Source: an uncultured Candidatus Saccharibacteria bacterium (GTDB lineage Bacteria > Patescibacteriota > Minisyncoccia > Phycocordibacterales > UBA918). Taken from it: a stretch of 64,000 nucleotides of DNA. The notes under the pieces are model-generated. The model made no database searches, was not told where the DNA came from, and saw only the letters and a list, made by a program, of their open reading frames with translations. Numbering within the stretch: the first letter of the stretch is position 1; every line of letters begins with the position of its first letter. Position numbers and translations under genes: made by a program. Shown here one piece after another: positions 1-64,000 of the stretch. The DNA lies in the NCBI GenBank assembly GCA_964399295.1, contig CAYNQD010000001.1, positions 463,672 through 527,671 on the forward strand, given 5' to 3'.

Positions 1-2
1 CT

Positions 3-905
3 ATGCTAAAATCTAGTGACATGAATGAAACGGACAATGAAATCAAATTATTGAATCCCAGTGATTTTACTCCCGCGGGGCTTGGAGCCTTACACGAAAT
101 TCCCGAGCCGCCAAAACAGCTTTGGTACCAAGGCAATCTACCGCCAGCCGGTCTTTCATTGTTGGCGGTGGTGGGCTCACGCTTATACACCACCTACGGA
201 CGGCAAGTAACCGATTACCTAATTGATGGTCTGGCCGGGTATCCGGTGGGGATTGTCTCTGGCTTGGCGCTTGGTATTGACGGCTTAGCGCATGAGGCCG
301 CCTTGCGAAATGATTTGTACACATTGGCGGTGCCGGGAAGCGGACTGGAGGAAAAAGTGATTTACCCACAGAAACATCGGAAGTTAAAGCGGAAGATATT
401 GGAAAGCGGCGGCGGTCTGATGTCGGAATTACCACCCACGACCGCCGCCGCTTTGTGGACCTTTCCCAAACGCAACCGCATCATGGCCGGACTCTGCCCC
501 GCCACTCTCATCATAGAAGCCGGAGCCAAATCCGGCACCCTCATTACCGCCCGCCTAGTAGCCGACTACAACCGCGAACTTCTCGCTGTACCCGGCAGTA
601 TCTTTTCCAAAAACTCCTTCGGCGCCCACCAATTTCTCAAGCTTGGAGCCACCTTGGTCACAGATGCCAGCGATATTCTGGAGGTTCTTAATATCGAAGA
701 AAAAACCGCAACCGTCGCCAACCGTCCTACCCTTTCGGAAATTGAAGAAAAAGTCATCAAAGCTCTGCTCGAACCCCTCGACCGCGACACTCTAATAAGA
801 CAGCTAAATATTTCAGCCAGCGAAGCCGGTATCCTTCTGATGACTATGGAGATGCAAGGTTATATTAAGTATGAAGCCCCGTATTACTACAACACCACTC
901 CCTAA
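3..905 (+). CDS. dprA: DNA processing protein DprA (Smf family, DNA protecting protein for natural transformation); start may lie at M1 or the internal Met, window edge upstream
   Basis: Translation shows the DprA Rossmann-like core (LAVVGSRLYTTYGRQVTDYLIDGLAGYPVGIVSGLALGIDGLAHEAAL ... IIEAGAKSGTLITARLVADYNRELLAVPG). Confidence 0.8.
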   Translation: MLKSSDMNETDNEIKLLNPSDFTPAGLGALHEIPEPPKQLWYQGNLPPAGLSLLAVVGSRLYTTYGRQVTDYLIDGLAGYPVGIVSGLALGIDGLAHEAALRNDLYTLAVPGSGLEEKVIYPQKHRKLKRKILESGGGLMSELPPTTAAALWTFPKRNRIMAGLCPATLIIEAGAKSGTLITARLVADYNRELLAVPGSIFSKNSFGAHQFLKLGATLVTDASDILEVLNIEEKTATVANRPTLSEIEEKVIKALLEPLDRDTLIRQLNISASEAGILLMTMEMQGYIKYEAPYYYNTTP

Positions 906-964
906 CACCCTTTTTCTAAAAACTTTCTACTTTAACATTCAATTAAGTCTCCCTAGAGCTGATT

Positions 965-1270
965 CTATAATAACCGCGTGTTGCAATCCAAAAATAATAA
1001 AAAAGCTACATAACCAATTTCTCCCCCAACTTCAATGGATTCTTTTTTGGAGTTTAGAATTTTTCTTTTTCCACCCTCAACCAAAACCAACCGCTTTTTG
1101 TTTTTTGTCTTCACAACAAAATCATTCCAGAATTCTTCCAGTTTCTGAATCTGCTCGTCTTTTTCATCATAAGTAAGTATGAATAGAGCCAAAAAAATAT
1201 AAGTGTTGATTATTTTTTGAGAGGCTATAAAAATATGGTATTTTGTATTCTTTATTGGAGTAGTCCGCAT
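965..1270 (-). CDS. hypothetical small protein (101 aa)
   Basis: ORF with a protein-like charged segment (DEKDEQIQKLEEFWNDFVVKTKNKKRLVLVEGGKRKIL) in a low-complexity AT-rich region; no recognisable domain. Confidence 0.25.
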   Translation of the reverse strand: MRTTPIKNTKYHIFIASQKIINTYIFLALFILTYDEKDEQIQKLEEFWNDFVVKTKNKKRLVLVEGGKRKILNSKKESIEVGGEIGYVAFLLFLDCNTRLL

Positions 1271-1316
1271 AAGACATAAGTTCTGATTTGTTCATTGGAA
1301 TTATTGAAGAATAATA

Positions 1317-1652
1317 TTAAGACTTGCCTTCACTCCCTACCCCAAAATGAAAAAGGCATTCCATTTTTTCTACCAGCTCCAAGCTTTTTAATCTTGTTGC
1401 TTTATGCTCCGCGTCTATCTTGAAAGTACTTTTTGCAACCACAGCTTGCGCCCGATCAAAATCTTCTGCTTCCATGAAATAGTAGATTTCGTTCCCTTCC
1501 TTGGAAATGAAGCAGGCTTCAGAAAAGACCCCTTCTTGCTTTGGGGTTTCCAAGACTTCATCTTGGCGTGATTTGAGGGTCTTGGTCCATTCCAGCCAAA
1601 TTTCTTTGCCTCCGGATTTAAATATAAACTTTGCTAAAACTACTTGTGACAT
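1317..1652 (-). CDS. hypothetical protein (111 aa)
   Basis: Clean ORF with balanced composition; no motif recognised. Confidence 0.45.
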   Translation of the reverse strand: MSQVVLAKFIFKSGGKEIWLEWTKTLKSRQDEVLETPKQEGVFSEACFISKEGNEIYYFMEAEDFDRAQAVVAKSTFKIDAEHKATRLKSLELVEKMECLFHFGVGSEGKS

Positions 1653-1827
1653 AATTAAAAAATTAAGACGGGGTAAGTCTGCGACATTAGCACAATCTTA
1701 CCCCGTCTAAGGTCAGATGACCAGCGAGCGAAGACCTTCATTTTTTACAAAACTTCTTAGAAGGTTGCATTTTTAAGTAAAAGTTATAGGATTTTAAAAA
1801 TGTTCTTTTTTAATCTGGAGTATACAA

Positions 1828-2310
1828 GTGAATATTGAAATTAATACTAAGAAAAGAGTTGATATAAATGAGGTGCAAAAGTTGGCAAAATTCCTTGAAG
1901 AAGCTCAAGCTGATTCAGATTCCCTTATAAGGGAGTACCACAATATAGAATCCGCGATTTTGGAGTTTGGTAATTATGATTCTACATTTCTAAAAGCATA
2001 TACAAAGAGAGAACTGGTAGGCATGGTGTTCGGATGTAATTCAATTTTTATCCTAAAAAATAGGTACCATAAATGTTTTCCAGGCTTTTATATATCTGAT
2101 ATAGCTGTAAAAATTAATTACAGGAATATGGGAATAGCAAAAATCATGCTAAATGAACTTGAATCAATTGTTAAAAAACAAGGATACAGAAGTATTTTAG
2201 CAGACGCAAAATATGATGGTCGTTCTTATAATTTATTTAAATCAATTGAATATATAGACACGAAAAAATATTCAAATATAGGCTTTTGTAGGCTTGAAAA
2301 AACACTTTAA
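1828..2310 (+). CDS. GNAT family N-acetyltransferase
   Basis: GNAT core signature (YISDIAVKINYRNMGIAKIMLNELESIVKKQGYRSILADA). Confidence 0.65.
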   Translation: MNIEINTKKRVDINEVQKLAKFLEEAQADSDSLIREYHNIESAILEFGNYDSTFLKAYTKRELVGMVFGCNSIFILKNRYHKCFPGFYISDIAVKINYRNMGIAKIMLNELESIVKKQGYRSILADAKYDGRSYNLFKSIEYIDTKKYSNIGFCRLEKTL

Positions 2311-2331
2311 TCCCTATTTAATAGGGATTTT

Positions 2332-3057
2332 TTATTTTATACAATTCTGAACTGCAGCCAAAAATTCCCGGCACTCATTTTCAAAATTAAGTCTATTATT
2401 TTTCTCTTCATAACAATACCGCAAATGCTTAATGGCAAAGTCCCTTACCCACGATTCAATCTTTGAATTATCTTCTATAAAATCTCGGATTTCTTGTTTA
2501 TGTAAAGACCTAAGTCCCAGCTTAATTAAAAGCAAACGCACCACTTGCCCCGAAGCTAACACAACATCCAAATCTCCCTTTAAACTTTTTTCTAACAAGC
2601 GTTTTACTTGATAATCAGTAAACAAAAGCGGGTCTGGGGCGACAAATTCACTTAAAAGATTATCACCACTAATCAGCTCATTATTGGCTTTAAGATCAAA
2701 ACCGAAGGCGGTAAAAATACTGAATGGCGAGTCTAAAAAATCAATTTCTGTTTTTGGTATTTCACTTTCGCAAATATATAAAATATCGCAATCACCATAA
2801 TGACCAAGAAGATTGTGTTTATCTTTCAAATTATCCTTGACTAAGAAAGATAATTTTTCGGCCAGCTCACTTTGTTTTTCATGAGATAGATCATTTTTAA
2901 AAATCAATAATATATCTATATCACTTTTTCCCGGAATAAAGTCGCCCCTAACAATACTTTTTATAAAATAGGCAGACAACAAACCGTCTGCTATTTGTTC
3001 AGTTCGCAACTTAGTAAGACTGGTGCGAATTAGGTTTTTTAGCTCTGATGGATTCAT
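2332..3057 (-). CDS. Pol-beta-type nucleotidyltransferase domain protein, third gene of the putative RiPP operon
   Basis: G-S-x(n)-D-x-D nucleotidyltransferase motif (GKSDIDILLIF); co-oriented with and immediately downstream of the rSAM gene. Confidence 0.6.
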   Translation of the reverse strand: MNPSELKNLIRTSLTKLRTEQIADGLLSAYFIKSIVRGDFIPGKSDIDILLIFKNDLSHEKQSELAEKLSFLVKDNLKDKHNLLGHYGDCDILYICESEIPKTEIDFLDSPFSIFTAFGFDLKANNELISGDNLLSEFVAPDPLLFTDYQVKRLLEKSLKGDLDVVLASGQVVRLLLIKLGLRSLHKQEIRDFIEDNSKIESWVRDFAIKHLRYCYEEKNNRLNFENECREFLAAVQNCIK

Positions 3058-3135
3058 GCTGATTTAACCAGTTTAATACAAAAACCCCACACTTGGAAGT
3101 GTGGGGTAAATAATCTGGAACTAAAAAAATATTAG

Positions 3136-4611
3136 TTATGATGTTATTTTCTCGCGAATAGGATTATTTTTGTATGGATACACAGCATCACCATTCAAAA
3201 CAGACTGATACATACCCCTATTTTCTGGACACAATGGGTCTCTAGTATCGTGTCTTTGAAAATGTATTTCCTTTTCCGCCAAACATCCACCGTTACATTG
3301 ACCACTCGCAAAAATACCACATCCAGAACATTCTGTGTCTTCAATGTTTCTATTTCTTAACCATTTCATGATAGGATGGTTAACCCAGACATCTTTTAGT
3401 GATACTTGCTTTATGTTGCCACAGTAATATTTAGTATATTGGAGTTTTTGGCAAGGATAAATACTGCCATCATGCTGAATTGCTATTTCCTGATTCCCTG
3501 CAGTACAACCATAAAATGACTTTACTGAACCAGGCTGCACTTTTTTATGCATCCTTACATAATCTTCTACATGCATTTTTCCAGAATATTCAACAGCTTT
3601 AGCAGAAACTATATCAAATAATTTATCATACTCTTCATGAGCAAGTATGAGATTATTATATTTACCACCCCTACCCTGAGCATACAGTTCATCGTGAGTC
3701 CATTTGTCACATTCTAAATCATAAGCAAAATCTATAATTTGACTTATTTCATTAAGATTTTTCTTATGTACGACAGTAAGTGCAGTAACATATATGTTTT
3801 TACCAAATTCAGTTTTCAAACGACGAATACCGTATATAGAATCTTCTAGTTTTGCACTCTGTCCGCGCAATAAACTATGCAGATCGGATGTATGTCCGTC
3901 TAAACTTATGTTCACCTCACTACAGGTATCACCAACTAACTTTAGTAACTTGTTACTTTTTAATAGAACTCCGTTTGTTGCAAGAATCACTCTAATGCCA
4001 GCATTTTTCATCTTATGAAGAATAGTATCTATACCCTTCTTCATAAGAGGTTCACCACCTCCAATCCAAACACTTCTGATACCTATGTCAACAAATTCAT
4101 CCACTAAACGAACGCAGTCGTCTACGGATAAACTGTTATCACACATAGGACCGCTAGAATTAAAGCAGTGATCACATGTTAGATTACAAACATTGGTAAT
4201 ATCCCAAGTTACTATTATGGGTGACGCTACATCAAAACCAACCACATCATCCTTAACAGCACCAGTATTCGTTCGATCAAAACGAGAGATAGAAACAATA
4301 TTACTTAAAGCACTAATGGACTCTTCTCTTGTTAAACCTGATTGTATAAGTAAATTAAATAAACTTTCTCCATTTACCCCAGACAAAATCAGCTCCATAA
4401 GATAAGTCGCATACGGATTGAGTACTAGCTGAAAGTTCTTATACTTAACGTCTGACTCGCCGTATAAAACAGATGAATCCCCCTCCTTTCTTAAAAATAA
4501 TTTACCAATCAGAAAATTATTTTTTATTTCATTGACTTCTGAAAAAAGCCTGCTCTGTGCCAAAGACATTTTTTCCTCCATTAATTTAAAATAGAGTGTC
4601 CTCTCGAACAC
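3136..4611 (-). CDS. radical SAM/SPASM-domain peptide maturase with N-terminal extension (possible RRE)
   Basis: CX3CX2C motif (VTWDITNVCNLTCDHCF), glycine-rich SAM site (WIGGGEPL) and a C-terminal Cys-rich SPASM-like region (CTAGNQ..YPCQKL..CSGCGIFASGQCNGGC). About 110 aa precede the rSAM core. Confidence 0.8.
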   Translation of the reverse strand: MFERTLYFKLMEEKMSLAQSRLFSEVNEIKNNFLIGKLFLRKEGDSSVLYGESDVKYKNFQLVLNPYATYLMELILSGVNGESLFNLLIQSGLTREESISALSNIVSISRFDRTNTGAVKDDVVGFDVASPIIVTWDITNVCNLTCDHCFNSSGPMCDNSLSVDDCVRLVDEFVDIGIRSVWIGGGEPLMKKGIDTILHKMKNAGIRVILATNGVLLKSNKLLKLVGDTCSEVNISLDGHTSDLHSLLRGQSAKLEDSIYGIRRLKTEFGKNIYVTALTVVHKKNLNEISQIIDFAYDLECDKWTHDELYAQGRGGKYNNLILAHEEYDKLFDIVSAKAVEYSGKMHVEDYVRMHKKVQPGSVKSFYGCTAGNQEIAIQHDGSIYPCQKLQYTKYYCGNIKQVSLKDVWVNHPIMKWLRNRNIEDTECSGCGIFASGQCNGGCLAEKEIHFQRHDTRDPLCPENRGMYQSVLNGDAVYPYKNNPIREKITS

Positions 4612-4626
4612 TCTATTTATATCACT

Positions 4627-4809
4627 TTACGACCAAGAAGAACCACAACCTTGCTTAGTACAATTCAAGGCCTCGTTAATATTCTTTACAGCCGATGGTG
4701 CTCCATACTTATCTTGTAATATTTTAATTTTATCACAAAGATTTTTGTCTACTAAAACATCCGGGGAAATAAAGTTTTGTAACTGTTGTGTTGACATTTG
4801 TTGACTCAT
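4627..4809 (-). CDS. putative RiPP precursor peptide (60 aa) ending in a Cys/Lys/Trp-containing tail (NCTKQGCGSSWS)
   Basis: Small ORF with AGGAGA RBS about 6 nt upstream of the ATG, immediately upstream of and co-oriented with the rSAM/SPASM gene. Long hydrophilic leader followed by a short Cys-containing core. Confidence 0.55.
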   Translation of the reverse strand: MSQQMSTQQLQNFISPDVLVDKNLCDKIKILQDKYGAPSAVKNINEALNCTKQGCGSSWS

Positions 4810-5055
4810 AACATTCTCCTAATATCAAAGAACAAACCCGTCTCTGAGACAATCTCAAAGTTAAACGAACTTATTCCACAGGCTATTCTACCCCCCCCCA
4901 CTAATAAGTCAAGCAAAATTTTATTATTAAAGAAACTAATTTTTTAGGCGTTATTGTAACCAACTTTGGCATACCCTAGACCAACATTTCAATCTTTTGT
5001 ACCCCAACAAACTGAGATTCTTCACTTTGGTCGGTATTTAGGGCGCACAAAGATA

Positions 5056-5184
5056 TTACTTTCTGTAGGTTGGAATTAGTTCATCAAGGGTATTACCTTG
5101 AGTATGACAGCCATTTAAGGAAGGTACCGGACCAATGAAGACACCATCTTCGTCTTTTTCAATATAAACAGTATAACTTTTCAT
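5056..5184 (-). CDS. HicB-like (UPF0150) antitoxin-type small ORF, 42 aa, possibly truncated
   Basis: Manual translation gives MKSYTVYIEKDEDGVFIGPVPSLNGCHTQGNTLDELIPTYRK with GGAGG RBS; matches the conserved HicB N-terminal motif (YxVxIEKDEDGxFxxxVPxLPGCxTQGxTxEE). Below the 60-aa cutoff of the ORF track. Confidence 0.4.
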   Translation of the reverse strand: MKSYTVYIEKDEDGVFIGPVPSLNGCHTQGNTLDELIPTYRK

Positions 5185-5315
5185 ACCTCCCTTATACTCT
5201 GAAAAATACATGATGTGAAGAGTTGTTTCAAACAATCCCTATCCTTATCCCAAGCAAAAATTTGACATTAAGACCAAATCCTAGTATTTGTTACAAATCT
5301 ATACCCAATATAAAT

Positions 5316-7676
5316 ATGAGCAAACAAACTTTAGTTATCGTAGAATCGCCGGCCAAGGCCAAGACCATTGAAAAATATCTGGGGGCAAATTATCGTGTTA
5401 TGTCCTCTATTGGCCACGTGCGTGACTTACCCAAGAGCAACACCGACGCTGTCGATATTGACGGCGGTTTTGTGCCGCGTTACATCATTTCGCCAGGTAA
5501 AGATAAAATCATTGACGGCTTGAAAAGCGCCGCCAAAAAAGCCGATGTTGTCCTCTTGGCTTCCGACCCCGACCGCGAAGGTGAAGCTATCGCCTGGCAT
5601 GTCGCTGAGCTTATCAAGTCCGCCAATCCCAATTTCAAGCGCGTGGTTTTTCATGAAATCACCGAACCGGCCATCAAAGAAGCGATTGGCCAGCCGCGTG
5701 ATTTGGATTTGAATTTAAAAGAAGCGCAAGAAGCCAGACGCGTACTGGATCGCTTGGTTGGCTATGACTTGTCGGGATTGATTTGGAAAAAAGTCCGCTA
5801 CGGCTTGTCGGCCGGCCGCGTACAATCGCCGGCGCTCCGAATAGTAATGGAGCGCGAGCGCGAAATTCGCGCTTTTATCCCCGAAGCCTACCACACCCTC
5901 ATCGCCCACACTGTTGCCGGCAAGCTACCGATACCTTTTTCCTGCACAGTGGAGCCTAGGGAACGGATTGAAGCAGAAAGAATAAAAAGCGTGGGCGAAG
6001 CCAACACTTGGCAAATCACCAATCTCAAAGAGACTGAGGTGAAGCGTGCGCCGCGCCCGCCTTTTACCACCTCGACTCTCCAACAAACCGCCTCCACCCG
6101 TCTGGGCTTCTCGCCTTCGCGCACCATGGGCGCGGCGCAAAAGCTATACGAAGCCGGCCATATCACCTATATGCGTACCGACAGCACTACCATCAGTGCC
6201 ATGGCTCAAAAGCAGATTATCGCCCTGTTGCATGCTGATTTTGGCAAGGACTATGCTAGTCCGCGCCAATACAAAACCAAAAGCAAATCAGCCCAAGAAG
6301 CTCACGAGGCCGTTCGACCAACCAATTTCGCCAAGCGTTCTCTAGGCAACACCGCTGACCAAAAAGCTCTCTACGAGTTAATTTGGAAACGAACAGTATC
6401 GTCACAAATGTCCGATGCTGTCATGAAGCGGACCAAGCTAATAACCAACATCACCAACAAAAAAGAAACCATCCCCGACTTTGCTGTGACGGGTTCTCGG
6501 GTTATGTTTGACGGCTGGCTAAAAGTCGATACCACCGCCCGCGGTGAAGACACCGAAGTACCAAAGCTCGCCATCGGTGACGATTTAAAACTAAAGGAAA
6601 TCACCATTGAAGATAAGGAAACCCAACCCCCCAACCGCTACACCGAAGCTGGTTTGATTAAGGAGCTGGAAAAACGCGGTATTGGCCGTCCTTCTACCTA
6701 CGCCTCCATCATGAAAACCATTACCGATCGCGGCTATGTGCTCAAAGAAGGCCGCACCCTGATTCCGACAGACACCGGCGACGTGGTCTCCACTTTCCTG
6801 GAGCAACATTTTACCGATTACATAAGCGACACTTTCACCAGCGAAATGGAAGATGAGCTGGATGAAATAGCGGAAGGCAAACGCACTTACGTGAAAACTC
6901 TACGGGATTTCTATACCCCTTTCCAAGCCAGTGTTGCCAGCAAAGCCGACATTGAAAAAATCACCAACCTCGGTGCCGGCCCCAAGCAGTTTCCCTGCCC
7001 GGAATGCGGAGCGGATATGATTATCAAGCTCGGTCGCGCCGGTACTTTCTTATCCTGCAACCGCTTCCCCGACTGCGTGGGTGCTCGCCTGATAGACGGC
7101 AGCGAAATGAAACCAGACGCCCCCATAGGTAACGACCCAGAGACAAATTTGCCGGTCTTTGTCATGAAAGGTAAATACGGCCCTTATGTCCAGCTTGGCG
7201 CCACACCGGAAAAGAAAAAAGGCAAAAAACTGCCCACACCAAAACGCGCCTCTCTGCCAGCCGGAATAAAGCCGGAAGATGTTACCCTGGACCAAGCCTT
7301 GCTGTTTCTCACCCTACCGCGTGAACTCGGTCCCCATCCTGCCACCGGCGAACCAATAATCGCCAACACCGGCCAATACGGCCCCTACTTGGCGCACGCT
7401 GGAGATTTTCGCTCCTTGAAAGGCAATGACGACCCCTATACCATCACTTACGACCGCGCTTTGGAAATTTATAAAGAACCAAAAGGCACGCGCAAAGGAG
7501 AAAAACTAATCAAAGAACTAGGCGTCAACCCAGGCACCAGAAAATTGGTCAACGTCTTTGAATCCAAATCCGGCCGTTATCTAAAAAAAGGCTTCAAACG
7601 CATCTCCATCCCCGACGAAATAAAAACCGAAGATATAAGTTTGGAAGTGGCAGTAGCGCTTTTGAAGCAGGGGTAG
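5316..7676 (+). CDS. topA: DNA topoisomerase I
   Basis: TOPRIM start MSKQTLVIVESPAKAKTIEKYLG, active-site region, C-terminal Zn-ribbon (CPECGADMIIKLGRAGTFLSCNRFPDC). The track ORF starts at 5223; the conserved N-terminus begins at the ATG at 5316. Confidence 0.9.
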   Translation: MSKQTLVIVESPAKAKTIEKYLGANYRVMSSIGHVRDLPKSNTDAVDIDGGFVPRYIISPGKDKIIDGLKSAAKKADVVLLASDPDREGEAIAWHVAELIKSANPNFKRVVFHEITEPAIKEAIGQPRDLDLNLKEAQEARRVLDRLVGYDLSGLIWKKVRYGLSAGRVQSPALRIVMEREREIRAFIPEAYHTLIAHTVAGKLPIPFSCTVEPRERIEAERIKSVGEANTWQITNLKETEVKRAPRPPFTTSTLQQTASTRLGFSPSRTMGAAQKLYEAGHITYMRTDSTTISAMAQKQIIALLHADFGKDYASPRQYKTKSKSAQEAHEAVRPTNFAKRSLGNTADQKALYELIWKRTVSSQMSDAVMKRTKLITNITNKKETIPDFAVTGSRVMFDGWLKVDTTARGEDTEVPKLAIGDDLKLKEITIEDKETQPPNRYTEAGLIKELEKRGIGRPSTYASIMKTITDRGYVLKEGRTLIPTDTGDVVSTFLEQHFTDYISDTFTSEMEDELDEIAEGKRTYVKTLRDFYTPFQASVASKADIEKITNLGAGPKQFPCPECGADMIIKLGRAGTFLSCNRFPDCVGARLIDGSEMKPDAPIGNDPETNLPVFVMKGKYGPYVQLGATPEKKKGKKLPTPKRASLPAGIKPEDVTLDQALLFLTLPRELGPHPATGEPIIANTGQYGPYLAHAGDFRSLKGNDDPYTITYDRALEIYKEPKGTRKGEKLIKELGVNPGTRKLVNVFESKSGRYLKKGFKRISIPDEIKTEDISLEVAVALLKQG

Positions 7677-7787
7677 AGGGTGGCACAAAGATTAAAGAGG
7701 CGAATCACGAAGTGATTCGCCTCTTTAAAACACCACCCACCAACAAATTAACTTGTCATTTTCCTCACTCCCCCATACAATAAAGGC

Positions 7788-9329
7788 ATGACGGCGCAGG
7801 ATATAACCAAACATTTAAAAGACCGCACTCCGGAAGAAATAAAGCTGGTAGAAGACGCTTTTGCCTTTGCGGAAAAGGCTCACGCCGGCATGAAAAGATA
7901 TTCCGGCGAGCCATACATGAACCACTTGGCAATGGTGGGTTTGCTACTGGCAGAAATGGGCATGGGTCCGCGCACGATTTCTGCCGGTCTTTTGCACGAC
8001 ACCATTGAAGACACTACGGTTACGCCTGAAGACATCAAACAGAATTTTAATGAAGAAATTCTTTTTCTGGTGGACGGAGTAACCAAGCTAAGCTCAGTGA
8101 GATATTATGGAACAAACCGTCACAACGAAAGCTTGCGGAAACTATTTGTCGCCACCAGCCAAGATATCAGAGTTTTGATTATCAAACTGGTCGACCGATT
8201 GCACAACATGCAAACCCTAAATCACGTTCCGAAAGAAAAACAATTCCGCATTGCCAGTGAAACTCTTGAAATTTACGTTCCCGTCGCGCACCGGCTGGGC
8301 ATGGGCAAGATACGCAAAGAGTTGGAAGACCTGGCCTTTGCTTACGTTTATCCGGAGGAATATGAAAAAGTACGCGGTCTTTTGGAAGCAAAAATAGGAA
8401 AATCAAACGAACTGCTAGAAAAAGAAAGAAAAATTTTGCAGAAAAAGTTGGCCGACGCGAAGCTGCTAGACTTCAATACATCCTACCGAGTAAAAGGTCT
8501 TTATAGCCTCTATCACAAACTAAAGCGTAAAGACTGGGACATAAATGCTGTTTTTGATTTACTGGCGATGCGGGTGGTGATTTCCAGTGTTGAAGATTGC
8601 TATCGCACTCTTGGCATCATCCACGAATTATGGCGCCCTCTTCCGGGCAGAATGAAAGATTATATCGCTTTCCCCAAGCCCAACGGCTATAAATCCATCC
8701 ACACCACTGTCACCACCCAAAACGGAGTTATTATGGAAATTCAAATCCGCACTAGAAAAATGCACCACGAAGCGGAGTTTGGAGTCGCCTCTCACATCAC
8801 CTACAAAGAACCACAAATAACGGGAGAGAAAACCAAACCTTCCGGATTTTTAAATCTAATACCAACCCTCTTTCGTCCTTTCACCAAACAAAACAACGCC
8901 ATCGATCAAGCCACCATCAGAAACACCTCCCACCACGACAAAATTCCCCTTTGGATATCACAAATAGGAAAAACCTATAATAAAGAAAAATCCAGCACCG
9001 ATGATTTTATTGAAGACATAAAAAATGATTTCTTCACTAATCGCATTTTTGTCTTTACCCCCAATGGTGACGTGGTTGACTTACCTGCCGGAGCCACGCC
9101 GATTGATTTTGCTTATGCCATTCATTCCGAAATTGGAGACCACGTCTTTGGTGCCAAGGTTAACAAAAAACTCATCACTCTTGATTCCGAACTTAAAAAC
9201 GGCGACATCGTAGAAATCGAAACCCGCAAATCAGCCAAGCCAACCGAGAAATGGCTAATCTCAGCCAAGACCTCAATGGCACGTCGTCATATTAAGAATG
9301 CTTTGGAAGAAGAAAAAGGTCTAAACTGA
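7788..9329 (+). CDS. rel: bifunctional (p)ppGpp synthetase/hydrolase, RelA/SpoT homolog (HD, synthetase and TGS domains; no ACT domain)
   Basis: HD motif (HLAMVGLLLAEMGMGPRTISAGLLHDTIEDT), RelA/SpoT synthetase region (YKSIHTTV..GVIMEIQIRT), TGS (IFVFTPNGDVVDLPAGATPIDFAYAIHSEIG). Confidence 0.85.
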   Translation: MTAQDITKHLKDRTPEEIKLVEDAFAFAEKAHAGMKRYSGEPYMNHLAMVGLLLAEMGMGPRTISAGLLHDTIEDTTVTPEDIKQNFNEEILFLVDGVTKLSSVRYYGTNRHNESLRKLFVATSQDIRVLIIKLVDRLHNMQTLNHVPKEKQFRIASETLEIYVPVAHRLGMGKIRKELEDLAFAYVYPEEYEKVRGLLEAKIGKSNELLEKERKILQKKLADAKLLDFNTSYRVKGLYSLYHKLKRKDWDINAVFDLLAMRVVISSVEDCYRTLGIIHELWRPLPGRMKDYIAFPKPNGYKSIHTTVTTQNGVIMEIQIRTRKMHHEAEFGVASHITYKEPQITGEKTKPSGFLNLIPTLFRPFTKQNNAIDQATIRNTSHHDKIPLWISQIGKTYNKEKSSTDDFIEDIKNDFFTNRIFVFTPNGDVVDLPAGATPIDFAYAIHSEIGDHVFGAKVNKKLITLDSELKNGDIVEIETRKSAKPTEKWLISAKTSMARRHIKNALEEEKGLN

Positions 9330-10883
9330 AAAGTTACGGATTGAATATAAATCGCTGTCGTCTTCATTTTTTGGAGGCATTTTTGCCGGCTCTGCTTTAG
9401 CTACCGGCTGTATAGGCGTAGGTTGAACCGGAGCGTTGGCAACTGGCCAAACATTTGTAGGAGCAGGCGCAGAGGGTGCGGGCTGCTGGACTGGTGTGTG
9501 CGGAGTGTGCAAATAGCCGTCTGGCTGATGATTGGCGATTTGCTCGTGTTCAACTGGTGTAATAAGAGGGACAGGCTGAGGGGCCGGAATTTGATTTGGA
9601 ACGTGAGCTTGAGCTGGCAAAGAAGACGACTGGGTTTCATTGGCATAAGCAGGAGCTGGTTCAGCCGCGACACTAGCTGGAGACGTTGGCGGTGTTGGAA
9701 AATCCACTGGCACAGGAGGTGTTGGCGCTGTCGTTATTGGTGTATATGTTGGTGTTGTCATCGACTCTGATGTCACCACTGGTTCCATGTCCGACATCGG
9801 TGTCGGTTCTGATTTTGGTAACGACACAAATTCTGATATCGTTTCCGGCTCTGATAGGAGTTCAGGTGTTGGTGTTGGTATTGATTCTGACACTGGCTCA
9901 ATATTTTCCCTCACCAGCGACACAGTATCATTTTGTGGCCAATAATTCTCCTCGTCTATTTTAGAGGAAAGGGTTTCGTCTTCCCGCATTGTGGTCAAGG
10001 GAGTGTGGGCGATTAGTTTATCCAACTCCTCACCTTCGCCGGTTTGTCGTCTGATATCATCATCTTTCATTCTGGACAGCATCAGTTCCAAATCTTCCAC
10101 TGAAAAATAATCAATGGTCAATTGTCCACCGTAATCGGTTTTTTGGATATGGACACGAGTGCCGAGAGTTTCCATAAAACGCTTTTCCATTTCAATCAAT
10201 TCCGTATCAAATTCACCGGGAATTTTCTTTCGTACCTTGTCGGTGGCAATCTTTCGTACTATTTTTTCTACTTCGCGCACAGATAATTTTTTGAGTATCG
10301 TTTCCCTGAAGACCACATCTTGCTCTTCCGGCTTATCATTGAGCATCAGCAGAGTGCGGGCGTGTCCTTCCGTCATTTCACCTTTTTTAATCGCGGTTAG
10401 CATGTATTCCGGCAGGCCCAGCAAGCGAATGGAGTTGGACACATATTCTCGACTTCGACCAACCTTTCTAGCCACTTGAGAATGAGACAAGCTAAAAGAA
10501 TCAGCCAACTGCTTGAAAGCAATGGCCCTATCCACGGCATTCAAATCTTCCCGCTGAAGATTCTCAATGATGGCCAATTCCAATTTTTCTTGGTCGTTAT
10601 TTTCACCCTCGCGAATAATGACCGGCACTTGTGATAAACCAGCCATTTTACTAGCCCGCAAACGCCTCTCTCCCGCCACCAATTCGTATTCTGTATAAAA
10701 AGTTCCATCCTCTCGCTGAATTTCATTACGAGTCACTGTCAAAGGTTGCAAAACCCCGTACATCTTTACCGAATCAGACAATTCTTGTAATTTTTGCTCG
10801 TCAAATTCACGCCGTGGCTGATACGGATTTGGAACTATCTTTTCTACTTCTACCCAAAAAATTGAATCTCCCTGGAATGCCAT
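9321..10883 (-). CDS. parB: ParB/Spo0J family partition protein with ~260-aa Pro/Thr/Ser-rich C-terminal tail
   Basis: ParB N-domain (GERRLRASKMAGLSQVPVIIREG) and HTH (SHSQVARKVGRSREYVSNSIRLL); the C-terminal half is low-complexity P/T/S/Q-rich. Confidence 0.8.
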   Translation of the reverse strand: MAFQGDSIFWVEVEKIVPNPYQPRREFDEQKLQELSDSVKMYGVLQPLTVTRNEIQREDGTFYTEYELVAGERRLRASKMAGLSQVPVIIREGENNDQEKLELAIIENLQREDLNAVDRAIAFKQLADSFSLSHSQVARKVGRSREYVSNSIRLLGLPEYMLTAIKKGEMTEGHARTLLMLNDKPEEQDVVFRETILKKLSVREVEKIVRKIATDKVRKKIPGEFDTELIEMEKRFMETLGTRVHIQKTDYGGQLTIDYFSVEDLELMLSRMKDDDIRRQTGEGEELDKLIAHTPLTTMREDETLSSKIDEENYWPQNDTVSLVRENIEPVSESIPTPTPELLSEPETISEFVSLPKSEPTPMSDMEPVVTSESMTTPTYTPITTAPTPPVPVDFPTPPTSPASVAAEPAPAYANETQSSSLPAQAHVPNQIPAPQPVPLITPVEHEQIANHQPDGYLHTPHTPVQQPAPSAPAPTNVWPVANAPVQPTPIQPVAKAEPAKMPPKNEDDSDLYSIRNFSV

Positions 10884-11091
10884 ACAAAAAAAACCGTAAA
10901 TAATTACCTCCGAACTTACGTTCGCTGTTATTCCACTATTCTAACACAAAACCAAAACTAGCAACTGTTTATAACTTTTATTTTTTTGGATATCTGGTAC
11001 ACTCTATTCTACCCATATCTTACCGCTGGAATGGTGGAATTGGTAATGAATTATCTGGGAGATAATTCATCCGTCGTTGAGAATATTTGAT

Positions 11092-11176
11092 GGGCGTGTG
11101 GCGGAATTGGTATACGCGCACGACTCAAAATCGTGTTCCGCAAGGATTGAGGGTTCGACTCCCTCCACGCCCACCA
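11092..11176 (+). tRNA. tRNA-Leu (anticodon CAA), type II with long variable arm, CCA encoded
   Basis: Manual fold: acceptor gggcgtg/cacgccc, anticodon loop ctCAAaa, T-loop ggttcgact. Confidence 0.75.
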
Positions 11177-11195
11177 AATATTCTTAAGACAAAAT

Positions 11196-11254
11196 TATTG
11201 ACTCAAAATCGCATGGCGCAAGCCTTGAGGGTTCAAGTCCCTCCTCCAGCACCA
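11196..11254 (+). pseudogene. tRNA-Leu-like 3-prime half fragment (anticodon loop, variable arm, T-arm, acceptor 3-prime strand, CCA) without a matching 5-prime half
   Basis: Sequence gactcaaaatcg..gagggttcaagtccctcctccagcacca parallels the upstream tRNA-Leu, but no complementary 5-prime acceptor strand (gctggag) is present. Confidence 0.5.
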
Positions 11255-11361
11255 TTAGGGAACTCATCGGCTTTTTGCTGGCGATTTTTCTGTGCAAAAC
11301 AAAAGGCGCGTTCATACTTACAAAATATAAACGCGCCTATAAACTCTTTAGCTGGCAGTAG

Positions 11362-11610
11362 CTATTGCCGCCACTGCCAGTGTTCCTCCGGAACCTCTAT
11401 AGATATTTTTTTGAACTCCGGAATATTCACAAAAATCGTGAGCGTTCCATCCTCATTGAGGACAGCCTGCTCATCGGGGATTGTTCCCGCATATCCCCTT
11501 GCCTGAAGTTTTTTGGCCTCCATCTCCGCCAACTTAAACCAGGCCATAGCAATATCTTCTGACACCATGACGGTGTCCAAATCTATCTCTTTACTCATTT
11601 CTTCCCCCAA
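11362..11610 (-). CDS. hypothetical acidic small protein (82 aa)
   Basis: Clean ORF; no motif. Confidence 0.4.
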   Translation of the reverse strand: MGEEMSKEIDLDTVMVSEDIAMAWFKLAEMEAKKLQARGYAGTIPDEQAVLNEDGTLTIFVNIPEFKKISIEVPEEHWQWRQ

Positions 11611-11652
11611 AAAAACAAAAATTGAATTTCTTTACCATAAAAAGTCCCTACT

Positions 11653-12039
11653 TCACCTTACCAATATCGCCAAGGTAATAAGTACCATTTCCAGCATCCA
11701 GATCAAAATACTGATTCTGGTACAAGAACTGGCACCGTCGTGCGCCAACCTTACGTATACCGAAAGATGGACGACGATCATTATCGCCCAGGTAGGGTTG
11801 CTCATAGAGCTGATATCATTAGCTGTCCAAGCCGCCCAAACATTGGGTAAAAAAATAATCGGCCCCGACAAGCAAATAATTGACAGCAAATTTTCGGCTT
11901 GCCAACTCGCCAAAAACTTCTCCGTAAGCCTGACAACGACTTTGGATAATTTTATTTCGAGAGCAACAACTCTGTTTAAAAATATAGTTGTTGCCCCAAC
12001 CAAATACGGTAAAAAACAATCTAAAACGTAAGCCTTCAC
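11653..12039 (-). CDS. hypothetical hydrophobic protein (128 aa); competes with the overlapping + strand ORF 11513..12031
   Basis: Co-oriented with the downstream 11362..11610 gene; strand choice is uncertain. Confidence 0.25.
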   Translation of the reverse strand: MKAYVLDCFLPYLVGATTIFLNRVVALEIKLSKVVVRLTEKFLASWQAENLLSIICLSGPIIFLPNVWAAWTANDISSMSNPTWAIMIVVHLSVYVRLAHDGASSCTRISILIWMLEMVLITLAILVR

Positions 12040-12110
12040 TTTCTTTTCCCCTTTTTAAAAAACAAAACGACCGTCATTATGACATAATTTTGCAAAACAG
12101 CAAGCCTGAA

Positions 12111-12180
12111 TCCCAACCCGACACACTATTTGCTTAGGCGCTTCGGAAACTCCGAAGCAAATAGTGTGTTGGGTTGGGAT
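12111..12180. repeat. long imperfect palindrome/stem-loop (about 26-bp arms atcccaacccgacacactatttgctt ... aagcaaatagtgtgttgggttgggat with an inner cttcgg/ccgaag hairpin)
   Basis: Read directly; one G/T wobble in the long stem; a T-tract follows about 20 nt downstream; lies upstream of miaA. Confidence 0.7.
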
Positions 12181-12231
12181 GTGCGTGAGCGAGTGTAGCC
12201 CTTTTTTTATATTTACGATACACTCTTTCTC

Positions 12232-13128
12232 ATGAATAAGCCCAAAGTCTTAGCCGTGGTCGGCCCCACTGCTTCCGGCAAATCAGCCTTGGCGGTAGAA
12301 ATCGCCCGACATTTTGATGGCGAGATTATTTCCGCCGACTCGCGCCAAGTCTATCGTGGTCTGGATATTGGTTCTGGAAAAATAACGCCTGCGGAAATGA
12401 AAGGCGCTCTCCATCACTTATTGGACATCGCTGATCCGATGGATAATTATACCGGCGCTGATTTCGTAAAAGATGCTAAGCTGGCTATTTCCGATATTTT
12501 AAGCCGTGGAAAATTGCCGATCATCGCTGGCGGGACTTTTTTCTACATTGAGTTGCTCAAAGGCGCCAGCCAAGCCGCGCCGGTAAAACCAAATCCAGCT
12601 CTGCGCGCAAAACTGGAAGAATTGACCACCGAACAACTTTTCCAAAAACTGCAAATCTTAGATAAAGACCGCGCCGAGAATATCGACAAGTTTAATCGTC
12701 GCCGAATGATTCGTTCGTTGGAAATTATCGACGCTTTGGGTGAAGTGCCCAAAATAAAAAAATTCGACTCGCCTTACGATTGGCTCACTATCGGTATTGA
12801 TATAAGCAAAAGCCAGCTGGAATCAAGGATTGAAAACAGACTAAACGAAAGATTAAATCAAGGCATGGTTGAAGAAGTTAAAACTTTGCTTGAGAGCGGA
12901 GTTGATTCAAAGTGGCTATGTGACCTCGGTCTGGAATATCGTTATCTGACAGAATATTTGCAAAATAAAATCACCCTTGAAGAAATGAAAATTCTAATCA
13001 AGACCAAAAGCCGACAATTTGCCAAACGCCAGCTTACTTGGCTGAAAAGAGACAGAGACATAATTTGGAAGCCGTTTCCTGTCGGTTTTGAAGAAGTAAA
13101 GTCTGAGCTAAAACTTTTTTACCAATAA
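12232..13128 (+). CDS. miaA: tRNA dimethylallyltransferase
   Basis: P-loop VVGPTASGKSALAVEIARHFDGEIISADSRQVYRGLDIGSGKIT and the conserved MiaA core. Confidence 0.9.
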   Translation: MNKPKVLAVVGPTASGKSALAVEIARHFDGEIISADSRQVYRGLDIGSGKITPAEMKGALHHLLDIADPMDNYTGADFVKDAKLAISDILSRGKLPIIAGGTFFYIELLKGASQAAPVKPNPALRAKLEELTTEQLFQKLQILDKDRAENIDKFNRRRMIRSLEIIDALGEVPKIKKFDSPYDWLTIGIDISKSQLESRIENRLNERLNQGMVEEVKTLLESGVDSKWLCDLGLEYRYLTEYLQNKITLEEMKILIKTKSRQFAKRQLTWLKRDRDIIWKPFPVGFEEVKSELKLFYQ

Positions 13129-13218
13129 ATCATAACCACAACAAAACCGCCCGGAAAAGTTGACCAAACGACTCCTTTCCCCTACTATTACCCAACACCT
13201 AAAAAGATAATTGAAAAA

Positions 13219-13290
13219 GGGCCTATAGTTTAGTGGTAGAATGCTGGTCTCCAAAACCAGCGGCCGAGGTTCGAGTCCTCGTGGGCCCGC
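13219..13290 (+). tRNA. tRNA-Trp (anticodon CCA)
   Basis: Acceptor gggccta/tgggccc (one G-U), anticodon loop ctCCAaa, T-loop ggttcgagtcc. Confidence 0.75.
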
Positions 13291-13294
13291 CGAT

Positions 13295-13609
13295 TTAAGT
13301 CAGCGCGATATGTCGCAAGTAATCAGACAAGGTTCTAAAGCCAGCTTTGATTGCTCTTTCTTCTATTTTCAACTTATCCTCAGGGGAAATACGAAAACGC
13401 ACGATATCACTTTGTTTATCTTTTTTTTCTTTTTCAGCAACAATAAGACTTGGTAAGTCTATCAATAAGTCGGCCACGTCTTCCTTCAAAAAATCTTGGT
13501 CAATTCGAGCAGCTTCACAATTAATATGAACCACCTGATTAGTCTTTTCCATTAAAGAGTATGTGTATTTTTTATTTTGAACAGTGATTGAAGAGAGAAA
13601 TTTTTTCAT
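13295..13609 (-). CDS. hicB: HicB-like antitoxin with C-terminal ribbon-helix-helix DNA-binding domain
   Basis: C-terminal RHH motif (RFRISPEDKLKIEERAIKAGFRTLSDYLRHIAL); immediately downstream of hicA in the same orientation. Confidence 0.5.
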   Translation of the reverse strand: MKKFLSSITVQNKKYTYSLMEKTNQVVHINCEAARIDQDFLKEDVADLLIDLPSLIVAEKEKKDKQSDIVRFRISPEDKLKIEERAIKAGFRTLSDYLRHIALT

Positions 13610-13635
13610 ATTTTTATTTTAATGCTATTTTCTAA

Positions 13636-13884
13636 TTATGTATTGTTGTTTGATATTTTGAATATATATTCTTTTGCCTGTTCTTTATAAAAATCTTTGC
13701 ATTCGTTATTATGTACAGGAATAATTAAATCGTACCGAAGTTTGTCGTGACTATATTTTATATGACTACCTTTCGCGGGAATTTGAACAAAACCATAATA
13801 CTTTAAAATTATCACCAAATCTCTATATTTGATTGACTTTGGCCTTTGTAGAAATTTCTGAACTAATTTCTCTTTCTGTGACAT
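13636..13884 (-). CDS. hicA: HicA family (YcfA-like) mRNA interferase toxin
   Basis: HicA signature (YRDLVIILKYYGFVQIPAKGSHIKYSH...LIIPVH). Confidence 0.65.
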   Translation of the reverse strand: MSQKEKLVQKFLQRPKSIKYRDLVIILKYYGFVQIPAKGSHIKYSHDKLRYDLIIPVHNNECKDFYKEQAKEYIFKISNNNT

Positions 13885-13956
13885 CGTAATAAATTACCTA
13901 ATAATAGGCTATATTATATAAAAATGTAGCTACATGTCAAAGAGCATTAACGTGCC

Positions 13957-13991
13957 CAAAACAACACGTTTTTAAGTAACGTGTTGTTTTT
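13957..13991. terminator. hairpin aaaacaacacgtt-loop-aacgtgttgtttt followed by a T-run; putative terminator
   Basis: 13-bp inverted repeat followed by tttttg. Confidence 0.5.
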
Positions 13992-14012
13992 GTCTTTAGT
14001 GAACAAAGGAAA

Positions 14013-14918
14013 TTAATGATTGCCAACAAAGGAGATATCCCAGTGATCTGGTGGCCCATGGCGGTAGTAAATATTTCCGTCCGGATCTTGCCATTTAGAA
14101 TTAGAACCAGAGACCCTAGTAAAATTATTCATAATATAATTATTTACGCTGCTATCTTTCGAGGATAAGTCAATCTTATATCCATTGCCGTGACTATAAT
14201 CACCAGAAGCATGTCCGGCCTCAGTCCCCCCCGTAACAATAATCGGCCCACCAAAGCCTTGCTGAAATTTATTCAGTCCATTAATTGTATTTTGCTGGAT
14301 ACCATCAAGTGATGTGCAGTTCGTCCTGGTCCTATCTGAACACTCACCACTTGAGCGGACAGTTATACCATTATTTAAATTACTTACCGCATCAGCGTGA
14401 GTATACTGACCAGCTGAAGGCGGGGGCGTAGGAGCTCCCGTAGTAGGGACATAAACATCATCGCTCGCATTGCGAGAATACTGAAGTCCGTCCGTCTGAA
14501 GCTGACATTGCACCTCAGCCCAAGGGCCCCAGCCCGATATTTGTCCTGCTGTAGGACCACTACCCACCAGACCTCTCATTATGGTGTCAATGAGCAACCA
14601 AGAAGCCATCACAATAATGAGTCCAATAATCGCATTTTGAAATTTTGTTTTGGCCGCGTCGAGCGCCGTTTGATTGCCACCAGAAGTCACAAGCCCAAAA
14701 CCGGCAACCAATAGTAAAACAGCGAAAATCAAAAAAATAATCCCAAACAACCAAACAACAATCCCATTCACCATGTCTATCAAATTACAAAAACTGCAAT
14801 CAGTACCATCACAGGTCAAGAATCCGCCATAGGGAACAGCATTGGCGGTATCAAGTGGAGCCAAAACCAAAATAAACGCTATCGCAACAAAACTCAGACC
14901 TTTAAAAAAATTTTTCAT
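14013..14918 (-). CDS. secreted/membrane protein: signal peptide, Cys-rich VirB2/TrbC-like two-helix hairpin, C-terminal putative Zn metallopeptidase-like cell-wall hydrolase domain
   Basis: N-terminus MKNFFKGLSFVAIAFILVLAPLDTANA then CDGTDCSFC followed by two hydrophobic helices. C-terminal His/Asp motifs (YSHGNGYKIDLS ... RHGPPDHWD) resemble LAS/M15-type peptidases; that assignment is tentative. Confidence 0.5.
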   Translation of the reverse strand: MKNFFKGLSFVAIAFILVLAPLDTANAVPYGGFLTCDGTDCSFCNLIDMVNGIVVWLFGIIFLIFAVLLLVAGFGLVTSGGNQTALDAAKTKFQNAIIGLIIVMASWLLIDTIMRGLVGSGPTAGQISGWGPWAEVQCQLQTDGLQYSRNASDDVYVPTTGAPTPPPSAGQYTHADAVSNLNNGITVRSSGECSDRTRTNCTSLDGIQQNTINGLNKFQQGFGGPIIVTGGTEAGHASGDYSHGNGYKIDLSSKDSSVNNYIMNNFTRVSGSNSKWQDPDGNIYYRHGPPDHWDISFVGNH

Positions 14919-14940
14919 ATCAATAATAATTTACTATTTA

Positions 14941-15936
14941 TCATAATTTTTCCGCTATTTTGTTAATGTTTTCCACATAATGGCGAGTCTCTTTGTAGCC
15001 GGTGTTGGGGGTACAGCTGGTATTGCTCGTACCATAGCAACCGGAGCTATCCCACTCACACTGCCAACCTTTTAGCCCGGGACAATCCTTACTCGGTAAA
15101 TTGGCTTTTGGGCCGCCATTGTAAGCAGCTAGAGCTAGGTCGGTATCACCGCCGTAATCATTATACAATTGGTTAAAATATTTAGCGCTGAGAGCTAGAT
15201 TATAAGCATCGTCGTCACGTAATTTTGCCGCTATTTGCGCTTGGGTCATGCCCGCCAAATCAGGATCGAGACCTCGCGCCGTGCTGACCAATAATTGCCC
15301 ACAACCATAGGCTGTCCCGAAATTTGTAGCTGGCCCAGTCTTATTTGTGCAGTTACTGGATTCCTGAGAAATTAGGGATTTGAAGATTTTTTGTTGCGCG
15401 GGATCGGTTATGCCATTTGCCGCGGCGGCGGCTTCAATATCTGTCTGTAGGCTGCCGGAGCTACTGATTCCATTGACCCGGTTACTGATTTCTGAAGATG
15501 ACAAGACTTTTTCATTATCCCCAGAAGCAGTTCTTCTGGCCGCGGCTTGAGCTGTCGGCTGAGCTACGCACTGGATATCATTCCAAACACCATAAGTGGG
15601 ATCATCGACCATTACTTTCATTCCAAAATCCACAATCAGCCAGCCCGCCAAAAATATAATGTATCCAACAATGACATTGGCTATTATCCTTTTAGCTTGA
15701 GTTTTTGCTTCCACCGCGCCGACAGACGAAACCAGCCTCAGTCCCATGACGGCAATAATCAAGGCTACGATGATAAACAACACCACTCCGAGCCAATCGA
15801 CAACATTATTAATCAACTTAACAACAGAACAAAACTGACAAGGGTCTTCCCCCGGACCGCCACAAGGCACCAAGCCCGCCGCTGCTGTCATCTCTGGCAA
15901 GGCAATAATCAAAGCGACAAAAACAGCTTTCAACAT
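14941..15936 (-). CDS. paralogous VirB2/TrbC-like N-terminal hairpin fused to a family-1 lytic transglycosylase (SLT) domain
   Basis: N-terminus shares the CGGPGEDPCQFC plus two-helix architecture with the neighbouring gene. C-terminal SLT motifs (ISQESS, GCGQLL, AAYNGG). Confidence 0.65.
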   Translation of the reverse strand: MLKAVFVALIIALPEMTAAAGLVPCGGPGEDPCQFCSVVKLINNVVDWLGVVLFIIVALIIAVMGLRLVSSVGAVEAKTQAKRIIANVIVGYIIFLAGWLIVDFGMKVMVDDPTYGVWNDIQCVAQPTAQAAARRTASGDNEKVLSSSEISNRVNGISSSGSLQTDIEAAAAANGITDPAQQKIFKSLISQESSNCTNKTGPATNFGTAYGCGQLLVSTARGLDPDLAGMTQAQIAAKLRDDDAYNLALSAKYFNQLYNDYGGDTDLALAAYNGGPKANLPSKDCPGLKGWQCEWDSSGCYGTSNTSCTPNTGYKETRHYVENINKIAEKL

Positions 15937-16049
15937 ATATTACAAATAGTAGCACACCAACCCTTTCAAAAATGGTCAGGGTGTGGTAATTTATACCCTA
16001 CGTGTCATCTGGATAACGAATCCAGAAATAAACACAAAAAAAATAATGC

Positions 16050-16134
16050 GCGTCGGTGGTGGAGTGGTCAATCACAACAGACTGTAAATCTGTCGGCAAA
16101 TGCCTTCGCTGGTTCGAATCCAGCCCGGCGCACC
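16050..16134 (+). tRNA. tRNA-Tyr (anticodon GTA), type II long variable arm
   Basis: Acceptor gcgtcgg/ccggcgc (one U-G), D-stem gtgg/tcac, anticodon loop ctGTAaa, T-loop ggttcgaatcc, discriminator A then CC. Confidence 0.7.
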
Positions 16135-16209
16135 TTATTGATATCATAAAGACCCTTCGACAGGGAAAAGGTATGGGGTGAGGCAGTAGCCGCTGAGCGA
16201 GCGTATACC

Positions 16210-16407
16210 ATGCTCGCTACCATTCGCAACAGACACCCCCGTGTCAAGATTAGACAGGTAACTGTTGAAAATGAAATCATAACCGTGACGCTAGTGAACG
16301 ACACTAGAGTACGATTTGATCCGGCTTTCCCTGTGCCAGTTTGGGAGTATCCGGAAGAAAAAAGAAACACCAGCCCGATTAATTCGCGATATTATAATTA
16401 CGAATAA
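16210..16407 (+). CDS. hypothetical small protein (65 aa), doubtful
   Basis: ORF in a locally GC-richer intergenic stretch; could instead be structured RNA. Confidence 0.2.
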   Translation: MLATIRNRHPRVKIRQVTVENEIITVTLVNDTRVRFDPAFPVPVWEYPEEKRNTSPINSRYYNYE

Positions 16408-16495
16408 ACTTTTAGTATTTTGGCCAGAAAGCAAAATACTACCCTTAAAACATACAACGGGCACTCCGTTGTATGTTTTTCATTTGTTGGCAAAA

Positions 16496-17572
16496 TTATT
16501 TATCAGACCGTTCAATAACCTCAAATTTTCTGGTGCTTAAGTCGGTAAAACCTGTCAGTATCTGCAGATGTGGCACCAGATCCGGCACTTTATCCCTGAT
16601 AATATTCTGTGCAAACTCACTGAGAAACAACGCTTTTTCCCTGGCCAGATGATATTCCGGACCCGCTTCATCACGAAACGCGGCTGAGGTCAATAAGACA
16701 ATTCCATTTGGATCGACGCGACCGTCATCAATATTCCCTTTCAGAAGTCTTGCCGCTGTCTCAATAGCAACCGATAAATTCGGATCAAACGGTCCTACAA
16801 TAAATGCTGTATTAATCGCATGCAACCAGTCAAATCCACGCCCCACACCCAGAACCCATTCTTTATGCTCAGCATCTTCAGTGGGTCTGTTAGATGCACG
16901 AATTTCAGCAATATGCCTGATATTGCCACGAACAAGCGGAATCAGATCCCGTACAATCCGTTCGGGCATGGCCGGATACAGGGAATAGAGCAACTCCTCC
17001 AACTCCAACTGCGAAGATTGCTTGATTTTCGCCAGATCGACAACTGTTTCTACATCTTCACCATGTAAAATCAGCGCGTCCAGATCAGTTTCAATACCAC
17101 AGACAATGGGCATTACAGCGCCGCCCCTGCCATAAACGCGGATAAACTGATCTTTGAGCTTGATTGCGGCATCTCTGGCCGCGTTGGTATCATAGTTAAA
17201 ACCACGACAACCACGATGCGTATCACCACGCGCATAATGATAGGTTACAAAAACCAGGCAGTGCCTGCCACGTCCGATCGAATACTGCACCCATTGTTCA
17301 ATTATATTTTGAAAAAAAGGCCAGCCCAGATCAAATTTACCGCCCAGATTACGGAACGGTTGAATAATACCCAGTGCAGTTTGCGTCATCACCGGCAAAT
17401 GCAGTCGGCCATCCATGCATTTAAGCGCAGCTATTTCAGTTGGATGCTCGCCCCTGTATCTGCGACGTTCGGATGAAAGGTCCATAAAAGCCTGCGAATG
17501 CCTGGCATTCAAATCAAGTAGGTAATCGATACCTGTATTTTGTGTAGTCATAATACACGAGCATAATAACAT
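16496..17572 (-). CDS. hypothetical protein with beta-carbonic-anhydrase-like zinc-ligand motifs
   Basis: CxDxR (KCMDGRL) and HxxC (GDTHRGCRGF) spaced as in beta-class carbonic anhydrases, but at 358 aa it is much longer than canonical beta-CA; tentative. Confidence 0.35.
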   Translation of the reverse strand: MLLCSCIMTTQNTGIDYLLDLNARHSQAFMDLSSERRRYRGEHPTEIAALKCMDGRLHLPVMTQTALGIIQPFRNLGGKFDLGWPFFQNIIEQWVQYSIGRGRHCLVFVTYHYARGDTHRGCRGFNYDTNAARDAAIKLKDQFIRVYGRGGAVMPIVCGIETDLDALILHGEDVETVVDLAKIKQSSQLELEELLYSLYPAMPERIVRDLIPLVRGNIRHIAEIRASNRPTEDAEHKEWVLGVGRGFDWLHAINTAFIVGPFDPNLSVAIETAARLLKGNIDDGRVDPNGIVLLTSAAFRDEAGPEYHLAREKALFLSEFAQNIIRDKVPDLVPHLQILTGFTDLSTRKFEVIERSDK

Positions 17573-17704
17573 GCAAGCAACACTCTACAAATTGCAGCTG
17601 TTAAATTGAACAGAAAAGCCTTTATTTTTTCAAAAAACATGTTACCGTATGGGTCGGTTGTTGTTTTTTAAGTTCTATCTAATTTTTTATAGAGAGGTTT
17701 AGAA

Positions 17705-18109
17705 ATGAGTGAAGAAAAAGAGATGTTCGTGAATATCCTGTATCCAGAAGAAGCAATCACAGAAACAGATGAATTTATTGATTTCTGCCGCAAGGATACA
17801 CATATCCACTTCTTGACCCTGGCATACAGTCTGGAATGTTCTAGTTTTGTCAGTTCAATGATAAAACGTTGTCGAAATTCTGAAATTGAACTGGCACTAC
17901 AGATTCGATACATCTACTGGGAAGACCTCTACTGGTACTTTATCAGTGTACCAATGGAGGAAAAAGACAAAATGTTGGCACTGATAGAAACACATAAACT
18001 AGTAGCCAAAAAATCCGGAAAAATGTATTTTGGCGGACAAGGTTATAATTTTCCTGAGTTCAGTGAAAATATGTTTATTATTTCTGTCAATCACTCTCGC
18101 TCCGACTAG
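17705..18109 (+). CDS. hypothetical protein (134 aa)
   Basis: Longest, most protein-like ORF of an overlapping pair; no motif. Confidence 0.35.
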   Translation: MSEEKEMFVNILYPEEAITETDEFIDFCRKDTHIHFLTLAYSLECSSFVSSMIKRCRNSEIELALQIRYIYWEDLYWYFISVPMEEKDKMLALIETHKLVAKKSGKMYFGGQGYNFPEFSENMFIISVNHSRSD

Positions 18110-18164
18110 CGCGGAGTTTGTGGCAACACAAAAGCCATCTTATGATGGCTTTTGATTTTTTATT

Positions 18165-20864
18165 TTAAGCAGTTACCGGTAATTTGGTTTTACTGGTGCG
18201 TTTTGGGGAATAATCGTTATTTCTTCCTCTCTTTTTTACCTCAAAACTAAGCTCGCCTTTTTTCATAGTTACTCGTACCGAACCGCGTTGCAACATCCCC
18301 TCTCCCACCATCATGTTGGCTACCGGGGTGAGGATTTTGCTTTGGATTAGACGCTTGAGCGGCCGCGCACCAAACTTTGGATCATAACCTTCTTTAGCCA
18401 AGTAATCCAAAACCTCATCCGACATGGTAAGAATAATTTCTTTCTTCTCCAGCCGTCTTTGTACGTCATCAATCTGGATATTAACAATGCTGCGCAAAGT
18501 CTCAGGCGAGAGAATGTCAAATGTAATAATTTCATCAAGACGATTCAGAAACTCCGGACGGAAGTAAAGCTTCAGACTTTCTATTACTTTATCCTTAGCC
18601 TGAATATACTGCGCCACTTCACCCTTATCAATAGCAAAACCGAAATTGGACATTTTGTCGATATGTTCCGCACCGATATTGGAAGTCATGATAATGACCG
18701 TGTTGCGGAAATTGACTTTACGTCCTTTGGCGTCTGTCAGGTGGCCGGAATCAAGCACTTGCAGGAGAATGTTGAAAACCTCTTTGTGCGCCTTTTCGAC
18801 TTCATCAAGCAATATTACTGAATACGGTCGGTGTCGCACGCGCTCAGTAATCGAACCACCCTCCTCGTGTCCCACATACCCAGGCGGCGAACCGATAATC
18901 TTAGAAACCGAATGTCTCTCCATAAACTCCGACATGTCGATACGCAAAAGCGCGTCCGGATCATTAAACATAAATTCCGCTACCGCTCGCGACAACTCAG
19001 TCTTACCAACACCAGTCGGCCCAAGAAATAGAAACGATCCGATAGGACGATTGGGATCAGCAATACCAGCCCGTGAACGCTTGATAGCATCAGCCACCAG
19101 CTTGATAGCGTGGTCTTGCCCCACCACCTTGGTGCGCAAGACTTCTTCCATCCGCGCCAGTTTCTTGGCCTCAGCTTCAAGCATTCTCGATACCGGTATA
19201 CCAGTCCAACGCGACACCACACCGGCAATATCTTCCTCCGTCACTTCTTCTTTCAAAAGACGGCGACTGCGTTGCAGTTTCTTTAGTCGCTTCATTCTTT
19301 CATCCAAACTACGCTGCACGGACGGAATGGAATCATAACGAATCTCCGCTGCTTTAGCCAAGTCAGCCATAGCTTCCGCTGTTTCAGCCTCAACCCGCAA
19401 TTCTTCCATTTCTTTCTTGAGCTTACTGATCTCACCCAAAGCGGTTTTTTCATTATTCCATTTTGTTTCCAGAGCGGAAGTGGTTTCTTTTAATTCACCG
19501 ATATCCTGTTCAATCTCCTTAATCCGGTCTTTGATTTTTTTCTTATTCTCTGAAACTTCCACTTCCTTTTTCAAAGCTTCCCGCTCAATCTCCAGTCTCC
19601 TGACCTTTCTATCAGCCAACACTAGTTCCTCCGGCTTATTTTCAAGAGAAATCCTAAGTGCCGAAGCCGCTTCGTCAATCAAATCCACTGCCTTGTCTGG
19701 CAAAAAACGATCAGTGATATAACGAGAAGATAAATCCACTGCGGAAACAATCGCATCATCGGTAATTCGCACGCCGTGGAAAAGCTCGTACTTTTCCGAC
19801 AAGCCGCGCAAAATAGCCACCGCGTCTTCCGGTGAAGGCTCATTGACAAACACCGGCTGAAAACGACGAGTTAGAGCTGGGTCTTTTTCAATGTGTTTTT
19901 GGTATTCTTTAAGCGTGGTCGCTCCTATCACTCTAATTTCCCCGCGCGCCAAAGCTGGCTTCAGCATGTTGGAAGCATCCATCGAGCCTTCCGCTTGTCC
20001 AGCTCCGACAATAGTGTGAAGTTCATCAATAAAAAGAATAATCGCGCCGCCGGAACCTTCCACTTCTTTCATGACGGCTTTTAGTCTTTCTTCAAATTCT
20101 CCGCGGAATTTTGTTCCCGCCACCAAAAGGCCCAAATCCAATGATAAAATTTCCTTTTCCTTAACCGACTCCGGCACATAACCAAGAACGATCTGCTGAG
20201 CCAAGCCTTCGGCAATAGCTGTCTTTCCCACGCCGGCTTCTCCAATCAAAACCGGATTATTTTTGGTGCGACGTGACAAAATCTGGATAACTCGCTGAAT
20301 TTCAATATCACGCCCAATCACCGGATCGAGCTTGTTTTCCTGCGCCAACTTGGTTAGATTCCTCGTGTACTTGGTCAAAGCTCGATATTTTTTTGGAGTC
20401 TGCGCGTCAGTGATGTTGTGTTCGCGAATTTCTTTTATGGTACGCAAAACTTTTTCCTTATCAATTCCCGCTCGACGTAGAAGCTCGGTCGTTGGCCCCG
20501 GATATTCCAAGATTGAAATAAATAAGTGCTCAACACCAATATACGAATCGCCCATTTGCTCAGAAATACGCATTGTGTATTCCAGAGCCTTGGCTAATTC
20601 TGGGGTCAGATATAGCTGGTATGAAGGCGAAATAGTGGTCTGCATATCTGCCACCTCTATCGCTTCAAGCAACATGTCGGTAAAAGCAATGACGTCAACG
20701 TCCAACCTGTCCAAAATCGAGATGACCATACTCTCATCCTGCATGGATAAAGCCGTCAATAAATGAACCGGACTAACGTGATTTTGTCCACGCTCTATAG
20801 CCAGCTCGTGGGCTTTGCGAATGGCTTCTTTAGCTTTTGATGTAAAATTTTGAAAATTAGGCAT
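18165..20864 (-). CDS. clpB: ATP-dependent chaperone ClpB (two AAA+ modules with coiled-coil middle domain)
   Basis: Clp N-domain start, two Walker A sites ([15 protein letters not shown]; [15 protein letters not shown]), long coiled-coil insert, 899 aa. Confidence 0.9.
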
Positions 20865-20997
20865 AGTTCAAGTTAATTATACGATACCCGGACGGAAGTC
20901 AGAAATAGCCGTGTGTTTAACCCTCAGGAACAGTCTATATTTGGGTACCGTTTTACTATATTGCAATTAAAAAAGGTCTGAGTCAAGCACGCCGCTT

Positions 20998-21573
20998 TTA
21001 CTCCGACTGGGAGACAATTCCTCCGATCTTAATATTATGATTATCTACAAAGCCGGCGACGGTCTCTATTACATATCTAGCTGGGGCCTTTGGCTCAAAT
21101 GCTTCGGGAAAACTTTCGGGTGTGGCGTGTTTTTTTATATCAACAATTTTATAATCATCATCCACCCAAATAATGTCGATTGCGTAATTCATATCTTTCA
21201 TCCAAATTGAATGAAAATCAACAGAATCAAACACGAAAAGTTTGACCACATTCTCAGGCAGATAAGGAGTGTCAGACAGACCCTGAATCCGCTCCGGCCA
21301 AGTCTTGGCTACAGAGGCCAATACCGAGACTTCCTCAATTTGCAGTGGCTTGGTATTGGGGTAAATTATTCTCCAATGATCTTCAGCGGCTTCAACTCCA
21401 CCTGGTGAAATTTCTGTACCTTTATTATCACCAATAATTTGCTTGTTTGCCTGGCCGATGGCAATCTCTTCCATTCTTTCATTATGCAAGTTGGTCGAGT
21501 AAAGGAAAAGACCTCCCATCACCACCAAAACCCCAAGCAAAGCGTAAGTCGGCCAATAATTAACTTTCGACAT
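20998..21573 (-). CDS. DUF192 family protein (signal-anchored)
   Basis: Conserved DUF192 region (FHSIWMKDMNYAIDIIWVDDDYKIV). Confidence 0.55.
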   Translation of the reverse strand: MSKVNYWPTYALLGVLVVMGGLFLYSTNLHNERMEEIAIGQANKQIIGDNKGTEISPGGVEAAEDHWRIIYPNTKPLQIEEVSVLASVAKTWPERIQGLSDTPYLPENVVKLFVFDSVDFHSIWMKDMNYAIDIIWVDDDYKIVDIKKHATPESFPEAFEPKAPARYVIETVAGFVDNHNIKIGGIVSQSE

Positions 21574-21615
21574 ATTTCACCCAGAAGTATACCAAATTTG
21601 AGACGGATAGTTAAT

Positions 21616-22398
21616 CTAATCTTCATAATGATACTCAGCCTCGCCATGAGTATGAGACTCACTTAGCTCAGCAGCGATAGTTCCCATCAAGACAGCTCCC
21701 ACGAGAACCAACAGCAGGTGTTTTAGGAATTGGGTTGAATTTTCCTGATGTGAATGTTTTGGCAACAAATCATGTATCACAACGTGGGCAAAGAAACCAG
21801 AACTTAAAGCTAGCAGTAAAATTTCCAGGTCGTGCGAAACCAAAACCAAGTATCCCAAAGCCACACCAATCAAGATTGTACTGGAAACGGAAAAATTAAC
21901 GATTAGAGCCTTCTTGATGGAATAGCCGGCTTGCCTCAGCACAAAAAATTCCGACACTTCCTGCAAAGCTTCATGAATAATAATTGAAACCGTAGCCGCC
22001 AAACCCAGAGCCGGCGCGGCAGTGAAAGCCGTCACGATAATAACACCGTCGGCAATATTGTGAATGGAATCTCCGATTATCAATTTGCGGGCTGTTTTGT
22101 GAGGTAACGAACACTTGGCGTCGTGGTGGTGATGAGTTTCGGGTAGAAGAAAATGCAGACCCCAGGCCAGAAAATAACCGGCCACGATTAAAAATACCCC
22201 TGTCCAGATGGAAGAAACCAATTCAAATACCTCCAATCCCAAAGCTCCAGCCGTAACCAGAAAAACTCCAGCCGAAAACGACACCAGAAACGATAGTTTA
22301 TTTTCCAAAAAACCACGCGCGATTTTTTGCACAAAAATCACTCCCGTTAAAGATACCAGCATCACCGCCAAAGCGGCCATCAAGACTTCAAATAACAT
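21616..22398 (-). CDS. ZIP family metal (zinc) transporter, ZupT-like
   Basis: ZIP signatures (HNIADGVIIVTAF; HEALQEVSEF) and a His-rich loop (ETHHHHDAKC). Confidence 0.8.
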   Translation of the reverse strand: MLFEVLMAALAVMLVSLTGVIFVQKIARGFLENKLSFLVSFSAGVFLVTAGALGLEVFELVSSIWTGVFLIVAGYFLAWGLHFLLPETHHHHDAKCSLPHKTARKLIIGDSIHNIADGVIIVTAFTAAPALGLAATVSIIIHEALQEVSEFFVLRQAGYSIKKALIVNFSVSSTILIGVALGYLVLVSHDLEILLLALSSGFFAHVVIHDLLPKHSHQENSTQFLKHLLLVLVGAVLMGTIAAELSESHTHGEAEYHYED

Positions 22399-22415
22399 AC
22401 AAAAATTAAATACTT

Positions 22416-22435
22416 AAATGCAAATAATTTGCATT
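22416..22435. promoter_or_regulatory. palindromic operator box 1 (aaatgcaaat-a-atttgcatt); candidate Zur/Fur-family binding site
   Basis: 19/21-bp inverted repeat in the divergent intergenic region between the ZIP transporter and the Fur-family regulator. Confidence 0.5.
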
Positions 22436-22452
22436 GTAGCAACTTTGCTGAA

Positions 22453-22473
22453 AAATGCAAATAATTTGCATTT
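22453..22473. promoter_or_regulatory. palindromic operator box 2 (perfect 21-bp palindrome aaatgcaaataatttgcattt)
   Basis: Second copy 37 bp downstream of box 1, same intergenic region. Confidence 0.5.
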
Positions 22474-22502
22474 ATGAAATATTTATTACATAATAGCCAA
22501 GT

Positions 22503-22871
22503 ATGCGTCTAACAAAACATCGGCAAGAGATTCTAAATAAACTGGAGAAAAGTTCAAAAGCTCTGTCGGCTCAATCTCTACACTCATCCTTGCCCCACAT
22601 AAATCTGGTAACGATTTATCGCAATCTTGAAAGTTTTGTTAAAGCCGGAATGATAAAAAAACTCCATCTGAATAACCAAGAAGCTTATTATGAAAAACAA
22701 AAAACTCCCCATCACCACGCCGTCTGCAATGATTGCGAAAGAGTAATCCATTTTATCGTTAAAGACAAAGAAATTATACGAAAATTAGACTTTTCTGATT
22801 TTGTGGTTAGTGATTTGGAGATAACCGTTAGAGGAACCTGCAAAAATAAGCATCAAAAAAGCAGGAGGTAA
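22503..22871 (+). CDS. Fur family transcriptional regulator (probably zinc-responsive Zur)
   Basis: Fur DNA-recognition helix (VTIYRNLE) and metal site HHHAVCNDC; divergent from the ZIP transporter. Confidence 0.75.
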   Translation: MRLTKHRQEILNKLEKSSKALSAQSLHSSLPHINLVTIYRNLESFVKAGMIKKLHLNNQEAYYEKQKTPHHHAVCNDCERVIHFIVKDKEIIRKLDFSDFVVSDLEITVRGTCKNKHQKSRR

Positions 22872-22875
22872 GAAT

Positions 22876-22935
22876 CACAAAAGGAGCGCGGCAAAAAAGG
22901 CCTTAAAAGGCCTTTTTTGCCGCGCTCCTTTTGTG
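22876..22935. terminator. 28-bp perfect inverted repeat (cacaaaaggagcgcggcaaaaaaggcctt / aaggccttttttgccgcgctccttttgtg); bidirectional terminator between convergent genes
   Basis: Read directly; lies between the stop codons at 22871 (+) and 22944 (-). Confidence 0.7.
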
Positions 22936-22943
22936 ATTCAAAC

Positions 22944-23762
22944 CTAAATCAAAATTTCAATCTCAGCTTGTTCGCGCAAATCTTTGATATAGATACCAAT
23001 TTTTTGCTGTTCCTTTTCATACCTGATTTGTTGCACCACTTGCTCACGAACATCTTCCAGCGGAGGCACTCCAGCCTCCACACCGCCAGTCTGAGCGTAA
23101 AAGACATTTACTTCATCTTCGGTGACTTCAATCTCATCAACGCCAATCACTAATTTTTGAATTAGGATTCCATTTTCAATATCACGACGCAAACTTTTTT
23201 CTGTAACACCAAACTCAGCCATCGTAACGACCAAGGCTTCTTCTCCTCCAACTTCATCCTTGATTTCGTTAATCTTAGCGTCCACATCTTCTTTAGACGC
23301 GTCCACACCCTTTTCCAACGCCGCTTGACGCAACAACTCAGTGTTGATTAGGGTTTCCAGAGCTTGCTCACGAAAACTCGCCAAGGCTTGCTCACTGGAA
23401 TAATCGGCGCCTTGGAGTCTGGATATTTTAGCAAACTGCTCAACCTCGCTATTAAACTCGCTCTTGGCAATCATTTCACCATTTACCTTGGCGACCGGAG
23501 TCTTTGTGTTCATATTTTCAATGACACTGGAGAACAAACCGGTATTGATACGTCCGTCACGCTCAAGCACGAAAATCAATCCCAAACTAATCACAATCAC
23601 CAATATAATGGTTACGATCAAAGTCCCTTTGCCTTTTGTTTTTTGGGCAGAAGGCCTGTCTCTTTTATTTTCCGCGTTTTCCACGGAAGAAGATTCCGTG
23701 TCCTCTACTCTTTTTTCCTCAACCGACACCGTCGTGTCATCTTCTCTATTTTTATCTTCCAT
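22944..23762 (-). CDS. membrane-anchored SurA N-terminal-domain-like periplasmic chaperone (PpiD/SurA_N-like)
   Basis: Acidic N-terminus, single TM, then a SurA_N-like helical domain (PVAKVNGEMIAKSEFNSEVEQF). Confidence 0.45.
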   Translation of the reverse strand: MEDKNREDDTTVSVEEKRVEDTESSSVENAENKRDRPSAQKTKGKGTLIVTIILVIVISLGLIFVLERDGRINTGLFSSVIENMNTKTPVAKVNGEMIAKSEFNSEVEQFAKISRLQGADYSSEQALASFREQALETLINTELLRQAALEKGVDASKEDVDAKINEIKDEVGGEEALVVTMAEFGVTEKSLRRDIENGILIQKLVIGVDEIEVTEDEVNVFYAQTGGVEAGVPPLEDVREQVVQQIRYEKEQQKIGIYIKDLREQAEIEILI

Positions 23763-23833
23763 AAAAAAATTAAAATTAACAAACGTCTATCACCGTCTAA
23801 TGAGTGAACGTTGGCAACATACTATCATATTTT

Positions 23834-24595
23834 TTAATTTTTAAGGAGAGAGCCGGGGTGTTTCGCGCTCCAGGCAGCCAAGACTACGGCGGTCGCGGCG
23901 GCGGCATTGAGAGATTCGCAACGATCGTGAATGGGAACGGATAGCAAATCATCGCATAATTCCTTGGTTTTTTGCCTTAATCCGGAACCTTCATTGCCTA
24001 AAATAAACACGCTTGGTTTCCCAAAATCCTCCTTCGTCGTAACTGTCGTCCCTTTACCCTCCAAGCCATAGACCCAAAAGCCGCGCTTTTGCAGATCACG
24101 AGCCACGCTATTTACATTACTAATGGCAACAATCGGGATTCGGAAAGCCATTCCCGCTGATACTTTTATGACCGTTCCGGTCACGGGCGCTTGATTGTGA
24201 GGAGGGATCAAAACTCCGGCCAAACCAAAAGCGGCGGCCGAGCGAATAACTGCCCCGACATTGTGCGGGTCTTGAACCTCTCCCAGTATCAGCAACGCCG
24301 TATCAGAATCCACTTGCAGCTTATTGATAAAATCCTTATACGGAACCATCAGTTTCTCCGGCAAAATTCCAGCCACGATTCCTTGATGACTGGCTTTAGC
24401 GGAAACCCCGCGCGGTGGGTTTTTTGGATTCAGCAGCTTCACGACAATGCCGGTATTTTTTATTTGCTGCAAAAGCTTGGCCTCCGAAAAATCTTCGGCA
24501 ATAAATATTTGCTTGACGATATCAGGACGCTTCCCCAAGGCTTCCGCCACGGCGTGTTTGCCAAAGATATATTCATATTCAATCTTCATGCTCAC
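23834..24595 (-). CDS. rlmB: SpoU/TrmH family RNA 2-prime-O-methyltransferase (RlmB-like)
   Basis: SPOUT motifs (LILGEVQDPHNVGAVIRSAAAFG; ILGNEGSGL). Confidence 0.75.
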   Translation of the reverse strand: MSMKIEYEYIFGKHAVAEALGKRPDIVKQIFIAEDFSEAKLLQQIKNTGIVVKLLNPKNPPRGVSAKASHQGIVAGILPEKLMVPYKDFINKLQVDSDTALLILGEVQDPHNVGAVIRSAAAFGLAGVLIPPHNQAPVTGTVIKVSAGMAFRIPIVAISNVNSVARDLQKRGFWVYGLEGKGTTVTTKEDFGKPSVFILGNEGSGLRQKTKELCDDLLSVPIHDRCESLNAAAATAVVLAAWSAKHPGSLLKN

Positions 24596-24723
24596 ATCCT
24601 AGCATGTTTTTTTAACTTAGCTAATGTCACAAGATATTGTCTTTTAAATACGCATATTCCTTTATCATTAACTCAATGTATCACAAAAATATATTATTTC
24701 CCTAAAATATTTTTGAAAACCGT

Positions 24724-25236
24724 TTAAAAGCTCAAATATTCTTCCAAAAAACTTATCTCTCGTCGTAGTATAAAATGCCCTTCAAACTTACCCGGAACAT
24801 CCGTCTTCATTTTTTCCAACACCACAGCCGGTGGCAACCAGAGTGTTTCTTGCCCTTCCTCTACTTCTCCTTTCTCCAGCTTAGGCAAACCAATCTCACC
24901 ACGGACATCAGCGATATAACAATACGACAAATGCATAAGCTGGTATTTGTTTCTATATTCAATAACCAAACCCACCGGCCGCACAATCTCACATTCACAA
25001 CCTACTTCTTCCCTGACTTCGCGCTTCAAAGCTTCTTCTGTAGACTCGCCACTTTCCACACCACCACCGGGTAGCTTGTGAAAAGTGTAGGTATTCAGAT
25101 ACTGAGTAGCCATATTGCCTTCAGCATTGAGCAAGATGGCTCTGGCACTTTTACGCAACCTATAGGTTTCTTCCAACTGCTCATACTCATTACTCAAACC
25201 AAGCGAGCCTTCACTAATTTCAGCTAAAAGTTTCAC
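24724..25236 (-). CDS. NUDIX hydrolase
   Basis: Nudix box GGGVESGESTEEALKREVREEVG. Confidence 0.75.
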   Translation of the reverse strand: MKLLAEISEGSLGLSNEYEQLEETYRLRKSARAILLNAEGNMATQYLNTYTFHKLPGGGVESGESTEEALKREVREEVGCECEIVRPVGLVIEYRNKYQLMHLSYCYIADVRGEIGLPKLEKGEVEEGQETLWLPPAVVLEKMKTDVPGKFEGHFILRREISFLEEYLSF

Positions 25237-25297
25237 GCTTGTAGTTTAGCAATTAAAAATAAAATATCAAAATTTTTCATTAAGGCACAACTGCAAA

Positions 25298-25894
25298 TTA
25301 AATCTTATACAGAAAACGACACAAAGCCATTCCCGCCACTCCGCCCAAGACAGGGCCAACCAGATACATAAAATTGAATGATCCAATCACAAACGCCACC
25401 GCCGGATTTAAAACTCCATTGGCACCAAGCAATGCCGACAGAGCAATACCCAGAAGCAAAGCGCCACCAATGACCACGCCGGATAATTGTGATGAGACTT
25501 TGCCAAATACCACGGATGCAATCCCGAAAGTCAAAATAAAAGTTCCCAAAAATTCCGCTGCTCCCGTCAAGGCTCCGGCACCGGCCGACACCACCGGCGC
25601 AACGGTCAAAGCTTGCAAAGTAGCCAACGCCACCACCGCACCCATCACCTGAGCAGTGATGTATTTGAAAGCTTCATTTGATTCGATTTTTCCAATAGCC
25701 CAAGCACCTACGGTCACGGCCGGATTTAAATGCGCGCCGGAAATTTGTCCGATTGAATAAACAAAGAAGCCCACAGTCAAAGCCGCCAATACCGCTGTTG
25801 ATAATGGAAAAGCTCCAACTCCGCCCGATAAAGACAGTCCGACCACCAAGGCAAGAACACCAGTACCCAAAGCTTCTGCTAAATATTTTTTCAT
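25298..25894 (-). CDS. MIP family channel (aquaporin/glycerol facilitator)
   Basis: Two NPA motifs (HLNPAVTVG; NPAVAFV), six TM helices. Confidence 0.8.
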   Translation of the reverse strand: MKKYLAEALGTGVLALVVGLSLSGGVGAFPLSTAVLAALTVGFFVYSIGQISGAHLNPAVTVGAWAIGKIESNEAFKYITAQVMGAVVALATLQALTVAPVVSAGAGALTGAAEFLGTFILTFGIASVVFGKVSSQLSGVVIGGALLLGIALSALLGANGVLNPAVAFVIGSFNFMYLVGPVLGGVAGMALCRFLYKI

Positions 25895-25923
25895 AATTGT
25901 TAATTGTAATTAATTTATTAAAA

Positions 25924-26514
25924 TTATTTTCTCTCGCGACCAAAGCGCAAAGTCAAAGCCCACCACACCAGCTGGCTAATCATACCTTCGGCTGGCTTTT
26001 GCAAACCAGCAAACATCGGCTCCGCCGGTGCTTGACCAAACAAAACCGGAAAATATTGCTCTCCAGGAATATGCACTGCGTTGCGAATTGGCGCCATTTG
26101 TAATTCCACCGCTATCAGCCGCAAATGCTCCACCGCCCGCGCACCGCCGACAGAACCATAACTCACAAAAGCCACCGGCTTATTATTCCATTCTTGGTAT
26201 ACCCAATCCAAAGCATTTTTTAGCACACCGGAAGTACTGTGATTGTATTCGGGAGTAACCAAAATAAAAGCGTCGCCTTCAGCAATCTTTTGCGTAAAAC
26301 GCGCTACGGATTTATCGGCATAGGGCTCAGTTTTCATGGACGGACTAATCGCTTCATTGAAAAATGGCAGTTCGTAATCTATCAAATCCACCAACTCGGC
26401 TTCTACCTGCTCATTCTTTCCCAATTCACTCACCACCCAAGCCGCCGCCTTATCATTAAAACGTCCCGTCCGCACACTGCCAGTAATCACCTTTATTTTT
26501 AATTTATCATTCAT
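25924..26514 (-). CDS. NAD(P)H-dependent FMN reductase (flavodoxin-like fold)
   Basis: KIKVITGSVRTGRFN and NALDW motifs. Confidence 0.7.
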   Translation of the reverse strand: MNDKLKIKVITGSVRTGRFNDKAAAWVVSELGKNEQVEAELVDLIDYELPFFNEAISPSMKTEPYADKSVARFTQKIAEGDAFILVTPEYNHSTSGVLKNALDWVYQEWNNKPVAFVSYGSVGGARAVEHLRLIAVELQMAPIRNAVHIPGEQYFPVLFGQAPAEPMFAGLQKPAEGMISQLVWWALTLRFGRERK

Positions 26515-26541
26515 ATCTTGACCATTTTAACATGTTTGATA

Positions 26542-27117
26542 CTAAACCCGCAGCTCACCACGAAAACCGCGGCCGGCGTAATAAGACTGCGCGCCGTTGT
26601 GATAGACAAAAACTTGCCCATAGCGAAAATCGGCAAATAAAGCGCCACCGAGTTTTCGTACCGTCTGGGGAGTCTTGAGCCAACTGGAGGTTTTGGTGTC
26701 AAAAGTCCCCAACTTTTGCAAAGCTTTGTACTGGGCTTCCGTCAAAATCTCAATGCCCATGGCTGTCGCCAAATCAACCGCGCTGTTTTCCGGCTGGTGT
26801 TTTGGGCGCGCTTCCAAAGCCGCGCGATCATAACACAAACTATGCCGTCCTTTAGGACTCTCCGGCACACAATCAAAAAAGATATACTCGCCAGTCTTTT
26901 TATCAAAACCAACCACATCCGGCTCGCCGGCGGTTTTTTCCATTTCATTTAATGACCATAATTTGACTGGACGAGCTTCCAGCCTAGCCTTTACCCTTTC
27001 CCATTTTATACCCTCGTGACGATGAGGATTTTTCTCAAAACGATTCTGCAAGATTTTTAATATTTCCTCACTCTCCCCTGATAATAAAGATTTTTTGGTT
27101 TTAGTGGTGATATTCAT
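26542..27117 (-). CDS. DUF4256 family protein
   Basis: Strong resemblance to conserved DUF4256 blocks (KWERVKARLEA..LWSLNEME..GEPDVVGFDKKTGEYIFFDC..KGRHSLCYDR..SSWLKTPQTVRKLGGALF). Confidence 0.5.
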   Translation of the reverse strand: MNITTKTKKSLLSGESEEILKILQNRFEKNPHRHEGIKWERVKARLEARPVKLWSLNEMEKTAGEPDVVGFDKKTGEYIFFDCVPESPKGRHSLCYDRAALEARPKHQPENSAVDLATAMGIEILTEAQYKALQKLGTFDTKTSSWLKTPQTVRKLGGALFADFRYGQVFVYHNGAQSYYAGRGFRGELRV

Positions 27118-27176
27118 AATTTCTTGATTATATCACTTCAATATCGTGTCCGAAATTAAATTATGACTTATAACCC

Positions 27177-27503
27177 CTACCGCAACTTCACTGCAGTGCC
27201 ATACACTAGAATTTCCGCGGCGCCATTCATTACTTGTGCATTTGCATAGCGAGTACAGATTATGGCATCCGCCCCCATCGCTTCTGCTTCCGCCAGCATG
27301 CGTTCCGTTGCTTCTTCCCTGGCGGCGGTAATGGCTTTCACGTATCCACGCACTTCTCCACCGACAATGGTCGTGAGGCCAGCCAAAATATGACTGCCGA
27401 TATGACGCGTTTGGATCGTCGCCCCTTTCACCAGACCAAGAGTCTGCGCTATTTCCCTACCAGCAATATGCTCGGTGGTTGTAATGAGAATGTTGGTCTT
27501 CAT
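27177..27503 (-). CDS. YbjQ/UPF0145 family protein
   Basis: MKTNILITTTEHIAGREIAQTLGLVKG start typical of YbjQ. Confidence 0.65.
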   Translation of the reverse strand: MKTNILITTTEHIAGREIAQTLGLVKGATIQTRHIGSHILAGLTTIVGGEVRGYVKAITAAREEATERMLAEAEAMGADAIICTRYANAQVMNGAAEILVYGTAVKLR

Positions 27504-27769
27504 AGAAATATTTTATATCATATTTATAGTAAATACGCTATGAAGGTAATTTATTGTTCTGTATTATTTAAGAGAGACTCAATTGGTATAACGTCAATGC
27601 TTTACCTCTTGATAAAATTCTTGAGAACGAGTCTGCAACACTACCCTGTCTGATTCTGCTATATCCTGATATCCTATAAATCTCTGCTTTAGTACTCGCA
27701 TGCTTGATTTGCATACGGCAATTTTAGCATTTTTGTGGATTTGTGTGATTTTTTTGCTATACTAAAACC

Positions 27770-28204
27770 ATGAACTTAATACACTACTGGCACACGACAC
27801 TTGATATGCCAAAATATGATGAAGCTTGGCATCGGCGTGATTTGGCTGATGAACTGGCAGAGTATCAAGAGGCGAAAGGACTGATTTCTGTCTGGAGCGA
27901 GCTTTCCGATGTGGCCTATACTTACACCAGAAGCCAGTGGTCTGGACACGAAAATATAACCTTCCCGCTTTCCCAATGGCGGCTTTACGTGGGCATTATT
28001 TATATGATTCCCAAGTATACTCTCCGGTGGAATTTCTTTAGAAAACTTGGCCATCAGTTTGACAAAAATTTAAATATAAGAGAAGTGCGTAATTCCAAGA
28101 GAGTATTCAAGTTGGCAGTGATTGCTGAAAAGTATCAGCTAGACCCTCATCAGTTTCAGACCCGAGCAGAAGAAATGCTTAAGCATACTTTTTTGTTAAA
28201 GTAA
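27770..28204 (+). CDS. hypothetical protein (144 aa)
   Basis: ORF only. Confidence 0.35.
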   Translation: MNLIHYWHTTLDMPKYDEAWHRRDLADELAEYQEAKGLISVWSELSDVAYTYTRSQWSGHENITFPLSQWRLYVGIIYMIPKYTLRWNFFRKLGHQFDKNLNIREVRNSKRVFKLAVIAEKYQLDPHQFQTRAEEMLKHTFLLK

Positions 28205-28457
28205 TAATTGACTATTACAGATTCGTCAAATAATAACAAAATACCTAAAGTATTTCTATGTATTCCGGATACAGCTCTTTTACCAACTTCTTCCAGTTTT
28301 CGGTTGTGATAAGTAAAAAAGTTGGTTATTGTTGGTTATTTTTTCACCCAACACACAATTATTGCCTGGACGTATAAACAGGGGTACAATGAGCCAGCGT
28401 AACCTGGGCTTGTCCGCTCATAATTTTAAAATAAACCTACGTAAAAAATAATTTTAT

Positions 28458-30539
28458 ATGCTTACCGCTGAAGCTGCCCTTGCCATCTTCACGATGTTTG
28501 GTATTTCCAGTCTGGCTGTTTTTTGGGCTAAGAGATTTAGACTTCCGCATACTGTTTTTTTAGTCATTATCGGCCTTTTAATTGGTTTCATATCACAGAT
28601 TTCCTATTTTGGATTTTTTAGAGAATTTACCTTTACTCCAGAATTATTATTCTTCTTGTTGTTGCCAACTCTCATTTTTGAATCAGCCTACAACATAAAC
28701 ATCAGAAGAATCGTTGATGATTTTGGAGCAATAATGTTGCTGGCGATATTGGGCTTGGTGGTATCCACCGTGGTTATCGCCATAGCCTTATATTTCCTTC
28801 TGGGTCTTCTGGGACTATACGTGCCATTTATTGTTACCTTGCTATTTGGTGCTTTGATTTCCGCCACCGACCCGGTAGCGGTTTTGGCTTTATTTAAAGA
28901 ATTTGGCGCTCCTCGTCGCCTGTCACTAATATTTGAAGGCGAGAGCCTGTTTAATGATGCTACGGCCGTAGCTTTATTTTTCATTCTGCTGGGGGTGGCT
29001 GAGCTGGGCTTTAATGGAGTCAGTACCATTATCGACGGAACTATCACTTTCACTTCTATGTTGGTGGGCGGTGTGATTTTTGGTGTGATTATCGGTCTTA
29101 TCTTCGCCAAGCTCATTGGCTACACCAGAGACAATGAAATCGCCAGCATTACCCTGACCATCGTGCTTGCTCACGTTACTTTTCTACTATCAGAAATACT
29201 TTCACATCATTTGGTTTTGGGTTCGCAACATTTACCGATTTCACCGATTATCGCTACCACTGTTGCCTCCCTACTGATGGGTAATTATGGTAGAAGCAAG
29301 ATTCATCCCAAAGCCGAAGAATTTGTCGAAAAATTATGGGCGCAATTGGCTTTTCTGTCTAATTCATTGATATTTATTCTGATTGGAATTCTTGCCGTGC
29401 CAATAATGAAACTAGACTTCACCATGCTGACCATTATTATTTCCACCGTCTTGATAGTGGCTGTGGCTAGAGCTGTGTCTATTTATCCCGTGGTTGGTGC
29501 TTATAATAAAGTTGTCACCGATGAAAACAATATACCTATGTCTTGGCAACATCTTCTGTCTTGGGGATCATTGCGTGGCGCGATTGCCGTCACTATGGTG
29601 CTGCTCATACCAGATGAACTGGTCGTTGACGGTTGGAATTTGGCGATTTCACCGAAGGAATTTCTACTTTCTTTGACCATTGGTTGCATCTTCGCCACTC
29701 TCTTTATAAAAGCCACCACCATGAAGCGCTTTATGAATAAGCTGGACCTGGATTCACTAACCAAGCTTGAGGAGGTAGAGATTCAAGAAGCCAGAGCCAT
29801 CATCCATCACGAGGTCAACGAAAGAATTGCCGTGTATCAAGCTCGTGGTTATATTGATACTCCCGTGGCCAACGAGCTGACGAAGTCACATCAAGAGCAA
29901 TACGAAAGAGCCTGTCTAGAACTATCCTCTCCCAGTACTAAAGAATTGTCACTTAGAGTACTGCGCATGTATGCTATTGGTATCGAAAAAAAGCATCTGA
30001 AAGAACTTTATCATCACAATGAAGTTAGTGAGCTTGTCTACCGAAGATTATCCGGAAAATTGCAATTGCAATTGGAAGCGATTGAAAATGGCAACCTAGC
30101 ACCCGATATGTCACTACATACCGACAAAAAAGACATCTTTGACCGCCTGGAAACATTTATCTTCAAACTAATAGGCAAAGATAACAGCCGGCAAAGTGTT
30201 GATGATTTATACATGTATTACCGAGCACAGATGATTATATCAAGAAAAGTTTTGAAAGAATTGACAGCCATAGACGCGCTTAGTGCTGAACATATTTTCT
30301 CCAAAGAAGCTCTGAATCATGTCATAAATCTTTACACTACCTTTAAAGAAAAATCACAAAAAAAGATGGAAGACACCGCTACCACTTTTGCTGACCACTA
30401 TCATAAATTATCGTATGCCCTAGCCACGCATGGTGTTAGCAAAATCCAGGAAAACGTTCTCCATGAATTATACGAAAGAGAATTGATCACCCCTAAATTG
30501 TACATAACTTTATCTGAAGAAATGAGTGATAAGAAGTGA
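28458..30539 (+). CDS. CPA1 family Na+(K+)/H+ antiporter (NhaP-type) with C-terminal cytoplasmic domain
   Basis: About 12 TM helices with antiporter signatures (LFGALISATDPVAV, FEGESLFNDATAVALF), then a soluble C-terminal domain. Confidence 0.75.
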   Translation: MLTAEAALAIFTMFGISSLAVFWAKRFRLPHTVFLVIIGLLIGFISQISYFGFFREFTFTPELLFFLLLPTLIFESAYNINIRRIVDDFGAIMLLAILGLVVSTVVIAIALYFLLGLLGLYVPFIVTLLFGALISATDPVAVLALFKEFGAPRRLSLIFEGESLFNDATAVALFFILLGVAELGFNGVSTIIDGTITFTSMLVGGVIFGVIIGLIFAKLIGYTRDNEIASITLTIVLAHVTFLLSEILSHHLVLGSQHLPISPIIATTVASLLMGNYGRSKIHPKAEEFVEKLWAQLAFLSNSLIFILIGILAVPIMKLDFTMLTIIISTVLIVAVARAVSIYPVVGAYNKVVTDENNIPMSWQHLLSWGSLRGAIAVTMVLLIPDELVVDGWNLAISPKEFLLSLTIGCIFATLFIKATTMKRFMNKLDLDSLTKLEEVEIQEARAIIHHEVNERIAVYQARGYIDTPVANELTKSHQEQYERACLELSSPSTKELSLRVLRMYAIGIEKKHLKELYHHNEVSELVYRRLSGKLQLQLEAIENGNLAPDMSLHTDKKDIFDRLETFIFKLIGKDNSRQSVDDLYMYYRAQMIISRKVLKELTAIDALSAEHIFSKEALNHVINLYTTFKEKSQKKMEDTATTFADHYHKLSYALATHGVSKIQENVLHELYERELITPKLYITLSEEMSDKK

Positions 30540-30578
30540 CTTGCAATTATTGCTCATACGTTACATTATTATAGGTAT

Positions 30579-31376
30579 ATGAATAAAACAATATTTTTTA
30601 TCGTACTGGTAGTGGCCTTTGGAGCAGTTGCATTTTTACTATCCAACAACCAAACAGTTACCGACCCCACAAGCAAAAACATTGACCTAATGGAAAACGG
30701 CAATCAGACCGAGATCGTCGCTGAGCGGGTGGAATACTTCCCCGGCGCTGAGGGTTATTTTGTCCGACCAGCTGATGATGGCCAATATCCCGGCGTAGTC
30801 GTGATCCACGAAAATCGCGGTTTGCGTCCGGAGATTCTTCAGACTGCCGAAGCACTGGCCCGCGAAGGCTACTTGGTACTGGCTGTTGATCTCTTGGGTG
30901 GAGTAGCAGAAGATCAAGCTGGAGCCAGAGAGCTGACCGCGGCATTTTCTCAAGACACCGGCACAGCCAATATGCGCGCGGCCGCCGCTTACTTGCGCGA
31001 ACAAGGAGCAAGCCGCCTTGCCTCGCTTGGCTGGTGTTTTGGTGGTCGGCAATCGGTGGAGTTGGCCATTTCGGGTGAAGAGCTTGATGCGACTGTCGTG
31101 TATTATGGTGGTGGCATGGCGACCACAACCGAACGCCTAGCTACCATAAACTGGCCAGTGCTAGGAATCTTCGGCGACCAAGATCAGGCTATACCGGTAG
31201 AAACCGTCCAGGCTTTTGAAAATTCATTAAACGAACTTGAAATAGAAAACGAAATCTACATTTACCCTGGAGTCGGCCATGCCTTTGCCAATCCTTCCGG
31301 TGCCAACTACGCTCCCACGGAGACTATAGACGCATGGGAAAAGACCTTGTCATTCTTGAATCGACATTTGCGATAG
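30579..31376 (+). CDS. dienelactone hydrolase family protein (secreted)
   Basis: DLH motifs (GVVVIHENRGL; GWCFGG; GVGHAF). Confidence 0.7.
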   Translation: MNKTIFFIVLVVAFGAVAFLLSNNQTVTDPTSKNIDLMENGNQTEIVAERVEYFPGAEGYFVRPADDGQYPGVVVIHENRGLRPEILQTAEALAREGYLVLAVDLLGGVAEDQAGARELTAAFSQDTGTANMRAAAAYLREQGASRLASLGWCFGGRQSVELAISGEELDATVVYYGGGMATTTERLATINWPVLGIFGDQDQAIPVETVQAFENSLNELEIENEIYIYPGVGHAFANPSGANYAPTETIDAWEKTLSFLNRHLR

Positions 31377-31635
31377 AGCTTTGGTTTGGGAAAAGATTAC
31401 GTTTGGTTCTTTTTACCAATATGGAAGTATATTATAACTCAATAGTCATAATTTAACCCATTGCCTGAATTTGCTATAATTGTCACACAATGCCAGCGCG
31501 TACATTCAGTCAAAAAGTTCTCAATTTTTATGACAACCTTCAACTACCAGAAACCGAAGGATTTGGAGTCGAAGTCATAAACCCTCATTCAGAATCAATC
31601 ACCAAACACTGCGTAAATACTTTTTATGAGACTTT

Positions 31636-32895
31636 CTATAACGAGTCGTCCGATGTCAGGTACTCGTCGCTATGCTTTTTCATCTGTTCAATAACTCCAG
31701 TTCTGAAGTTGTATTCTATGGTCATGATCGGCCCGTCGTCATTGTTCAGCCTATTATTTTTTCTGTCTATGGTCGGGACATTGCGGAAGGATAATATCTC
31801 GATTTCGCCCCGTTTCATTTGGTTGATATAGGAAGTGCTCGTTCCCACGCAGTGATCCATGTACTCCGACTCTTCTTCCAGGTGCGGCATATTCAGGAGG
31901 CGCGCCACATAATACTTGCCGGACTTGGTGGTGAAAAAATTTTCCCACGGATTAAATCCCTCGCCCGTTTGTTCGGCCTTGCGTTTGCGTATCTCGGCAA
32001 TCTTTATGAGCGTTTTTTCTTCGTGGACTTCAAACAGGCGATGAAGCGAACCTTTGTCGGTGCTGATAAATTTTGGAGATTCTATGATGGCGTCGTAAAG
32101 CACATTCGCATCAACGGCGTCGTTATTTTGAAAATGTCTGGCAATCTTTAGTTTGAGAACCGCCTTCTGGCGTTCGCCAAACACAAAAGGCTTTTCGTCC
32201 TCGCCTTGCGCCGCCTCCCTCTCAACCGCCTTAAGACGCTCTGCAAGCGTGTTGAAGGTGTCGTTCATGAGACGCTCTTTCCCCGCGCGTTCCTGCTCGG
32301 AAAAAGTGCCGAGCGTTTTCTGATATTCCTGATTGATCTTGGCAAGATATTTCTGTTCAAATGCTGCAATCTGCTCCCGTTCCACTTGTTCAGGCGACTT
32401 CTGGTCTACCAGTTTCTTCTCGAAAAAGTCCGCGCTCATGCCGCCCATATCATCCGTACGGATTCTTTCAAAACCATAGCGCTCCAGGATCCGATTCAGT
32501 CGAGCGTTCCAGTCGTGGAAATTCAATCCGGTATACCCTTGCGTTTTCGCATACTCCAAAAATGCTGGGATTTCCCGAAAAAGATTCTTCCCCGTTGATT
32601 TCGTTGTACCGAAATATTTTATATACGCTTCATGTGGAATGAAGTCCTCGCAAGCGATGTATCCGGAAACATCGCCATCTTCGTCAGATATGATTCGGTT
32701 AAGAGGATGGCCGTTTTCGAGCGTGCGGATAACATCCGGGACTGCAAGTTCTCTGACGATTTCCTCCACTTCTTCTATACCCAAGGTGATTTGGCGGATA
32801 TCCTGCTTCTGTTCTTCCGACAAGACCAGCCGTTCGTTCGATTTTTCTTTCTCCTGAGCGTATAGGGTGCTTTTTCCATATTCTGATTTTAGCAA
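31636..32895 (-). CDS. hypothetical protein (419 aa); C-terminal HCVG-containing region possibly PcfJ-like
   Basis: C-terminal motif YMDHCVGTSTSY; N-terminal segment ends ...RYGFERI (GNAT-like?). Tentative. Confidence 0.35.
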   Translation of the reverse strand: MLKSEYGKSTLYAQEKEKSNERLVLSEEQKQDIRQITLGIEEVEEIVRELAVPDVIRTLENGHPLNRIISDEDGDVSGYIACEDFIPHEAYIKYFGTTKSTGKNLFREIPAFLEYAKTQGYTGLNFHDWNARLNRILERYGFERIRTDDMGGMSADFFEKKLVDQKSPEQVEREQIAAFEQKYLAKINQEYQKTLGTFSEQERAGKERLMNDTFNTLAERLKAVEREAAQGEDEKPFVFGERQKAVLKLKIARHFQNNDAVDANVLYDAIIESPKFISTDKGSLHRLFEVHEEKTLIKIAEIRKRKAEQTGEGFNPWENFFTTKSGKYYVARLLNMPHLEEESEYMDHCVGTSTSYINQMKRGEIEILSFRNVPTIDRKNNRLNNDDGPIMTIEYNFRTGVIEQMKKHSDEYLTSDDSL

Positions 32896-32960
32896 AAATG
32901 AGCACTTTTCGCTATACTGATTTCAGATTGGGCTCTAGATTTTTCAAAAATCAGCAAAAA

Positions 32961-33059
32961 CTCGAGCCCATGACTCATTCTCAGGATACGTTGCAAAATA
33001 TAGCGATTTTAGGAGACTCGATAGTTCTCACATGACTGCTGACAGTCAGAGTCGTACAC
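32961..33059. repeat. island repeat copy A: conserved ~60-bp block (gagcccatgact..ttgcaaaatatagcgattttaggagactcgatag.tctcac) followed by a degenerate tRNA-Gln 3-prime-end remnant (atgactgctgacagtcagagtcgtacac)
   Basis: Aligned by eye to copies B, C and D. Confidence 0.7.
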
Positions 33060-33198
33060 TTGTGTGGTGAGACACCGTAAGCACATTATGTGAGTTGGTA
33101 TATGGCTTCAACTAGGCGTCTAATTGTGAATGATACAAATGAGACACAAAACACCCGTTTCGGTCTATGTATCATTAAATATAGAGCGTATTATGAAC

Positions 33199-34929
33199 TC
33201 ATACAATAAGTACATCGCCGTATATTTCCAAGAAAAGACTGGCAACTTTATTTTTCTGTTTAACTGAAACTGTTTTCACTCCTTGTTGTTTTTTGCTATA
33301 TAACTCGTTTATACTTTCAATAATTTCACCTTGTACTAGACGAATGAAATCACCAACCCTATCAGCATCTTTATCTATGAAATTAACTGCATTGCCATCA
33401 TTTATTAGATAGACACTCTTATTATCAAGTAAAATCTCAGAAACAAACTCATCGCTTCTAATAATTGTGCAAGCACTATTATCTTCACACTTAAAACCAA
33501 ACTCATCTTCTGAAGAAGTGACTGAGGCAACAAATGATCCTGATTGCAGATTCTTCAGATCATCAAGCGTTAGAGAGCGCGAACCAGTGGCAGAAAACAA
33601 TATATTGATAGCTTTAATAAGTTCACCCTTTTGCATCGGGATACAGCCATCTTTCATTGCTTCAACTAATTTTAATGGGTCTGTGTCAAATACAAATGGT
33701 TTGCAATTTTGATTAAAAAGATATTTTGCAATTCCTTTGCCTAGTTTTCCATATCCCAATATACCTGTTTTTACATATCTTGGTAATACACGATATTTTC
33801 GAGTAATCATTTCTGTATAATATGCGACACTATATCCGACCAAATCATCTTCATTTTGCTTTAATTCACTTCGAGCAACAGAAAAAACAGGAATTGTAGG
33901 GCTGATATGTGTGAATAATTTTTCATATTTCTGAAGACCATTTTCGGTATCCTCGACAATGCCTAAAATTTGCGAGTTATTAGCACAAAAATCAAGGAAC
34001 TCTTCCGTCGCAAAATATCCTCCAATGTCGATAATTAGACTTTTCTGATTTTTCGGAAATAGTTGTGATAATACTGTCTGACCCTTCAACTCTTCACGGG
34101 ATACCTGAGCGAAGTTAAAGTCCTGGATTGCCCCACGCACCAGTTCCGATATTGAGTTTGGTTTGGGAATTATTGTTAATGATTTAACTTTATTTTTAAG
34201 CACAGATATAAAAGGGACTATGTCTGTAACGATATGTTGTACAGCAATCACACTGCAGTCACTCAAATCATATTCACTGAGCAACCGTTCAAAATAAATA
34301 TAGTCACGCTTTTTGGAAACAAACATCTCAACCTTCTTGGCCACTCGTGACAAACTTTCATCTTTAATAAATATTTCTGTGATTGGCACAAAATCGTAGC
34401 CATCGATCTCCTCTTCTGAGATTAGTCCTTGATTATAATTCTTTAAGACGAAAACGTAGCGGAGATCAAAATGGAGATGTTCTGGCTCGCCCTTTTTAGG
34501 ATTTTCTGGAATAACATGAATATCAATATCAATTGGTACATCGGTTCCTTTAAAAGCGGGGATGTACATTAAATCTATAAACCCGGTCTCTTCCGCCACC
34601 TCTCTTTTAGCAGTTTCATAAAAAGAAGAGTCAGTCTCATCAACATGCCCGCCGGGCTGGATAAATTTGCCGAGCTTTTTATGTTTAATTAGGAGTATTT
34701 TGGAAAGAGTTGGGTCAAGCACAATGGCACTGGCAGTGATATGTCCAAAGGTATTTTTTCTAGAAATAACAGAAGAGTTTGTGTAAAATAATTTTGATAG
34801 TTTTTCGTCTATCTCAATTGTTGGATAAACATGCAAATATTCTTTGACTATTTTATTTACATAAACACGAGTATCTTGGTCATTAGAAAACATGTTGCTT
34901 ATTTTAATATAGATAATATAAATAAACAA
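33199..34929 (-). CDS. fusion protein: N-terminal NUDIX hydrolase domain plus S-adenosyl-L-homocysteine-hydrolase-like (SAHH-fold, NAD-binding) domain; probable start at the internal Met (about 34893)
   Basis: Nudix box GGHVDETDSSFYETAKREVAEETG. C-terminal blocks parallel SAHH (IDIGGY ~ DDGGD; VEDTENGLQKY ~ TEETTTGVHRL; GILGYGKLGKGIAKYL..DTDPLKLVEAMKDG ~ GYGDVGKGCA..EIDPINALQAAMEG; ILFSATGSRSL ~ IFVTATGNKDI). Confidence 0.6.
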   Translation of the reverse strand: MFIYIIYIKISNMFSNDQDTRVYVNKIVKEYLHVYPTIEIDEKLSKLFYTNSSVISRKNTFGHITASAIVLDPTLSKILLIKHKKLGKFIQPGGHVDETDSSFYETAKREVAEETGFIDLMYIPAFKGTDVPIDIDIHVIPENPKKGEPEHLHFDLRYVFVLKNYNQGLISEEEIDGYDFVPITEIFIKDESLSRVAKKVEMFVSKKRDYIYFERLLSEYDLSDCSVIAVQHIVTDIVPFISVLKNKVKSLTIIPKPNSISELVRGAIQDFNFAQVSREELKGQTVLSQLFPKNQKSLIIDIGGYFATEEFLDFCANNSQILGIVEDTENGLQKYEKLFTHISPTIPVFSVARSELKQNEDDLVGYSVAYYTEMITRKYRVLPRYVKTGILGYGKLGKGIAKYLFNQNCKPFVFDTDPLKLVEAMKDGCIPMQKGELIKAINILFSATGSRSLTLDDLKNLQSGSFVASVTSSEDEFGFKCEDNSACTIIRSDEFVSEILLDNKSVYLINDGNAVNFIDKDADRVGDFIRLVQGEIIESINELYSKKQQGVKTVSVKQKNKVASLFLEIYGDVLIV

Positions 34930-34931
34930 AG

Positions 34932-35031
34932 CTCGAGCCCATGACTCGTTCTGAAACTACATTGCAAAATATAGCGATTTTAGGAGACTCGATAGGTCTC
35001 ACTACTCTGCTGTGTCCCGCGGTCTAGAACC
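34932..35031. repeat. island repeat copy B (conserved block plus degenerate tRNA-Gln 3-prime remnant tgctgtgtcccgcggtctagaacc)
   Basis: Near-identical core ttgcaaaatatagcgattttaggagactcgatag shared with copy A. Confidence 0.7.
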
Positions 35032-35098
35032 TTTTGCGGTGACAGGCCATAAGGATATTCTGATAAAGATTCCTATACCAAACTGATCTGTCTCGGTC

Positions 35099-35887
35099 TT
35101 AGACACTCTTTCTCAAATTTTCGTATAGATCAATAATATTATCTTTCTCGTTGTTTGTGGCATACTCTTTCCACGCAGATAGATTTTGTCTTGCAGTTTC
35201 AATAAGACGAGAATGATATCTCTCTACTGCCCCTGACATAAAATATCCATTGTCTCCGTTTATTCTCAACCTCAACTCCTCATCGGCAGATAAATAAATA
35301 AGGGAATGTAGGAGCCATTTTTCTTCCTCTGTTTTAGATTCGTTAAACTGCTCTTCTGTAAGCACGTGGAGAAATTCATGACAGAGACCGATAAGCTGAT
35401 AATTATCGTAAAGGTCAGGATTGCCCCATTCGATTACATTGTTACCAATATAGCTACCTGTCTCAATCTCTGGATGCAAGACCAGCACGATCGCCTCTGC
35501 AGAAGTATTCAGGCGAATTATATCCTCGTATTTCTGGACATACGCGGTATTTTCATTCCATAATTTCTCCAACCGATTCTTATAGCCATCGGTTTCTGAA
35601 TATCCTTTTTTGAATACTTCAGATTCAAAAATAGATTCAAATACTCTGTCTACGGTATCTTTATCTCGAATGACCGTACTACCTTGCGACCACTGATTAA
35701 ACCACAGCAATCCATGCCCTACGTCAGCAGGCTCAAAGAATAAAAAGCCCGGATACGCCTCATATTTTTCTGCAAGACTTCTTTTTAGTTCAGCCCATTC
35801 CGAAGGAGCATCGGGGTTGCCGAAATATTTCAATACGTATTTATATGCAAGATGATATTTATCTACTTTGAATTCCAACTTAAGCAT
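35099..35887 (-). CDS. hypothetical protein with HExxH zinc-metallopeptidase-like motif
   Basis: Motif LCHEFLHVL; no further family assignment possible. Confidence 0.45.
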   Translation of the reverse strand: MLKLEFKVDKYHLAYKYVLKYFGNPDAPSEWAELKRSLAEKYEAYPGFLFFEPADVGHGLLWFNQWSQGSTVIRDKDTVDRVFESIFESEVFKKGYSETDGYKNRLEKLWNENTAYVQKYEDIIRLNTSAEAIVLVLHPEIETGSYIGNNVIEWGNPDLYDNYQLIGLCHEFLHVLTEEQFNESKTEEEKWLLHSLIYLSADEELRLRINGDNGYFMSGAVERYHSRLIETARQNLSAWKEYATNNEKDNIIDLYENLRKSV

Positions 35888-35918
35888 CTATTCAATTTTA
35901 GCTTACTTATCAACTTTC

Positions 35919-35987
35919 AGATAGCGAGTTACCTCCTTTCAAGGTGTCTCGGTCTCTTAATGACTGCTGGCTGTCACGGATGTGAAC
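35919..35987. repeat. island repeat copy D (degenerate): tagcgag..gtgtctcggtctcttaatgactgctggctgtcacggatgtgaacc
   Basis: The reverse complement ggttcacatccgtgacagccagca parallels the tRNA-Gln T-arm/acceptor ggttcgagtccttgtcgggcagca. Confidence 0.55.
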
Positions 35988-36114
35988 CTACGTGGCAAGG
36001 CACCGTAAGGGTATTATCTCATCCCTTCTACCCCTTGTGCGAGGTGTCTCGGTCTCTGGGGTGTTTTTATGAATGATACAGATGAGACACAAAACACCAG
36101 TCTCGGTCTATGTC

Positions 36115-36249
36115 TCATTTACGCTTCGGACGAGACTTTCGAGCTGATTTGACTTTTTCCCGACGGATTCGACGAGCTTCATCCTTGGCTTTTCGCTCCT
36201 CCTCACGCTGTGCCATCTCTTCGGGAGGAACCACACGGAGATGATCCAT
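36115..36249 (-). CDS. small basic ORF (44 aa, MDHLRVVPPEEMAQREEERKAKDEARRIRREKVKSARKSRPKRK); speculative
   Basis: Manual translation; below the ORF-track cutoff; lies in the GC-rich segment and overlaps the conserved hairpin motif. Confidence 0.2.
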   Translation of the reverse strand: MDHLRVVPPEEMAQREEERKAKDEARRIRREKVKSARKSRPKRK

Positions 36250-36382
36250 GATCTTGTTCCCCTTATTCCCTTTAGAGCATAGTTACATAAAAGAAAGATC
36301 CTCCGCGAAATTTTTTCGCGGAGGATCAAGTATTCAAGAGGACACGAATGCTGGGAGCATTCGCTGTCGAGCCCTCAAGGGA

Positions 36383-37192
36383 TCAAGAACACTTCCTGGC
36401 AGCCGACAACCCGACGCCGTCGTTGCGGTTGACGCCCCAATAGCTGCCGACGTAGAGCCCGTAGGAATCGAAGCTGCCGACGTAGACACGGTCACCGTCC
36501 GAGCCGAGACTGGATGTCCTAACGTAGATGCTTTCGAAGAGTCGGACACCACGAACCTCGAAATAAGTCGTGGTGAACCAGCTCATCTCGGCGGCGTTCG
36601 GCACCTTCTCGAGTGCGGAGAGAAGCTTGCCCTGCTCGTTCCACGTCTTGCTGGTCGAGTTTTGGATGGGCGTCTTCTTGATCATGAGCCACCCGAAAGA
36701 CGTCTTGTCCTCGCGGGCGAACTTCTGATCGGCATACCACCCACCCGTCTTCGAGTAGAAGTGGGCGGATTGGATCTCCCGAACGTCGAGCAGTGACATC
36801 GCCGTGGGCGGTGCGGGCATGACGGCGTAACCGTTTTCCTTGCACCACTTGAGCACGTCCAAGGGCGGCAGACTTTCGGCGAGTGCCGTGATCTGTTCGA
36901 CGGTGTAAACGATGCTCGGGCGAGCCTCGGTGACTTCCTCGGGCGTAATGAAATCCGCGGCGAGGATTGACTGTGCCAGACCGTAGTCGGGCGCTTTGGC
37001 TGAGAAGCGACGGATGCCTTCTGCGAGATACACGGCGAAGCCGGGATGCTCGTTCAGGATCTGTGCGCTTTCGTCGTTGAGTCCCGCCTTGTTGTATTGG
37101 GCGCGGAACGTTTCGGTAGCTCTCTGTCCTTTCGGACTGTCTGCGGTTACCAGTGCAGACGTGTTCAATGTTTTCATCGACATCATCTCCAT
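36383..37192 (-). CDS. DGR target (variable) protein; C-terminal variable region VR at 36395..36509
   Basis: The last ~38 codons (..LGSDGDRVYVGSFDSYGLYVGSYWGVNRNDGVGLSAAR) are a 115-bp near-repeat of the TR at 37632..37746, with mismatches concentrated at TR adenines. GC-rich relative to its surroundings. Confidence 0.75.
   Translation of the reverse strand: MEMMSMKTLNTSALVTADSPKGQRATETFRAQYNKAGLNDESAQILNEHPGFAVYLAEGIRRFSAKAPDYGLAQSILAADFITPEEVTEARPSIVYTVEQITALAESLPPLDVLKWCKENGYAVMPAPPTAMSLLDVREIQSAHFYSKTGGWYADQKFAREDKTSFGWLMIKKTPIQNSTSKTWNEQGKLLSALEKVPNAAEMSWFTTTYFEVRGVRLFESIYVRTSSLGSDGDRVYVGSFDSYGLYVGSYWGVNRNDGVGLSAARKCS
36395..36509 (-). repeat. DGR variable region (VR)
   Basis: 115 bp; 14 mismatches against TR, 12 at positions where TR has A. 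The identical GC-rich 3-prime end gcgtcgggttgtcggctgccagg (IMH-like) is followed by an 8-bp-stem/3-nt-loop hairpin cgaatgct-ggg-agcattcg at 36346..36364. Confidence 0.75.
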
Positions 37193-37631
37193 TTGCTGAT
37201 TTACCGAGAACGCTCGGAACGACTTGCCTCAGTTTGAGACGAGCTTTCTAGGCCCTGAATGTAAGGCTCAAAAAGCTCGTCTCAACAATGATTCTCTATC
37301 AAAGAACACCCATATAGTATAGCAAATAAATGGCTATTTGTCAATGATTTTGGCGACCTGTCGACTATCGGTTATACTATGAATATCATGCTAATGTAGC
37401 TTGGATTACGGTTCAAGCTCGCGAGATATCTCACCTTGAGATATCGCCAGATTGCCAGTGGTTTATGGATCACGGCAGAGCGCGATTAAGGATAGAGAGA
37501 ACTTCTTGCTCGCTTCTAGAGGAGATGCTTTGAAAGAGGCTGCTTCCGAATAAAATTCAGAGATGAGAGGATATAGACCTGCAAAGGTAGTAAGCCTCAA
37601 GTCTCGGTGACATAGACGGAAGCGGGCAATA

Positions 37632-37746
37632 TCTCGACTCGGACGGTAACCGTGTCAACGTCGGCAACTTCGATTCCGACGGGCTCAACGTCAACGGCTA
37701 TTGGGACGACAACCGCAACGACAGCGTCGGGTTGTCGGCTGCCAGG
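37632..37746 (+). repeat. DGR template region (TR), rich in AAC codons
   Basis: TR sense (+ strand) matches the reverse complement of VR. TR AAC/GAC/AGC codons correspond to TAC/GGC/AGC/GAC/GTC in VR. Confidence 0.75.
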
Positions 37747-37794
37747 CAGTCAAACTCTATCCAAGGAAACTCCCGTCAAAAACGGGAGTTTCTG

Positions 37795-38145
37795 TTAACG
37801 ATCCTTCGTTGACTTGATCCACCCTCCGAGCATCCTCCCTATTTCGTCAAGATTGGCTTCGATGATGATGTATTTTTTAGCATCAATCGCTTTTACATCT
37901 TTCATGAGGCGAATGCAGACTCGCAGAAAATTAAGTTTGACGCTCGTCTTCTCCAAGGTCGGCAGCTTATCTGACTTAGACTGCTGGCTTGCGAAAATTA
38001 TACCTTCTAATACATCGATTAGTAGACTTTCGCATTTTTGCCAGAGCGTGTAGCGATCTTGCTTTGGAACGGATAGGCGCAGATTATAGAAATCTTTGTA
38101 GAGATCGTAGCTCTTCTTGAAAATTGGTATATCTAAATCATTCAT
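37795..38145 (-). CDS. avd: DGR accessory variability determinant-like protein (four-helix-bundle family, TIGR02436-type)
   Basis: MNDLDIPIFKKSYDLYKDFYNLRLSVPKQDRYTLWQKCE ... EIGRMLGGWIKS matches the four-helix-bundle/Avd family. Confidence 0.7.
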   Translation of the reverse strand: MNDLDIPIFKKSYDLYKDFYNLRLSVPKQDRYTLWQKCESLLIDVLEGIIFASQQSKSDKLPTLEKTSVKLNFLRVCIRLMKDVKAIDAKKYIIIEANLDEIGRMLGGWIKSTKDR

Positions 38146-39247
<1,102 letters not shown>

Positions 39248-39297
39248 AGATTTAAGTATGACTAAATAAGAGTCTAAGACACCTAAAAATACCAGTT

Positions 39298-39373
39298 CAA
39301 GCCCATGACTGGTTCAAATTTAAGATTGCAAAATATAGCGATTTTAAGAGTCTCGATAGCTCTCACATGACTG
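39298..39373. repeat. island repeat copy C (conserved block abutting the authentic tRNA-Gln 3-prime end)
   Basis: caagcccatgactggttc..attgcaaaatatagcgattttaagagtctcgatagctctcacatgactgctg runs directly into the tRNA-Gln. Confidence 0.7.
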
Positions 39374-39444
39374 CTGCCCGACAAGGACTCGAACCTCGAT
39401 ACCATGGACCAAAACCATGTGTCCTACCATTAGACGATCGGGCA
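39374..39444 (-). tRNA. tRNA-Gln (anticodon TTG) with U1-A72 pair and G73 discriminator
   Basis: Manual fold of the minus strand: acceptor tgcccga/tcgggca, D-stem gtct/ggac, anticodon stem catgg/ccatg with loop ttTTGgt, T-loop ggttcgagtcc. Confidence 0.75.
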
Positions 39445-39564
39445 GTATTTTCTGTGCTTTTCTGCGTGTCGCCACATGCTATATGCACGGCGGCGTGCGC
39501 CCTATACCATAACATAAAACGAAAAAAAAATCAGCCCTCGCTTGTGCTCTTGCTAAAACTTTTT

Positions 39565-41655
39565 CTAAAATTTCACTACCGGCAAAAGGGCGCTAAAGGT
39601 GTCTGTCCACAACACTTCTTTTTCAATATCGTCAAATGTTTTTAAGTCTGTCAACAAGCTGTTTTCAAAAACGTCCGGCGAAGCAGCCAAAGCCGTCCAC
39701 ACCGACATCACTCCATATTTGCTGTCTTTAGCACTATCTATATAATAACGAGCGGACATGTCATTGTCTTTGGCTATTGCCTTTATGACCGGCAAAAGGT
39801 CAAGATAACGGCTGGAAATATGAACCGCCAAAACACCTTGCTCCGTTAATAACGATTTGTATAGATTTATCGCTTCTGAGGTCATCAGGTGTATGGGCAT
39901 GGCATCGTCGGCGTAAGCATCCAAAATTATAAGGTCGTATTTTGTTTCTATTTCTGATTGTTCAGCTAAGTCGTTGAAGCCAAGCCTAGCATCAGAAAGA
40001 TTTATCACCACCTGCGGACAGGATTTTATGTAGATAAAATTTTCTTTGGCCATTTTTATAATCTGCGGATCAATTTCAAAAAAAGTAAATTTATCAGACG
40101 GCAAACAATAAGCCAGCAGGCCGCCGCTTCCGAGACCAGCAATCGCAACATTAACAGCCTCCGGCCTCACTTCACGAGTGTAGGAAAACAACATCCCAAT
40201 ACCAGAAGACAGCGAGTAGTACGACACCGGCAAAATTTGCGGTTCGTCGTTTATGTAAACTTGAAAACCGTGATTTGTCATTCCATGCTTCAACAACACC
40301 ATTTCTTCCCCCTCATCATTCACCCCATCACTCAACACCGCTTTATAACCAAAAAAGTTGCGCTCCTGCGTGATGACGTTGCTTTGCGTCTTCCACAAGT
40401 AGATAGAACTACTAGCCGCGATACCAACTAAAATAACGCTAGACAAAAGCCGCAACTGAAAACGGTTCGTGACGGGAATGTAATAATCAGCGGTCTGATA
40501 CCACTTGTAAGTAATAAAAACAACACTGCCTACAAAAAGCAACATCAATTCAATTGGCATGACCAACAGATAAGAATTGAAAATTTTTATAACTAACGAA
40601 CCCAAAATACCACCAATGGAAAGAGCCACGTAAAATATAGCTAAGTGAGAAGTGGCTGGACGCAAAGCATAAAGATTTTCATGGCACCAATGATAAATAG
40701 CAAACAACACTGCATGTATAATCAGCACCGACAGCCAAACCGCAGATATTTTCATTACCACCAAAAACATAGCCAACATCACCGTAAACATCACCAATAA
40801 CTCATTAGTCCAAAACGGCAACTTAAATCTATTTTGAAAAGTAACGACAAAACTCAACAAATACAAAGCCAAAGGTCCAACCCACAAAAATGGTACCGGC
40901 GCGATAGCCGTCGTCATAAAACTAGTGCCCGCTAGCATCGCCATGACCGGCACAGCGGCAATTCCTGTCCAGACGAGAAAGTCGCGCTTGGCAGGAACAG
41001 GAATTGCCGCTGTGCCTTCCGCTGCCGCCACCGAACGCTTCTGAAAAAGAATCAATATGTACAATATAAAAAGCAAAAGCCCGACATAAGTAATAAATCC
41101 ATACGTCCACCACTGCCCTTGCGCGTAGGTCGAGAAGAAACGCTCAAAGAATAAAGGGTAACTCAAAAGCCCCAAAAGCGAACCAATATTAGAAATACCA
41201 TATAAAGAAAAAGGCTCCCGTCCGGAAAGTTTGCCATACCACAATTGCAAAAGCGTGCTTGAAGAAGACAAAAGCACAAACGGCAAACCGATGGTTATAA
41301 TCAGAGTCTTAAATACCGCCACCGCCGGATCAGAAAGACTGAGCGTCAAATCACTGATATTTGGCGTAATGGCTGACGGCCAATTGTTGACATTTTCTTT
41401 GATGAAAACAACGGTACAGATGATAACGGCAATATGCGTAATCGCCTGATACCAAATTCGCAATCGGGAAAGCAGCTGGGCGTAGATGTAGCCACAAGCC
41501 AAAGCTACCATGAAAAACAACATGGCCGTTATCCAAACCGCCGAACTGCCGCCAAACCAAGGCAAAATATGCTTACCAATCAAGGGCTGTACCTGAAAGA
41601 GCAAAAATGAACTCAGGAAAATTGTAACGGAAAAAAGAAAGTACAGCGGGTTCAT
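39565..41655 (-). CDS. fused membrane-domain/spermidine-synthase-like protein (polyamine aminopropyltransferase family)
   Basis: Multi-TM N-terminal region typical of the fused family (MNPLYFLFSVTIFLSSFLLFQVQPLIGKHILPWFGGSSAVW). C-terminal class-I SAM-fold spermidine synthase motifs (GLGSGG..; IILDAYADD). Confidence 0.6.
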   Translation of the reverse strand: MNPLYFLFSVTIFLSSFLLFQVQPLIGKHILPWFGGSSAVWITAMLFFMVALACGYIYAQLLSRLRIWYQAITHIAVIICTVVFIKENVNNWPSAITPNISDLTLSLSDPAVAVFKTLIITIGLPFVLLSSSSTLLQLWYGKLSGREPFSLYGISNIGSLLGLLSYPLFFERFFSTYAQGQWWTYGFITYVGLLLFILYILILFQKRSVAAAEGTAAIPVPAKRDFLVWTGIAAVPVMAMLAGTSFMTTAIAPVPFLWVGPLALYLLSFVVTFQNRFKLPFWTNELLVMFTVMLAMFLVVMKISAVWLSVLIIHAVLFAIYHWCHENLYALRPATSHLAIFYVALSIGGILGSLVIKIFNSYLLVMPIELMLLFVGSVVFITYKWYQTADYYIPVTNRFQLRLLSSVILVGIAASSSIYLWKTQSNVITQERNFFGYKAVLSDGVNDEGEEMVLLKHGMTNHGFQVYINDEPQILPVSYYSLSSGIGMLFSYTREVRPEAVNVAIAGLGSGGLLAYCLPSDKFTFFEIDPQIIKMAKENFIYIKSCPQVVINLSDARLGFNDLAEQSEIETKYDLIILDAYADDAMPIHLMTSEAINLYKSLLTEQGVLAVHISSRYLDLLPVIKAIAKDNDMSARYYIDSAKDSKYGVMSVWTALAASPDVFENSLLTDLKTFDDIEKEVLWTDTFSALLPVVKF

Positions 41656-41667
41656 AGGCAGCTTTTA

Positions 41668-43341
41668 CTAATGATGATTTTCGTAAGCGGCTTTTACAAA
41701 AGCGTTAAAAAGCGGATGTGGTGCCAGCGGCCTGGCCACTAATTCCGGATGAAACTGCACGCCCACAAAAAAAGGATGCGTTTCCGGGGGCAGTTCCATA
41801 ATTTCCATCAAGCGTCCATCGCGAGAAGTACCCGAGAAAACAATCCCCGCGCCGTCTAGCTTAGCGATATACTCCGGATTTACCTCATAGCGATGACGAT
41901 GCCTTTCGGCAATGACTTCCTTTTTATAAGCTTTATAGGCGTGTGAATTCTTTTTTAGAATTGCTTCATACTCGCCCAAGCGCATGGTGCCACCCATTTT
42001 TTTAGTCGCCAAATTTTCTTTTTGATCGGGCATGATGTCAATCACCAAATGCTCAGCCTCAGGATCAATTTCCGCCGCACTGACATTTTTTAATTTCAAA
42101 ACATTACGCGCAAATTCCAAAACCGCCAATTGCATACCGTAACAAATTCCAAAATAAGGAATTTTTTGTTTGCGGACAAATTCAATCACTTTTAATTTTT
42201 CATCAATTCCAGTCTTGCCAAAACCCCCAGGCACCAAAACCCCGTCAAATTTTTTCAACTCTTTTAATTTTTTACCATCAGAAAAATCACTGGTTGATAA
42301 ATAGGTAATCTTCGGTGTTAGGTTTAGCGAGTAGGCGGAATATTTGATCGCTTCCAACACCGATAAATAAACATCAGACAGCATAAAATCTCCGGACTGA
42401 AAATATTTACCGATGACGGCAATCTTCACTTCATCACTACCCTTTTTTGACTTTTCCACAAATTGCTTCCAAGCTTTCAAATCAGCTGGTTTCTTTACTG
42501 GCAGATTTATCAGCTCGCAAAGTTTTTTGGAGAAATTATCAGCTTCAAAATTAAGAGGTATTTCGTAAATATTATCGACATCAGGGGCGGAAATTACATT
42601 TTCTTTCCTGACGTTGCAAAAAGTAGCAATTTTGGTTTTGCGTTTTTCGTCGATACCGACAGGACTGCGCGCAATAATCATATCCGCAAAGACACCAGTG
42701 GCGTTTAAAGCTCTGACCGCGCTTTGGGTGGGCTTGGTTTTCATTTCACCAATACTGCCAGGGACAGGCAAATAACTCACCATCACCGTCACGACATCAT
42801 TTGGAGTTTCTGTTTTCATCATTCTGATCGCTTCCAAAAAAAGAATATTTTGGTATTCGCCGACAGTTCCCCCCACCTCAACCAAAACCACATCAGCCTC
42901 AGCCACCTCTCCGGCTTTTTTTATTCTGCTAATGACTTCAAGCGGAATGTCCGGCACCACCTCAACGTTTTTTCCTTGATATTCAAGATTGCGTTCTTTT
43001 TGAATTACGGAAAGATACACGCTTCCTGTCGTCATGTAATTTATAGACGGTAAATCCTGATTTAAAAATCTTTCGTAATTGCCCATGTCCTGGTCGGTTT
43101 CCAGGCCGTCCTTAAGCACAAAAACTTCACCGTGTTCGGTTGGATTCATTGTGCCGGCATCGACATTGATGTACGGGTCAATCTTCATCGCCGTCACGGA
43201 CAATCCCCGAGCTTTCAGCAAAACCGCGACTGAAGAAGAGGTGATACCTTTACCAACACCACTCATCACTCCACCCACAATAAAGATATACTTGGTGGCT
43301 GTTTTTGAGCCGTTCTTTTTTCTATTTCCTACCCCAGCCAT
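41668..43341 (-). CDS. pyrG: CTP synthase
   Basis: N-terminal synthetase P-loop (KYIFIVGGVMSGVGKGITSSS) and C-terminal glutamine amidotransferase (GICYGMQLAV; H-E dyad region). Confidence 0.9.
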   Translation of the reverse strand: MAGVGNRKKNGSKTATKYIFIVGGVMSGVGKGITSSSVAVLLKARGLSVTAMKIDPYINVDAGTMNPTEHGEVFVLKDGLETDQDMGNYERFLNQDLPSINYMTTGSVYLSVIQKERNLEYQGKNVEVVPDIPLEVISRIKKAGEVAEADVVLVEVGGTVGEYQNILFLEAIRMMKTETPNDVVTVMVSYLPVPGSIGEMKTKPTQSAVRALNATGVFADMIIARSPVGIDEKRKTKIATFCNVRKENVISAPDVDNIYEIPLNFEADNFSKKLCELINLPVKKPADLKAWKQFVEKSKKGSDEVKIAVIGKYFQSGDFMLSDVYLSVLEAIKYSAYSLNLTPKITYLSTSDFSDGKKLKELKKFDGVLVPGGFGKTGIDEKLKVIEFVRKQKIPYFGICYGMQLAVLEFARNVLKLKNVSAAEIDPEAEHLVIDIMPDQKENLATKKMGGTMRLGEYEAILKKNSHAYKAYKKEVIAERHRHRYEVNPEYIAKLDGAGIVFSGTSRDGRLMEIMELPPETHPFFVGVQFHPELVARPLAPHPLFNAFVKAAYENHH

Positions 43342-43345
43342 AGAT

Positions 43346-44269
43346 TTAAACTCGAAGATAACGCGCTATCGCCAAGATACTAGACAGCAGCCCGAGGACA
43401 ATACCAATTCCCACCAGCGTCAAGAATATGCTGCCGAAATTATTTATAAAGTATGTAAGCAAATTAAAACCATCAAAAAATTCTTCGGCTCGCGGCCCCA
43501 GCCAAGCCACCAAAGGATACAGAATCAAGATAGCAAACACCCCCGCTACTAGCCCATACATCAGACCTTGCACCATGAAAGGGCCGCGAATAAACATATT
43601 GGAAGCTCCCACCAAACGCATAATTGATATTTCTTCCCGTGCTGTATAAATCGCCAAGCGAATGGTATTGAAAGTAATTAAAACTGCCACGATTATTAAG
43701 GCTATCATGATAGCGAAACTGGCTTTTTCCACAGTATCAATAATCGCCGTTAACGTATCTATAGACTCCTTGTTGTCATTATAATTTATTTTGCTGATGA
43801 CTTGTGACTGGACAGAAGTCGCCGCTCTTTTTTCTTCCAAAAATCTGGAAATGCCTTCGTACTGTGAAATTTCCTTAGCTTGAATAGCGATATCTGCCTC
43901 CAGAGGATTTTCGTCCAGTTCGGCGAGAGCTTGTAATGAAATTTCATCATTTCGGTTTTTCTCACGATACTTTATCAGGGCCTCTTCGCGAGAGGTGTAG
44001 ACAACGGAAGAAACTTCCGGCAGAGCTTCTATCTCGGCTTTGATAGCGTTGATTTCATCTTGAGTGGCCGTGGTTTCAAAATAAACATTGATGTCAACCT
44101 TGCTTTGTATGGTTTGGAGTGAAGTGACTAGCAATTGGTCGATAAACATTGTTGAGCCAATCACAAACAAAGTGACGGTAATAACAAATATCGAAGCCAA
44201 CGAAACATAAGCACTACGCCAAAAACCGACAAACCCCGCTCTTGTGATCCTACGAATTGCTGTCAACAT
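43346..44269 (-). CDS. ftsX: cell division permease FtsX
   Basis: FtsX-like four-TM architecture and C-terminal conserved block (RLVGASNMFIRGPF). Confidence 0.75.
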   Translation of the reverse strand: MLTAIRRITRAGFVGFWRSAYVSLASIFVITVTLFVIGSTMFIDQLLVTSLQTIQSKVDINVYFETTATQDEINAIKAEIEALPEVSSVVYTSREEALIKYREKNRNDEISLQALAELDENPLEADIAIQAKEISQYEGISRFLEEKRAATSVQSQVISKINYNDNKESIDTLTAIIDTVEKASFAIMIALIIVAVLITFNTIRLAIYTAREEISIMRLVGASNMFIRGPFMVQGLMYGLVAGVFAILILYPLVAWLGPRAEEFFDGFNLLTYFINNFGSIFLTLVGIGIVLGLLSSILAIARYLRV

Positions 44270-44278
44270 AAAGAACTA

Positions 44279-44968
44279 TTATAGAACATATTTACCATTA
44301 ACATCATCCCGTACAATCCGACCTTCGTCCATGGTGATTACCCGACGACCAAGCTCATCTATTACGCCTTTGTTGTGCGTGGTCATGATGACTGTTGTGC
44401 CTAGGTCGTTAATTTTTCGTAAAATCTGCACCACTTCGTAAGTAGCGATCGGGTCGAGATTGCCGGTTGGTTCATCAGCGACGATAATATCAGGCTGATT
44501 GACAATTGCTCTGGCAATCGCCACTCGCTGTTTTTCGCCACCGGAAAGCTCGCTGGGAAAATTCCAAGCCTTGGCATCCAAATCCACCAAAGACAAAGCT
44601 TGCGGTACATTTTCGGCGATTTCTTCATCAGTACGGCCATTGGCTTCCATGGCAAAAGCGATATTTTCGTAGGCGGTTTTGTTGGCTAGAAGTTTGAAGT
44701 CTTGAAAAACGGTGCCGATTTTGCGACGGTAATGCGGCAACTTTGTACGCGGAATACGATGCACATCTACAGATTCAAAAAATACCTGTCCTTGGCTGGG
44801 CTTATCTTCGGCGATAATCATTTTTAGAAGCGTGGTTTTACCGGCTCCCGAATGACCGACTATTGAGACAAATTCCTTGGGCGCAACTTGAAAGGTTATC
44901 TCTTGCAAAGCAGTCGAGCGACCGTCGTCGTAGAGTTTATAAACATTATCAAAGTAAATCATAAGCAA
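44279..44968 (-). CDS. ftsE: cell division ATP-binding protein FtsE
   Basis: ABC ATPase Walker A GHSGAGKTT, signature LSGGEKQRVAIARA, Walker B IIVADEPTGNLD. Confidence 0.85.
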   Translation of the reverse strand: MLMIYFDNVYKLYDDGRSTALQEITFQVAPKEFVSIVGHSGAGKTTLLKMIIAEDKPSQGQVFFESVDVHRIPRTKLPHYRRKIGTVFQDFKLLANKTAYENIAFAMEANGRTDEEIAENVPQALSLVDLDAKAWNFPSELSGGEKQRVAIARAIVNQPDIIVADEPTGNLDPIATYEVVQILRKINDLGTTVIMTTHNKGVIDELGRRVITMDEGRIVRDDVNGKYVL

Positions 44969-44980
44969 TATTATATCACA

Positions 44981-45883
44981 CTACCGACTGATGTTCGATT
45001 TAATTATAAACGGTTCAATATCTCCTTTAAGCACGCGCTCAATATCCCTCACCTCCACGCCCGTGCGGTGGTCTTTTACTAATTGATAAGGATGAAGGAC
45101 GTAGGAACGAATCTGGCTACCCCATTCTATTTTTACGCTTTTCTCCACCGACAAACCCTGCAATTCTCTTTCTCTTTGCGCTTCGTAAAAAGCAAATAAT
45201 TTTCCGGCCAAGAGAGTCAATCCCCGTTCACGATTTTGCTGCTGCGAACGCTCCGACGAAATATTAACGGAGATGCCGGTAGGCTTGTGGACAATCCGAA
45301 CAGCGGTTTCTCTTTTGTTTACGTTTTGTCCGCCCGCGCCTCCGGCGCGGGCAAAGCTCACCTCAATTTCATCCTCTTTCAACTCCACGGTACTGGTGTC
45401 ATCAATCCGCGGCGACACCTCGACCAACACAAAAGAAGTTTGTCTCTTGCCATTGCTATTGAAGGGAGAAATCCTAACCAAACGATGCACCCCCGACTCC
45501 TGCCGCAAAATCCCATAAGCTTCCTTTCCTTGAATCTCCAGCGTGATGTTGCGGTAACCGTTGTGGTCGTTGGTGTTGCTGTCGATTACAATTATTTCCC
45601 AATTTTTTAGCGCGCAAAATCCCTGATACATTTCCACCAACATCCGCGCAAAATCTTCAGCATCATCACCGCCCGCGCCAGCTACTATTGTTACAACGGC
45701 GTTATTTTTATCGTACTTGCCTTTTCCCTGTGCCGCATCTTTTAGTTCTTGCAATTCTTTAATCATCGCCTGAGCGGTCTTGGGATCATTCCAAAATGTC
45801 GACTGAAGCATAGCTTTTTCAATCTCATCAATCCGCGCTCGTGAATCTGACATATCCAACGAGTATAACAAAAAACTACACAA
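44981..45883 (-). CDS. prfB: peptide chain release factor 2 (short N-terminus; probable start at internal ATG about 45853)
   Basis: SPF tripeptide ([14 protein letters not shown]) and GGQ motif ([18 protein letters not shown]). Confidence 0.8.
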
Positions 45884-45957
45884 CTATAAACAAAACCACT
45901 CAATCAACAAAAATCCCTACACGAATTACTGTGTAGGGTATAAGCGGAAAAATCATA

Positions 45958-46341
45958 TTAACCTCGGATATTATCCACCATATCCAAGGTATCGGCCTCG
46001 TCAATAAGTAGGTCTACCTCATGACCAATATCGGCCAGTTCCCTTTCTATTTCCGACAAATTCTCGTCGGAAATACTGGGGACTTGAGAAAGTTTTTCTA
46101 AAAGAATAATTCTTTTGAAAATAGTCTTATCTTCCCCGGAAGTCCCCCGGATCACCCTTCCGAGACGACTTTTTTCACCAAAGATTCTCATTTTCCTGAC
46201 AAATATTATCGTCTCCCAAATAATAGCGGCTACGGCAACCGATATTATTGTTAAGAAAAAAGCCACCTTACTTAACCCTAAAAACAAACTAGGGATGAGG
46301 GCGACCACAAAAAATAAGGTCCATTTAGTTCTAGTATTCAT
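45958..46341 (-). CDS. hypothetical membrane protein (127 aa)
   Basis: Two TM helices, acidic tail. Confidence 0.4.
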   Translation of the reverse strand: MNTRTKWTLFFVVALIPSLFLGLSKVAFFLTIISVAVAAIIWETIIFVRKMRIFGEKSRLGRVIRGTSGEDKTIFKRIILLEKLSQVPSISDENLSEIERELADIGHEVDLLIDEADTLDMVDNIRG

Positions 46342-46433
46342 TTTTCTTCTCCTTTTAAAATGAATTTTTTCAAAAAACTGCTAATCTCAATAGTGGCAGT
46401 TTTTTAGAAACAAGTCAACACCAATTCTTTTTT

Positions 46434-46509
46434 TGGAGCCAATGTCCGGGATCGAACCGGAGACCTCGTCCTTACCATGGACGCGCTCTACCTACTGAGC
46501 TACATTGGC
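46434..46509 (-). tRNA. tRNA-Thr (anticodon GGT), CCA encoded
   Basis: Minus strand GCCAATGTAGCTCAGTAGGTAGAGCGCGTCCATGGTAAGGACGAGGTCTCCGGTTCGATCCCGGACATTGGCTCCA. Confidence 0.75.
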
Positions 46510-46635
46510 AAAAACCGCCAACGCCTTATCCTACCAAAAAACTACCTAAACGCAAAATAAATGTTTCAAACTTGTTTTTTAGAACTCTTCCCCTTTATCG
46601 CTGACAGCTTACGGGCACACCGCAAGCCGAGTAAA

Positions 46636-46690
46636 GCAAAGTTTTGGTAAAGAAAAACATCCCGCTCATAGGGATGTTTTTCTTTACCAA
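46636..46690. terminator. 18-bp-stem palindrome (ggtaaagaaaaacatccc-gctcata-gggatgtttttctttacc)
   Basis: Read directly; lies between tRNA-Asp and tRNA-Thr. Confidence 0.6.
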
Positions 46691-46691
46691 C

Positions 46692-46767
46692 TGCGCGGTA
46701 GACGGGACTCGAACCCGCAACCTCCCGCGTGACAGGCGGGTGCTCTAACCAGTTGAGCTACCACCGC
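46692..46767 (-). tRNA. tRNA-Asp (anticodon GTC)
   Basis: Minus strand GCGGTGGTAGCTCAACTGGTTAGAGCACCCGCCTGTCACGCGGGAGGTTGCGGGTTCGAGTCCCGTCTACCGCG(CA). Confidence 0.75.
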
Positions 46768-46858
46768 AGTAGACAAACCTTGTAAGGACTCGCTTTTTTA
46801 GCAGGCCAAGTTTGTGCTGTGCATTATACATGATTTTATATATTTTCAAAGGGGGTTT

Positions 46859-46935
46859 TGGTGTCGATGGGAGGGAACGATCCTCCGACCTTAGCTTTAT
46901 GAGTGCTACGCTCTAACCAACTGAGCTACATCGAC
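46859..46935 (-). tRNA. tRNA-Met (anticodon CAT; elongator or Ile-lysidine type)
   Basis: Minus strand GTCGATGTAGCTCAGTTGGTTAGAGCGTAGCACTCATAAAGCTAAGGTCGGAGGATCGTTCCCTCCCATCGACACCA. Confidence 0.7.
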
Positions 46936-47007
46936 AGTAAGGAAAGGTTACTACATTTCGACATTTTTTTCAATTTTAATTGAGGTGGGAGTTTTAAGTC
47001 TGATTGG

Positions 47008-47046
47008 GGAGTAGGGGGGGGGGGCGCCTTCGGCGCCCCCCTACTC
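47008..47046. terminator. GC-rich hairpin containing an 11-nt G homopolymer (gagtaggggggggggg cgcc ttcg ggcg cccccctactc)
   Basis: Immediately downstream of the stop of the nucleotidyltransferase gene at 47050. Confidence 0.6.
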
Positions 47047-47049
47047 ACA

Positions 47050-47730
47050 TCACCTCGGACAAAGCCGCGCCTCCGCTTTAGCAATATCCTCCACTCGCCC
47101 AATCGGCAACCACAAATCTTGCGGTACCACCACGACCGAATGTTCCCGCGCGAATTGGGTAATCATATCCGTTATGTAGATTTCCCCACTAGCCGACCGT
47201 TCCGCCGTATAGGAAAAAATATCCATATCCATGACCATGCCGCCAATATTGATGAGATTGGAAAGCGGTACTACCGGCTTTTCTTCAATGGCTTTTAGAG
47301 TGCCATCGGGATTTATTATCAACACCCCAAAATTTTGCGGTTCATCCGACCAAGCCGACAAAATAGCGTAAGGATGCGAAACGACCGTTGCCAAAGCCTC
47401 ATGGCCATGAATATCGTCAGCGTACATAAAAAGAAACCGCCCCCGCAAATACGGTCGCGCGCAAAGCAAAGCCTCCCCCGTACCACCGGCCGCGTTTTCC
47501 TGCCGCACATATCGCACCCGCCTCCCGCCAAATTCCTCACCACAATATTCTCTTATCTGTTCCTCCAGATAATTAACCACCAAAATAATCTCATCCACCA
47601 CGTCCGGCAAGGCCGCCACAATGTACTGAAGCAAGGTTCGACCACAGACTTTTATCAGAGGCTTGGGCGTATCCTCAGTCAAAGGCCGCAGACGCGTCCC
47701 CTTACCCGCGGCCAAAATTACACATTGCAT
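47050..47730 (-). CDS. sugar-phosphate nucleotidyltransferase (NTP_transferase family), paralog 1
   Basis: MQCVILAAGKGTRLRPLTEDTPKPLIKV N-terminal pyrophosphorylase motif. Confidence 0.7.
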   Translation of the reverse strand: MQCVILAAGKGTRLRPLTEDTPKPLIKVCGRTLLQYIVAALPDVVDEIILVVNYLEEQIREYCGEEFGGRRVRYVRQENAAGGTGEALLCARPYLRGRFLFMYADDIHGHEALATVVSHPYAILSAWSDEPQNFGVLIINPDGTLKAIEEKPVVPLSNLINIGGMVMDMDIFSYTAERSASGEIYITDMITQFAREHSVVVVPQDLWLPIGRVEDIAKAEARLCPR

Positions 47731-47736
47731 AAAAAT

Positions 47737-48420
47737 CTAAGGTAAATGAAGACGAATTTTTTGCTCGGCTCTTTCTATGTCTTCAGGATAACCGATAGCC
47801 AACCACAAATTTTCCTCCACCACCGCAATCGGATACTGCTCTTTGTAGCGCATAATAATTTCCGGCATGAAGTATTCGCCGTTTATGGGTGACTCCGGTG
47901 GAAAATTGAAAATGTTTTGATCCAAGACCATCGGGCCGGTAGCCACCAGATTGGAAGACGGTGAAGACGGTTTTTCGATCATTTCCGCAATAGTGCCATC
48001 CGGATTGCGTACCACCACCCCAAAACGCTCCGGCGTATCACTAGTAGTGGCCAAAATCGAGCGACTATAAGACACCGCGCGCGCCAAATCGTCACGACCG
48101 TGAATGTCATCAGCAAACATAAAAAGAAATCGACCTTTCACCAAATCTTTGGCCAGCCACAGAGCTTTGGCCGGGCCATTGATTTCGGTCTGTTCGATAT
48201 AAGTCACCGGCCGGCCATGAAAATGGTCACCACAATAATCTTTTATCGCCTCTCCCTTATAACCAACCACAATAATCAGCTCCTTAACCGCGCTCGGCAA
48301 AGCCTCAACAATATGATCGAGTAAAGTCTTATTATTAACTGTTACCAAAGGTTTGGGGATTGTTTCCGTAAGCGGCATCAGTCTTGTCCCCTTGCCGGCC
48401 GCCAAAATCACGCATTGCAT
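47737..48420 (-). CDS. sugar-phosphate nucleotidyltransferase (NTP_transferase family), paralog 2
   Basis: MQCVILAAGKGTRLMPLTETIPKPLVTV; tandem paralog of the preceding gene. Confidence 0.7.
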   Translation of the reverse strand: MQCVILAAGKGTRLMPLTETIPKPLVTVNNKTLLDHIVEALPSAVKELIIVVGYKGEAIKDYCGDHFHGRPVTYIEQTEINGPAKALWLAKDLVKGRFLFMFADDIHGRDDLARAVSYSRSILATTSDTPERFGVVVRNPDGTIAEMIEKPSSPSSNLVATGPMVLDQNIFNFPPESPINGEYFMPEIIMRYKEQYPIAVVEENLWLAIGYPEDIERAEQKIRLHLP

Positions 48421-48561
48421 ATTCCTAATGAATATAAACCTTTGGTCAAAAATAGCAAGTCTGGGGTGTGTCTATTACAGCGACTTAGGCCTAGAAATAC
48501 AAAATCTTTTAACAAACACAAACTCAAACTCACTTCCTACACAACAGCCCATCTCAATTGT

Positions 48562-48630
48562 TGCGGAGCCCGGAATCGAACCGGGGTCTGGAGGTTATGA
48601 GCCTCCCGAGGTACCTCTCCTCTACCCCGC
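48562..48630 (-). tRNA. tRNA-like gene with CAT anticodon, non-canonical short structure
   Basis: Minus strand GCGGGGTAGAGGAGAGGTACCTCGGGAGGCTCATAACCTCCAGACCCCGGTTCGATTCCGGGCTCCGCA. Clear anticodon arm (ggagg/cctcc, loop ctCATaa) and T-loop; acceptor pairing requires a 4-bp T-stem and a short D-arm. Confidence 0.45.
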
Positions 48631-48739
48631 TGTATTTATAATTTATAAATAATTTATATTATGAAATTTATCTAAATGAGTTGCTTTTAGATACACTTCC
48701 AATCCCCTAATAGTACATCATTTTTTGCATTAGCGCAAA

Positions 48740-49351
48740 TCAACTAATGCCCAATTCCGCAAATACTCGCTTGTATTGCTTGATAGTATCTTCAGCCAAA
48801 CGGCGCGTAAGGACGAAGTCGGCGCTGCCGTGAGCGATTTGGTTGCGCACTTTATGTGCCTGCCAGGCATCATCGAGGTAAACCAATTGCGAAGGACCAA
48901 CGCTACGCAAGCGTTCACCCAGCGAAACACCGCCAAAACCGGCCTTTTTTAGAGCCTCGTCCAAAACTATATCCGCTTCAATAATGGCCAGCTTCCAGTC
49001 GTTGGGACTGTCGGAAACTATGTGTTTTTCTATGTCGTTAAGACGATTGTTTTTGGGGCCGCTTCGGAATTTTTCGTCGTAGATGCGTTCACGGTTTTTT
49101 ATAATCTCTTTTTGCAAGTTGGTTAACTGTCTTTTTTGGCTTGAAGCGTAAGTAAAAAGAAGAAGCATACCCACGACAAAAAGAAACGCCAGCAAGACAT
49201 AGACCATCCAGATAGTATTGAGAAAACCCAGCACTTTCCCTAAGATAAGATTATCGCCCACAAAATTAGACAAAGGTGAAAAGACATCAAAGCCCACAGG
49301 ACTTAAGCCGGTGTTTTCAGCGGTGGTGGTTGTGTTGTTGAATGGCTCCAT
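48740..49351 (-). CDS. hypothetical membrane-anchored protein with C-terminal Rx4HG (HEPN-like) motif
   Basis: One TM helix; C-terminal HKVRNQIAHGS fits the R-x(4-6)-H HEPN-type motif. Tentative. Confidence 0.4.
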   Translation of the reverse strand: MEPFNNTTTTAENTGLSPVGFDVFSPLSNFVGDNLILGKVLGFLNTIWMVYVLLAFLFVVGMLLLFTYASSQKRQLTNLQKEIIKNRERIYDEKFRSGPKNNRLNDIEKHIVSDSPNDWKLAIIEADIVLDEALKKAGFGGVSLGERLRSVGPSQLVYLDDAWQAHKVRNQIAHGSADFVLTRRLAEDTIKQYKRVFAELGIS

Positions 49352-49363
49352 GCGTGACCAATT

Positions 49364-50779
49364 TTATAGACGCTCATCGTACAGTCTTTTACCAATATCA
49401 AACAGACGCGCGTCCCCACCATGTGGTGCTATATATTGTACCCCAACCGGCAACAACATACCCTCCCTTTCAACTGCTTCCATGGGGAATGAAATAGCGG
49501 GCACGCCTGCCAGATTGACCGGTACGGTAAAAATATCTTCACGGTACATGGCTAGGGGATTTGATTTTTCACCAAATTTAAAAGCCGGCGCTGGCGTGGT
49601 GGGAGTGACAATAGCATCCACTTGCTTGAAGACATTGCTTAGCTCAAGACGCATTTTGCTTCTCACCAATTCCGCCTTGCTATAATAAGCGTCGTAATAA
49701 CCAGAAGACAAAACATAAGTACCAAGCAAAATCCGCCGCTTGACCTCATTACCAAAGCCTTTAGCTCGGCTCTTTTGGTAGACATCAAGCAGGTTGTCGC
49801 CATCTACGGACAGGCCGTATCTGATGCCGTCAAAACGAGCCAGATTGGAGGAAACTTCTGCCGGCATGACTATGTAGTAGGCGGCGAGGCCTTTTTCAAA
49901 TAAAGGTAATTCTATCTCCACAATTTTGTGCCCAAAAGATTTTAAAACCTCCAAGTGATTATTGAAATTTTCCAAAACGTCACTGTCGATTCCATCAGCT
50001 AGCAAATGCCGCGGTACGCCAAAAGTATAACTTTTTTTATTTGGTATCTCACCGTAGGTATCAGGAGCGATAGTGGTTGCGTCTTTGGGATCAAGGCCGG
50101 ACATAACGGTATGCAGTAGCTCTGCGTCGGCTACGGTGTTGGTCAGAGGGCCGGCCTGATCGAGCGACGAACCCATGGCAATCAGCCCATAGCGAGATAC
50201 GGCTCCGTAGGTAGGCTTGAATCCGACCAAACCACAATAACTGGCTGGCTGGCGAATCGAGCCGCCAGTGTCCGTGCCAATCGCCGCCGGCACGACTCCC
50301 AGAGCGACCGCCGCCGCCGAGCCGCCGGAAGAACCACCCGGAACTCGTCTTTTATCAATCGGGTTTTTGGTTGTTCCAAAAAAAGAACTTTCGGTGGAGC
50401 TACCCATGGCAAACTCGTCCATATTGGTCGCTCCGACAATGATAGCGCCGGCGGCTTTGAGTCTGGAAATAATCGTAGCGTCATAAACAGCCGTGTATGA
50501 CTCCAGCATTTTTGAACCGGCGGTGGCTTTTTTACCTTTTATTAGAATATTATTTTTTATCGCCAAAGGCACTCCCAGCAAAGGCGGTGCTTTTTCGCCT
50601 TCTTTTTCAAATTTCTCAGTGGCGGCTATCGCCTCTGTTTTAACATTATCATAAACCGCTAAGAAAGAATTTATCTCCTTGTCTTTCTCATGAATATCAA
50701 GCAGGGTTTGGTCAATCAACTTTTCCGGTGTCAAAGTGCCAGCTAGAAATTTTTTTCGTAATTCAGTAATGGTAAGCAT
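49364..50779 (-). CDS. gatA: Glu-tRNA(Gln)/Asp-tRNA(Asn) amidotransferase subunit A
   Basis: Amidase signature (GGSSGGSAAAVA; Ser-cisSer-Lys region). Confidence 0.9.
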   Translation of the reverse strand: MLTITELRKKFLAGTLTPEKLIDQTLLDIHEKDKEINSFLAVYDNVKTEAIAATEKFEKEGEKAPPLLGVPLAIKNNILIKGKKATAGSKMLESYTAVYDATIISRLKAAGAIIVGATNMDEFAMGSSTESSFFGTTKNPIDKRRVPGGSSGGSAAAVALGVVPAAIGTDTGGSIRQPASYCGLVGFKPTYGAVSRYGLIAMGSSLDQAGPLTNTVADAELLHTVMSGLDPKDATTIAPDTYGEIPNKKSYTFGVPRHLLADGIDSDVLENFNNHLEVLKSFGHKIVEIELPLFEKGLAAYYIVMPAEVSSNLARFDGIRYGLSVDGDNLLDVYQKSRAKGFGNEVKRRILLGTYVLSSGYYDAYYSKAELVRSKMRLELSNVFKQVDAIVTPTTPAPAFKFGEKSNPLAMYREDIFTVPVNLAGVPAISFPMEAVEREGMLLPVGVQYIAPHGGDARLFDIGKRLYDERL

Positions 50780-50784
50780 AATTC

Positions 50785-51090
50785 TTATTCGGTATCAGTT
50801 TTTAATATTTTCTTCACCTCCAAAAAACGGCCGCGTCGGTGGGGCATTTCGTTTAAAATATCTTCGGTATAGCTGTCGGGTAAATTGGTGGCCACATCAT
50901 CACGAAAAACGTTGTGCCTAATACCAACCGCCGGTGACGCCAATTTATCCTGATCTTCATCGACAATACTTTGGATTGTTCCCACGTATTCCAAAATATC
51001 GGATATTTCCACAGCAAACGCCGCCTGCTCTTTTTCTGACAGCTCAATTCTGGCCAAACTACTTAAGTGAATTATGTCTTCTTTGTTCAT
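50785..51090 (-). CDS. gatC: Glu-tRNA(Gln) amidotransferase subunit C
   Basis: MNKEDIIHLSSLARIELSEKEQAAF, typical GatC; directly upstream of gatA. Confidence 0.75.
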   Translation of the reverse strand: MNKEDIIHLSSLARIELSEKEQAAFAVEISDILEYVGTIQSIVDEDQDKLASPAVGIRHNVFRDDVATNLPDSYTEDILNEMPHRRGRFLEVKKILKTDTE

Positions 51091-51117
51091 ATTCGCATAA
51101 TAGCATTTTAAAATTAA

Positions 51118-53136
51118 TCATGCCACGAGGGAAAGAAACTCCGCTTCCGACAGGATTTTTACCCCCAGCTTTTCCGCTTGCTTGGCTTTGCTGCCGGCTT
51201 CTACTCCCACCACGACGTAATCGGTTTTTTTGGAGACCGAACTCGAAACCGTCCCGCCCAATTTCCTAACCAAAGCTTGCGCATCGTCGCGGGTGAATTT
51301 GGTCAAAGTGCCGGTAAAAACAAAGGATTTATTTTGCAGGAGATTACTAACAGAAACTTTATCATTGGTAATTTCTAGGTGTGGCAATAATTTTTTTAGC
51401 AAAATCTGCTCTTTGGAATCGGCTTGCCAAGCGACTATTTTTTTGGCAATCACTTCACCGATACCGTCTATCGCCACCAAATCTTCATATTGAGCTTGCA
51501 AAAACAAATCAATCGTCGAGAAATTTTTTGCTAGCAGATACGCGGTCTCCTCACCGACATGCTCAACGGAAAGACCAATCAAAAGCCGAGCCAGAGAAAC
51601 CGTTTTGGCTTTTTGAATGGCTGCAAAAGCGTTTTGGGCGGCTTTTTCTTTAAAACCATCGAGAGTTAAAAATTGCTCGACAGTCAAGGTAAACAAATCG
51701 GCCACATCACTGATGAGGTTTTTCTCAAGTAAAGCGTCAATGATGCGTGGGCCGACGCCGTCGATATTAAAAGCGTTTTTTGAGACAAAATAATACAGGC
51801 GTTGACGATGCAGAAAGTCTGAATCGAGAAATACGCAACGATAAGCCGAAGTGCCGGCGATACGCTCAATCGAACCATCGCCGCCGCAACCAAACACTTT
51901 TTTGGGAAAATTATACTTTCGGCTGTTTTTAGGTCTGAGAGGCTTTAAGACCATGACCACTTCAGGTATAACGTCGCCGGCTTTGCGAACGATGACAGTG
52001 TCTCCCACCCTTACATCCAAGCGTTTTATCTGATCTTCATTATGCAAAGTGGCTCTGGCCACAGTCGAGCCATCTATCAGCACCGGCCGCAAATGCGCCA
52101 CCGGCGTGACCACTCCGGTTCTTCCGACTTGTAACTCTATATTTTCAATCACGGTCGTGGTCTCCACGGCCGGAAATTTGTAGGCTACGCCAAACCTGGG
52201 CGACTTGGCGGTGTAGCCGGCGGTTTCTTGTATTTTTATAGCATTAACTTTCAGCACGATTCCGTCCACTCCATAATTGAGAGTATGGTGATTATTTTTC
52301 CATTCCTGATAATATTGCTCCACTTCCGGCAAAGACCGGCAAAGCTGGGGATGGGGATTGACCGGTAGCTTTAGTTTTTTTAGAAGTTGTAATTCTTCCC
52401 ACTGGGTTTGAGGGGCGGGAAGCTTTGCTTCCCGCCCCTCAAACCGATCCACATCATACACAAACAACGACAAATTCCTCTGCCTAGCCACCTCCGGATC
52501 AAGTTGCCTAAGCGAACCAGCCGCGGCGTTGCGCGGATTAGCCAAAATATTTTTTCCTAACTTCTTTTGCGTGTCATTTATTTTTTCAAATTCAGCCTGC
52601 CCCAGCCACACCTCGCCGGCACAAATCAAGTCGATCGGATATTTAAGCCGCGAAGGCAGGCTTTTAATCGTCCGCGCGCTGTGGGTGACATCTTCCCCTA
52701 CTTCACCATCGCCTCGTGTCAAAGCCCGAAAAAACTCCCCCTTTCTGTATTCAATCACCAGCTTCAAGCCGTCGATCTTGTGCTCGGTCACGTAGTCGAT
52801 ATTATCCACCACCAATCCCTGCTTACTTATATATCTACGCAAACGCTCCTCCCAAGCGGTCAATTCCGCAAAATCAAAAACATTATCAAAAGACCATTGC
52901 GGCACAGCGTGCCTAACCTTGGCAAAAGCGTTGCTGACATCCCCACCCACCCTCTCTGTAACCGTGCTTTTTTTACCCTCAATTTTTTGCTCCAACACCG
53001 CCAATTCCACCAATAAAGCATCATAAGCCTGATCGGATATTTCAGGATTATCCTCGGTATGATATTTTTCTTGGTGATACGCCACCAAGCTACGCAGTTC
53101 TTTCAAATACTGACGGCTATCGGAATTTTTTTTCAT
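51118..53136 (-). CDS. ligA: NAD-dependent DNA ligase
   Basis: Adenylation motif KxDG (EHKIDGLKLVIEY), OB and Zn-finger (CGGDGSIERIAGTSAYRC), HhH and C-terminal BRCT. Confidence 0.9.
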   Translation of the reverse strand: MKKNSDSRQYLKELRSLVAYHQEKYHTEDNPEISDQAYDALLVELAVLEQKIEGKKSTVTERVGGDVSNAFAKVRHAVPQWSFDNVFDFAELTAWEERLRRYISKQGLVVDNIDYVTEHKIDGLKLVIEYRKGEFFRALTRGDGEVGEDVTHSARTIKSLPSRLKYPIDLICAGEVWLGQAEFEKINDTQKKLGKNILANPRNAAAGSLRQLDPEVARQRNLSLFVYDVDRFEGREAKLPAPQTQWEELQLLKKLKLPVNPHPQLCRSLPEVEQYYQEWKNNHHTLNYGVDGIVLKVNAIKIQETAGYTAKSPRFGVAYKFPAVETTTVIENIELQVGRTGVVTPVAHLRPVLIDGSTVARATLHNEDQIKRLDVRVGDTVIVRKAGDVIPEVVMVLKPLRPKNSRKYNFPKKVFGCGGDGSIERIAGTSAYRCVFLDSDFLHRQRLYYFVSKNAFNIDGVGPRIIDALLEKNLISDVADLFTLTVEQFLTLDGFKEKAAQNAFAAIQKAKTVSLARLLIGLSVEHVGEETAYLLAKNFSTIDLFLQAQYEDLVAIDGIGEVIAKKIVAWQADSKEQILLKKLLPHLEITNDKVSVSNLLQNKSFVFTGTLTKFTRDDAQALVRKLGGTVSSSVSKKTDYVVVGVEAGSKAKQAEKLGVKILSEAEFLSLVA

Positions 53137-53138
53137 AA

Positions 53139-53714
53139 TTAGGATTCTAGCAAAACTTCACGCTGAATAGTACCGGCACTTCCAATACTGCCACAGGATT
53201 TATTGTATCCTTGGACAGAAATAATCGTACATCGTCCGCCAGGCTCGCAGGTTTTTGTCGACCCACCAGAATAGCCTGGTAAAATTGTCTGCATGTTGCC
53301 TATCTCAACCCCAGACGAATTGTTGTCGGAATTAAGCAAGACCATAGCCACCCTTGAGCAACGCTCGGCTCCAACACCACCCCAACTAAACTCAAAATCA
53401 TAACGGTGAGCGTCACCTTCCAAGACTGCTACAGGGTCTGAGCTTTTCATAATATTATCACCAAAACATTCAAAAATTACAGTATTCCCATCCTCCAACT
53501 CTTGAAATTCCTTCAACCGCCAGTACTGCGCGCATTCCAGTCCGGCATTGGCGGCATGAAAAGCGATTTCAGAATCTTTGGAATTGGTCGATAAGCTGAG
53601 CTGCTTGATGGTGAGATCTAAAATGGTCAAACCAACCGACACCACCACCCCCACCACAATGAGCGATATAAGTAAGGCAAAACCTGATGTTTGTTGATTT
53701 TTAGTTGTTATCAT
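53139..53714 (-). CDS. pseudopilin-like protein (prepilin-type N-terminal hydrophobic helix without Glu5)
   Basis: N-terminus ..TSGFALLISLIVVGVVV; last gene of the minor-pilin run. Confidence 0.45.
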   Translation of the reverse strand: MITTKNQQTSGFALLISLIVVGVVVSVGLTILDLTIKQLSLSTNSKDSEIAFHAANAGLECAQYWRLKEFQELEDGNTVIFECFGDNIMKSSDPVAVLEGDAHRYDFEFSWGGVGAERCSRVAMVLLNSDNNSSGVEIGNMQTILPGYSGGSTKTCEPGGRCTIISVQGYNKSCGSIGSAGTIQREVLLES

Positions 53715-54315
53715 AGGTATTAAATAAATAGGTTTCTATCTCAACTCTTTGCTCGGCTATCAGGGAGCCGGTGCGCCAAGTCACAACTGAACGTACCATA
53801 ACTTCTCTTTCCTCAGCGCCAGAAGGAATGGAAAAATACACCCGACGCGTGAACGGAGTGGGGGTATTGCCAGCGGCAGTGTGAGTAAACCAAGACCTCT
53901 CACTATTATTAGGACGTTGACGCAAGAGACAAGGAGAGTTCACCCCACTACAAGAGACTGGTGTTTTCAACTTTCCGTTATTAACATTAGAATCCCACTC
54001 CAAACCGCAACCAGAGGAGCCAAAACAAGCTGAATAAATTCCACCGGAATTTTGTTTAAATTTGGACCAAGGATCATCAAAGCCAACTGGATTGTGAATA
54101 TTTTGCAACTGTAATTCATTTCTGGCTTTCTGCGCCAACTCAATACCCTCCTGTGCCAGAAAAAAGGCTTGTATTTGCTCAGTGGCAAAGGTGGAACTTT
54201 TGGCGGTTTTGGAAGATATAGCCATCGGTACCGTAATCACAATCAGTAAGATAGAAATCGCCACCAAAGTTTCAACCAAAGAAAAACCGTTTTGTTTGTG
54301 ATGAAAATGTATCAT
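53701..54315 (-). CDS. type IV minor pilin (prepilin-type N-terminal cleavage/methylation domain)
   Basis: NGFSLVETLVAISILLIV (G-F-x-x-x-E motif). Confidence 0.65.
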   Translation of the reverse strand: MIHFHHKQNGFSLVETLVAISILLIVITVPMAISSKTAKSSTFATEQIQAFFLAQEGIELAQKARNELQLQNIHNPVGFDDPWSKFKQNSGGIYSACFGSSGCGLEWDSNVNNGKLKTPVSCSGVNSPCLLRQRPNNSERSWFTHTAAGNTPTPFTRRVYFSIPSGAEEREVMVRSVVTWRTGSLIAEQRVEIETYLFNTYDNN

Positions 54316-54956
54316 ATATCCAAAATTCTTTGCGTTACCGTTGTCTGCATATTATAAACCTTACCAGTTGGATTGTCTTTTTCTTTGGCCCTTAGGTGAA
54401 TAGTGATGGTTGGCTGCTCCACATCTATATCAGCAGTATCCAGAGACTCACTGCCGGTAACAAAAAACTGCGCGTCTGTTATCTCCAAGCCAGAGGACAC
54501 AATAGATTGAGGTGTATTATCCCCAATTCGTCTAAATAATTTGTTGGTGTCAGTATCGTAAAAATACAAAATACGCGAAGATCCGGAAGAACCAGTGATA
54601 CTATCTCCTCCTTCAAAAAAAGACACGCCTTGAAACCGGAAACTTGAGGTATTCCCACTGGCACAATCGCGGGTGTCTTTATCTAAATTTTCATGTTCGT
54701 TACTACTACCATAAAAAACACCCCCTGAGCTGGCGCTGTCACAATAATAATAATACCCCGTTCTCATTTCCCTGGTCATGCTGTCCATCGCGAAAGCCAA
54801 GGTGGTCATGATGCTTTGTTCGGCTTGAAGCTGTCTGTTGGTAGCGATAACCGCTAGCAAAGCTCCCACCGCGATAGTCACCACCACCGCGAACACTCCC
54901 AAAGACACGATCATTTCAATCAAAGAGAAGCCGGATTGTCTTTTTTTTATAAACAT
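54312..54956 (-). CDS. type IV minor pilin
   Basis: SGFSLIEMIVSLGVFAVVV. Confidence 0.65.
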   Translation of the reverse strand: MFIKKRQSGFSLIEMIVSLGVFAVVVTIAVGALLAVIATNRQLQAEQSIMTTLAFAMDSMTREMRTGYYYYCDSASSGGVFYGSSNEHENLDKDTRDCASGNTSSFRFQGVSFFEGGDSITGSSGSSRILYFYDTDTNKLFRRIGDNTPQSIVSSGLEITDAQFFVTGSESLDTADIDVEQPTITIHLRAKEKDNPTGKVYNMQTTVTQRILDI

Positions 54957-54965
54957 ACAACAATT

Positions 54966-55568
54966 TTATTTTACCGAAATTTGACCAGTACGAGTAATTT
55001 CAACTGTGCGTTTGTCAGCCGCCGCTCCTCGCAGACAAATATCTATTTCCGCAGCTACTGTATCAGTATCCCAAGCGCCTGATGACTCATGGAAAAGCGC
55101 GTCGAAATTTGGTCTTTCAAAAGTTATCGACATGGCATCAGGTGTGTATTTAACATCACCGTTTCCATCTACACCTCTAATATCGCAAATTTCAAAACGC
55201 GGATCTAAAACCCCTTGCCGACCAAATTCTTCACCCGAGTTAAAATAATTATTACCGTTTATATCTCTAAACAGAGAGTATTTTTGGTTGGCTCCTGACT
55301 TAGAAAAATGAAGGCCGTAAACATTGCGGAAATCTGTCGATTCACCAATTGCTCCCACCGCGAAAAGCTGTATCTCCCGAGCTTGAAAAGCTACTTCGTA
55401 AGCCTGGCTTTGTAGCAAGACCGCGCTGTTGAAAGCGCTGTGCCTAGCCAAAATAACGCTCATCACAATCACCAAAATACTGATGCTCACCAAAAGCTCC
55501 ACCAAACCAAAACCGCTGTTTTTTAAATGGCGACCAATCCGCACGTAGTGATAATTATTTTGGAACAT
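54966..55568 (-). CDS. type IV minor pilin
   Basis: SGFGLVELLVSISILVIV. Confidence 0.65.
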   Translation of the reverse strand: MFQNNYHYVRIGRHLKNSGFGLVELLVSISILVIVMSVILARHSAFNSAVLLQSQAYEVAFQAREIQLFAVGAIGESTDFRNVYGLHFSKSGANQKYSLFRDINGNNYFNSGEEFGRQGVLDPRFEICDIRGVDGNGDVKYTPDAMSITFERPNFDALFHESSGAWDTDTVAAEIDICLRGAAADKRTVEITRTGQISVK

Positions 55569-56394
55569 AGCTTACTAATTTGATGACATCAATCGCAAAG
55601 AAAAAAACCGTGAGAAAACCAAGAATCAGAAAGGGCGCAAATGGCACCGCACTCTTAATTGTAAGCTCTGTTGGCAAGAAACGTAAGCGTGGTTGTCCAC
55701 GTTTTTTCAATGACTGCAAACCAAGAAGAGCCAGCCCCGCCACGGCTCCAATCCAAAATGACCACACCAAAAGTGAAAACACCCAAGCCTGACCAACAAA
55801 AATCCCCAGCGGAAAAACCAACTTCACATCGCCAAAGCCAATCCACCGCCCATCTGATATTCGCCACAGTAAAAAAAGAAACAACGCGCCAAAAAAAGCG
55901 GATCCTAAATTCCAAAAGAAAGTGGAAATTTCCAAACCCAGCCAAAGCAAATAAAATTGTTGCCCCATAGCCAAAACCAAAAGCGCAAAAACTAATTTAT
56001 CGGGAATAATGAGGTGATACAAATCATAAACCGCGATCACCACCAAAACCGCCACAACCGCCCAGAAAAGAAAAATCAAAAACAAATCAGCCAAACACCA
56101 AGCCACCCCAACAAACAAAAGCCCCGTCAATAGCTCCACCAAAAAATAACGAACCGGGATAATCGCGCCACAGCTCCGGCATCGTCCTCTCAAAACCAAA
56201 TAAGACAGGAGTGGAATCAGCTCATAGGCCTTTAGCTTGGCATTGCAAGACAAGCAATGCGAACTACCATTTAGTGATTTGCCGGTATGCAAACGATAAA
56301 TAAAAACATTGAGAAAACTGCCAATAATCACGCCGAAAATAAAAGTAAAAAAAACCATCAAGCCGACAGGTAAATCAGAAAATATTTGTAACAT
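55555..56394 (-). CDS. pilD: prepilin peptidase (A24 family) PilD
   Basis: N-terminal Zn-binding CxxC pairs (CLSCNAKL..CRSCGAII) and eight TM helices typical of PilD. Confidence 0.8.
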   Translation of the reverse strand: MLQIFSDLPVGLMVFFTFIFGVIIGSFLNVFIYRLHTGKSLNGSSHCLSCNAKLKAYELIPLLSYLVLRGRCRSCGAIIPVRYFLVELLTGLLFVGVAWCLADLFLIFLFWAVVAVLVVIAVYDLYHLIIPDKLVFALLVLAMGQQFYLLWLGLEISTFFWNLGSAFFGALFLFLLWRISDGRWIGFGDVKLVFPLGIFVGQAWVFSLLVWSFWIGAVAGLALLGLQSLKKRGQPRLRFLPTELTIKSAVPFAPFLILGFLTVFFFAIDVIKLVSYVPK

Positions 56395-56415
56395 GACACA
56401 CTAGTATAACACTGC

Positions 56416-56485
56416 ATCAATGTTCAGTCGTGGTTTTACCCTTATCGAACTTCTTGTTGTAATCGCTATTATTGGTATTTTGGCG
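56416..56485 (+). repeat. 70-bp inverted-repeat copy 1: duplicate of the pilA 5-prime coding end on the opposite strand; opens a 29-aa pilin N-terminal fragment ORF (MFSRGFTLIELLVVIAIIGILAFAGPVIHV, 56420..56509)
   Basis: 70/70 identity to the reverse complement of 56941..57010. Confidence 0.85.
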
Positions 56486-56564
56486 TTTGCTGGGCCGGTG
56501 ATACATGTAGCATTGTCGCTGGTACGGATGTTCTTTGTAACTAATTTATAATTTAACCCTAAAA

Positions 56565-56590
56565 ACAAAAAACCGCCGAGGCGGTTTTTT
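56565..56590 (-). terminator. rho-independent terminator of pilA (aaaaaaccgccgaggcggtttttt)
   Basis: Perfect GC hairpin flanked by A/T runs immediately after the pilA stop. Confidence 0.75.
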
Positions 56591-56610
56591 TGTTTTAATA
56601 ATAAGTATTA

Positions 56611-57018
56611 TTATGGACAAACAGTAGCATCTGCACCCTTGCTGGCAGATCTTTCTCCTGAAACTCCTGTGCTATCAACACAGAAATAGTTACCATTTCT
56701 TAACTGTATTTCAGCAGCATACTCTGTAGCAGCAGAATCACAATCCGCAGTGTTTCCTGTCTGTGCGCCAGCAGCTGTCAGAAGTCCCGCGACCTTGGTA
56801 TCTGCACAAACGCCGGTATAAACAAAGTTTGTATTGTTATAAAAGATTTCGGCTTGACTGCGAAGATTATTCATAGACGTTTTTGCTGACGCGTCTGAGC
56901 CACTGTCTCGAGCATCATTCAAAGAAGCCAGCACTACAGCCGCCAAAATACCAATAATAGCGATTACAACAAGAAGTTCGATAAGGGTAAAACCACGACT
57001 GAACATTGATTTTTTCAT
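56611..57018 (-). CDS. pilA: type IV major pilin
   Basis: MKKSMFSRGFTLIELLVVIAIIGILAAVV class III signal peptide; C-terminal Cys pair. Confidence 0.85.
   Translation of the reverse strand: MKKSMFSRGFTLIELLVVIAIIGILAAVVLASLNDARDSGSDASAKTSMNNLRSQAEIFYNNTNFVYTGVCADTKVAGLLTAAGAQTGNTADCDSAATEYAAEIQLRNGNYFCVDSTGVSGERSASKGADATVCP
56941..57010 (-). repeat. 70-bp inverted-repeat copy 2 (pilA 5-prime coding end)
   Basis: Perfect inverted partner of 56416..56485. Confidence 0.85.
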
Positions 57019-57212
57019 AGATTTTGTTAAATGAATTATTAAATTAATTAATACCTGTACTTAATGATTCAGATATCAGCTGTGTACCTGAATGAATTAG
57101 GGTAAGGTTGGCCTACGCTTTGCGTTGAGCTCACCTTTCATTATACAAACTTTATCAACTTAATAATTCGGCTTTTGTGGATAAAGAATGGGCTGATTAT
57201 TCGGCCGTCTGA

Positions 57213-58430
57213 TTAAAACGCATTAGTCAATCCATAAATCGGCATCAGTACTGAAGCCAGAAGTACGCCCACGCCAAGACCAAGAAGCACTATCATTAGA
57301 GGTTCGATTAGTCCGATGAGGGTATCGACAGCGTTGTTTACCTCACGACGATAGAAGTTGGCCAGAGTTTGCAGAATTTCCGACAAGCTACCTGTCTCCT
57401 CACCCACCTTTACCATCTGGGTCAAAACTCCGGGGATTTCTGGATACTCGGAAATAGCGTCGCCGAAAGAGCGCCCACTTTTGACTTCAAAAAGCGCTTC
57501 TTCGATAATTTCACGGTAGACCATGTTGTCTACCACATCGGAAGTCACTTCGAGCGCCTGCACCATGGAGATACCGCGCTCTAGCATAGTGGCGAGGTTG
57601 TCGCATATCCTGGTTAGGAGAAGTTTGCGTTGCAGGTCTCCCAAAATAGGGACGGAAATAAGAAACTCATCGAAAGTTCTTCTGCCAACATCAGTGTGAA
57701 TAAACCGCCACAAAAATACCCCACCCACTGCAAGCGCGATCAAAATTATGCCGATATAATCAACCATAAAATCAGAAATCCCGATGACGATTTTGGTGTA
57801 AATAGGCAACTCCTGTCCGGAAGCGGTCAAAATATCGGCAATCTTTGGGATTACCATGGTGAGCATAAGGCTCATTACCGCGATAAAAATTCCCACAACG
57901 AAAATCGGGTAGACCAGAGCGTTGCGAGTCTTGGAGATAATCTCGTAAGAACGATCCAGGTAATCCGCCAAATAATCGAAAGATTTTTCCAGTGATCCAG
58001 ATTCTTCACCTGAGCGCACTAGGTTTATGTAAAAACTGGAAAAAATTTGCGGGTGCGCTGACATGGCCTTGGAGATGGAATTTCCACCCTGCAAATCCTC
58101 CACGATATTATTCATGACTGACTTTAGTTGAGGATTTTCTATTTCTACCGATAGTAGCCGGAAGATACGCAGTGGCGACACATGGGCTTGAAAAAGAGTA
58201 GCTATCTGCCTGGATAAAATAACAATTTCTTTGTTGGAGACAGAATTAAAAAGGTTAAATTGAACATTAACCAAGCTCTTCAGGCCACTGCTTTGCTCCA
58301 CCGGATCAATTGAAACCACGGTGTAACCACGTTTTTGAATAGCCGTGATAGCGGCGTCAATCGTAATCGCTTCTACCGTTCCCTCACGTTGAACATTGGT
58401 ATTATCGACAGCTACGTAGTTGAAAAGCAT
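57213..58430 (-). CDS. pilC: type IV pilus inner-membrane platform protein PilC (GspF family)
   Basis: Two GspF repeats, three TM segments. Confidence 0.8.
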   Translation of the reverse strand: MLFNYVAVDNTNVQREGTVEAITIDAAITAIQKRGYTVVSIDPVEQSSGLKSLVNVQFNLFNSVSNKEIVILSRQIATLFQAHVSPLRIFRLLSVEIENPQLKSVMNNIVEDLQGGNSISKAMSAHPQIFSSFYINLVRSGEESGSLEKSFDYLADYLDRSYEIISKTRNALVYPIFVVGIFIAVMSLMLTMVIPKIADILTASGQELPIYTKIVIGISDFMVDYIGIILIALAVGGVFLWRFIHTDVGRRTFDEFLISVPILGDLQRKLLLTRICDNLATMLERGISMVQALEVTSDVVDNMVYREIIEEALFEVKSGRSFGDAISEYPEIPGVLTQMVKVGEETGSLSEILQTLANFYRREVNNAVDTLIGLIEPLMIVLLGLGVGVLLASVLMPIYGLTNAF

Positions 58431-58440
58431 ATTGTTAAAT

Positions 58441-59508
58441 TTATATTAGTCTCTCCAAACCTTTAGGGTTGGTTGAATAAGTAAAAGCATTCTCGACCGT
58501 GATGTCACCGTTTTGAACCAATCGAGCCAAGGAACGGTTCATGTCGATCATTCCCTGCTCCAAACCAGTCTCAATCACTGACGGAATTTCGTGAATGCGA
58601 TTTTCGCGGATGAGATTGGCGACAGCGGTGTTGTTTATCAATAATTCATAAGCCGGCACCAAGCCGCCAGCTATATGCGGAATCAAACGCTGTGAGAAAA
58701 TTGCAATCAAAGAACCCGACAACTGAACGCGAATTTGGGACTGCTGATCTCCGGGGAAGGAGTCGATAATACGGTTGATGGTCTGAGCGGCATCGTTGGT
58801 GTGGAGGGTTGAGTACACCAGGTGGCCGGTCTCGGCGGCCGTCACGGCGGTGGCGATGGTATCGGCGTTTCGCATTTCCCCCACCAAGATAACGTCAACG
58901 TCTTGGCGGAAAGCGGCGTTAAGAGCTTCGTGAAAACTATTGGTATCAATTCCGACCTCTCTCTGGTCAATCAGGGATTTCTCCTCCACGTACACATACT
59001 CAATCGGGTCTTCGATAGTCACGATATGTTCGGCTCGAGTTTTGTTGATGATGTTTACCATGGAAGCCAGAGTTGTGGACTTACCTTGTCCGACAGGCCC
59101 CACGCACAAAAAGAATCCCTGAGTCCGTTGGGTAAAGCTCTCCAAAATTGGCGGGAGATTTAATTCTTCAAAAGTTTTAATGACATTGGGAATCAAACGC
59201 AGAGCAATCGCCTTTTTTCCTCGCTGAAAAAAAGCGTTGCCACGAAAACGGACGGACTGAGTATTTTCATAAGAGAAATCTATCTCTTCTCTTTTAGCCA
59301 TTCTCTCGTACTGATCTGGACGCATCAGCACCTGCGCGAAAGCATCAACATCGGCGTTGGTGAGGATGGGTTTTTTGACCAGCGGAATCAGGGTTCCCGA
59401 AACCCGGATCAAAGGATGAGCGCCTACGGAAAAATGGATATCAGAAGCCTTCTCCGCCAAGAGCAAGTCAATCAACAACTGCAATTCTTTTTTATAATCT
59501 ACTGCCAT
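58441..59508 (-). CDS. pilT: type IV pilus retraction ATPase PilT
   Basis: Walker A GPVGQGKSTT, Asp box, Walker B, His box; about 355 aa, typical of PilT. Confidence 0.8.
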   Translation of the reverse strand: MAVDYKKELQLLIDLLLAEKASDIHFSVGAHPLIRVSGTLIPLVKKPILTNADVDAFAQVLMRPDQYERMAKREEIDFSYENTQSVRFRGNAFFQRGKKAIALRLIPNVIKTFEELNLPPILESFTQRTQGFFLCVGPVGQGKSTTLASMVNIINKTRAEHIVTIEDPIEYVYVEEKSLIDQREVGIDTNSFHEALNAAFRQDVDVILVGEMRNADTIATAVTAAETGHLVYSTLHTNDAAQTINRIIDSFPGDQQSQIRVQLSGSLIAIFSQRLIPHIAGGLVPAYELLINNTAVANLIRENRIHEIPSVIETGLEQGMIDMNRSLARLVQNGDITVENAFTYSTNPKGLERLI

Positions 59509-59517
59509 AATTTAAAA

Positions 59518-59892
59518 TTATTCTTGTTTTTTAACTATTTCTTCAACTTTTTTTACCACCTCGCTGGGAATGGAATCAGCCTTGATGATATATCCGATAG
59601 CTCCCGCTTCTTCCGCTTCCCTGATATCCTCATCTTGCCCTTGGTTGGTGAGAAAGATACTGGACTTAATTTGATTGGGAAAACGTTGGTTTATCATTTT
59701 TAATAATTCTACCCCGTTGGTACCAGGCATTATCATGTCCAAAAGAACAACGTCATAAACCTGACCAGCGCTAAGCAAAGACAGCGCGCTGGAACTTCCA
59801 TCGGCAGTCTCTATGTCGTGGCCACAGCCAATAAACTTAGTGGCATACATGTCCCTTAGAAACAAATCATCATCAACTAGCAATATCTTCAT
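59518..59892 (-). CDS. single-domain response regulator (CheY/PilH-like receiver)
   Basis: MKILLVDDD...DVVLLDMIMPGTNGVELL receiver motifs including the phospho-acceptor Asp. Confidence 0.75.
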   Translation of the reverse strand: MKILLVDDDLFLRDMYATKFIGCGHDIETADGSSSALSLLSAGQVYDVVLLDMIMPGTNGVELLKMINQRFPNQIKSSIFLTNQGQDEDIREAEEAGAIGYIIKADSIPSEVVKKVEEIVKKQE

Positions 59893-61705
59893 TAATGTTT
59901 ATTATATCGCTTTCGGCGGACTCAATGACTTGGTTATCGACAGTTCCTATGGTTTCGTCTATCTCCGTATCTACACCAACCTTGGTGCCAAAAGCGTTCA
60001 TTTCTTCATAAGGTATGACGTGGTTTAAAGCTTTTATAATCGCGTCTTCTTTCATGGACATAAAACCATGTCGCCTAGCCACTTGAAAAATCTGATCTTC
60101 GGAAGCTTCCCTTAAAATCAATTCCTGTATTTCTTCATTAACCTCAAAAGCTTCCATTACCGCCACTCGCCCTCTAAGCCCGGTAGCACAGCCAGGAGCC
60201 GGCTCCGGGTAGATGATGGTACGATTTTTGGGAATGCGTTCTTGGTATTTTTGTGGCAAAGTTTTGAAAGCTTCTTCAATCATGATTTCGGTACTGGAAT
60301 TGATTTCTTCTTCCCGACCAGAACCAGGGCAAATCCTACGAGCTAGTCTTTGAGCAATGGCGAGCTTGAGGGTCGGGGCAATCAAATATGGGTCAATCCC
60401 CATGTCTATCAAGCGAGGAATAACACCGATGGAATTGTTGGTGTGAATAGTGGATAATACCAAGTGTCCAGTGAGAGCGGCCTGAATAGCCAGCTGAGCT
60501 GTTTCCTTATCACGAATTTCTCCCACCATAATTATATCCGGGTCTTGTCGTAAAGCCGCTCTCAGACCATTGGCAAAAGTGTATCCGATTTCCGGACGCA
60601 CCTGCGACTGGCTGACACCTTCGATGTTGTATTCCACCGGATCCTCCAGCGACAACACATTCTTAGTCAATCTATCAACTTCAGACAACATAGCGTAAAG
60701 CGTGGTGGATTTTCCAGAGCCGGTGGGACCGGAAATAAGAATGATTCCGTAAGGCTCCTTTATCGCGTTCCGTACAATCTTCAATAAGTGCGGTGAAATT
60801 CCCGCTTCTTCCAGTGAACGCACACCTTTTTCATTATCCAAGATACGCATTACCACCTTTTCGCCGTGATTGGTCGGCAAGACAGAAACACGAAAGTCAA
60901 TTTTTCGGCCGTCAAAAGTGGCTGAAAAACGCCCGTCCTGCGGCTTGCGTCTTTCATCAAGCCGCATTGATGACAAAATTTTTATTCTCGCCACCACCGC
61001 CATGTGAACATTTTTTGGCAGTTCCAAAGAGGTTGTGAGGATACCATCCACTCTAAATCTGACGATGATTTTTAATTCTGTCGGCTCGACGTGAATATCG
61101 GAAGCATTGCCGTCAACGGCATAACGAAGAATCGTCGCGACAATTTTTGTCACCGGAGCATCCTCTTCAATATGCTCCATGGTTTTTCTGTCTTCTTCGG
61201 AAGCCTCCTCCACTTCAGAAGCGATTTCGGCATTCAATTCTCCTTCCAGAGTTTCCAGAGCGTCTGTAACCTCACCTTTTAAGTTGGCGTAAAAACTCTG
61301 CAACTTCTTGATATCCTCCTCCAGCATGAACATCAATTTGTAGGCAATGTTGAATTTTGTGCTGACAAAATTTAAGACTTCTTTAATCTGCAAGCTATCG
61401 GGGTCGTTGGCTCCTACTATCAAAACTTCACTCTCCATCATCAATGGTATCAGACGATAATGTACCGCTGATTCTTCCGAGATATAAGCGAGCAATTCTT
61501 CATTAACGCTAAAATTTTCCGGAATCACAAAATACGGTACTTGATAGTATTCGGCATACAACTTTCTTAGTATATCTCTAGGAATTCCCCTCTCTATCAA
61601 AACCGCCTCGTAAGAGTTACCAGTTTCTTTCACCAATTGCTCTACCTGACGAACAAATGACTCCGTAACTTCACCGCTTTCTAATAATTTTTCTAATGGA
61701 TTCAT
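59873..61705 (-). CDS. pilB: type IV pilus assembly ATPase PilB (GspE family)
   Basis: N1/N2 domains, Walker A GPTGSGKSTT, tetracysteine region (CPGSGREEE...). Confidence 0.85.
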   Translation of the reverse strand: MNPLEKLLESGEVTESFVRQVEQLVKETGNSYEAVLIERGIPRDILRKLYAEYYQVPYFVIPENFSVNEELLAYISEESAVHYRLIPLMMESEVLIVGANDPDSLQIKEVLNFVSTKFNIAYKLMFMLEEDIKKLQSFYANLKGEVTDALETLEGELNAEIASEVEEASEEDRKTMEHIEEDAPVTKIVATILRYAVDGNASDIHVEPTELKIIVRFRVDGILTTSLELPKNVHMAVVARIKILSSMRLDERRKPQDGRFSATFDGRKIDFRVSVLPTNHGEKVVMRILDNEKGVRSLEEAGISPHLLKIVRNAIKEPYGIILISGPTGSGKSTTLYAMLSEVDRLTKNVLSLEDPVEYNIEGVSQSQVRPEIGYTFANGLRAALRQDPDIIMVGEIRDKETAQLAIQAALTGHLVLSTIHTNNSIGVIPRLIDMGIDPYLIAPTLKLAIAQRLARRICPGSGREEEINSSTEIMIEEAFKTLPQKYQERIPKNRTIIYPEPAPGCATGLRGRVAVMEAFEVNEEIQELILREASEDQIFQVARRHGFMSMKEDAIIKALNHVIPYEEMNAFGTKVGVDTEIDETIGTVDNQVIESAESDIININEDIAS

Positions 61706-61713
61706 GACCAGCC

Positions 61714-62040
61714 TTAGAAATTATTATTGTTTGTAAAGGATGTGGAATTCTTAGAAAAAGGATTATCTTTGCCGACCGGCTGAACTTCTATCGGCTGGGT
61801 GAAATTCTTATAAGAGATAAATTTTGGGTCTTCAAACAATGAGGTGTCAATATTTATTTGACTGAGGGTATTTCTGCGTTGTATGAAAAGCTGCGTGTTG
61901 GCCAACATTTCAGTGGTTACATACTCGTTGTCGGAAAAGGCCATTTGTGAATTGTTGTTCTGCACAAAAATATAATAACCAGAAAAAGCAAAAGTTAAGA
62001 TTATTAGCAGTACCAAGATATTTTTAAGAGTTGAATTCAT
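61714..62040 (-). CDS. hypothetical membrane-anchored protein in the pilus operon
   Basis: Single N-terminal TM helix; position between pilO-like and pilB genes. Confidence 0.4.
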   Translation of the reverse strand: MNSTLKNILVLLIILTFAFSGYYIFVQNNNSQMAFSDNEYVTTEMLANTQLFIQRRNTLSQINIDTSLFEDPKFISYKNFTQPIEVQPVGKDNPFSKNSTSFTNNNNF

Positions 62041-62049
62041 AAAATAAAT

Positions 62050-62646
62050 TTAAATACGCGAGTAAGTTACAATCTTAATTTCGGAATTTAGCCTTTCCAG
62101 AGTTGACTGTCTACTTTGAACACCGGGCGTGGTAGCATCAGCAGTAGCCGTAGTAATCTTTAAATCATGTACCTCTAAAGGATAGTTGCTTTGCTCTAGG
62201 AGTAGTAAGAAGGCTTTTGTTTGTTCGTAGGTTCCGACAACACTGGCGGTAAAAGTGTGCTTGATGGGAATAGTCAGATGACTACTGGTGGCCACCACCG
62301 GAACTTGGTTTAGCTGGCTTTTTTCATCGTAAACGATATTTCTAATTTCCAGGCCAGAAGCACCGGCCAAATTAAATATATCTTTGGAAACAGCCACGTT
62401 ATCGACCTTATCCGGCATGTAAGTAACCAACGCCTTACGATCGGTTGCCGATATGCCATTGAGTCGATTAACTAAAGTGGATAATATTTGATTTACCTCA
62501 CTCACCTTTTCTCTTTCAACCTTGTACTGCGAAATTGCGTCTTGAGCCGCTCCAATTCTGATAAACGTGGGCTGAACGTAAATAACGGCAATACTGATTG
62601 CTAAAGCGGCAAGAATTATTTGAAAGAAAAGTGAATTGAAAATCAT
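62050..62646 (-). CDS. PilO-like pilus assembly protein
   Basis: N-terminal TM helix then coiled-coil, position after the pilN-like gene. Confidence 0.45.
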   Translation of the reverse strand: MIFNSLFFQIILAALAISIAVIYVQPTFIRIGAAQDAISQYKVEREKVSEVNQILSTLVNRLNGISATDRKALVTYMPDKVDNVAVSKDIFNLAGASGLEIRNIVYDEKSQLNQVPVVATSSHLTIPIKHTFTASVVGTYEQTKAFLLLLEQSNYPLEVHDLKITTATADATTPGVQSRQSTLERLNSEIKIVTYSRI

Positions 62647-62649
62647 ATA

Positions 62650-63384
62650 CTATTGATTAGGCAGCGAATCCTCAAGAGCTTCCTGCTCAAACACATCGCC
62701 AAGAGCGCTGTCGGACATTTCAAGCGATTCATCAAAAGACGCAGGTATTTCAAATGATTGGTTGGAAGGTTTTGTTAAATGAGGAATTAAATTGGTGGGA
62801 ACCGAAAGCTCAGTGTTGAACACAATACTGATATCCCTTGAAATTAAATTCCCTGATTGAGATTGTTGGTTTGGGTAATTTAGCTTTAAATCACCCACTC
62901 TGTCCACCATAAGCCTTTCATCTTTTTCAAAAACCCCTCTCTGAAATAAGACTGCGTCGAAAGTTTTGGCTTCCATTTCTGTCTTGATGGCAATTTTGGT
63001 GTCATCAACTCTCTTCAAATCCATACTCTGGATTCCAACCGGACCTAAAGTAGCTAATTCTAAAGAGTCAAAGATGGCCGCTATGGAGGCTGTGTGCTTT
63101 AGGCGATTGGAAGCTTGAAAGAGTCTATTGTCTTCATCCAAAAGAAGCCGCATATCTTCCTCCTTAAACAAAGCAATGGCGTTGTTTAAGGCGAGGATTT
63201 CAGCATCACGGTCTTTATTTAACTTCTTTTCGTATGCAAAGACTCCCAAAGTAGCGATCAAAACCGCGAAGAAAAATACCCTGACAATGAGCGTACCAAT
63301 AAAGATTGGCCTAGGAGCATCACGACGAACGCTCTTATTTGGGTTGCGCTTTGGAATGAACGATGTATTGGCTGACTCTGGCAT
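62650..63384 (-). CDS. PilN-like pilus assembly protein
   Basis: Short cytoplasmic N-terminus, one TM helix (FIGTLIVRVFFFAVLIATLGVFAY), periplasmic domain; follows pilM. Confidence 0.45.
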   Translation of the reverse strand: MPESANTSFIPKRNPNKSVRRDAPRPIFIGTLIVRVFFFAVLIATLGVFAYEKKLNKDRDAEILALNNAIALFKEEDMRLLLDEDNRLFQASNRLKHTASIAAIFDSLELATLGPVGIQSMDLKRVDDTKIAIKTEMEAKTFDAVLFQRGVFEKDERLMVDRVGDLKLNYPNQQSQSGNLISRDISIVFNTELSVPTNLIPHLTKPSNQSFEIPASFDESLEMSDSALGDVFEQEALEDSLPNQ

Positions 63385-63438
63385 AAAAATATTATACTTG
63401 GTTTAAGACTTAGTGGCGACTCAAGCCTGTGGACGAGA

Positions 63439-64000
63439 TTATTCGAATATTCTTAAAGTTGCTCCTAAAGCTACGTGAAAGGTGGGACTGAGTTCGGACA
63501 TCATATCTTCCATAAAAGCCGGGTAAGCGACTTTGCTAAAAGTACTGACGGCGGAGATGTCTCGTCTTAAAGCGTCCTGCACTAAAATCTTGGTAGTAGG
63601 AAAAATAGAACCACCACCCGTCAAATAGACAGCGTCTAATTTTATTGAATTTCTGTCTTCATATTCTTTGAGCACCTGCCTAAATTCCTGCCAAGCTCTT
63701 TCGTAGGAATTGTGATGAGCTCGCTCCATCTCACGAAAATCTTTATCCTCTTTTCTGATGTTGCGCTTTTTTATTTCCGCTTCTTCAAAAGACAGTTCAA
63801 AAGTACTGGCGATTCTTTTGGTGGCGATTACGCCGCCGGCGCGCACGCGGTGCATGCGTTGCAACAGGCCTTTTTGCGCGATGTATAATTTGGTGGAAAC
63901 TGCACCGATATCAATAATCGCGATATTCTCTTCCTCTTTATATACGCCACGAATGGAACTGAAACATTCAATTTCGGTTTGGGGTTGTTTTAGATTGGCA
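63439..64000 (-). CDS. pilM: type IV pilus assembly protein PilM (actin-like ATPase), 5-prime end beyond the window
   Basis: C-terminal PilM/FtsA-like motifs (VYLTGGGSIFPTTKILVQDAL; ATLRIFE); the frame continues open to the window edge. Confidence 0.7.
   Translation of the reverse strand, partial: ANLKQPQTEIECFSSIRGVYKEEENIAIIDIGAVSTKLYIAQKGLLQRMHRVRAGGVIATKRIASTFELSFEEAEIKKRNIRKEDKDFREMERAHHNSYERAWQEFRQVLKEYEDRNSIKLDAVYLTGGGSIFPTTKILVQDALRRDISAVSTFSKVAYPAFMEDMMSELSPTFHVALGATLRIFE

Follow-up and report, generated by a model that had tools for sequence, protein, structure and literature searches.

A conserved two-gene unit of Patescibacteria joining VirB2-like pilin hairpins to a predicted lytic transglycosylase and a putative zinc peptidase

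In this report, we describe a pair of adjacent genes, A and B, in which one type of N-terminal pilin-like hairpin is fused to two different predicted wall-degrading enzymes; the pair is real and is conserved at one fixed chromosomal spot across a bacterial class. The reading that we favor, to which we give a probability of about 0.5, is that A and B form a membrane-tethered two-enzyme set for opening murein, carried on a VirB2-type hairpin that is probably also an address. The first-pass annotation of the 64-kb stretch of DNA analyzed here (the window) described two adjacent, co-oriented genes with distinctive Cys motifs, and we recovered both open reading frames and both motifs on the minus strand, separated by an intergenic gap of 22 bp in an operon-like layout. 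The features of the two genes, in window coordinates, are as follows.

14941-15936, minus strand: gene A, pilin-module/SLT lytic transglycosylase fusion (predicted; ORF of 331 aa, upstream in the operon)
15877-15936, minus strand: A signal peptide, residues 1-20, AAA|G site (hydrophobic segment 1-20/25 and AxA site; cleavage predicted by the -3/-1 rule)
15559-15876, minus strand: A pilin-type hairpin module, residues 21-126 (PF18895 over 38-104, module alignment)
15103-15396, minus strand: A predicted SLT (family-1 lytic transglycosylase) domain, residues 181-278 (PF01464 E 1.4e-8, motifs)
14944-15102, minus strand: A Cys-rich C-terminal tail, residues 279-331, with C285, C293, C300 and C308 (Cys positions; 59% mean orthologue identity; no family assigned)
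14013-14918, minus strand: gene B, pilin-module/LAS-type zinc peptidase fusion (predicted; ORF of 301 aa, downstream in the operon)
14838-14918, minus strand: B signal peptide, residues 1-27, ANA|V site (AlphaFold2 helix 4-19, hydrophobic segment and AxA site; cleavage predicted)
14496-14837, minus strand: B pilin-type hairpin module, residues 28-141 (PF18895 over 50-112, AlphaFold2 helices)
14412-14495, minus strand: B flexible Pro-rich linker, residues 142-169 (pLDDT below 50 for 141-160; 22% orthologue identity)
14028-14411, minus strand: B putative LAS/M15-like (hedgehog/DD-peptidase fold) zinc-peptidase domain, residues 170-297 (model, fold matches, motifs)
13958-13990, strand not given: terminator-like hairpin (13-pair inverted repeat from a scan, read on the minus strand)

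The N-terminal modules of A and B are 36% identical over 136 residues (BLASTP, E 2e-20), and a profile built from the relatives of B matches A at 2.9e-27 and has no other match in the window. Both modules follow one plan: behind a signal peptide comes a C-x(4-7)-C-x2-C motif, then two membrane helices (TM1 and TM2) joined by a short K/R-bearing loop, and finally W-x4-C. The Cys motif reads C36-DGTD-C41-SF-C44 in B and C25-GGPGEDP-C33-QF-C36 in A; the loop carries K90 and K92 in B (TSGGN..AK) and K78, K82 and R83 in A; and the closing motif is W133-x4-C138 and W118-x4-C123, respectively. The Cys and Trp positions are invariant in the module alignment, which thus contains four invariant Cys, together with invariant polar motifs. 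Each protein has three hydrophobic segments, namely the signal peptide and two long helices (about 42-82 and 92-119 in B, about 37-77 and 83-111 in A), and the AlphaFold2 model of B places helices at 43-78 and 83-119 with a pLDDT of about 90. Sequence, hydropathy and this model of B therefore agree with the original description of a signal peptide, a Cys motif and two hydrophobic helices in both proteins. Hydropathy, the placement of K and R residues and the modeled helices fit a topology in which the two helices would cross the membrane, the basic loop facing the cytoplasm and the mature termini facing outward.

By profile comparison, the module is a member of the T4SS_pilin family PF18895, and its tie to canonical VirB2/TrbC is remote. 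PF18895 (gathering cut-off 26.6 bits) is passed by A with 33.2 bits (residues 38-104) and by B with 30.1 bits (residues 50-112). The TrbC/VirB2 model PF04956 (gathering cut-off 27.9 bits) gives no match to A and B themselves at E<=1; a relative with a module 59% identical to that of B (P0114) passes it with 28.2 bits, another (P0118) scores 26.7, and 6-7 further relatives match at E<=1e-3. An hhalign comparison of the module profile with the single plasmid sequences of RP4 TrbC and Ti VirB2 gave nothing significant. As A and B fall below PF04956 while relatives reach it, and as hhalign is null, the link to TrbC/VirB2 is transitive only. Sequence searches of the PDB with A, B and their profiles returned marginal SLT and hedgehog matches, with nothing for the hairpin and no solved pilin. 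In a Foldseek search of the PDB with full-length B, MepA ranked at the top (E 0.16) and the archaeal conjugative pilin 8dfu matched weakly at rank 30; because this search was blurred by the two-domain model, the C-domain alone was re-run. With regard to the proposed HHpred/Foldseek comparison with TrbC/VirB2, the weak fold match to the archaeal pilin and the hhalign result speak against a close tie to the canonical pilins; the pilin-like reading of the module draws its support from PF18895 for A and B and from PF04956 for P0114. The first-pass annotation had set this reading against membership in some other family, such as a holin or a lipoprotein anchor. No holin, SAR or lipoprotein-anchor family matched the module in Pfam, NCBIfam or PHROGs, and because of this lack of a family match we reject a holin, SAR or lipoprotein-anchor identity; the pilin reading is thus not refuted.

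The module family is very large, with 53,602 representatives at E<=1e-3. Nearly all of the 125 nearest representatives belong to PF18895 (124/125), 103 of them have at least 120 extra C-terminal residues, and where their cargo is recognizable it is in nearly all cases a murein hydrolase. Some proteins of the family carry 5-17 tandem modules, cargo at L057/L054 is N-terminal rather than C-terminal, and some members are encoded in T4SS clusters (PMC12102498).

We next consider the two C-terminal domains. The profile match and the motifs agree in making A a predicted lytic transglycosylase, which would cut glycan strands. PF01464 scores 34.7 bits on A, against a gathering cut-off of 21.3 bits, and the catalytic motifs E192-S193, G-x-G-Q-L213 and AYNGG271 are present, as expected for the family-1 domain that had been recognized from the letters alone. 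Of 116 orthologues, 86-101 retain these motifs, and most of the 148 homologues of A have the same two domains. Matches to PHROG endolysin and lytic tail families are confined to the SLT part of the protein.

The C-domain of B has the marks of a LAS/M15-type (hedgehog-like) zinc peptidase, a putative cutter of peptide stems or cross-links. Five residues are invariant in 32 sequences (H236, H243, D250, H292 and D294), in a Zn-ligand pattern of G-H236, then H243-x6-D250, then H292-x-D294, and the B profile aligns the G-H...H-x6-D motif to the Zn site of the hedgehog N-domain. Modeled alone, this domain has a pLDDT of 92; its best fold matches in the PDB are MepA, the Indian hedgehog N-domain and LdcB, with weak E-values, and those in BFVD are a hedgehog-like viral protein (E 5e-4) and phage M15 peptidases. 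The Zn peptidase suggested earlier by His/Asp motifs is thus strengthened by an invariant motif set and by fold matches of LAS/M15 type. The curated models PF08291, PF13539, PF02557, PF05951 and PF01085 were passed by none of the 32 B-type C-domains (best, VanY at E 0.12), and positional equivalents of B in other genomes do pass PF08291, PF13539, PF02557 or PF01085. Since no Pfam model detects it, the C-domain of B, which has an additional conserved Cys pair (C193, C201) and belongs to a protein with 268 homologues, appears to represent an unmodeled subfamily.

The combination of pilin-like hairpins and hydrolases in duplicate had been judged not to be a standard arrangement; on the contrary, it is the norm in this lineage, where at least 58 species-level genomes have it at a fixed position of the core genome. 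A contig scan with the B sequence alone found nothing, and a scan with an alignment found the loci. Pilin-module genes fill one syntenic slot, ClpB ... MiaA-ParB-RelA-TopA, in 79 species-level Paceibacteria/Parcubacteria genomes, and the pair is present at 58 of these 79 loci. The housekeeping genes around the slot also include DprA. The named upstream domains in the 58 paired loci are SLT (14), SLT_3 (9) and VanY (1), and the named downstream domains are M15_3, M15_4, VanY, NlpC/P60, Extensin-like_C, hedgehog-like and Amidase_5, with about 11 further downstream members assigned to the B type by a local HMM; the catalytic domain is without a name in roughly half of the pair members. Where the domain can be named, the upstream protein is a predicted glycan cutter and the downstream protein a predicted peptide cutter, and to judge from these names the catalytic families are exchanged between lineages while the module and the pair of activities stay. 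At loci without the pair, other giant wall hydrolases occupy the slot. Because of the strict core synteny across the 79 loci, we reject an origin of the pair from a mobile element or prophage.

A and B are single-copy, with 50-65% identity to their orthologues. Mean identity in the B family (58 orthologues) is 57% for the module, 50% for the catalytic domain and 25% for the signal peptide, and in the A family (112 orthologues) it is 52% for the module, 57% for the catalytic domain and 42% for the linker; the signal peptides of the two families are 25-28% conserved. In several species, the upstream fusion is replaced by an intact gene for the module alone (124-131 aa), which stops directly behind the fourth Cys; this is an argument for a role of the module in its own right.

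A and B are a two-gene unit, and the neighboring hicA and tRNA genes are incidental. The terminator-like hairpin lies just past the stop codon of B and is a putative end mark of the unit. A hicAB module and tRNA-Trp had been noted next to the pair; tRNA-Trp (13219-13291) and HicA (13636-13884) are indeed there, but HicA is partnered by a NikA-like protein of the ribbon-helix-helix type and not by HicB. The hicA gene is preceded by a perfect promoter of its own, and no hicA-like gene is called in three annotated syntenic loci of other organisms (L005-L007). We reject a functional tie of A and B to hicA or tRNA-Trp because hicA is a separate transcription unit and because these annotated loci have no hicA-like gene called. 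Neighboring VirB4/VirD4 genes, to which the first-pass annotation had looked, were not found nearby. In the window, where the VirB4 search covered ORFs of at least 471 aa, the 14 kb to one side of the pair and the 48 kb to the other hold no T4SS ATPase. Of the large ORFs in the 79 related loci, all but about nine were scanned; none of these matched VirB4, and a single weak VirD4-like match occurred at one locus (L025). Phage-type families were likewise absent from the scanned window ORFs and flanking genes.

Our data suggest the following model. The Sec signal peptide of A and B would first be removed, and the two helices of each protein would then span the cytoplasmic membrane, leaving the basic loop on the inner side and the termini on the outer side. 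Disulfides between the four conserved cysteines, which would face outward, probably link the new N-terminus with the point where helix 2 ends. The enzyme would then hang just outside the membrane on a flexible linker of 30-55 residues, where A would cut glycan strands and B peptide stems or cross-links, so that together they would open a local hole in murein, perhaps that of the cell itself or of a host. Most likely the hairpin does more than anchor the enzymes, as the module matches the catalytic domains in conservation and the signal peptides do not, and it would probably serve as an address, positioning the enzymes within or beside assemblies of the many VirB2-like pilins of Patescibacteria.

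It is possible, though unlikely, that the modules polymerize instead, alone or with short VirB2-like pilins, and that enzymes on the surface or tip of the resulting filament digest the wall of a host or partner at contact. Both termini of VirB2/TraA-type pilins face outward in the F- and T-pilus structures, and C-terminal cargo, or the N-terminal cargo of L057/L054, would therefore be exposed on such a filament. The strong conservation of the module, inter-helix loop included, the module-only paralogues at the same locus and the side-by-side packing suggested by 5-17 tandem modules would also suit a filament, as would the exchange of peptidase families between lineages, which is expected if the chemistry of the target wall varies. 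These points are offset by the facts that such a filament has never been seen in Patescibacteria and that T4SS genes are not near the locus, and a domain of 15-20 kDa on every subunit would crowd a VirB2-type helix. Methanogenic archaea, moreover, have no murein. Some Paceibacteria parasitize methanogenic archaea (PMC10936435). On the side of a filament, proteins with a T4SS-pilin domain rank among the unknown extracellular proteins that Paceibacteria express most strongly (PMC10936435), and the highly expressed pilin-domain genes that lie side by side in the work of Kuroda et al. (2024) may be the same pair. In the fullest form of this idea, which we consider improbable, the modules would be true structural pilins in a VirB2-type filament or array whose outward hydrolases (adhesin-like domains in other paralogues) drill the partner wall at the attachment site, with the glycan and peptide cutter pair as the core toolkit.

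Similarly unlikely is that A and B are housekeeping autolysins that remodel the cell's own wall for growth and division, with the hairpin a mere anchor of pilin descent that has no link to a T4SS or pilus. The vertically inherited core slot among ClpB, MiaA, ParB, RelA, TopA and DprA, fixed at 79/79 loci, would be natural for such enzymes, and so would the single-copy state of the pair at 50-65% identity, the other giant wall hydrolases found in the slot where the pair is missing and the distance from T4SS genes. A pure anchor, however, should drift like the signal peptide (25-28%), whereas the module is 52-57% conserved with invariant polar motifs and four Cys; in addition, module-only genes stay intact after loss of the enzyme part, and the very large module family has some members in T4SS clusters.

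We consider it quite improbable that the proteins are pro-pilins whose cargo is cut off after the fourth Cys at maturation, yielding a soluble hydrolase and a mature short pilin. C-terminal processing is established for TrbC/VirB2, TrbC losing its C-terminal tail, and this precedent is joined by natural module-only forms that stop exactly after the fourth Cys and by a disordered, poorly conserved segment past this Cys in B; yet the locus showed neither a conserved cleavage motif nor a dedicated protease gene, and conservation of the A-family linker is fairly high (42%). The remnant of a phage lysis cassette, composed of endolysins and a holin-like or SAR membrane domain, might explain the PHROG matches of the SLT part of A and the phage M15 peptidases matched by the B domain. 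Against it stand the module, which matches no holin or SAR family and combines a predicted cleavable Sec signal with two helices of strong hydrophobicity, and the lack of phage-type families among the scanned window ORFs and flanking genes; core synteny over 79 species effectively refutes it.

The literature searched yielded no account of the fusion or the conserved pair, and the database annotation of orthologues is automatic only (for example, 'Type IV secretion system pilin/Transglycosylase SLT domain'). Recent discussion of Patescibacteria has dwelt on their VirB2-like pilins and on their T4SS, which is essential but functionally unexplained (PMC10633639, PMC12102498, PMC12857230, PMC11665869). 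Our analysis suggests that one large, Cys-stapled branch of these pilins serves mainly as a carrier of wall-degrading enzymes, under a simple rule conserved across the class, namely a predicted glycan cutter followed by a predicted peptide cutter at one core-genome site. The pair thus provides concrete candidates for how monoderm ultra-small cells open murein, their own or that of a host, and for the question of whether Patescibacteria 'pilins' are filament subunits or membrane scaffolds, and it may bear on the rarity of VirB1 homologues in Patescibacteria T4SS clusters.

The VirB2/TrbC pilins (PF04956) and the VirB2-like pilins of Patescibacteria (PF18895; PMC10633639; PMC12102498) share with A and B the signal peptide, the two-helix hairpin and the short basic loop. 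In contrast to VirB2/TrbC pilins, A and B have a four-Cys motif, add C-terminal enzyme domains of 160-200 residues and are not encoded beside virB3, virB4 or virB6; the enzyme domains would make head-to-tail cyclization of the TrbC/VirB2 kind impossible unless the cargo is removed. The pilus itself is so far without experimental demonstration in Patescibacteria (PMC12857230). With the LAS-fold peptidases (MepA, VanX/VanY/LdcB, MepK/M15A, phage M15 endolysins and the hedgehog N-domain), the C-domain of B appears to share both the fold and the G-H...H-x6-D...H-x-D pattern, but it is undetected by Pfam and carries the extra pair C193 and C201. Phage SAR endolysins and holin-endolysin cassettes likewise have a muralytic enzyme tethered by an N-terminal hydrophobic segment; the module of A and B, however, is a pilin-type hairpin of two helices behind a predicted cleaved signal and not a single, weakly hydrophobic SAR helix, and both genes belong to the core chromosome, with conservation throughout a bacterial class. 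A functional parallel is with PrgK (pCF10), TraG (pIP501) and CwlT (ICEBs1), membrane-tethered proteins of the VirB1 class that combine glycan- and peptide-cleaving activities in one protein. These three are cited as VirB1-class hydrolases of monoderm T4SSs (PMC12102498). The likeness lies in a tether combined with glycan (SLT or muramidase) and peptide cutting for local opening of the wall, whereas A and B would split the activities over two proteins, use a LAS/M15 peptidase (NlpC/P60 in other lineages) instead of CHAP and have a pilin hairpin as the anchor. As their genes lie outside any T4SS cluster, we do not file A and B as members of the VirB1 class, yet they may work like its hydrolases.

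Two adjacent, co-oriented genes had been proposed here by the first-pass annotation, and the ORF reading bears this out: A and B lie on the minus strand with a gap of 22 bp, within a region that has a tRNA gene on each side.

Features of the pair and its surroundings (window coordinates)
14941-15936, minus strand: ORF A, 331 aa (ORF reading)
14013-14918, minus strand: ORF B, 301 aa (ORF reading)
13958-13990: 13-pair hairpin directly after B (inverted-repeat position)
13940-13913: perfect TTGACA-16-TATAAT promoter ahead of hicA
13636-13884: HicA gene
13295-13609: ribbon-helix-helix partner of HicA
13219-13291: tRNA-Trp
16050-16134: tRNA-Tyr
18165-20864: ClpB
12232-13128: MiaA
9321-10883: ParB
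7788-9329: RelA
5223-7676: TopA

Because a hairpin follows B and hicA then has its own promoter, a perfect sigma-70 consensus, A and B look like a single transcription unit and the HicA/ribbon-helix-helix pair like a separate one. Of the hicAB module and tRNA-Trp first described as neighbors, HicA and the tRNA are present, but the toxin's partner is a NikA-like ribbon-helix-helix protein and not HicB (13295-13940), and the two appear to form a unit of their own. In L005-L007, the three syntenic loci from other organisms that are annotated, no hicA-like gene is called, and therefore the HicA pair is probably a recent insertion. On the other side of A and B, a 358-aa ORF (16496-17572) matches the carboxysome-shell carbonic anhydrase catalytic domain (PF20686, 25.8 bits), a family unexpected in a Patescibacteria genome.

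The family-1 lytic transglycosylase domain reported in one of the proteins is that of A (SLT, PF01464, 34.7 bits), with intact motifs (E192-S193, G-x-G-Q-L213 and AYNGG271) and a conserved four-Cys tail after it. No Pfam model matches the C-terminal domain of B, in which a His/Asp motif had suggested a Zn peptidase. Its relatives share invariant G-H236, H243-x6-D250 and H292-x-D294, and in the family profile this motif lines up with the hedgehog N-domain zinc site (E about 0.1). The best PDB fold matches of a domain-only model (pLDDT 92) are MepA, the Indian hedgehog N-domain and LdcB, all with weak E-values; in BFVD a hedgehog-like protein ranks first (E 5e-4, prob 1.0) and M15 peptidases come next. 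From these motifs, the profile alignment and the fold matches, we identify the domain as a predicted LAS/M15 zinc peptidase (hedgehog/DD-peptidase fold) of an unmodelled subfamily, in line with the original suggestion.

The N-termini of A and B are 36% identical across 136 residues (E 2e-20), and a profile from relatives of B matches A at 2.9e-27 and no other ORF anywhere in the window. Both sequences have the signal peptide, Cys motif and two close hydrophobic helices that had been noted: a signal-peptide-like start with an AxA end (residues 1-20 in A, 1-27 in B), a C-x7-C-x2-C motif in A (C25, C33, C36) or C-x4-C-x2-C in B (C36, C41, C44), two long helices with a short connecting loop in which the only nearby K/R residues lie (K78, K82 and R83 in A; K90 and K92 in B), and W-x4-C at the module end. 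The AlphaFold2 model of B places the helices at 43-78 and 83-119 (pLDDT about 90), a disordered linker at 141-160 (pLDDT below 50) and then a confident alpha/beta domain. The Cys motif occurs in 234 of 238 homologues, and all of 125 distant representatives retain the four Cys and the Trp.

Both modules exceed the gathering score of PF18895 (26.6 bits; A 33.2, B 30.1), the model by which VirB2-like pilins in Patescibacteria are defined (PMC12102498), and neither reaches the threshold of the classical TrbC/VirB2 model PF04956. P0114, a relative with a module 59% identical to that of B, passes the latter (28.2 versus 27.9, nearly the whole model covered), and about a dozen more relatives match it at E<=1e-3. 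With hhalign, neither RP4 TrbC nor Ti VirB2, each taken as a single sequence, aligned significantly, a sequence search for solved pilins gave no match, Foldseek ranked the archaeal conjugative pilin 8dfu 30th (weak), and NCBIfam returned faint matches to monoderm conjugation membrane proteins and nothing stronger. Holin, SAR and lipoprotein families, including those first named as the identity that would speak against a pilin, gave zero matches in Pfam, NCBIfam and PHROGs. We conclude from sequence comparison that the module belongs to the PF18895 branch of VirB2/TrbC-like pilins and is connected with the canonical ones only remotely and transitively; the pilin likeness initially claimed holds for that branch, but not by the classical model for A and B or by hhalign.

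At E<=1e-3 the module profile matches 53,602 representatives of clusters built at 50% identity; at 1e-10 it matches 6,990. All but one of the 125 closest single-module representatives carry PF18895, 103 have at least 120 residues past the module, and their recognizable cargo is almost exclusively murein hydrolases. In some species the upstream glycosidase fusion, or the whole pair, is replaced by intact module-only genes of 124-131 aa that end just past the fourth Cys (L015:9893-10282, L019:9983-10372, L022:603-992, L051:9932-10306, L073:9950-10345; L-numbers denote related loci). Two upstream proteins (L057:7553-10318, 921 aa; L054:5869-8097, 742 aa) have thrombospondin-type and CARDB-like domains followed by a C-terminal module, which therefore also bears N-terminal, adhesin-like cargo. 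'Polypilins' with 5-17 module copies per ORF, the repeats clear in sequence, have partly or wholly lost the Cys motif (P0246, 1775 aa; P0359, 1147 aa; P0241, 820 aa; P0242, 552 aa).

Homologues in a large protein collection numbered 268 for B and 148 for A, nearly all with PF18895; where a source is named, which is seldom, it belongs to the Patescibacteria (Paceibacterota, Nomurabacteria, Parcubacteria). Contig look-ups and a profile scan of one genome per species yielded 79 loci, and all 79 share one slot in the order aminotransferase, ClpB, slot, MiaA, (peroxiredoxin), ParB, RelA/SpoT, TopA, DprA, SerRS, which the window keeps. Two co-oriented module genes fill this slot in 58 loci and a single one in the remainder; the arrangement, at first considered non-standard, is thus a recurrent one. 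A gene of roughly 170 aa lies between the two fusion genes in 30 of the paired loci, or 30 of 76 loci (e.g., L012:9457-9993, L042:9431-9955); its product has a single helix, at the N-terminus, and a conserved G-L-S-F-C-P-G-S motif at the C-terminus. It has no Pfam match and is absent from the window. In the window's ParB (520 aa), the C-terminal half (about 250 residues) is of low complexity and rich in Pro, Thr and Ala, apparently an unusual feature in a ParB protein.

A catalytic domain could be named in roughly half of the members. Upstream members carry SLT (14), SLT_3 (9) or VanY (1), and downstream members Peptidase_M15_3 (8), M15_4 (5), NlpC/P60 (5), Extensin-like_C (5), VanY (4), hedgehog-like (3), M15_2, Amidase_5 or, once, SLT_3, with about 11 more of the B type. 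Judged from these assignments, the rule where a domain is nameable is a predicted glycan cutter first and a predicted peptide cutter second, and catalytic families appear to be exchanged while the module is retained. Where the pair is missing or reduced, the slot can hold giant wall-hydrolase proteins of 1,400-1,960 aa (L077:4395-8834, L083:4402-8688, and L072:1881-7763 on the minus strand) with M23, SLT plus M15_3 or, in L072, a Hydrolase_2 match below threshold; the pair of L043 is followed by a GH5 cellulase.

A survey for the pair and neighboring VirB4/VirD4 genes had been suggested, and only the pair recurs. No VirB4-type ORF was found among window ORFs of 471 aa or more, or among the large ORFs scanned in related loci (all but about nine), and the only T4SS-type match in the large ORFs scanned near the 79 loci is a weak VirD4/TraG-type one (PF02534, 22.7 bits) in a 625-aa ORF about 8 kb from the pair (L025:18628-20507). 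Elsewhere in the window, a type IV pilus cluster (53139-61705) includes a PilB-type ATPase (59873-61705; T2SSE, 388 bits) adjoined by ORFs of PilT/PilC size, and a 419-aa ORF (31636-32895) has a PcfJ-like match just below the cut-off (PF14284, 24.7 against 25 bits). The PcfJ family is named after a gene of the conjugative plasmid pCF10.

We propose that, once Sec has exported the protein and the signal peptide has been cleaved, the hairpin would sit in the membrane with both its ends facing out and its basic loop facing in, that the N-terminal segment and the end of helix 2 would be held together by the four Cys, and that the enzymes, borne on flexible linkers, would cut murein glycan and peptide bonds near the membrane. 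Identity to orthologues is 52-57% in the module, 50-57% in the catalytic domains and 25-28% in the signal peptides. Conservation of the hairpin to the same degree as the enzymes, together with the intact module-only genes that stand in for the upstream fusion in a number of species, argues that it is more than an anchor, and for these reasons we favor, at a probability of about 0.5, the view that it acts as an address or scaffold among patescibacterial VirB2-like pilins. A filament displaying the enzymes to a host wall seems to us doubtful; equally so are autolysins with a purely housekeeping role and an anchor of pilin descent, a reading against which the same conservation and module-only genes weigh. 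That the proteins are pro-pilins from which the enzyme part is cleaved off is quite improbable, and a phage lysis remnant is excluded by the synteny.

Patescibacteria are already known to have VirB2-like pilins, tandem arrays of pilins and a T4SS that is essential (PMC10633639, PMC12102498, PMC12857230). Freshwater metagenomes are rich in PF18895 proteins (10.1101/2025.04.23.650224), and Paceibacteria express such proteins at high levels (PMC10936435). The full-text literature searched gave no account of pilin-hydrolase fusions or of the conserved pair, and database labels of the orthologues are automatic only. The pairing of glycan- and peptide-cutting activities itself resembles a known system, since VirB1-class enzymes are the source of the same two activities in the T4SSs of monoderms (PMC12102498 and its references).

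Follow-up and report, generated by a model that had tools for sequence, protein, structure and literature searches.

S-Adenosylhomocysteine hydrolase (SAHH, AhcY) is among the most conserved enzymes, a two-domain fold of ~400 residues with a GxGxxG motif and an acidic residue for the NAD ribose, in which a Lys/Asp pair drives 3'-oxidation. We take its catalytic set to be H55, D131, E156, K186, D190, N191, H301, and H353 in human numbering. Among catalytically divergent bacterial homologs of SAHH, the literature searched contained AgmF alone. This angustmycin enzyme holds NAD+ tightly and dehydrates a nucleoside without hydrolyzing SAH; its essential residues are H56, D129, K184, D188, and H299, and all classical catalytic residues are kept (PMC8599513). 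Phosphohydrolases of two folds are also relevant here. The puromycin cluster includes a Nudix enzyme, Pur7, which is listed as one of its resistance-mediating enzymes (PMC11641026), and within one family of HD proteins, YpgQ is a pyrophosphohydrolase converting (d)NTP to (d)NMP and PPi (PMC8177086), while PenF is an Ara-AMP nucleotidase in a nucleoside-antibiotic cluster (PMC11592144).

The gene studied here joins a Nudix domain and an SAHH-like (SAHHL) domain in a single protein. It lies in a 64,000-nucleotide stretch, called the window below, of the very small genome of a Patescibacteria bacterium. In the searched literature, Nudix and SAHH appear together only in unrelated co-mentions and no paper describes their pairing, in line with the original prediction that it is not a described family. 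The gene and its two parts are as follows.

33199 to 34893, minus strand: Nudix-SAHH-like fusion gene, 564 amino acids plus stop
34294 to 34893, minus strand: Nudix-fold domain with two N-terminal helices, residues 1 to 200 (Pfam NUDIX over 34363 to 34743)
33202 to 34281, minus strand: SAHH-like two-domain region, residues ~205 to 564, with a substrate-binding-like domain and an NAD-binding Rossmann domain

The open reading frame from 33199 to 34929 (minus strand) was present exactly as first reported and encodes 576 amino acids when counted from a TTG codon at 34929. The database protein P0001 is 100% identical to the window protein and begins at the ATG at 34893, which is probably the true start, since the TTG extension overlaps a hairpin and T-run at 34934 to 34948. 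Residue numbers below follow the 564-amino-acid protein unless the 576-amino-acid numbering is indicated. The AlphaFold model of the fusion protein has a pLDDT of 92.7 and a pTM of 0.90.

Assignment of the C-terminal region came from several kinds of search. NCBIfam adenosylhomocysteinase models matched it with an E value of 2e-20 over profile positions 85 to 395 of 418, and SAHH chains in the PDB matched with E values of 1e-13 (single sequence) and 1.7e-32 (family profile) over SAHH residues 64 to 415. The best 50 Foldseek PDB matches of the AlphaFold model were all SAHH, over ~405 aligned columns and with a target-normalized TM of 0.62 to 0.77 (0.72 to 0.77 where the SAHH chain is of similar length). 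Neither a 2-hydroxyacid nor an alanine dehydrogenase was among those 50. The two-domain SAHH fold is complete, and its dinucleotide-binding motif is located as follows.

33733 to 33756, minus strand: GYGKLGKG dinucleotide-binding motif, residues 380 to 387, with invariant glycines

Glycines G380, G382, and G385 are invariant, and at position 403, where the acidic contact to the NAD ribose lies, all 65 aligned family members have D or E. The original prediction had proposed a Nudix domain followed by a region specifically related to SAHH, and had named an ordinary dehydrogenase-type Rossmann domain as the outcome that would speak against it. The Pfam NUDIX, NCBIfam, PDB profile, and Foldseek matches bear out this architecture, with both profile and structure searches returning SAHH rather than a generic Rossmann dehydrogenase. 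The motifs it had listed are also in place, in 576-amino-acid numbering: GYGKLGKG at 392 to 399, D-x-D-P...EAMKDG from 415, and ATG at 447 to 449.

Resemblance in fold does not extend to the full catalytic set. Equivalents of SAHH H55, D130, E155, T157, S183, K186, D190, and N346 are retained, so that three members of the set (H55, K186, and D190) are kept. However, D131 is replaced by Ile in 62/65 aligned members and H301 by Ser in 64/65, and across the same members H353 is lost, E156 has become Asp, and N191 is variable, as anticipated by the suggestion that several catalytic residues were substituted. Other family-wide exchanges are T158/T159 to Glu/Asn, N181/D182 to Ala/Arg, N80 to Lys, and F189 to Glu. 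Two invariant segments carry much of the remodeled site.

33937 to 33954, minus strand: E314-D-T-E-N-G319, invariant, equivalent to SAHH E155-E-T-T-T-G160
33835 to 33876, minus strand: A340-R-S-x-L-K345-x-x-E348-D349...G353, invariant, with K345/D349 equivalent to SAHH K186/D190

Residues R341 and E348 are family specific and belong, with Lys244, Thr459, and Ser460, to a group of new invariant residues; K244 and R341 would be placed at the 5' pocket by comparison with SAHH. The signature H..K.S..D-I-G-G-Y..E-D-T-E-N-G..A-R-S.L-K..E-D..T-S..N-F..E is fully or almost fully conserved in the 65 members, and likewise in three homologs on plasmids and in 30 split or stand-alone ones, whose hosts range from Actinomycetota to DPANN archaea. 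Since D131, H301, and H353 are replaced and the curated equivalog cut-offs are missed four-fold (68.5 bits versus 497.6 for TIGR00936 and 73.1 versus 275 for NF004005), the SAHH-like part is, by its sequence, not a genuine SAHH. Equally, it looks like an enzyme and not a mere binder, as it still has the catalytic Lys/Asp pair and the NAD motif and its remodeled site is invariant across the family. The earlier suggestion that the domain may only bind adenosine or NAD fits poorly with a site that, Lys/Asp pair included, is kept in 65 plus 33 homologs.

Counted by offset from SAHH numbering, equivalents of AgmF H56, K184, and D188 are present in the family, whereas D129 corresponds to Ile and H299 to Ser. 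As two of the five AgmF essentials, the D131/H301 equivalents, are absent, the elimination mechanism of SAHH and AgmF is not simply transferable. AgmF also differs in having no Nudix fusion, and SAHH itself differs from this island- or plasmid-borne family, whose members are joined to a nucleotide phosphohydrolase or lie next to one.

The N-terminal domain is a Nudix domain by a PF00293 match above the gathering score (E value 8e-11, 42.5 bits versus a cut-off of 21.1), an alpha/beta/alpha Nudix fold, and an REx2EE core. A model of the domain by itself had a pLDDT of 92.7, and its listed Foldseek matches were all Nudix proteins.

34579 to 34650, minus strand: Nudix box G82-x5-D88-x8-R97-E98-U-x-E101-E102-x-G104-U, 24 residues

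This box had been described as canonical. Measured against GX5EX7REUXEEXGU with its catalytic R-E..E-E, the catalytic core is intact, but G-x5-D-x8-R-E-U-x-E-E-x-G-U is one residue above canonical length and has Asp at the first Glu, which makes it near-canonical rather than strictly canonical. The core is intact in 54/65 family members, the window protein included, and is altered or missing in ~9 to 11 of the 65, so Nudix hydrolysis is not always required. The best structural match is PDB 3fcm, an uncharacterized Nudix protein of Clostridium perfringens, with which the likeness includes the N-terminal helices (profile E value 2.5e-22; Foldseek E value 1.5e-11, TM 0.68 to 0.73). Unlike the fusion, 3fcm is a stand-alone structural-genomics protein, and as no function is assigned to it, it gives no help on the Nudix substrate. 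A search of PHROGs matched only generic Nudix families. The domain bears a family-specific His cluster (H51, H83, H126, H139, H141, and D143); an IDI-like Nudix, which the cluster had suggested, was unsupported, with IDI absent among the structural neighbors listed.

The family is uncharacterized but widespread, being found in 455 of ~185,000 species genomes, and the two activities are linked throughout it in varying arrangements. The Nudix-SAHHL fusion order occurs at ~40 loci and the reverse order at 3, while 24 loci have split, adjacent Nudix and SAHHL genes in either order. The SAHH-like domain stands alone in Aeromonas and on one Streptomycetaceae plasmid. Elsewhere, plasmids included, the SAHH-like gene is adjoined not by a Nudix partner but by an HD protein of the YpgQ/YedJ/PenF family, whose fold is unrelated to Nudix and which is absent from the window. 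Because these HD enzymes occupy the same genomic slot as the Nudix domain, the two are functional analogs, and their nonhomologous displacement indicates that the partner's job is to remove phosphate from a nucleotide. The SAHH-like domain persists where the Nudix core is absent, and where that catalytic core has decayed it still has all its signature residues. By this pattern of conservation it is the constant part of the system and its catalytic core, rather than an accessory sensor.

Other genes recur around the module. An MFS exporter adjoins it on Firmicutes chromosomes and on plasmids of L. plantarum and S. epidermidis, and minimal MFS-HD-SAHHL cassettes are carried by conjugative or mobilizable L. 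plantarum plasmids and by S. epidermidis plasmids. In 6 Firmicutes loci from different classes, an NRPS A-PCP protein is encoded directly upstream. CYTH proteins and kinases belonging to four unrelated folds are also found nearby. The recurrence of phosphohydrolases, kinases, an NRPS adenylation enzyme, and MFS exporters argues for nucleoside or nucleotide small-molecule metabolism. The richest example is an S. epidermidis plasmid operon encoding a LOG-like protein, a PRTase, HD, SAHHL, and MFS proteins, and also a flavin monooxygenase and a PLP enzyme. Its enzyme logic is the same as that of the angustmycin pathway, whose phosphatase, PRTase, and LOG-like types flank the plasmid SAHHL gene just as they accompany AgmF, itself a non-SAH-hydrolyzing SAHH homolog (PMC8599513). 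6-HAP was considered as a candidate product of this operon; the paper on 6-HAP names no genes. None of the MFS, NRPS, kinase, or HD partners is adjacent to the fusion gene in the window. In five Saccharibacteria loci, the fusion adjoins GFO/IDH/MocA, DegT-aminotransferase, and phosphatase genes; the first two families are presumably those of Pur10 and Pur4, with the phosphatase presumably in the role of Pur3. These Pur-type partners are absent from the window.

The window gene instead stands in a variable region next to a tRNA gene, the main elements of which are listed here.

39294 to 39444, minus strand: intact tRNA-Gln (39373 to 39444) with the original downstream segment (39294 to 39372), the island anchor
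35099 to 35887, minus strand: neighbor gene of 262 amino acids, no family match
34930 to 35032, minus strand: copy of the tRNA-Gln 3' end plus 79-nucleotide segment, immediately upstream of the fusion gene, with a hairpin and T-run at 34934 to 34948
33032 to 33176, minus strand: a 62-nucleotide repeat and a tRNA-3'-half-like piece, both close downstream of the fusion gene
32959 to 33061, minus strand: another copy of the tRNA-Gln 3' end plus 79-nucleotide segment, on the downstream side of the fusion gene and directly upstream of the PcfJ-like gene
31636 to 32895, minus strand: weakly PcfJ-like neighbor gene (24.7 bits versus a cut-off of 25)

The segment copies at 34930 to 35032 and 32959 to 33061 show 75 to 76% identity over 103 nucleotides and share 34 exact nucleotides with each other. 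Among the repeat pieces, the 62-nucleotide repeat at 33115 to 33176 is 85% identical to 36058 to 36119, and the degenerate tRNA-3'-half-like piece at 33032 to 33089 is 71% identical to 35960 to 36017. The GC content of the fusion gene is 0.35, compared to 0.432 for the window and 0.43 for the genome. In relative L095, gene order is kept up to tRNA-Gln and is followed by different cargo, with similarity stopping at the tRNA 3' end. A NUDIX gene in the island of L095 was rejected as a member of the same subfamily, sharing the Nudix box only. No integrase was found among the open reading frames between 31.4 and 39.4 kb, where the only related finds were the weakly PcfJ-like gene and the reverse transcriptase of a diversity-generating retroelement (DGR). 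The 262-amino-acid gene and the PcfJ-like gene were dropped as functional partners, as neither recurs next to homologs. With its tRNA-Gln-linked variable region, att-like flanking repeats, and low GC content, the locus upholds the view of the fusion as island cargo: the gene stands by itself as a single-gene cassette within a horizontally acquired, tRNA-Gln-linked island.

Our best reading is that the protein combines a nucleotide pyrophosphohydrolase with an NAD-dependent ribose-modifying enzyme and makes, or less likely detoxifies, a nucleoside analog; function here is extrapolated from homologs that are 29 to 40% identical. Both folds, the residue pattern, the family-wide linkage of the two activities, and the island context are shown by the analysis; what the enzyme acts on, what it releases, and which step comes first are inferred as follows. 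The Nudix domain would hydrolyze a nucleoside di- or triphosphate, or an NDP-X conjugate, at its pyrophosphate bond to give a nucleoside monophosphate, much as, by analogy, a Pur7-type Nudix enzyme would be expected to convert an NTP-level intermediate to an NMP. The SAHH-fold domain, holding NAD+, would then transiently oxidize the ribose 3'-OH by way of Lys345, Asp349, and His220, as SAHH and AgmF do. Later chemistry at C4'/C5' could proceed by elimination, dehydration, or substitution, and the substrate may be 5'-anionic. Because D131, H301, and H353, which handle water and the 5' leaving group, are systematically replaced, the reaction is likely to be something other than SAH hydrolysis. 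The product would most likely be a modified nucleoside, exported as an antimetabolite or signal. We hold this account of a bifunctional nucleotide-processing enzyme tentatively, at a little less than an even chance. A wider proposal, which we consider somewhat unlikely, is that the SAHH-like clade forms a hitherto unrecognized minimal pathway (Nudix or HD protein, NAD-dependent SAHH-fold enzyme, often MFS) that turns an ordinary nucleotide of the cell into a secreted modified nucleoside, an antimetabolite or signal, through new SAHH-type chemistry, for example a 3'-oxidation-driven elimination or substitution of a 5'-phosphate, and that plasmids and islands have carried it into CPR bacteria, lactobacilli, staphylococci, and actinomycetes.

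The same parts could serve resistance instead. A Nudix or HD protein might dephosphorylate the toxic analog formed from an imported nucleoside antibiotic, after which the SAHH-like domain would inactivate the sugar and the MFS protein expel it. The minimal MFS-phosphohydrolase-SAHHL cassettes of L. plantarum and S. epidermidis plasmids fit detoxification or resistance just as well as synthesis, and both the single-gene cargo of the window and the place of Pur7 among the puromycin resistance-mediating enzymes are in keeping with it. We nevertheless consider detoxification unlikely, as the richest contexts, those with NRPS A-PCP proteins upstream in six Firmicutes loci and the enzymes of the S. 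epidermidis operon, are biosynthetic, and known resistance determinants gave no match. Replacement of several catalytic residues could alternatively mean that the SAHH-like domain has become a noncatalytic ligand sensor, binding adenosine, SAH, or NAD and regulating the Nudix domain in the manner of IRBIT/AHCYL; animals do have noncatalytic SAHH-like proteins, and PDB 3mtg and 3gvp were among our matches. It is improbable that a sensor would be the constant part of the system, found alone in Aeromonas and on the Streptomycetaceae plasmid and with HD proteins elsewhere, keep every signature residue while the Nudix core decays, and preserve an invariant Lys/Asp pair and NAD-binding motifs.

Anti-phage defense or counter-defense, in which the protein would degrade or modify a signal derived from a nucleotide (for instance ADP-ribose, an NAD derivative, or a cyclic nucleotide), was part of the original prediction. 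The location of the gene, within a variable island and next to a diversity-generating retroelement, is suggestive of it, as are the SIR2/ThsA-like products of 2/128 flanking genes elsewhere and the nucleotidyltransferase, 2H-phosphoesterase, EEP, and CYTH genes of some Saccharibacteria loci. However, the fusion protein had no match in PADLOC-DB 2.0 and its window neighbors had only a weak match to TnsC (the PcfJ-like gene, E value 0.018), while the survey of homolog neighborhoods for defense islands found defense matches to be sporadic and not enriched among 128 flanking genes from ~65 loci. No homolog was found in 50,697 phage genomes, and 2.9 million viral contigs yielded only 4, of which one is again an HD-SAHHL cassette, and a survey of NAD/ADP-ribose conflict systems makes no mention of SAHH. 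We now regard a defense role as very improbable. At the other extreme, the protein might be a divergent but genuine SAHH, serving SAH recycling in a reduced genome and joined to a housekeeping Nudix domain; it has the full fold, the NAD-binding motifs, and several catalytic residues, and database pipelines label it adenosylhomocysteinase. Scores of 68 to 73 bits against curated cut-offs of 275 to 498, the loss of D131, H301, and H353 throughout the family, the GC content below that of the genome, and a sporadic, island- or plasmid-borne distribution unlike that of a housekeeping gene make this extremely improbable, and AgmF is a precedent for SAHH homologs that need not hydrolyze SAH.

The family is a distinct clade of the SAHH superfamily with an invariant, remodeled active site, present in hundreds of species and paired with a nucleotide phosphohydrolase. 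Skin staphylococci, food lactobacilli, and ultra-small CPR bacteria are among the organisms that carry it, often on mobile DNA. If a nucleoside analog is made or destroyed, the reaction would be of a new type in NAD-dependent "redox-neutral" nucleoside chemistry, and the module would represent a compact new biosynthetic or resistance unit for nucleoside antimetabolites as well as a rare functional handle on the accessory metabolism of Patescibacteria. The plasmid-borne versions in cultivable hosts make the family easy to test; cultivable homologs include the HD and SAHHL pairs of L. plantarum pL1708-2 and S. epidermidis pHD40-5_1 and a fusion in Streptococcus sciuri.

Scans of the DNA around the gene added minor observations. 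A search of plasmid DNA with the 7-kb region gave no match, and Rfam riboswitch scans upstream of the gene, in the window and at eight informative loci, returned only tRNAs and plasmid sRNAs. No convincing promoter was found in a promoter and terminator scan, which instead turned up the repeated hairpin. A circular cassette, suggested by the terminal 26-nucleotide overlap of contig L001, was rejected; the overlap is explained by the 34-nucleotide exact repeat that bounds the gene.

The fusion gene lies in a 576-codon minus-strand ORF running from a TTG at 34929 to a stop at 33199. The 12 codons added by the TTG start overlap a hairpin and T-run at 34934-34948, and we therefore take the ATG at 34893 to be the real start; it is the start of a 100% identical, 564-aa protein in a public collection (P0001), whose numbering is used here (add 12 for the 576-aa ORF). 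Its two parts are as follows.

Residues 1-200, Nudix domain
Residues ~205-564, SAHH-like part

Profile and structural searches bore out this architecture as originally predicted. Pfam detected NUDIX above its gathering score (E 8e-11) as well as AdoHcyase_NAD (E 5e-9). NCBIfam adenosylhomocysteinase models aligned across positions 85-395 of their 418 with E 2e-20, scoring only 68-73 bits versus curated cut-offs of 275-498. A single-sequence search reached S-adenosylhomocysteine hydrolase (SAHH) chains in the PDB at E 1e-13, and a 65-member family profile did so at E 1.7e-32 across SAHH residues 64-415. With an AlphaFold2 model built from the family alignment (pLDDT 92.7, pTM 0.90), the best 50 Foldseek matches in the PDB were all SAHH, over ~405 aligned columns and with target-normalised TM scores of 0.62-0.77 (0.72-0.77 for chains of similar length); the rmsd to open-form Thermotoga maritima SAHH was 3.4 Å. 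No 2-hydroxyacid or alanine dehydrogenase appeared among these 50, which places the C-terminal part with SAHH and not with ordinary dehydrogenase-type Rossmann domains.

Positions of SAHH, in human numbering, were mapped through profile alignments, and residues were counted across the family.

SAHH active-site positions and their counterparts in the family
H55: retained, invariant, H220
D130: retained, invariant, D289
E155: retained, invariant, E314
T157: retained, invariant, T316
S183: retained, invariant, S342
K186: retained, invariant, K345
D190: retained, invariant, D349
N346: retained, invariant, N504
D131: systematically replaced by Ile
D134: systematically replaced by Tyr
E156: systematically replaced by Asp
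T158/T159: systematically replaced by Glu/Asn
N80: systematically replaced by Lys244
N181/D182: systematically replaced by Ala/Arg341
F189: systematically replaced by Glu348
G300/H301: systematically replaced by Thr459/Ser460
H353: lost
N191: variable

The family likewise keeps the GxGxxG motif, the "ATG" strand, and the acidic residue that binds the NAD ribose (D/E403). Substitution of SAHH catalytic residues had been predicted from the one sequence, and the counts extend it to the whole family, where the pattern reads as invariant remodelling, not decay. Essentially the same signature is found in 30/30 split or stand-alone homologs checked and in three plasmid ones, and the Nudix catalytic core is altered or missing in 9-11 of 65 fused members in which every SAHH-like site is intact. 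The SAHH-like domain is thus the constant core of the system, which speaks against the unsupported proposal that it is a binding-only accessory.

In the Nudix domain, the box reads G82-x5-D88-x8-R97-E98-U-x-E101-E102-x-G104-U, one residue longer than the canonical 23 and with Asp at the first Glu, its catalytic R-E..E-E core being intact. A family-specific cluster (H51, H83, H126, H139, H141, and D143) accompanies it. The nearest relative is an uncharacterised Clostridium perfringens Nudix protein (PDB 3fcm; profile E 2.5e-22, Foldseek E 1.5e-11), followed by generic nucleoside-polyphosphate hydrolases. The window also holds a second, stand-alone NUDIX gene (24724-25236, minus strand, 170 aa, Pfam E 1e-15) amid housekeeping genes 8 kb from the island.

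Searching 5.8 billion clustered proteins returned 387 significant matches, the best 120 of which are mostly Nudix plus SAHH-like proteins of ~555-565 aa with identity down to ~31%. When each of 185,579 species was represented by a single genome, 455 relatives were found. Hosts include many Saccharibacteria, other Patescibacteria, Bacillota, Bacteroidota, Pseudomonadota, Actinomycetota, Planctomycetota, and DPANN archaea. By ORF clustering at 78 loci, ~40 carry the fusion in Nudix-first order, 3 have the reverse order, 24 have adjacent separate genes in either order (the stand-alone Nudix proteins sharing the same His-cluster motifs), and a few have an SAHH-like gene with no Nudix partner. Automated annotation calls such proteins "NUDIX domain-containing" or "adenosylhomocysteinase", and our literature search found no publication on the pairing or the clade. 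Neither fold is new, but a remodelled, invariant active site and a link to a nucleotide phosphohydrolase set the clade apart as a new SAHH-superfamily variant; it is an enzyme family, tractable, widespread, and carried on mobile DNA, and not a system of a new kind. In seven Aeromonas loci (L058, L062, L066, L068, L073, L078, and L082), a chromosomal, syntenic SAHH-like gene has neither a Nudix nor an HD partner, Met replaces D315, and a gene for a 245-aa polytopic membrane protein lies directly upstream in 6/7.

No universal third partner emerged among 128 immediately flanking genes from ~65 non-redundant loci.

Commonest families among the flanking genes
P-loop AAA_17/18 kinase-like: 6
HD/HD_3/YfbR-like: 5-7
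AMP-binding: 5 (PP-binding 4)
MFS: 4
NDK: 3
CYTH: 3
PfkB: 2
HAD: 2

One shell further out lie additional genes of the HD, nucleotidyltransferase, DegT, and epimerase families. An NDK-like gene adjoins the module in one MAG each of Bacteroidota, Micrarchaeota, and Patescibacteria, and an APH-like kinase does so in three actinomycete genera. An operon common to six Firmicutes loci, which span different classes, has an NRPS A-PCP protein (E 5e-61 to gramicidin synthase A domains) ahead of the fusion, with an MFS transporter third in 5/6. At five Saccharibacteria loci the fusion sits beside a GFO/IDH/MocA oxidoreductase, a DegT aminotransferase, and a His-phosphatase, along with two nucleotidyltransferases, PfkB, EEP, and 2H genes. 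This set resembles the oxidise, transaminate, dephosphorylate logic of Pur10/Pur4/Pur7/Pur3 aminonucleoside pathways, a likeness of limited weight because all five loci come from one phylum.

The SAHH-like part matched 103 plasmid records, of which three loci were verified. Lactiplantibacillus plantarum pL1708-2 (L093) carries a three-gene cassette of MFS transporter, HD phosphohydrolase, and SAHH-like gene; this compact arrangement, with a YpgQ-like HD, recurs in 41 other L. plantarum plasmid records, some conjugative, and in IMG/VR locus L091. These hosts are cultivable and offer a convenient experimental entry to the family. On Staphylococcus epidermidis plasmid pHD40-5_1 (CP052964.1, 7260-16412), ten co-directional genes encode, in order, a LOG-like TIGR00730 protein, ParB_N, an HpaB-like flavin monooxygenase, a small NUDIX protein, a creatinase-fold protein, a PLP enzyme, a PyrE-like PRTase, a YpgQ-like HD, the SAHH-like protein, and an MFS transporter. 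The operon resembles a gene cluster for a nucleobase or nucleoside analogue, so far undescribed, on the plasmid of a skin commensal. A relation to the 6-N-hydroxyaminopurine reported from S. epidermidis, in a paper that does not name genes, is pure speculation. The third locus, on a Streptomycetaceae plasmid, has the SAHH-like gene alone.

On plasmids and chromosomes alike, the HD partner is a YpgQ/YedJ/PenF family member (E 2e-27 and 1.5e-20 to 5dqv). YpgQ is a (d)NTP pyrophosphohydrolase (PMC8177086), and in the pentostatin/vidarabine cluster PenF serves as the arabinoside-monophosphate nucleotidase (PMC11592144). No single clue is stronger than this exchange of Nudix for a nucleotide phosphohydrolase unrelated to it, which indicates that the partner's role is phosphate removal from a nucleotide.

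Both folds, the pattern of residues, and the association with a nucleotide phosphohydrolase are observed; from these we propose that the Nudix domain would hydrolyse an NTP or NDP-X to NMP. The SAHH-like domain, with bound NAD+ and the retained K345, D349, and H220, would transiently oxidise the ribose 3'-OH, as in SAHH. Since D131, H301, and H353, which handle water and the leaving group, are replaced, and new Lys/Arg residues are believed from the alignment to border the 5' side of the pocket, the chemistry at C4'/C5' is probably not SAH hydrolysis; it may be a different elimination, a dehydration, or a substitution, and the substrate may be 5'-phosphorylated. A precedent is AgmF (PMC8599513), which is homologous to SAHH and binds NAD+ tightly but rejects SAH as a substrate; its reaction, the dehydration of a nucleoside, closes the angustmycin pathway. 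Two of five AgmF-essential residues are absent here, and the family is therefore not orthologous to AgmF.

The NRPS, PRTase, LOG-like, and MFS contexts favour a role in biosynthesis of an exported nucleoside analogue. A detoxification or resistance module would fit the minimal MFS-phosphohydrolase-SAHH-like cassettes equally well. The defence-signalling role first suggested for the fusion is one the evidence is against. PADLOC returned nothing significant for the fusion protein or its window neighbours, and defence matches among the 128 flanking genes amounted to two SIR2/ThsA-like proteins and a few other models once each. No homolog occurs in 50,697 phage genomes, and of 2.9 million viral contigs just 4 contain a homolog, in one case as an HD-SAHH-like cassette. 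SAHH goes unmentioned in a survey of NAD/ADP-ribose conflict systems. Rfam detected no riboswitch or other element upstream of the gene in the window or at eight informative loci.

The original reading of the gene as island cargo stands, as serial insertion at tRNA-Gln, which is well supported by tRNA-end repeats, GC content, and a synteny break. Housekeeping genes border the region on either side. The host belongs to the Patescibacteria, its CTP synthase being 77-84% identical to Parcubacteria, Nomurabacteria, and Paceibacterota MAG proteins.

The island in minus-strand order
39373-39444, intact tRNA-Gln
79-nt segment downstream of tRNA-Gln
36383-39247, diversity-generating retroelement
36058-36119 and 35960-36017, repeat pieces
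262-aa orphan gene
35032-34930, copy of the tRNA 3' end and 79-nt segment
fusion gene, alone
33176-33115 and 33089-33032, repeat pieces, then 33061-32959, tRNA-end segment copy
weakly PcfJ-like gene

The three long tRNA-end copies (32959-33061, 34930-35032, and 39294-39396) are 75-76% identical over 103 nt, the two bracketing the fusion gene share 34 exactly identical nt, and each places a terminator-like hairpin just ahead of the gene that follows. Two further repeat types are present. The repeats split the 8-kb island into single-gene or single-element modules with an almost cassette-like look. GC content is 0.35 in the fusion gene versus 0.432 in the window and 0.39-0.58 in neighbouring modules. 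A related Patescibacteria genome (L095) conserves the order NTP-transferases, RF2, FtsE, FtsX, CTP synthase, 694-aa protein, tRNA-Gln, and similarity to the window ends at the tRNA-Gln 3' end. Its own cargo there (14203-21686) comprises a His-phosphatase, an unrelated NUDIX, an IS3-type transposase, and an RHS/SpvB polymorphic toxin gene of >2,800 aa, so that insertions in this lineage appear to favour tRNA-Gln as a hot spot. No integrase was found in the island.

A 1,997-nt contig (L001) from seven other sequencing samples corresponds to window 32995-34991 and carries only the fusion gene. Its ends have 26 nt in common, inside the 34-nt exact repeat, because of which it begins and ends within the bracketing copies. 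This fits a break in assembly at the repeats, though the contig may instead be an excised or tandem unit.

The retroelement adjoining the fusion-gene module is complete.

36383-37192, minus strand, target gene with variable region 36391-36509
37632-37750, plus strand, template repeat
37795-38145, minus strand, Avd gene (PHROG Avd, E 8e-20)
38146-39247, plus strand, reverse transcriptase

Ten of 13 mismatches between template and variable region fall at template adenines. A frameshift in a (GA)n tract splits the reverse transcriptase into two overlapping ORFs; misassembly, pseudogene formation, or phase variation may explain this. Elsewhere in the window, an RF2-like ORF (44981-45883, minus strand) has a listed TTG start and a PCRF match only from profile position 94, which suggests that the N-terminal part is encoded in a different frame and joined by the usual programmed +1 frameshift.

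Follow-up and report, generated by a model that had tools for sequence, protein, structure and literature searches.

A perfect inverted repeat of the pilin 5' end between pilC and pilD: a plausible flip-switch, but more probably a young rearrangement scar

Pilin genes have been linked to DNA inversion in several ways. In Moraxella bovis and M. lacunata, the tfpQ/tfpI pilin segment is reportedly inverted by Piv; the segment is said to be about 2.1 kb long, to carry two alternative pilin bodies between short sites of about 26 bp, and to have piv next door, and in M. lacunata one of its orientations reportedly yields no functional pilin (an ON/OFF outcome). Shufflons of the R64 type have several segments that encode alternative C-terminal parts of pilV, with 19-bp sfx sites and the recombinase gene rci. 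Inversion and gene conversion can also proceed through RecA between inverted copies such as tufA/tufB in Salmonella, rRNA and IS copies, for which the homology must exceed a minimal processing length of tens of base pairs. In gene-altering inversions (PMC9881135; Chanin et al., bioRxiv 10.1101/2023.03.11.532203), homologous variable domains are normally swapped, a recombinase usually lies beside the locus and the inversion is validated by read heterogeneity. Milman et al. 2023 (PMC9881135) found pilin to be 8.4-fold enriched among the targets predicted to undergo programmed inversion, and a nearby recombinase is lacking from some proven invertons (PMC9881135). No paper on pilin inversion or invertons in CPR or Patescibacteria was found.

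Among the surface organelles known from Patescibacteria, type IV pili are the main one. In cultivated relatives, these pili serve in host-cell attachment, twitching motility and probably DNA uptake (PMC11623550, PMC10633639). The locus described here lies within the window, by which we mean the whole 64-kb stretch of DNA that was analyzed, and sits between pilC and pilD in a type IV pilus cluster (53139-63864) whose genes are all co-directional on the minus strand (Table 1). Pfam domains in the cluster comprise two T2SSE, T2SSF, Peptidase_A24, PilM_2 and three or four N_methyl ORFs. The window belongs to a Patescibacteria (CPR) genome in the Paceibacteria / ‘Kaiserbacteria’ neighborhood. The product of pilC was at best 84% identical to a homologue among 185,579 GTDB species representatives, and its best matches were all Paceibacteria MAGs. 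The 135-aa pilA ORF (MKKSMFSRG/FTLIELLVV, the slash marking the processing site) scored as Pfam N_methyl (PF07963, E=2.4e-8) and has a class III signal peptide with both the G/F-T-L-I-E and the N-methylation motif; 4581 homologues were found, the best non-self match at 81% identity, and in an alignment of relatives the first ATG (57018) was the conserved start codon. Upstream of it, a -10 box TATAAT (57145-57140) was invariant or nearly so, as (C)GTATAAT, among 18 relatives. The sequence that follows holds a short hairpin and a near-invariant element, TTCAG(A/G)TAC(A/G)CAGCTGATATCTGAA; a conserved hairpin, TTCAGGTACACAGCTGATATCTGAA, lies at ~57093-57067, its upper part near-invariant in the same 18. 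Compensatory changes (4-10 sequences per pair) occur in the lower stem of the element, and its upper stem tolerates G-U pairs. From the conserved box and upstream elements it follows that pilA is served by a separate promoter and a ~115-nt 5'UTR, wholly outside the right arm of the repeat. The 5'UTR element had no match in Rfam, where only tRNAs reached the gathering score and matches near the locus were sub-threshold and terminator-driven. A sigma-70 consensus scan of 56250-57250 returned 0 sites; as even the clearly conserved -10 box of pilA escapes it, the scan carries no information for this organism.

Table 1. Positions in the window of the inverted repeat, the pilin gene and the neighboring pilus genes
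Feature	Position	Strand	Description
pilM fragment and three unknown ORFs	within 53139-63864	-	
pilB	59873-61705	-	
Response regulator	59518-59892	-	
pilT	58441-59508	-	
pilC, platform protein	57213-58430	-	Pfam T2SSF 4.5e-57
pilA promoter and ~115-nt 5'UTR	57019-57145	-	outside the repeat; conserved in 18 relatives
pilA, major type IV pilin, 135 aa	56611-57018	-	leader MKKSMFSRG/FTLIE (class III), C-terminal Cys pair
Right arm	56941-57010	-	native pilA 5' coding end, codons 4-26 plus 1 nt
Potentially invertible 455-bp segment	56486-56940	.	tail X, bidirectional terminator and pilA body (codons 27-135)
Bidirectional intrinsic terminator	56567-56590	.	10-bp stem with A-tract and T-tract; common to pilA and the left ORF
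Segment X	56486-56566	.	unique 81 nt from left arm to terminator
Left-arm ORF, 43 aa	56420-56551	+	pilin leader and helix start (MFSRGFTLIELLVVIAIIGILA), then unrelated tail FAGPVIHVALSLVRMFFVTNL and a stop; probably a pseudogene fragment
Left arm	56416-56485	+	copy of pilA nt 9-78: 4 nt, ATG, 22 codons (MFSRGFTLIELLVVIAIIGILA)
Spacer, 21 bp, left arm to pilD ATG	56395-56415	.	overlapping -10-like boxes, read from the sequence
pilD, prepilin peptidase / N-methyltransferase	55555-56394	-	Pfam A24_N_bact 9e-31, Peptidase_A24 2e-11
Four minor-pilin-like genes	53139-55568	-	followed by ligA and gatCA

The left arm and the reverse complement of the right arm are identical at 70/70 positions and lie 455 bp apart, and direct comparison of the arms thus reproduced exactly the perfect repeat reported in a first-pass annotation of this DNA. 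The identity extends for zero bases beyond the 70 bp at either end, and dinucleotide-preserving shuffles gave 0.00 expected matches for such a repeat. The only other perfect inverted repeat of at least 25 nt in the window is a terminator-type hairpin at ~22872-22939, and no further copy of the arm (at up to 24 mismatches in 70) and no other major-pilin leader was found there. Some details of the original description needed adjustment. The repeat had been taken for the first 70 bp of pilA, whereas its first base is nt 9 of the ORF, with the second ATG 4 nt further on; the copies were said to bracket pilA, which is correct for the pilA body and terminator and incorrect for the whole gene, as the minus-strand pilA itself contains one arm. 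The downstream copy does adjoin pilD, its outer edge lying 22 bp from the ATG at 56394, and it does have its own in-frame ATG. The product assigned to it, 29 aa ending in FAGPVIHV and a stop, does not stand, because the ‘tag’ within ‘catgtagca’ is not in frame; the ORF encodes 43 aa and ends ...HVALSLVRMFFVTNL.

This 43-aa ORF still scored as Pfam N_methyl (E=8e-9), and is probably a pseudogene fragment. The 66-81 nt past the left arm were no more pilin-like than shuffled sequence (193 of 200 DNA shuffles and 217 of 300 protein shuffles scored as well or better against pilins), and the left arm is therefore without an alternative pilin cassette. No significant match to segment X turned up in the window, among 92 related loci or in pilin genes, and the segment showed no similarity to pilin bodies or to pilA2 of the nearest relatives. 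A suggestive tblastn match of FAGPVIHVALSLVR to ...VVLSALSDAR of one pilA2 failed to beat shuffles and was rejected. Inspection of the arm edges revealed no convincing junction microhomology that would point to template switching. The terminator hairpin was detected on both strands, and relatives have a hairpin at the same position after pilA. Within the spacer, a minus-strand box, TGTTATACT (56411-56403), was assigned to pilD as a predicted promoter, and two related loci (L006 and L011) have a comparable TGnTATAMT box 7-9 nt ahead of the pilD ATG; on the plus strand, a predicted TATAAC box (56405-56410) stands 9 nt before the ATG at 56420. The promoter roles of both boxes are putative, having been assigned from sequence.

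A simulated exchange between the arms inverted the segment between them and placed the intact pilin body behind the left ATG, giving a 131-aa product. This agrees with the earlier proposal that recombination would invert the pilA body and terminator and attach them to an alternative 5' end. In the simulated flip, the native pilA promoter and UTR lead to a 47-aa stub (MKKS, the leader, and FAGPVIHV...NL before the stop) that ends at the same terminator; the 131-aa pilin ORF, with the shorter leader MFSRG, moves to the plus strand, where the 21-bp spacer precedes it, and pilD is unchanged. As modeled, the geometry of the flip would be that of an ON/OFF or promoter-swap event and not of antigenic variant exchange. 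This pilin has a single database record (P0001), a 131-aa MFSRGF form from an NCBI contig of 594,086 bp, which matches the product of the flipped state and could equally be an internal-start call in the window state, and therefore decides nothing between the two. The 43-aa, 47-aa hybrid and 135-aa products were absent from a collection of 15 billion proteins in an exact look-up, an outcome that is uninformative given how rarely short ORFs are called. Exact-product look-ups for the 135-aa and 131-aa forms of pilA, a 119-aa contig-edge form and P0001 likewise found nothing on record.

If it flips, the locus would be closest in its working to the Piv pilin inversion of Moraxella. By this analogy, exchange would take place within conserved N-terminal pilin codons (here codons 4-26) while the promoter and first codons stay fixed, and the predicted outcome resembles the ON/OFF one said to occur in M. 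lacunata. The Moraxella segment differs, however, in its size and contents: here 455 bp hold a single pilin body plus a 21-codon non-pilin tail and stop, the arms are 70 bp long and perfect, the neighbors are pilC and pilD, and no Piv/IS110 gene occurs in the window. The likeness to the R64 shufflon is that inversion would alter a pilin-family gene past a constant 5' part; in contrast to the shufflon (in which Rci rearranges the segments), there is one segment here, with 70-bp arms and no tyrosine recombinase in the window. A Pfam search for serine, tyrosine and Piv/IS110 recombinases (Resolvase, Phage_integrase and IS110/Piv domains) across ~57 ORFs, which are essentially all plausible genes in these 64 kb of a genome of ~0.6 Mb or more, found none, bearing out the first-pass remark that no invertase is seen in the window. 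The recA gene was likewise absent from the window. As the hallmarks of the Piv and shufflon systems that were looked for (an adjacent recombinase, short sites and alternative cassettes) are lacking, the locus should not be filed in either family; the shufflon/piv-like label first given to it was dropped on the grounds that the window has no recombinase, that there is no alternative cassette and that the arrangement is missing from related loci.

RecA-dependent inversion shares with the locus long perfect inverted homology and the lack of a dedicated enzyme, and low-frequency reversible inversion with homogenization would be expected of both. In the described cases whole genes or IS elements, usually distant from one another, take part, whereas the repeat here is a 70-bp gene-start fragment only 455 bp away, so that a flip would bear directly on the regulation of a single gene. 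Judged by its sequence, the locus also has the form by which partial-intergenic or gene-altering invertons are defined (PMC9881135; bioRxiv 10.1101/2023.03.11.532203), with one arm in a CDS of 135 aa set against an opposite 43-aa fragment, and with a surface structure as its target, ‘Pilin’ being an enriched class (PMC9881135). Unlike the gene-altering invertons, it has a fragment without an alternative homologous domain and no recombinase in the window.

To place the repeat among relatives, 87 related loci were compared (80 GTDB species representatives and seven contigs with the nearest pilin homologues). Neither an opposite-strand pilin-leader ORF nor a perfect inverted repeat of at least 20 nt at the pilin N-terminus occurred in any of the 87. 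The first-pass annotation had suggested looking for the alternative orientation in related genomes, and an inverted pilin-leader copy was found in 0 of these loci. Tandem pilin paralogues with perfect direct repeats of their 5' ends (24-134 nt) were present in 20 of the 87, and two related loci had direct pilin repeats of 455-533 nt. In all 20 of the direct-repeat loci both copies were full length, with identity over the leader and helix-coding stretch and divergence afterwards. Direct 5' repeats at this frequency indicate that recombination or conversion among pilin 5' ends is routine in the clade and that 70 bp of perfect identity is normal for it, which weakens the earlier argument from that identity to ongoing conversion or inversion at this locus. 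The repeat shares with the concerted evolution of tandem pilins in Paceibacteria the confinement of perfect identity to the 5' leader and helix-coding stretch; it differs in that the copies there are direct and full length, while the copy in the window is inverted and truncated. Its sole oddity is that the partner is inverted and cut exactly where the identity ends.

The spacer between pilA and pilD is itself variable. The nearest pilin relatives (81% and 74% identity; L086 and L089) have the gene order pilC-pilA1-pilA2-pilD, and L006 and L011 have pilC-pilA-pilD with a spacer of ~110 nt, compared with which the spacer in the window has ~100-150 nt extra, made up of segment X and the arm. Since relatives carry either nothing or a second co-directional pilin at this position, the site evidently gains and loses pilin genes. 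We give roughly an even chance to the reading that treats the left arm as a pilin 5' pseudogene fragment, recent and specific to this lineage, which was produced by a rearrangement and has made pilA invertible by homologous recombination. The 5' end of the major pilin gene would have been copied, inverted and truncated, into the unstable pilA-pilD spacer, and its 70 bp of perfect inverted homology would open the 455-bp segment, with the pilA body and terminator, to homologous recombination of the RecA type. A flip would then sever pilA from its conserved promoter and 5'UTR, leaving expression of the 47-aa stub only, and would put the intact 131-aa pilin ORF on the opposite strand behind a spacer with just a -10-like box; pilD would be unaltered. 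The predicted outcome is pilin that is OFF or low, reversible through the same exchange. Whereas the repeat, its presence in several samples, the gene anatomy and the products of either orientation are established, the origin by rearrangement, the involvement of RecA and the consequences for expression are inferred. The next closest pilD in a homologue search was 72% identical, which is no same-species comparison, and the word ‘recent’ therefore stands only on the perfect identity of the arms and the absence of the copy in distant relatives. A scan of JGI metagenomes with 35 nt of the arm gave 0 matches, and a second scan with pilD recovered only a 40%-identical relative. On the sequence features given above, the fragment is more probably not part of a dedicated, enzyme-driven switch, and a very recent partial duplication, which the first-pass annotation had itself offered as an alternative, is at least as likely as ongoing conversion or inversion. 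The structure itself is real and clean; it makes a plausible flip-switch, but is more probably a young rearrangement scar. If the copy is a scar only, the locus would still be a record of the ease with which these genomes recombine their pilin 5' ends.

A genuine, selected phase-variation switch is a possible but somewhat doubtful alternative. Here RecA, or a site-specific recombinase encoded outside the window and acting at a core site within the arms, would invert the segment at appreciable frequency and so turn the major pilin of an ultra-small, host-attached bacterium ON and OFF or change its promoter. The layout of the locus matches that of gene-altering or partial-intergenic invertons, with a CDS arm against a short opposite fragment and the size asymmetry of a gene and a pseudogene, and the enrichment of pilin among predicted inversion targets and the existence of recombinase-less loci (PMC9881135) both favor it. 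ORFs are intact and the terminator is predicted to function in both orientations; the in-frame left ATG, the -10-like box 9 nt upstream of it and the bidirectional nature of the terminator are also what a switch would be expected to have. The sole database record, the 131-aa MFSRGF form, is the one expected from a flip, and also a possible internal-start call. Against a selected switch stand the absence of a recombinase from the window, arms far longer than typical recombinase sites, the absence of an alternative pilin cassette and the lack of the arrangement in all 87 related loci. The source assembly, moreover, passed straight through the locus in one orientation, and the 47-aa hybrid diagnostic of a flip was absent from the protein collection, a weak point given that such short ORFs are rarely called. 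In a more specific form, inversion would be recombinase-independent and driven by homology, with the major pilin of a Paceibacteria (CPR) organism turned ON and OFF by uncoupling from its conserved 5'UTR element; we regard this as rather unlikely. If true, such a homology-driven pilin switch would be the first phase-variation system described in Patescibacteria, and a reversible pilin OFF state, also a first report for the superphylum, would provide simple bet-hedging in organisms with very few regulators.

It is improbable that the left copy works without inversion, whether through a read-through RNA duplex that couples the expression of pilA and pilD or as a 43-aa mini-pilin. In the former case, the antisense of the pilA start in a transcript reading through the terminator may form a 70-bp duplex, which would block the start codon or be a substrate for RNase III cleavage. 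The modeled read-through RNA (57135 to 56395) folded with the complete 70-bp duplex at an MFE of -271.9 kcal/mol (z = -18.9 against shuffles), which follows from the repeat by construction, but a good intrinsic terminator lies between the two arms and pilD seems to be served by a conserved -10 box of its own, located downstream of the arm. In the latter case, the 43-aa ORF may be made as a leader and hydrophobic helix, as its N_methyl score and the -10-like box 9 nt upstream would allow; the tail of the ORF, however, is without a homologue. The feature is kept in no relative, which argues against either function.

That the inverted copy was made by mis-assembly or chimeric reads is exceedingly improbable: the source is a metagenome-derived genome, pilin 5'-end repeats are difficult to assemble and N-runs interrupt pilin genes in two related loci (L021 and L051), but independent Logan assemblies effectively refute it, as the unitig assemblies of at least five runs hold both outer junctions (left flank to arm and right flank to arm) and branch exactly at the arm boundaries, with flanks 100% identical to the window. 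These assemblies (k=31; SRR16797977, SRR16797978, SRR16797988, SRR16797999 and SRR16798009) yielded eight contigs that were 100% identical to the window over 2-7 kb. A search of the literature by run number brought up no relevant paper. In a simulated inversion, k-mers of up to 71 nt were identical in both orientations, and the k=31 contigs fit either state. Each of the Logan sequences examined (L001-L005) ran exactly k-1 = 30 nt into an arm before ending, at 56445 when it came from the pilD side and at 56981 when it came from the pilC side. Contigs that stop k-1 inside the arms indicate that the de Bruijn graph branches at a true repeat, and the 70-bp inverted repeat is physically real and not an assembly artifact of this record.

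Perfect direct repeats of 24 to 134 nt covered the 5′ ends of tandem major-pilin paralogues downstream of pilC in related loci, and in two of the related loci the tandem paralogues had longer perfect direct repeats (455 to 533 nt) in common. These direct repeats indicate that gene conversion or duplication is frequent among Paceibacteria pilin genes. At one locus (L060), a truncated pilin-leader ORF of 22 aa (MLKRYKTKGFTLIELLVVIRAV) lay in direct orientation immediately upstream of a full pilin gene, which shows that pilin 5′ fragments arise elsewhere in the clade too. Two related metagenome-assembled genomes (MAGs), L021 and L051, have runs of N within or adjoining their pilin genes; these represent either masked sequence or scaffold gaps resulting from the repetition of pilin 5′ ends.

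Upstream of pilA, alignment of 18 Paceibacteria loci revealed a conserved leader with three features: a −10 box, (C)GTATAAT, that hardly varies; a small hairpin; and the element TTCAG(A/G)TAC(A/G)CAGCTGATATCTGAA, which is likewise near-invariant and has compensatory changes in its extended lower stem. No Rfam family matched the leader. It is therefore a candidate for an unnamed RNA that regulates the major pilin in cis in the Paceibacteria clade, or possibly an operator for the same gene. Upstream of pilD, an extended −10-like box (TGnTATAMT) was found 7 to 9 nt from the ATG in the window and in loci L006 and L011, and no Shine-Dalgarno sequence preceded pilD in any of the three. The second tandem pilin genes (pilA2) of L086 and L089 also had −10-like boxes, at a distance comparable to that of pilD. 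These features of the pilD and pilA2 starts suggest that transcripts are leaderless or near-leaderless in these genomes.

Positions of features in the window and in related loci
Feature	Locus	Position	Strand	Remark
DprA and two T4SS_pilin-domain proteins	window	3-905 and 14013-15936
103-nt repeat copies	window	32959-33061; 34930-35032; 39294-39396		34-nt core at 32991/34962; tRNA at 39374-39444
Diversity-generating retroelement (DGR)	window	36383-39247
Variable repeat (VR)	window	36391-36509		3′ end of ORF 36383-37192 (-)
Template repeat (TR)	window	37632-37750	+
bAvd	window	37795-38145	-	DGR component
Reverse transcriptase (RT)	window	38146-39247	+	DGR component; ORFs 38146-38733, 38585-39247
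(GA)15 run	window	~38700-38730
TGnTATAMT box before pilD	window	56403-56411
	L006	~8005-8013
	L011	~7878-7886
Conserved pilA leader	window	57019-57145	-
Near-invariant leader element	window	~57093-57067
Truncated pilin-leader ORF	L060	7324-7392
N runs	L021	7833-7856; 8814-8891
	L051	2795-3031; 3646-3829
Direct 5′ pilin repeats	L010, L014, L015, L036-L038, L042, L044, L058, L063, L067, L071, L080			among others

The window also carries a DGR, in which the 119-nt TR and VR share 89% identity and 10 of their 13 mismatches fall at TR adenines. Its RT reading frame is broken exactly at an internal (GA)15 dinucleotide run into two overlapping ORFs; this could reflect slipped-strand ON/OFF control of the RT, gene decay or an error in sequencing. 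Three copies of a 103-nt direct repeat (75 to 76% identity), two with a common perfect core and the third overlapping a tRNA, flank the DGR region and a NUDIX/AdoHcyase-like gene; because they bracket this stretch, they may be att-like borders of inserted elements. The 64-kb window yielded no integrase. The DNA-uptake mediator DprA lies in the same window as the type IV pilus cluster, as do two T4SS_pilin-domain proteins (one also with an SLT lytic transglycosylase domain), a setting consistent with competence or conjugation-like functions.
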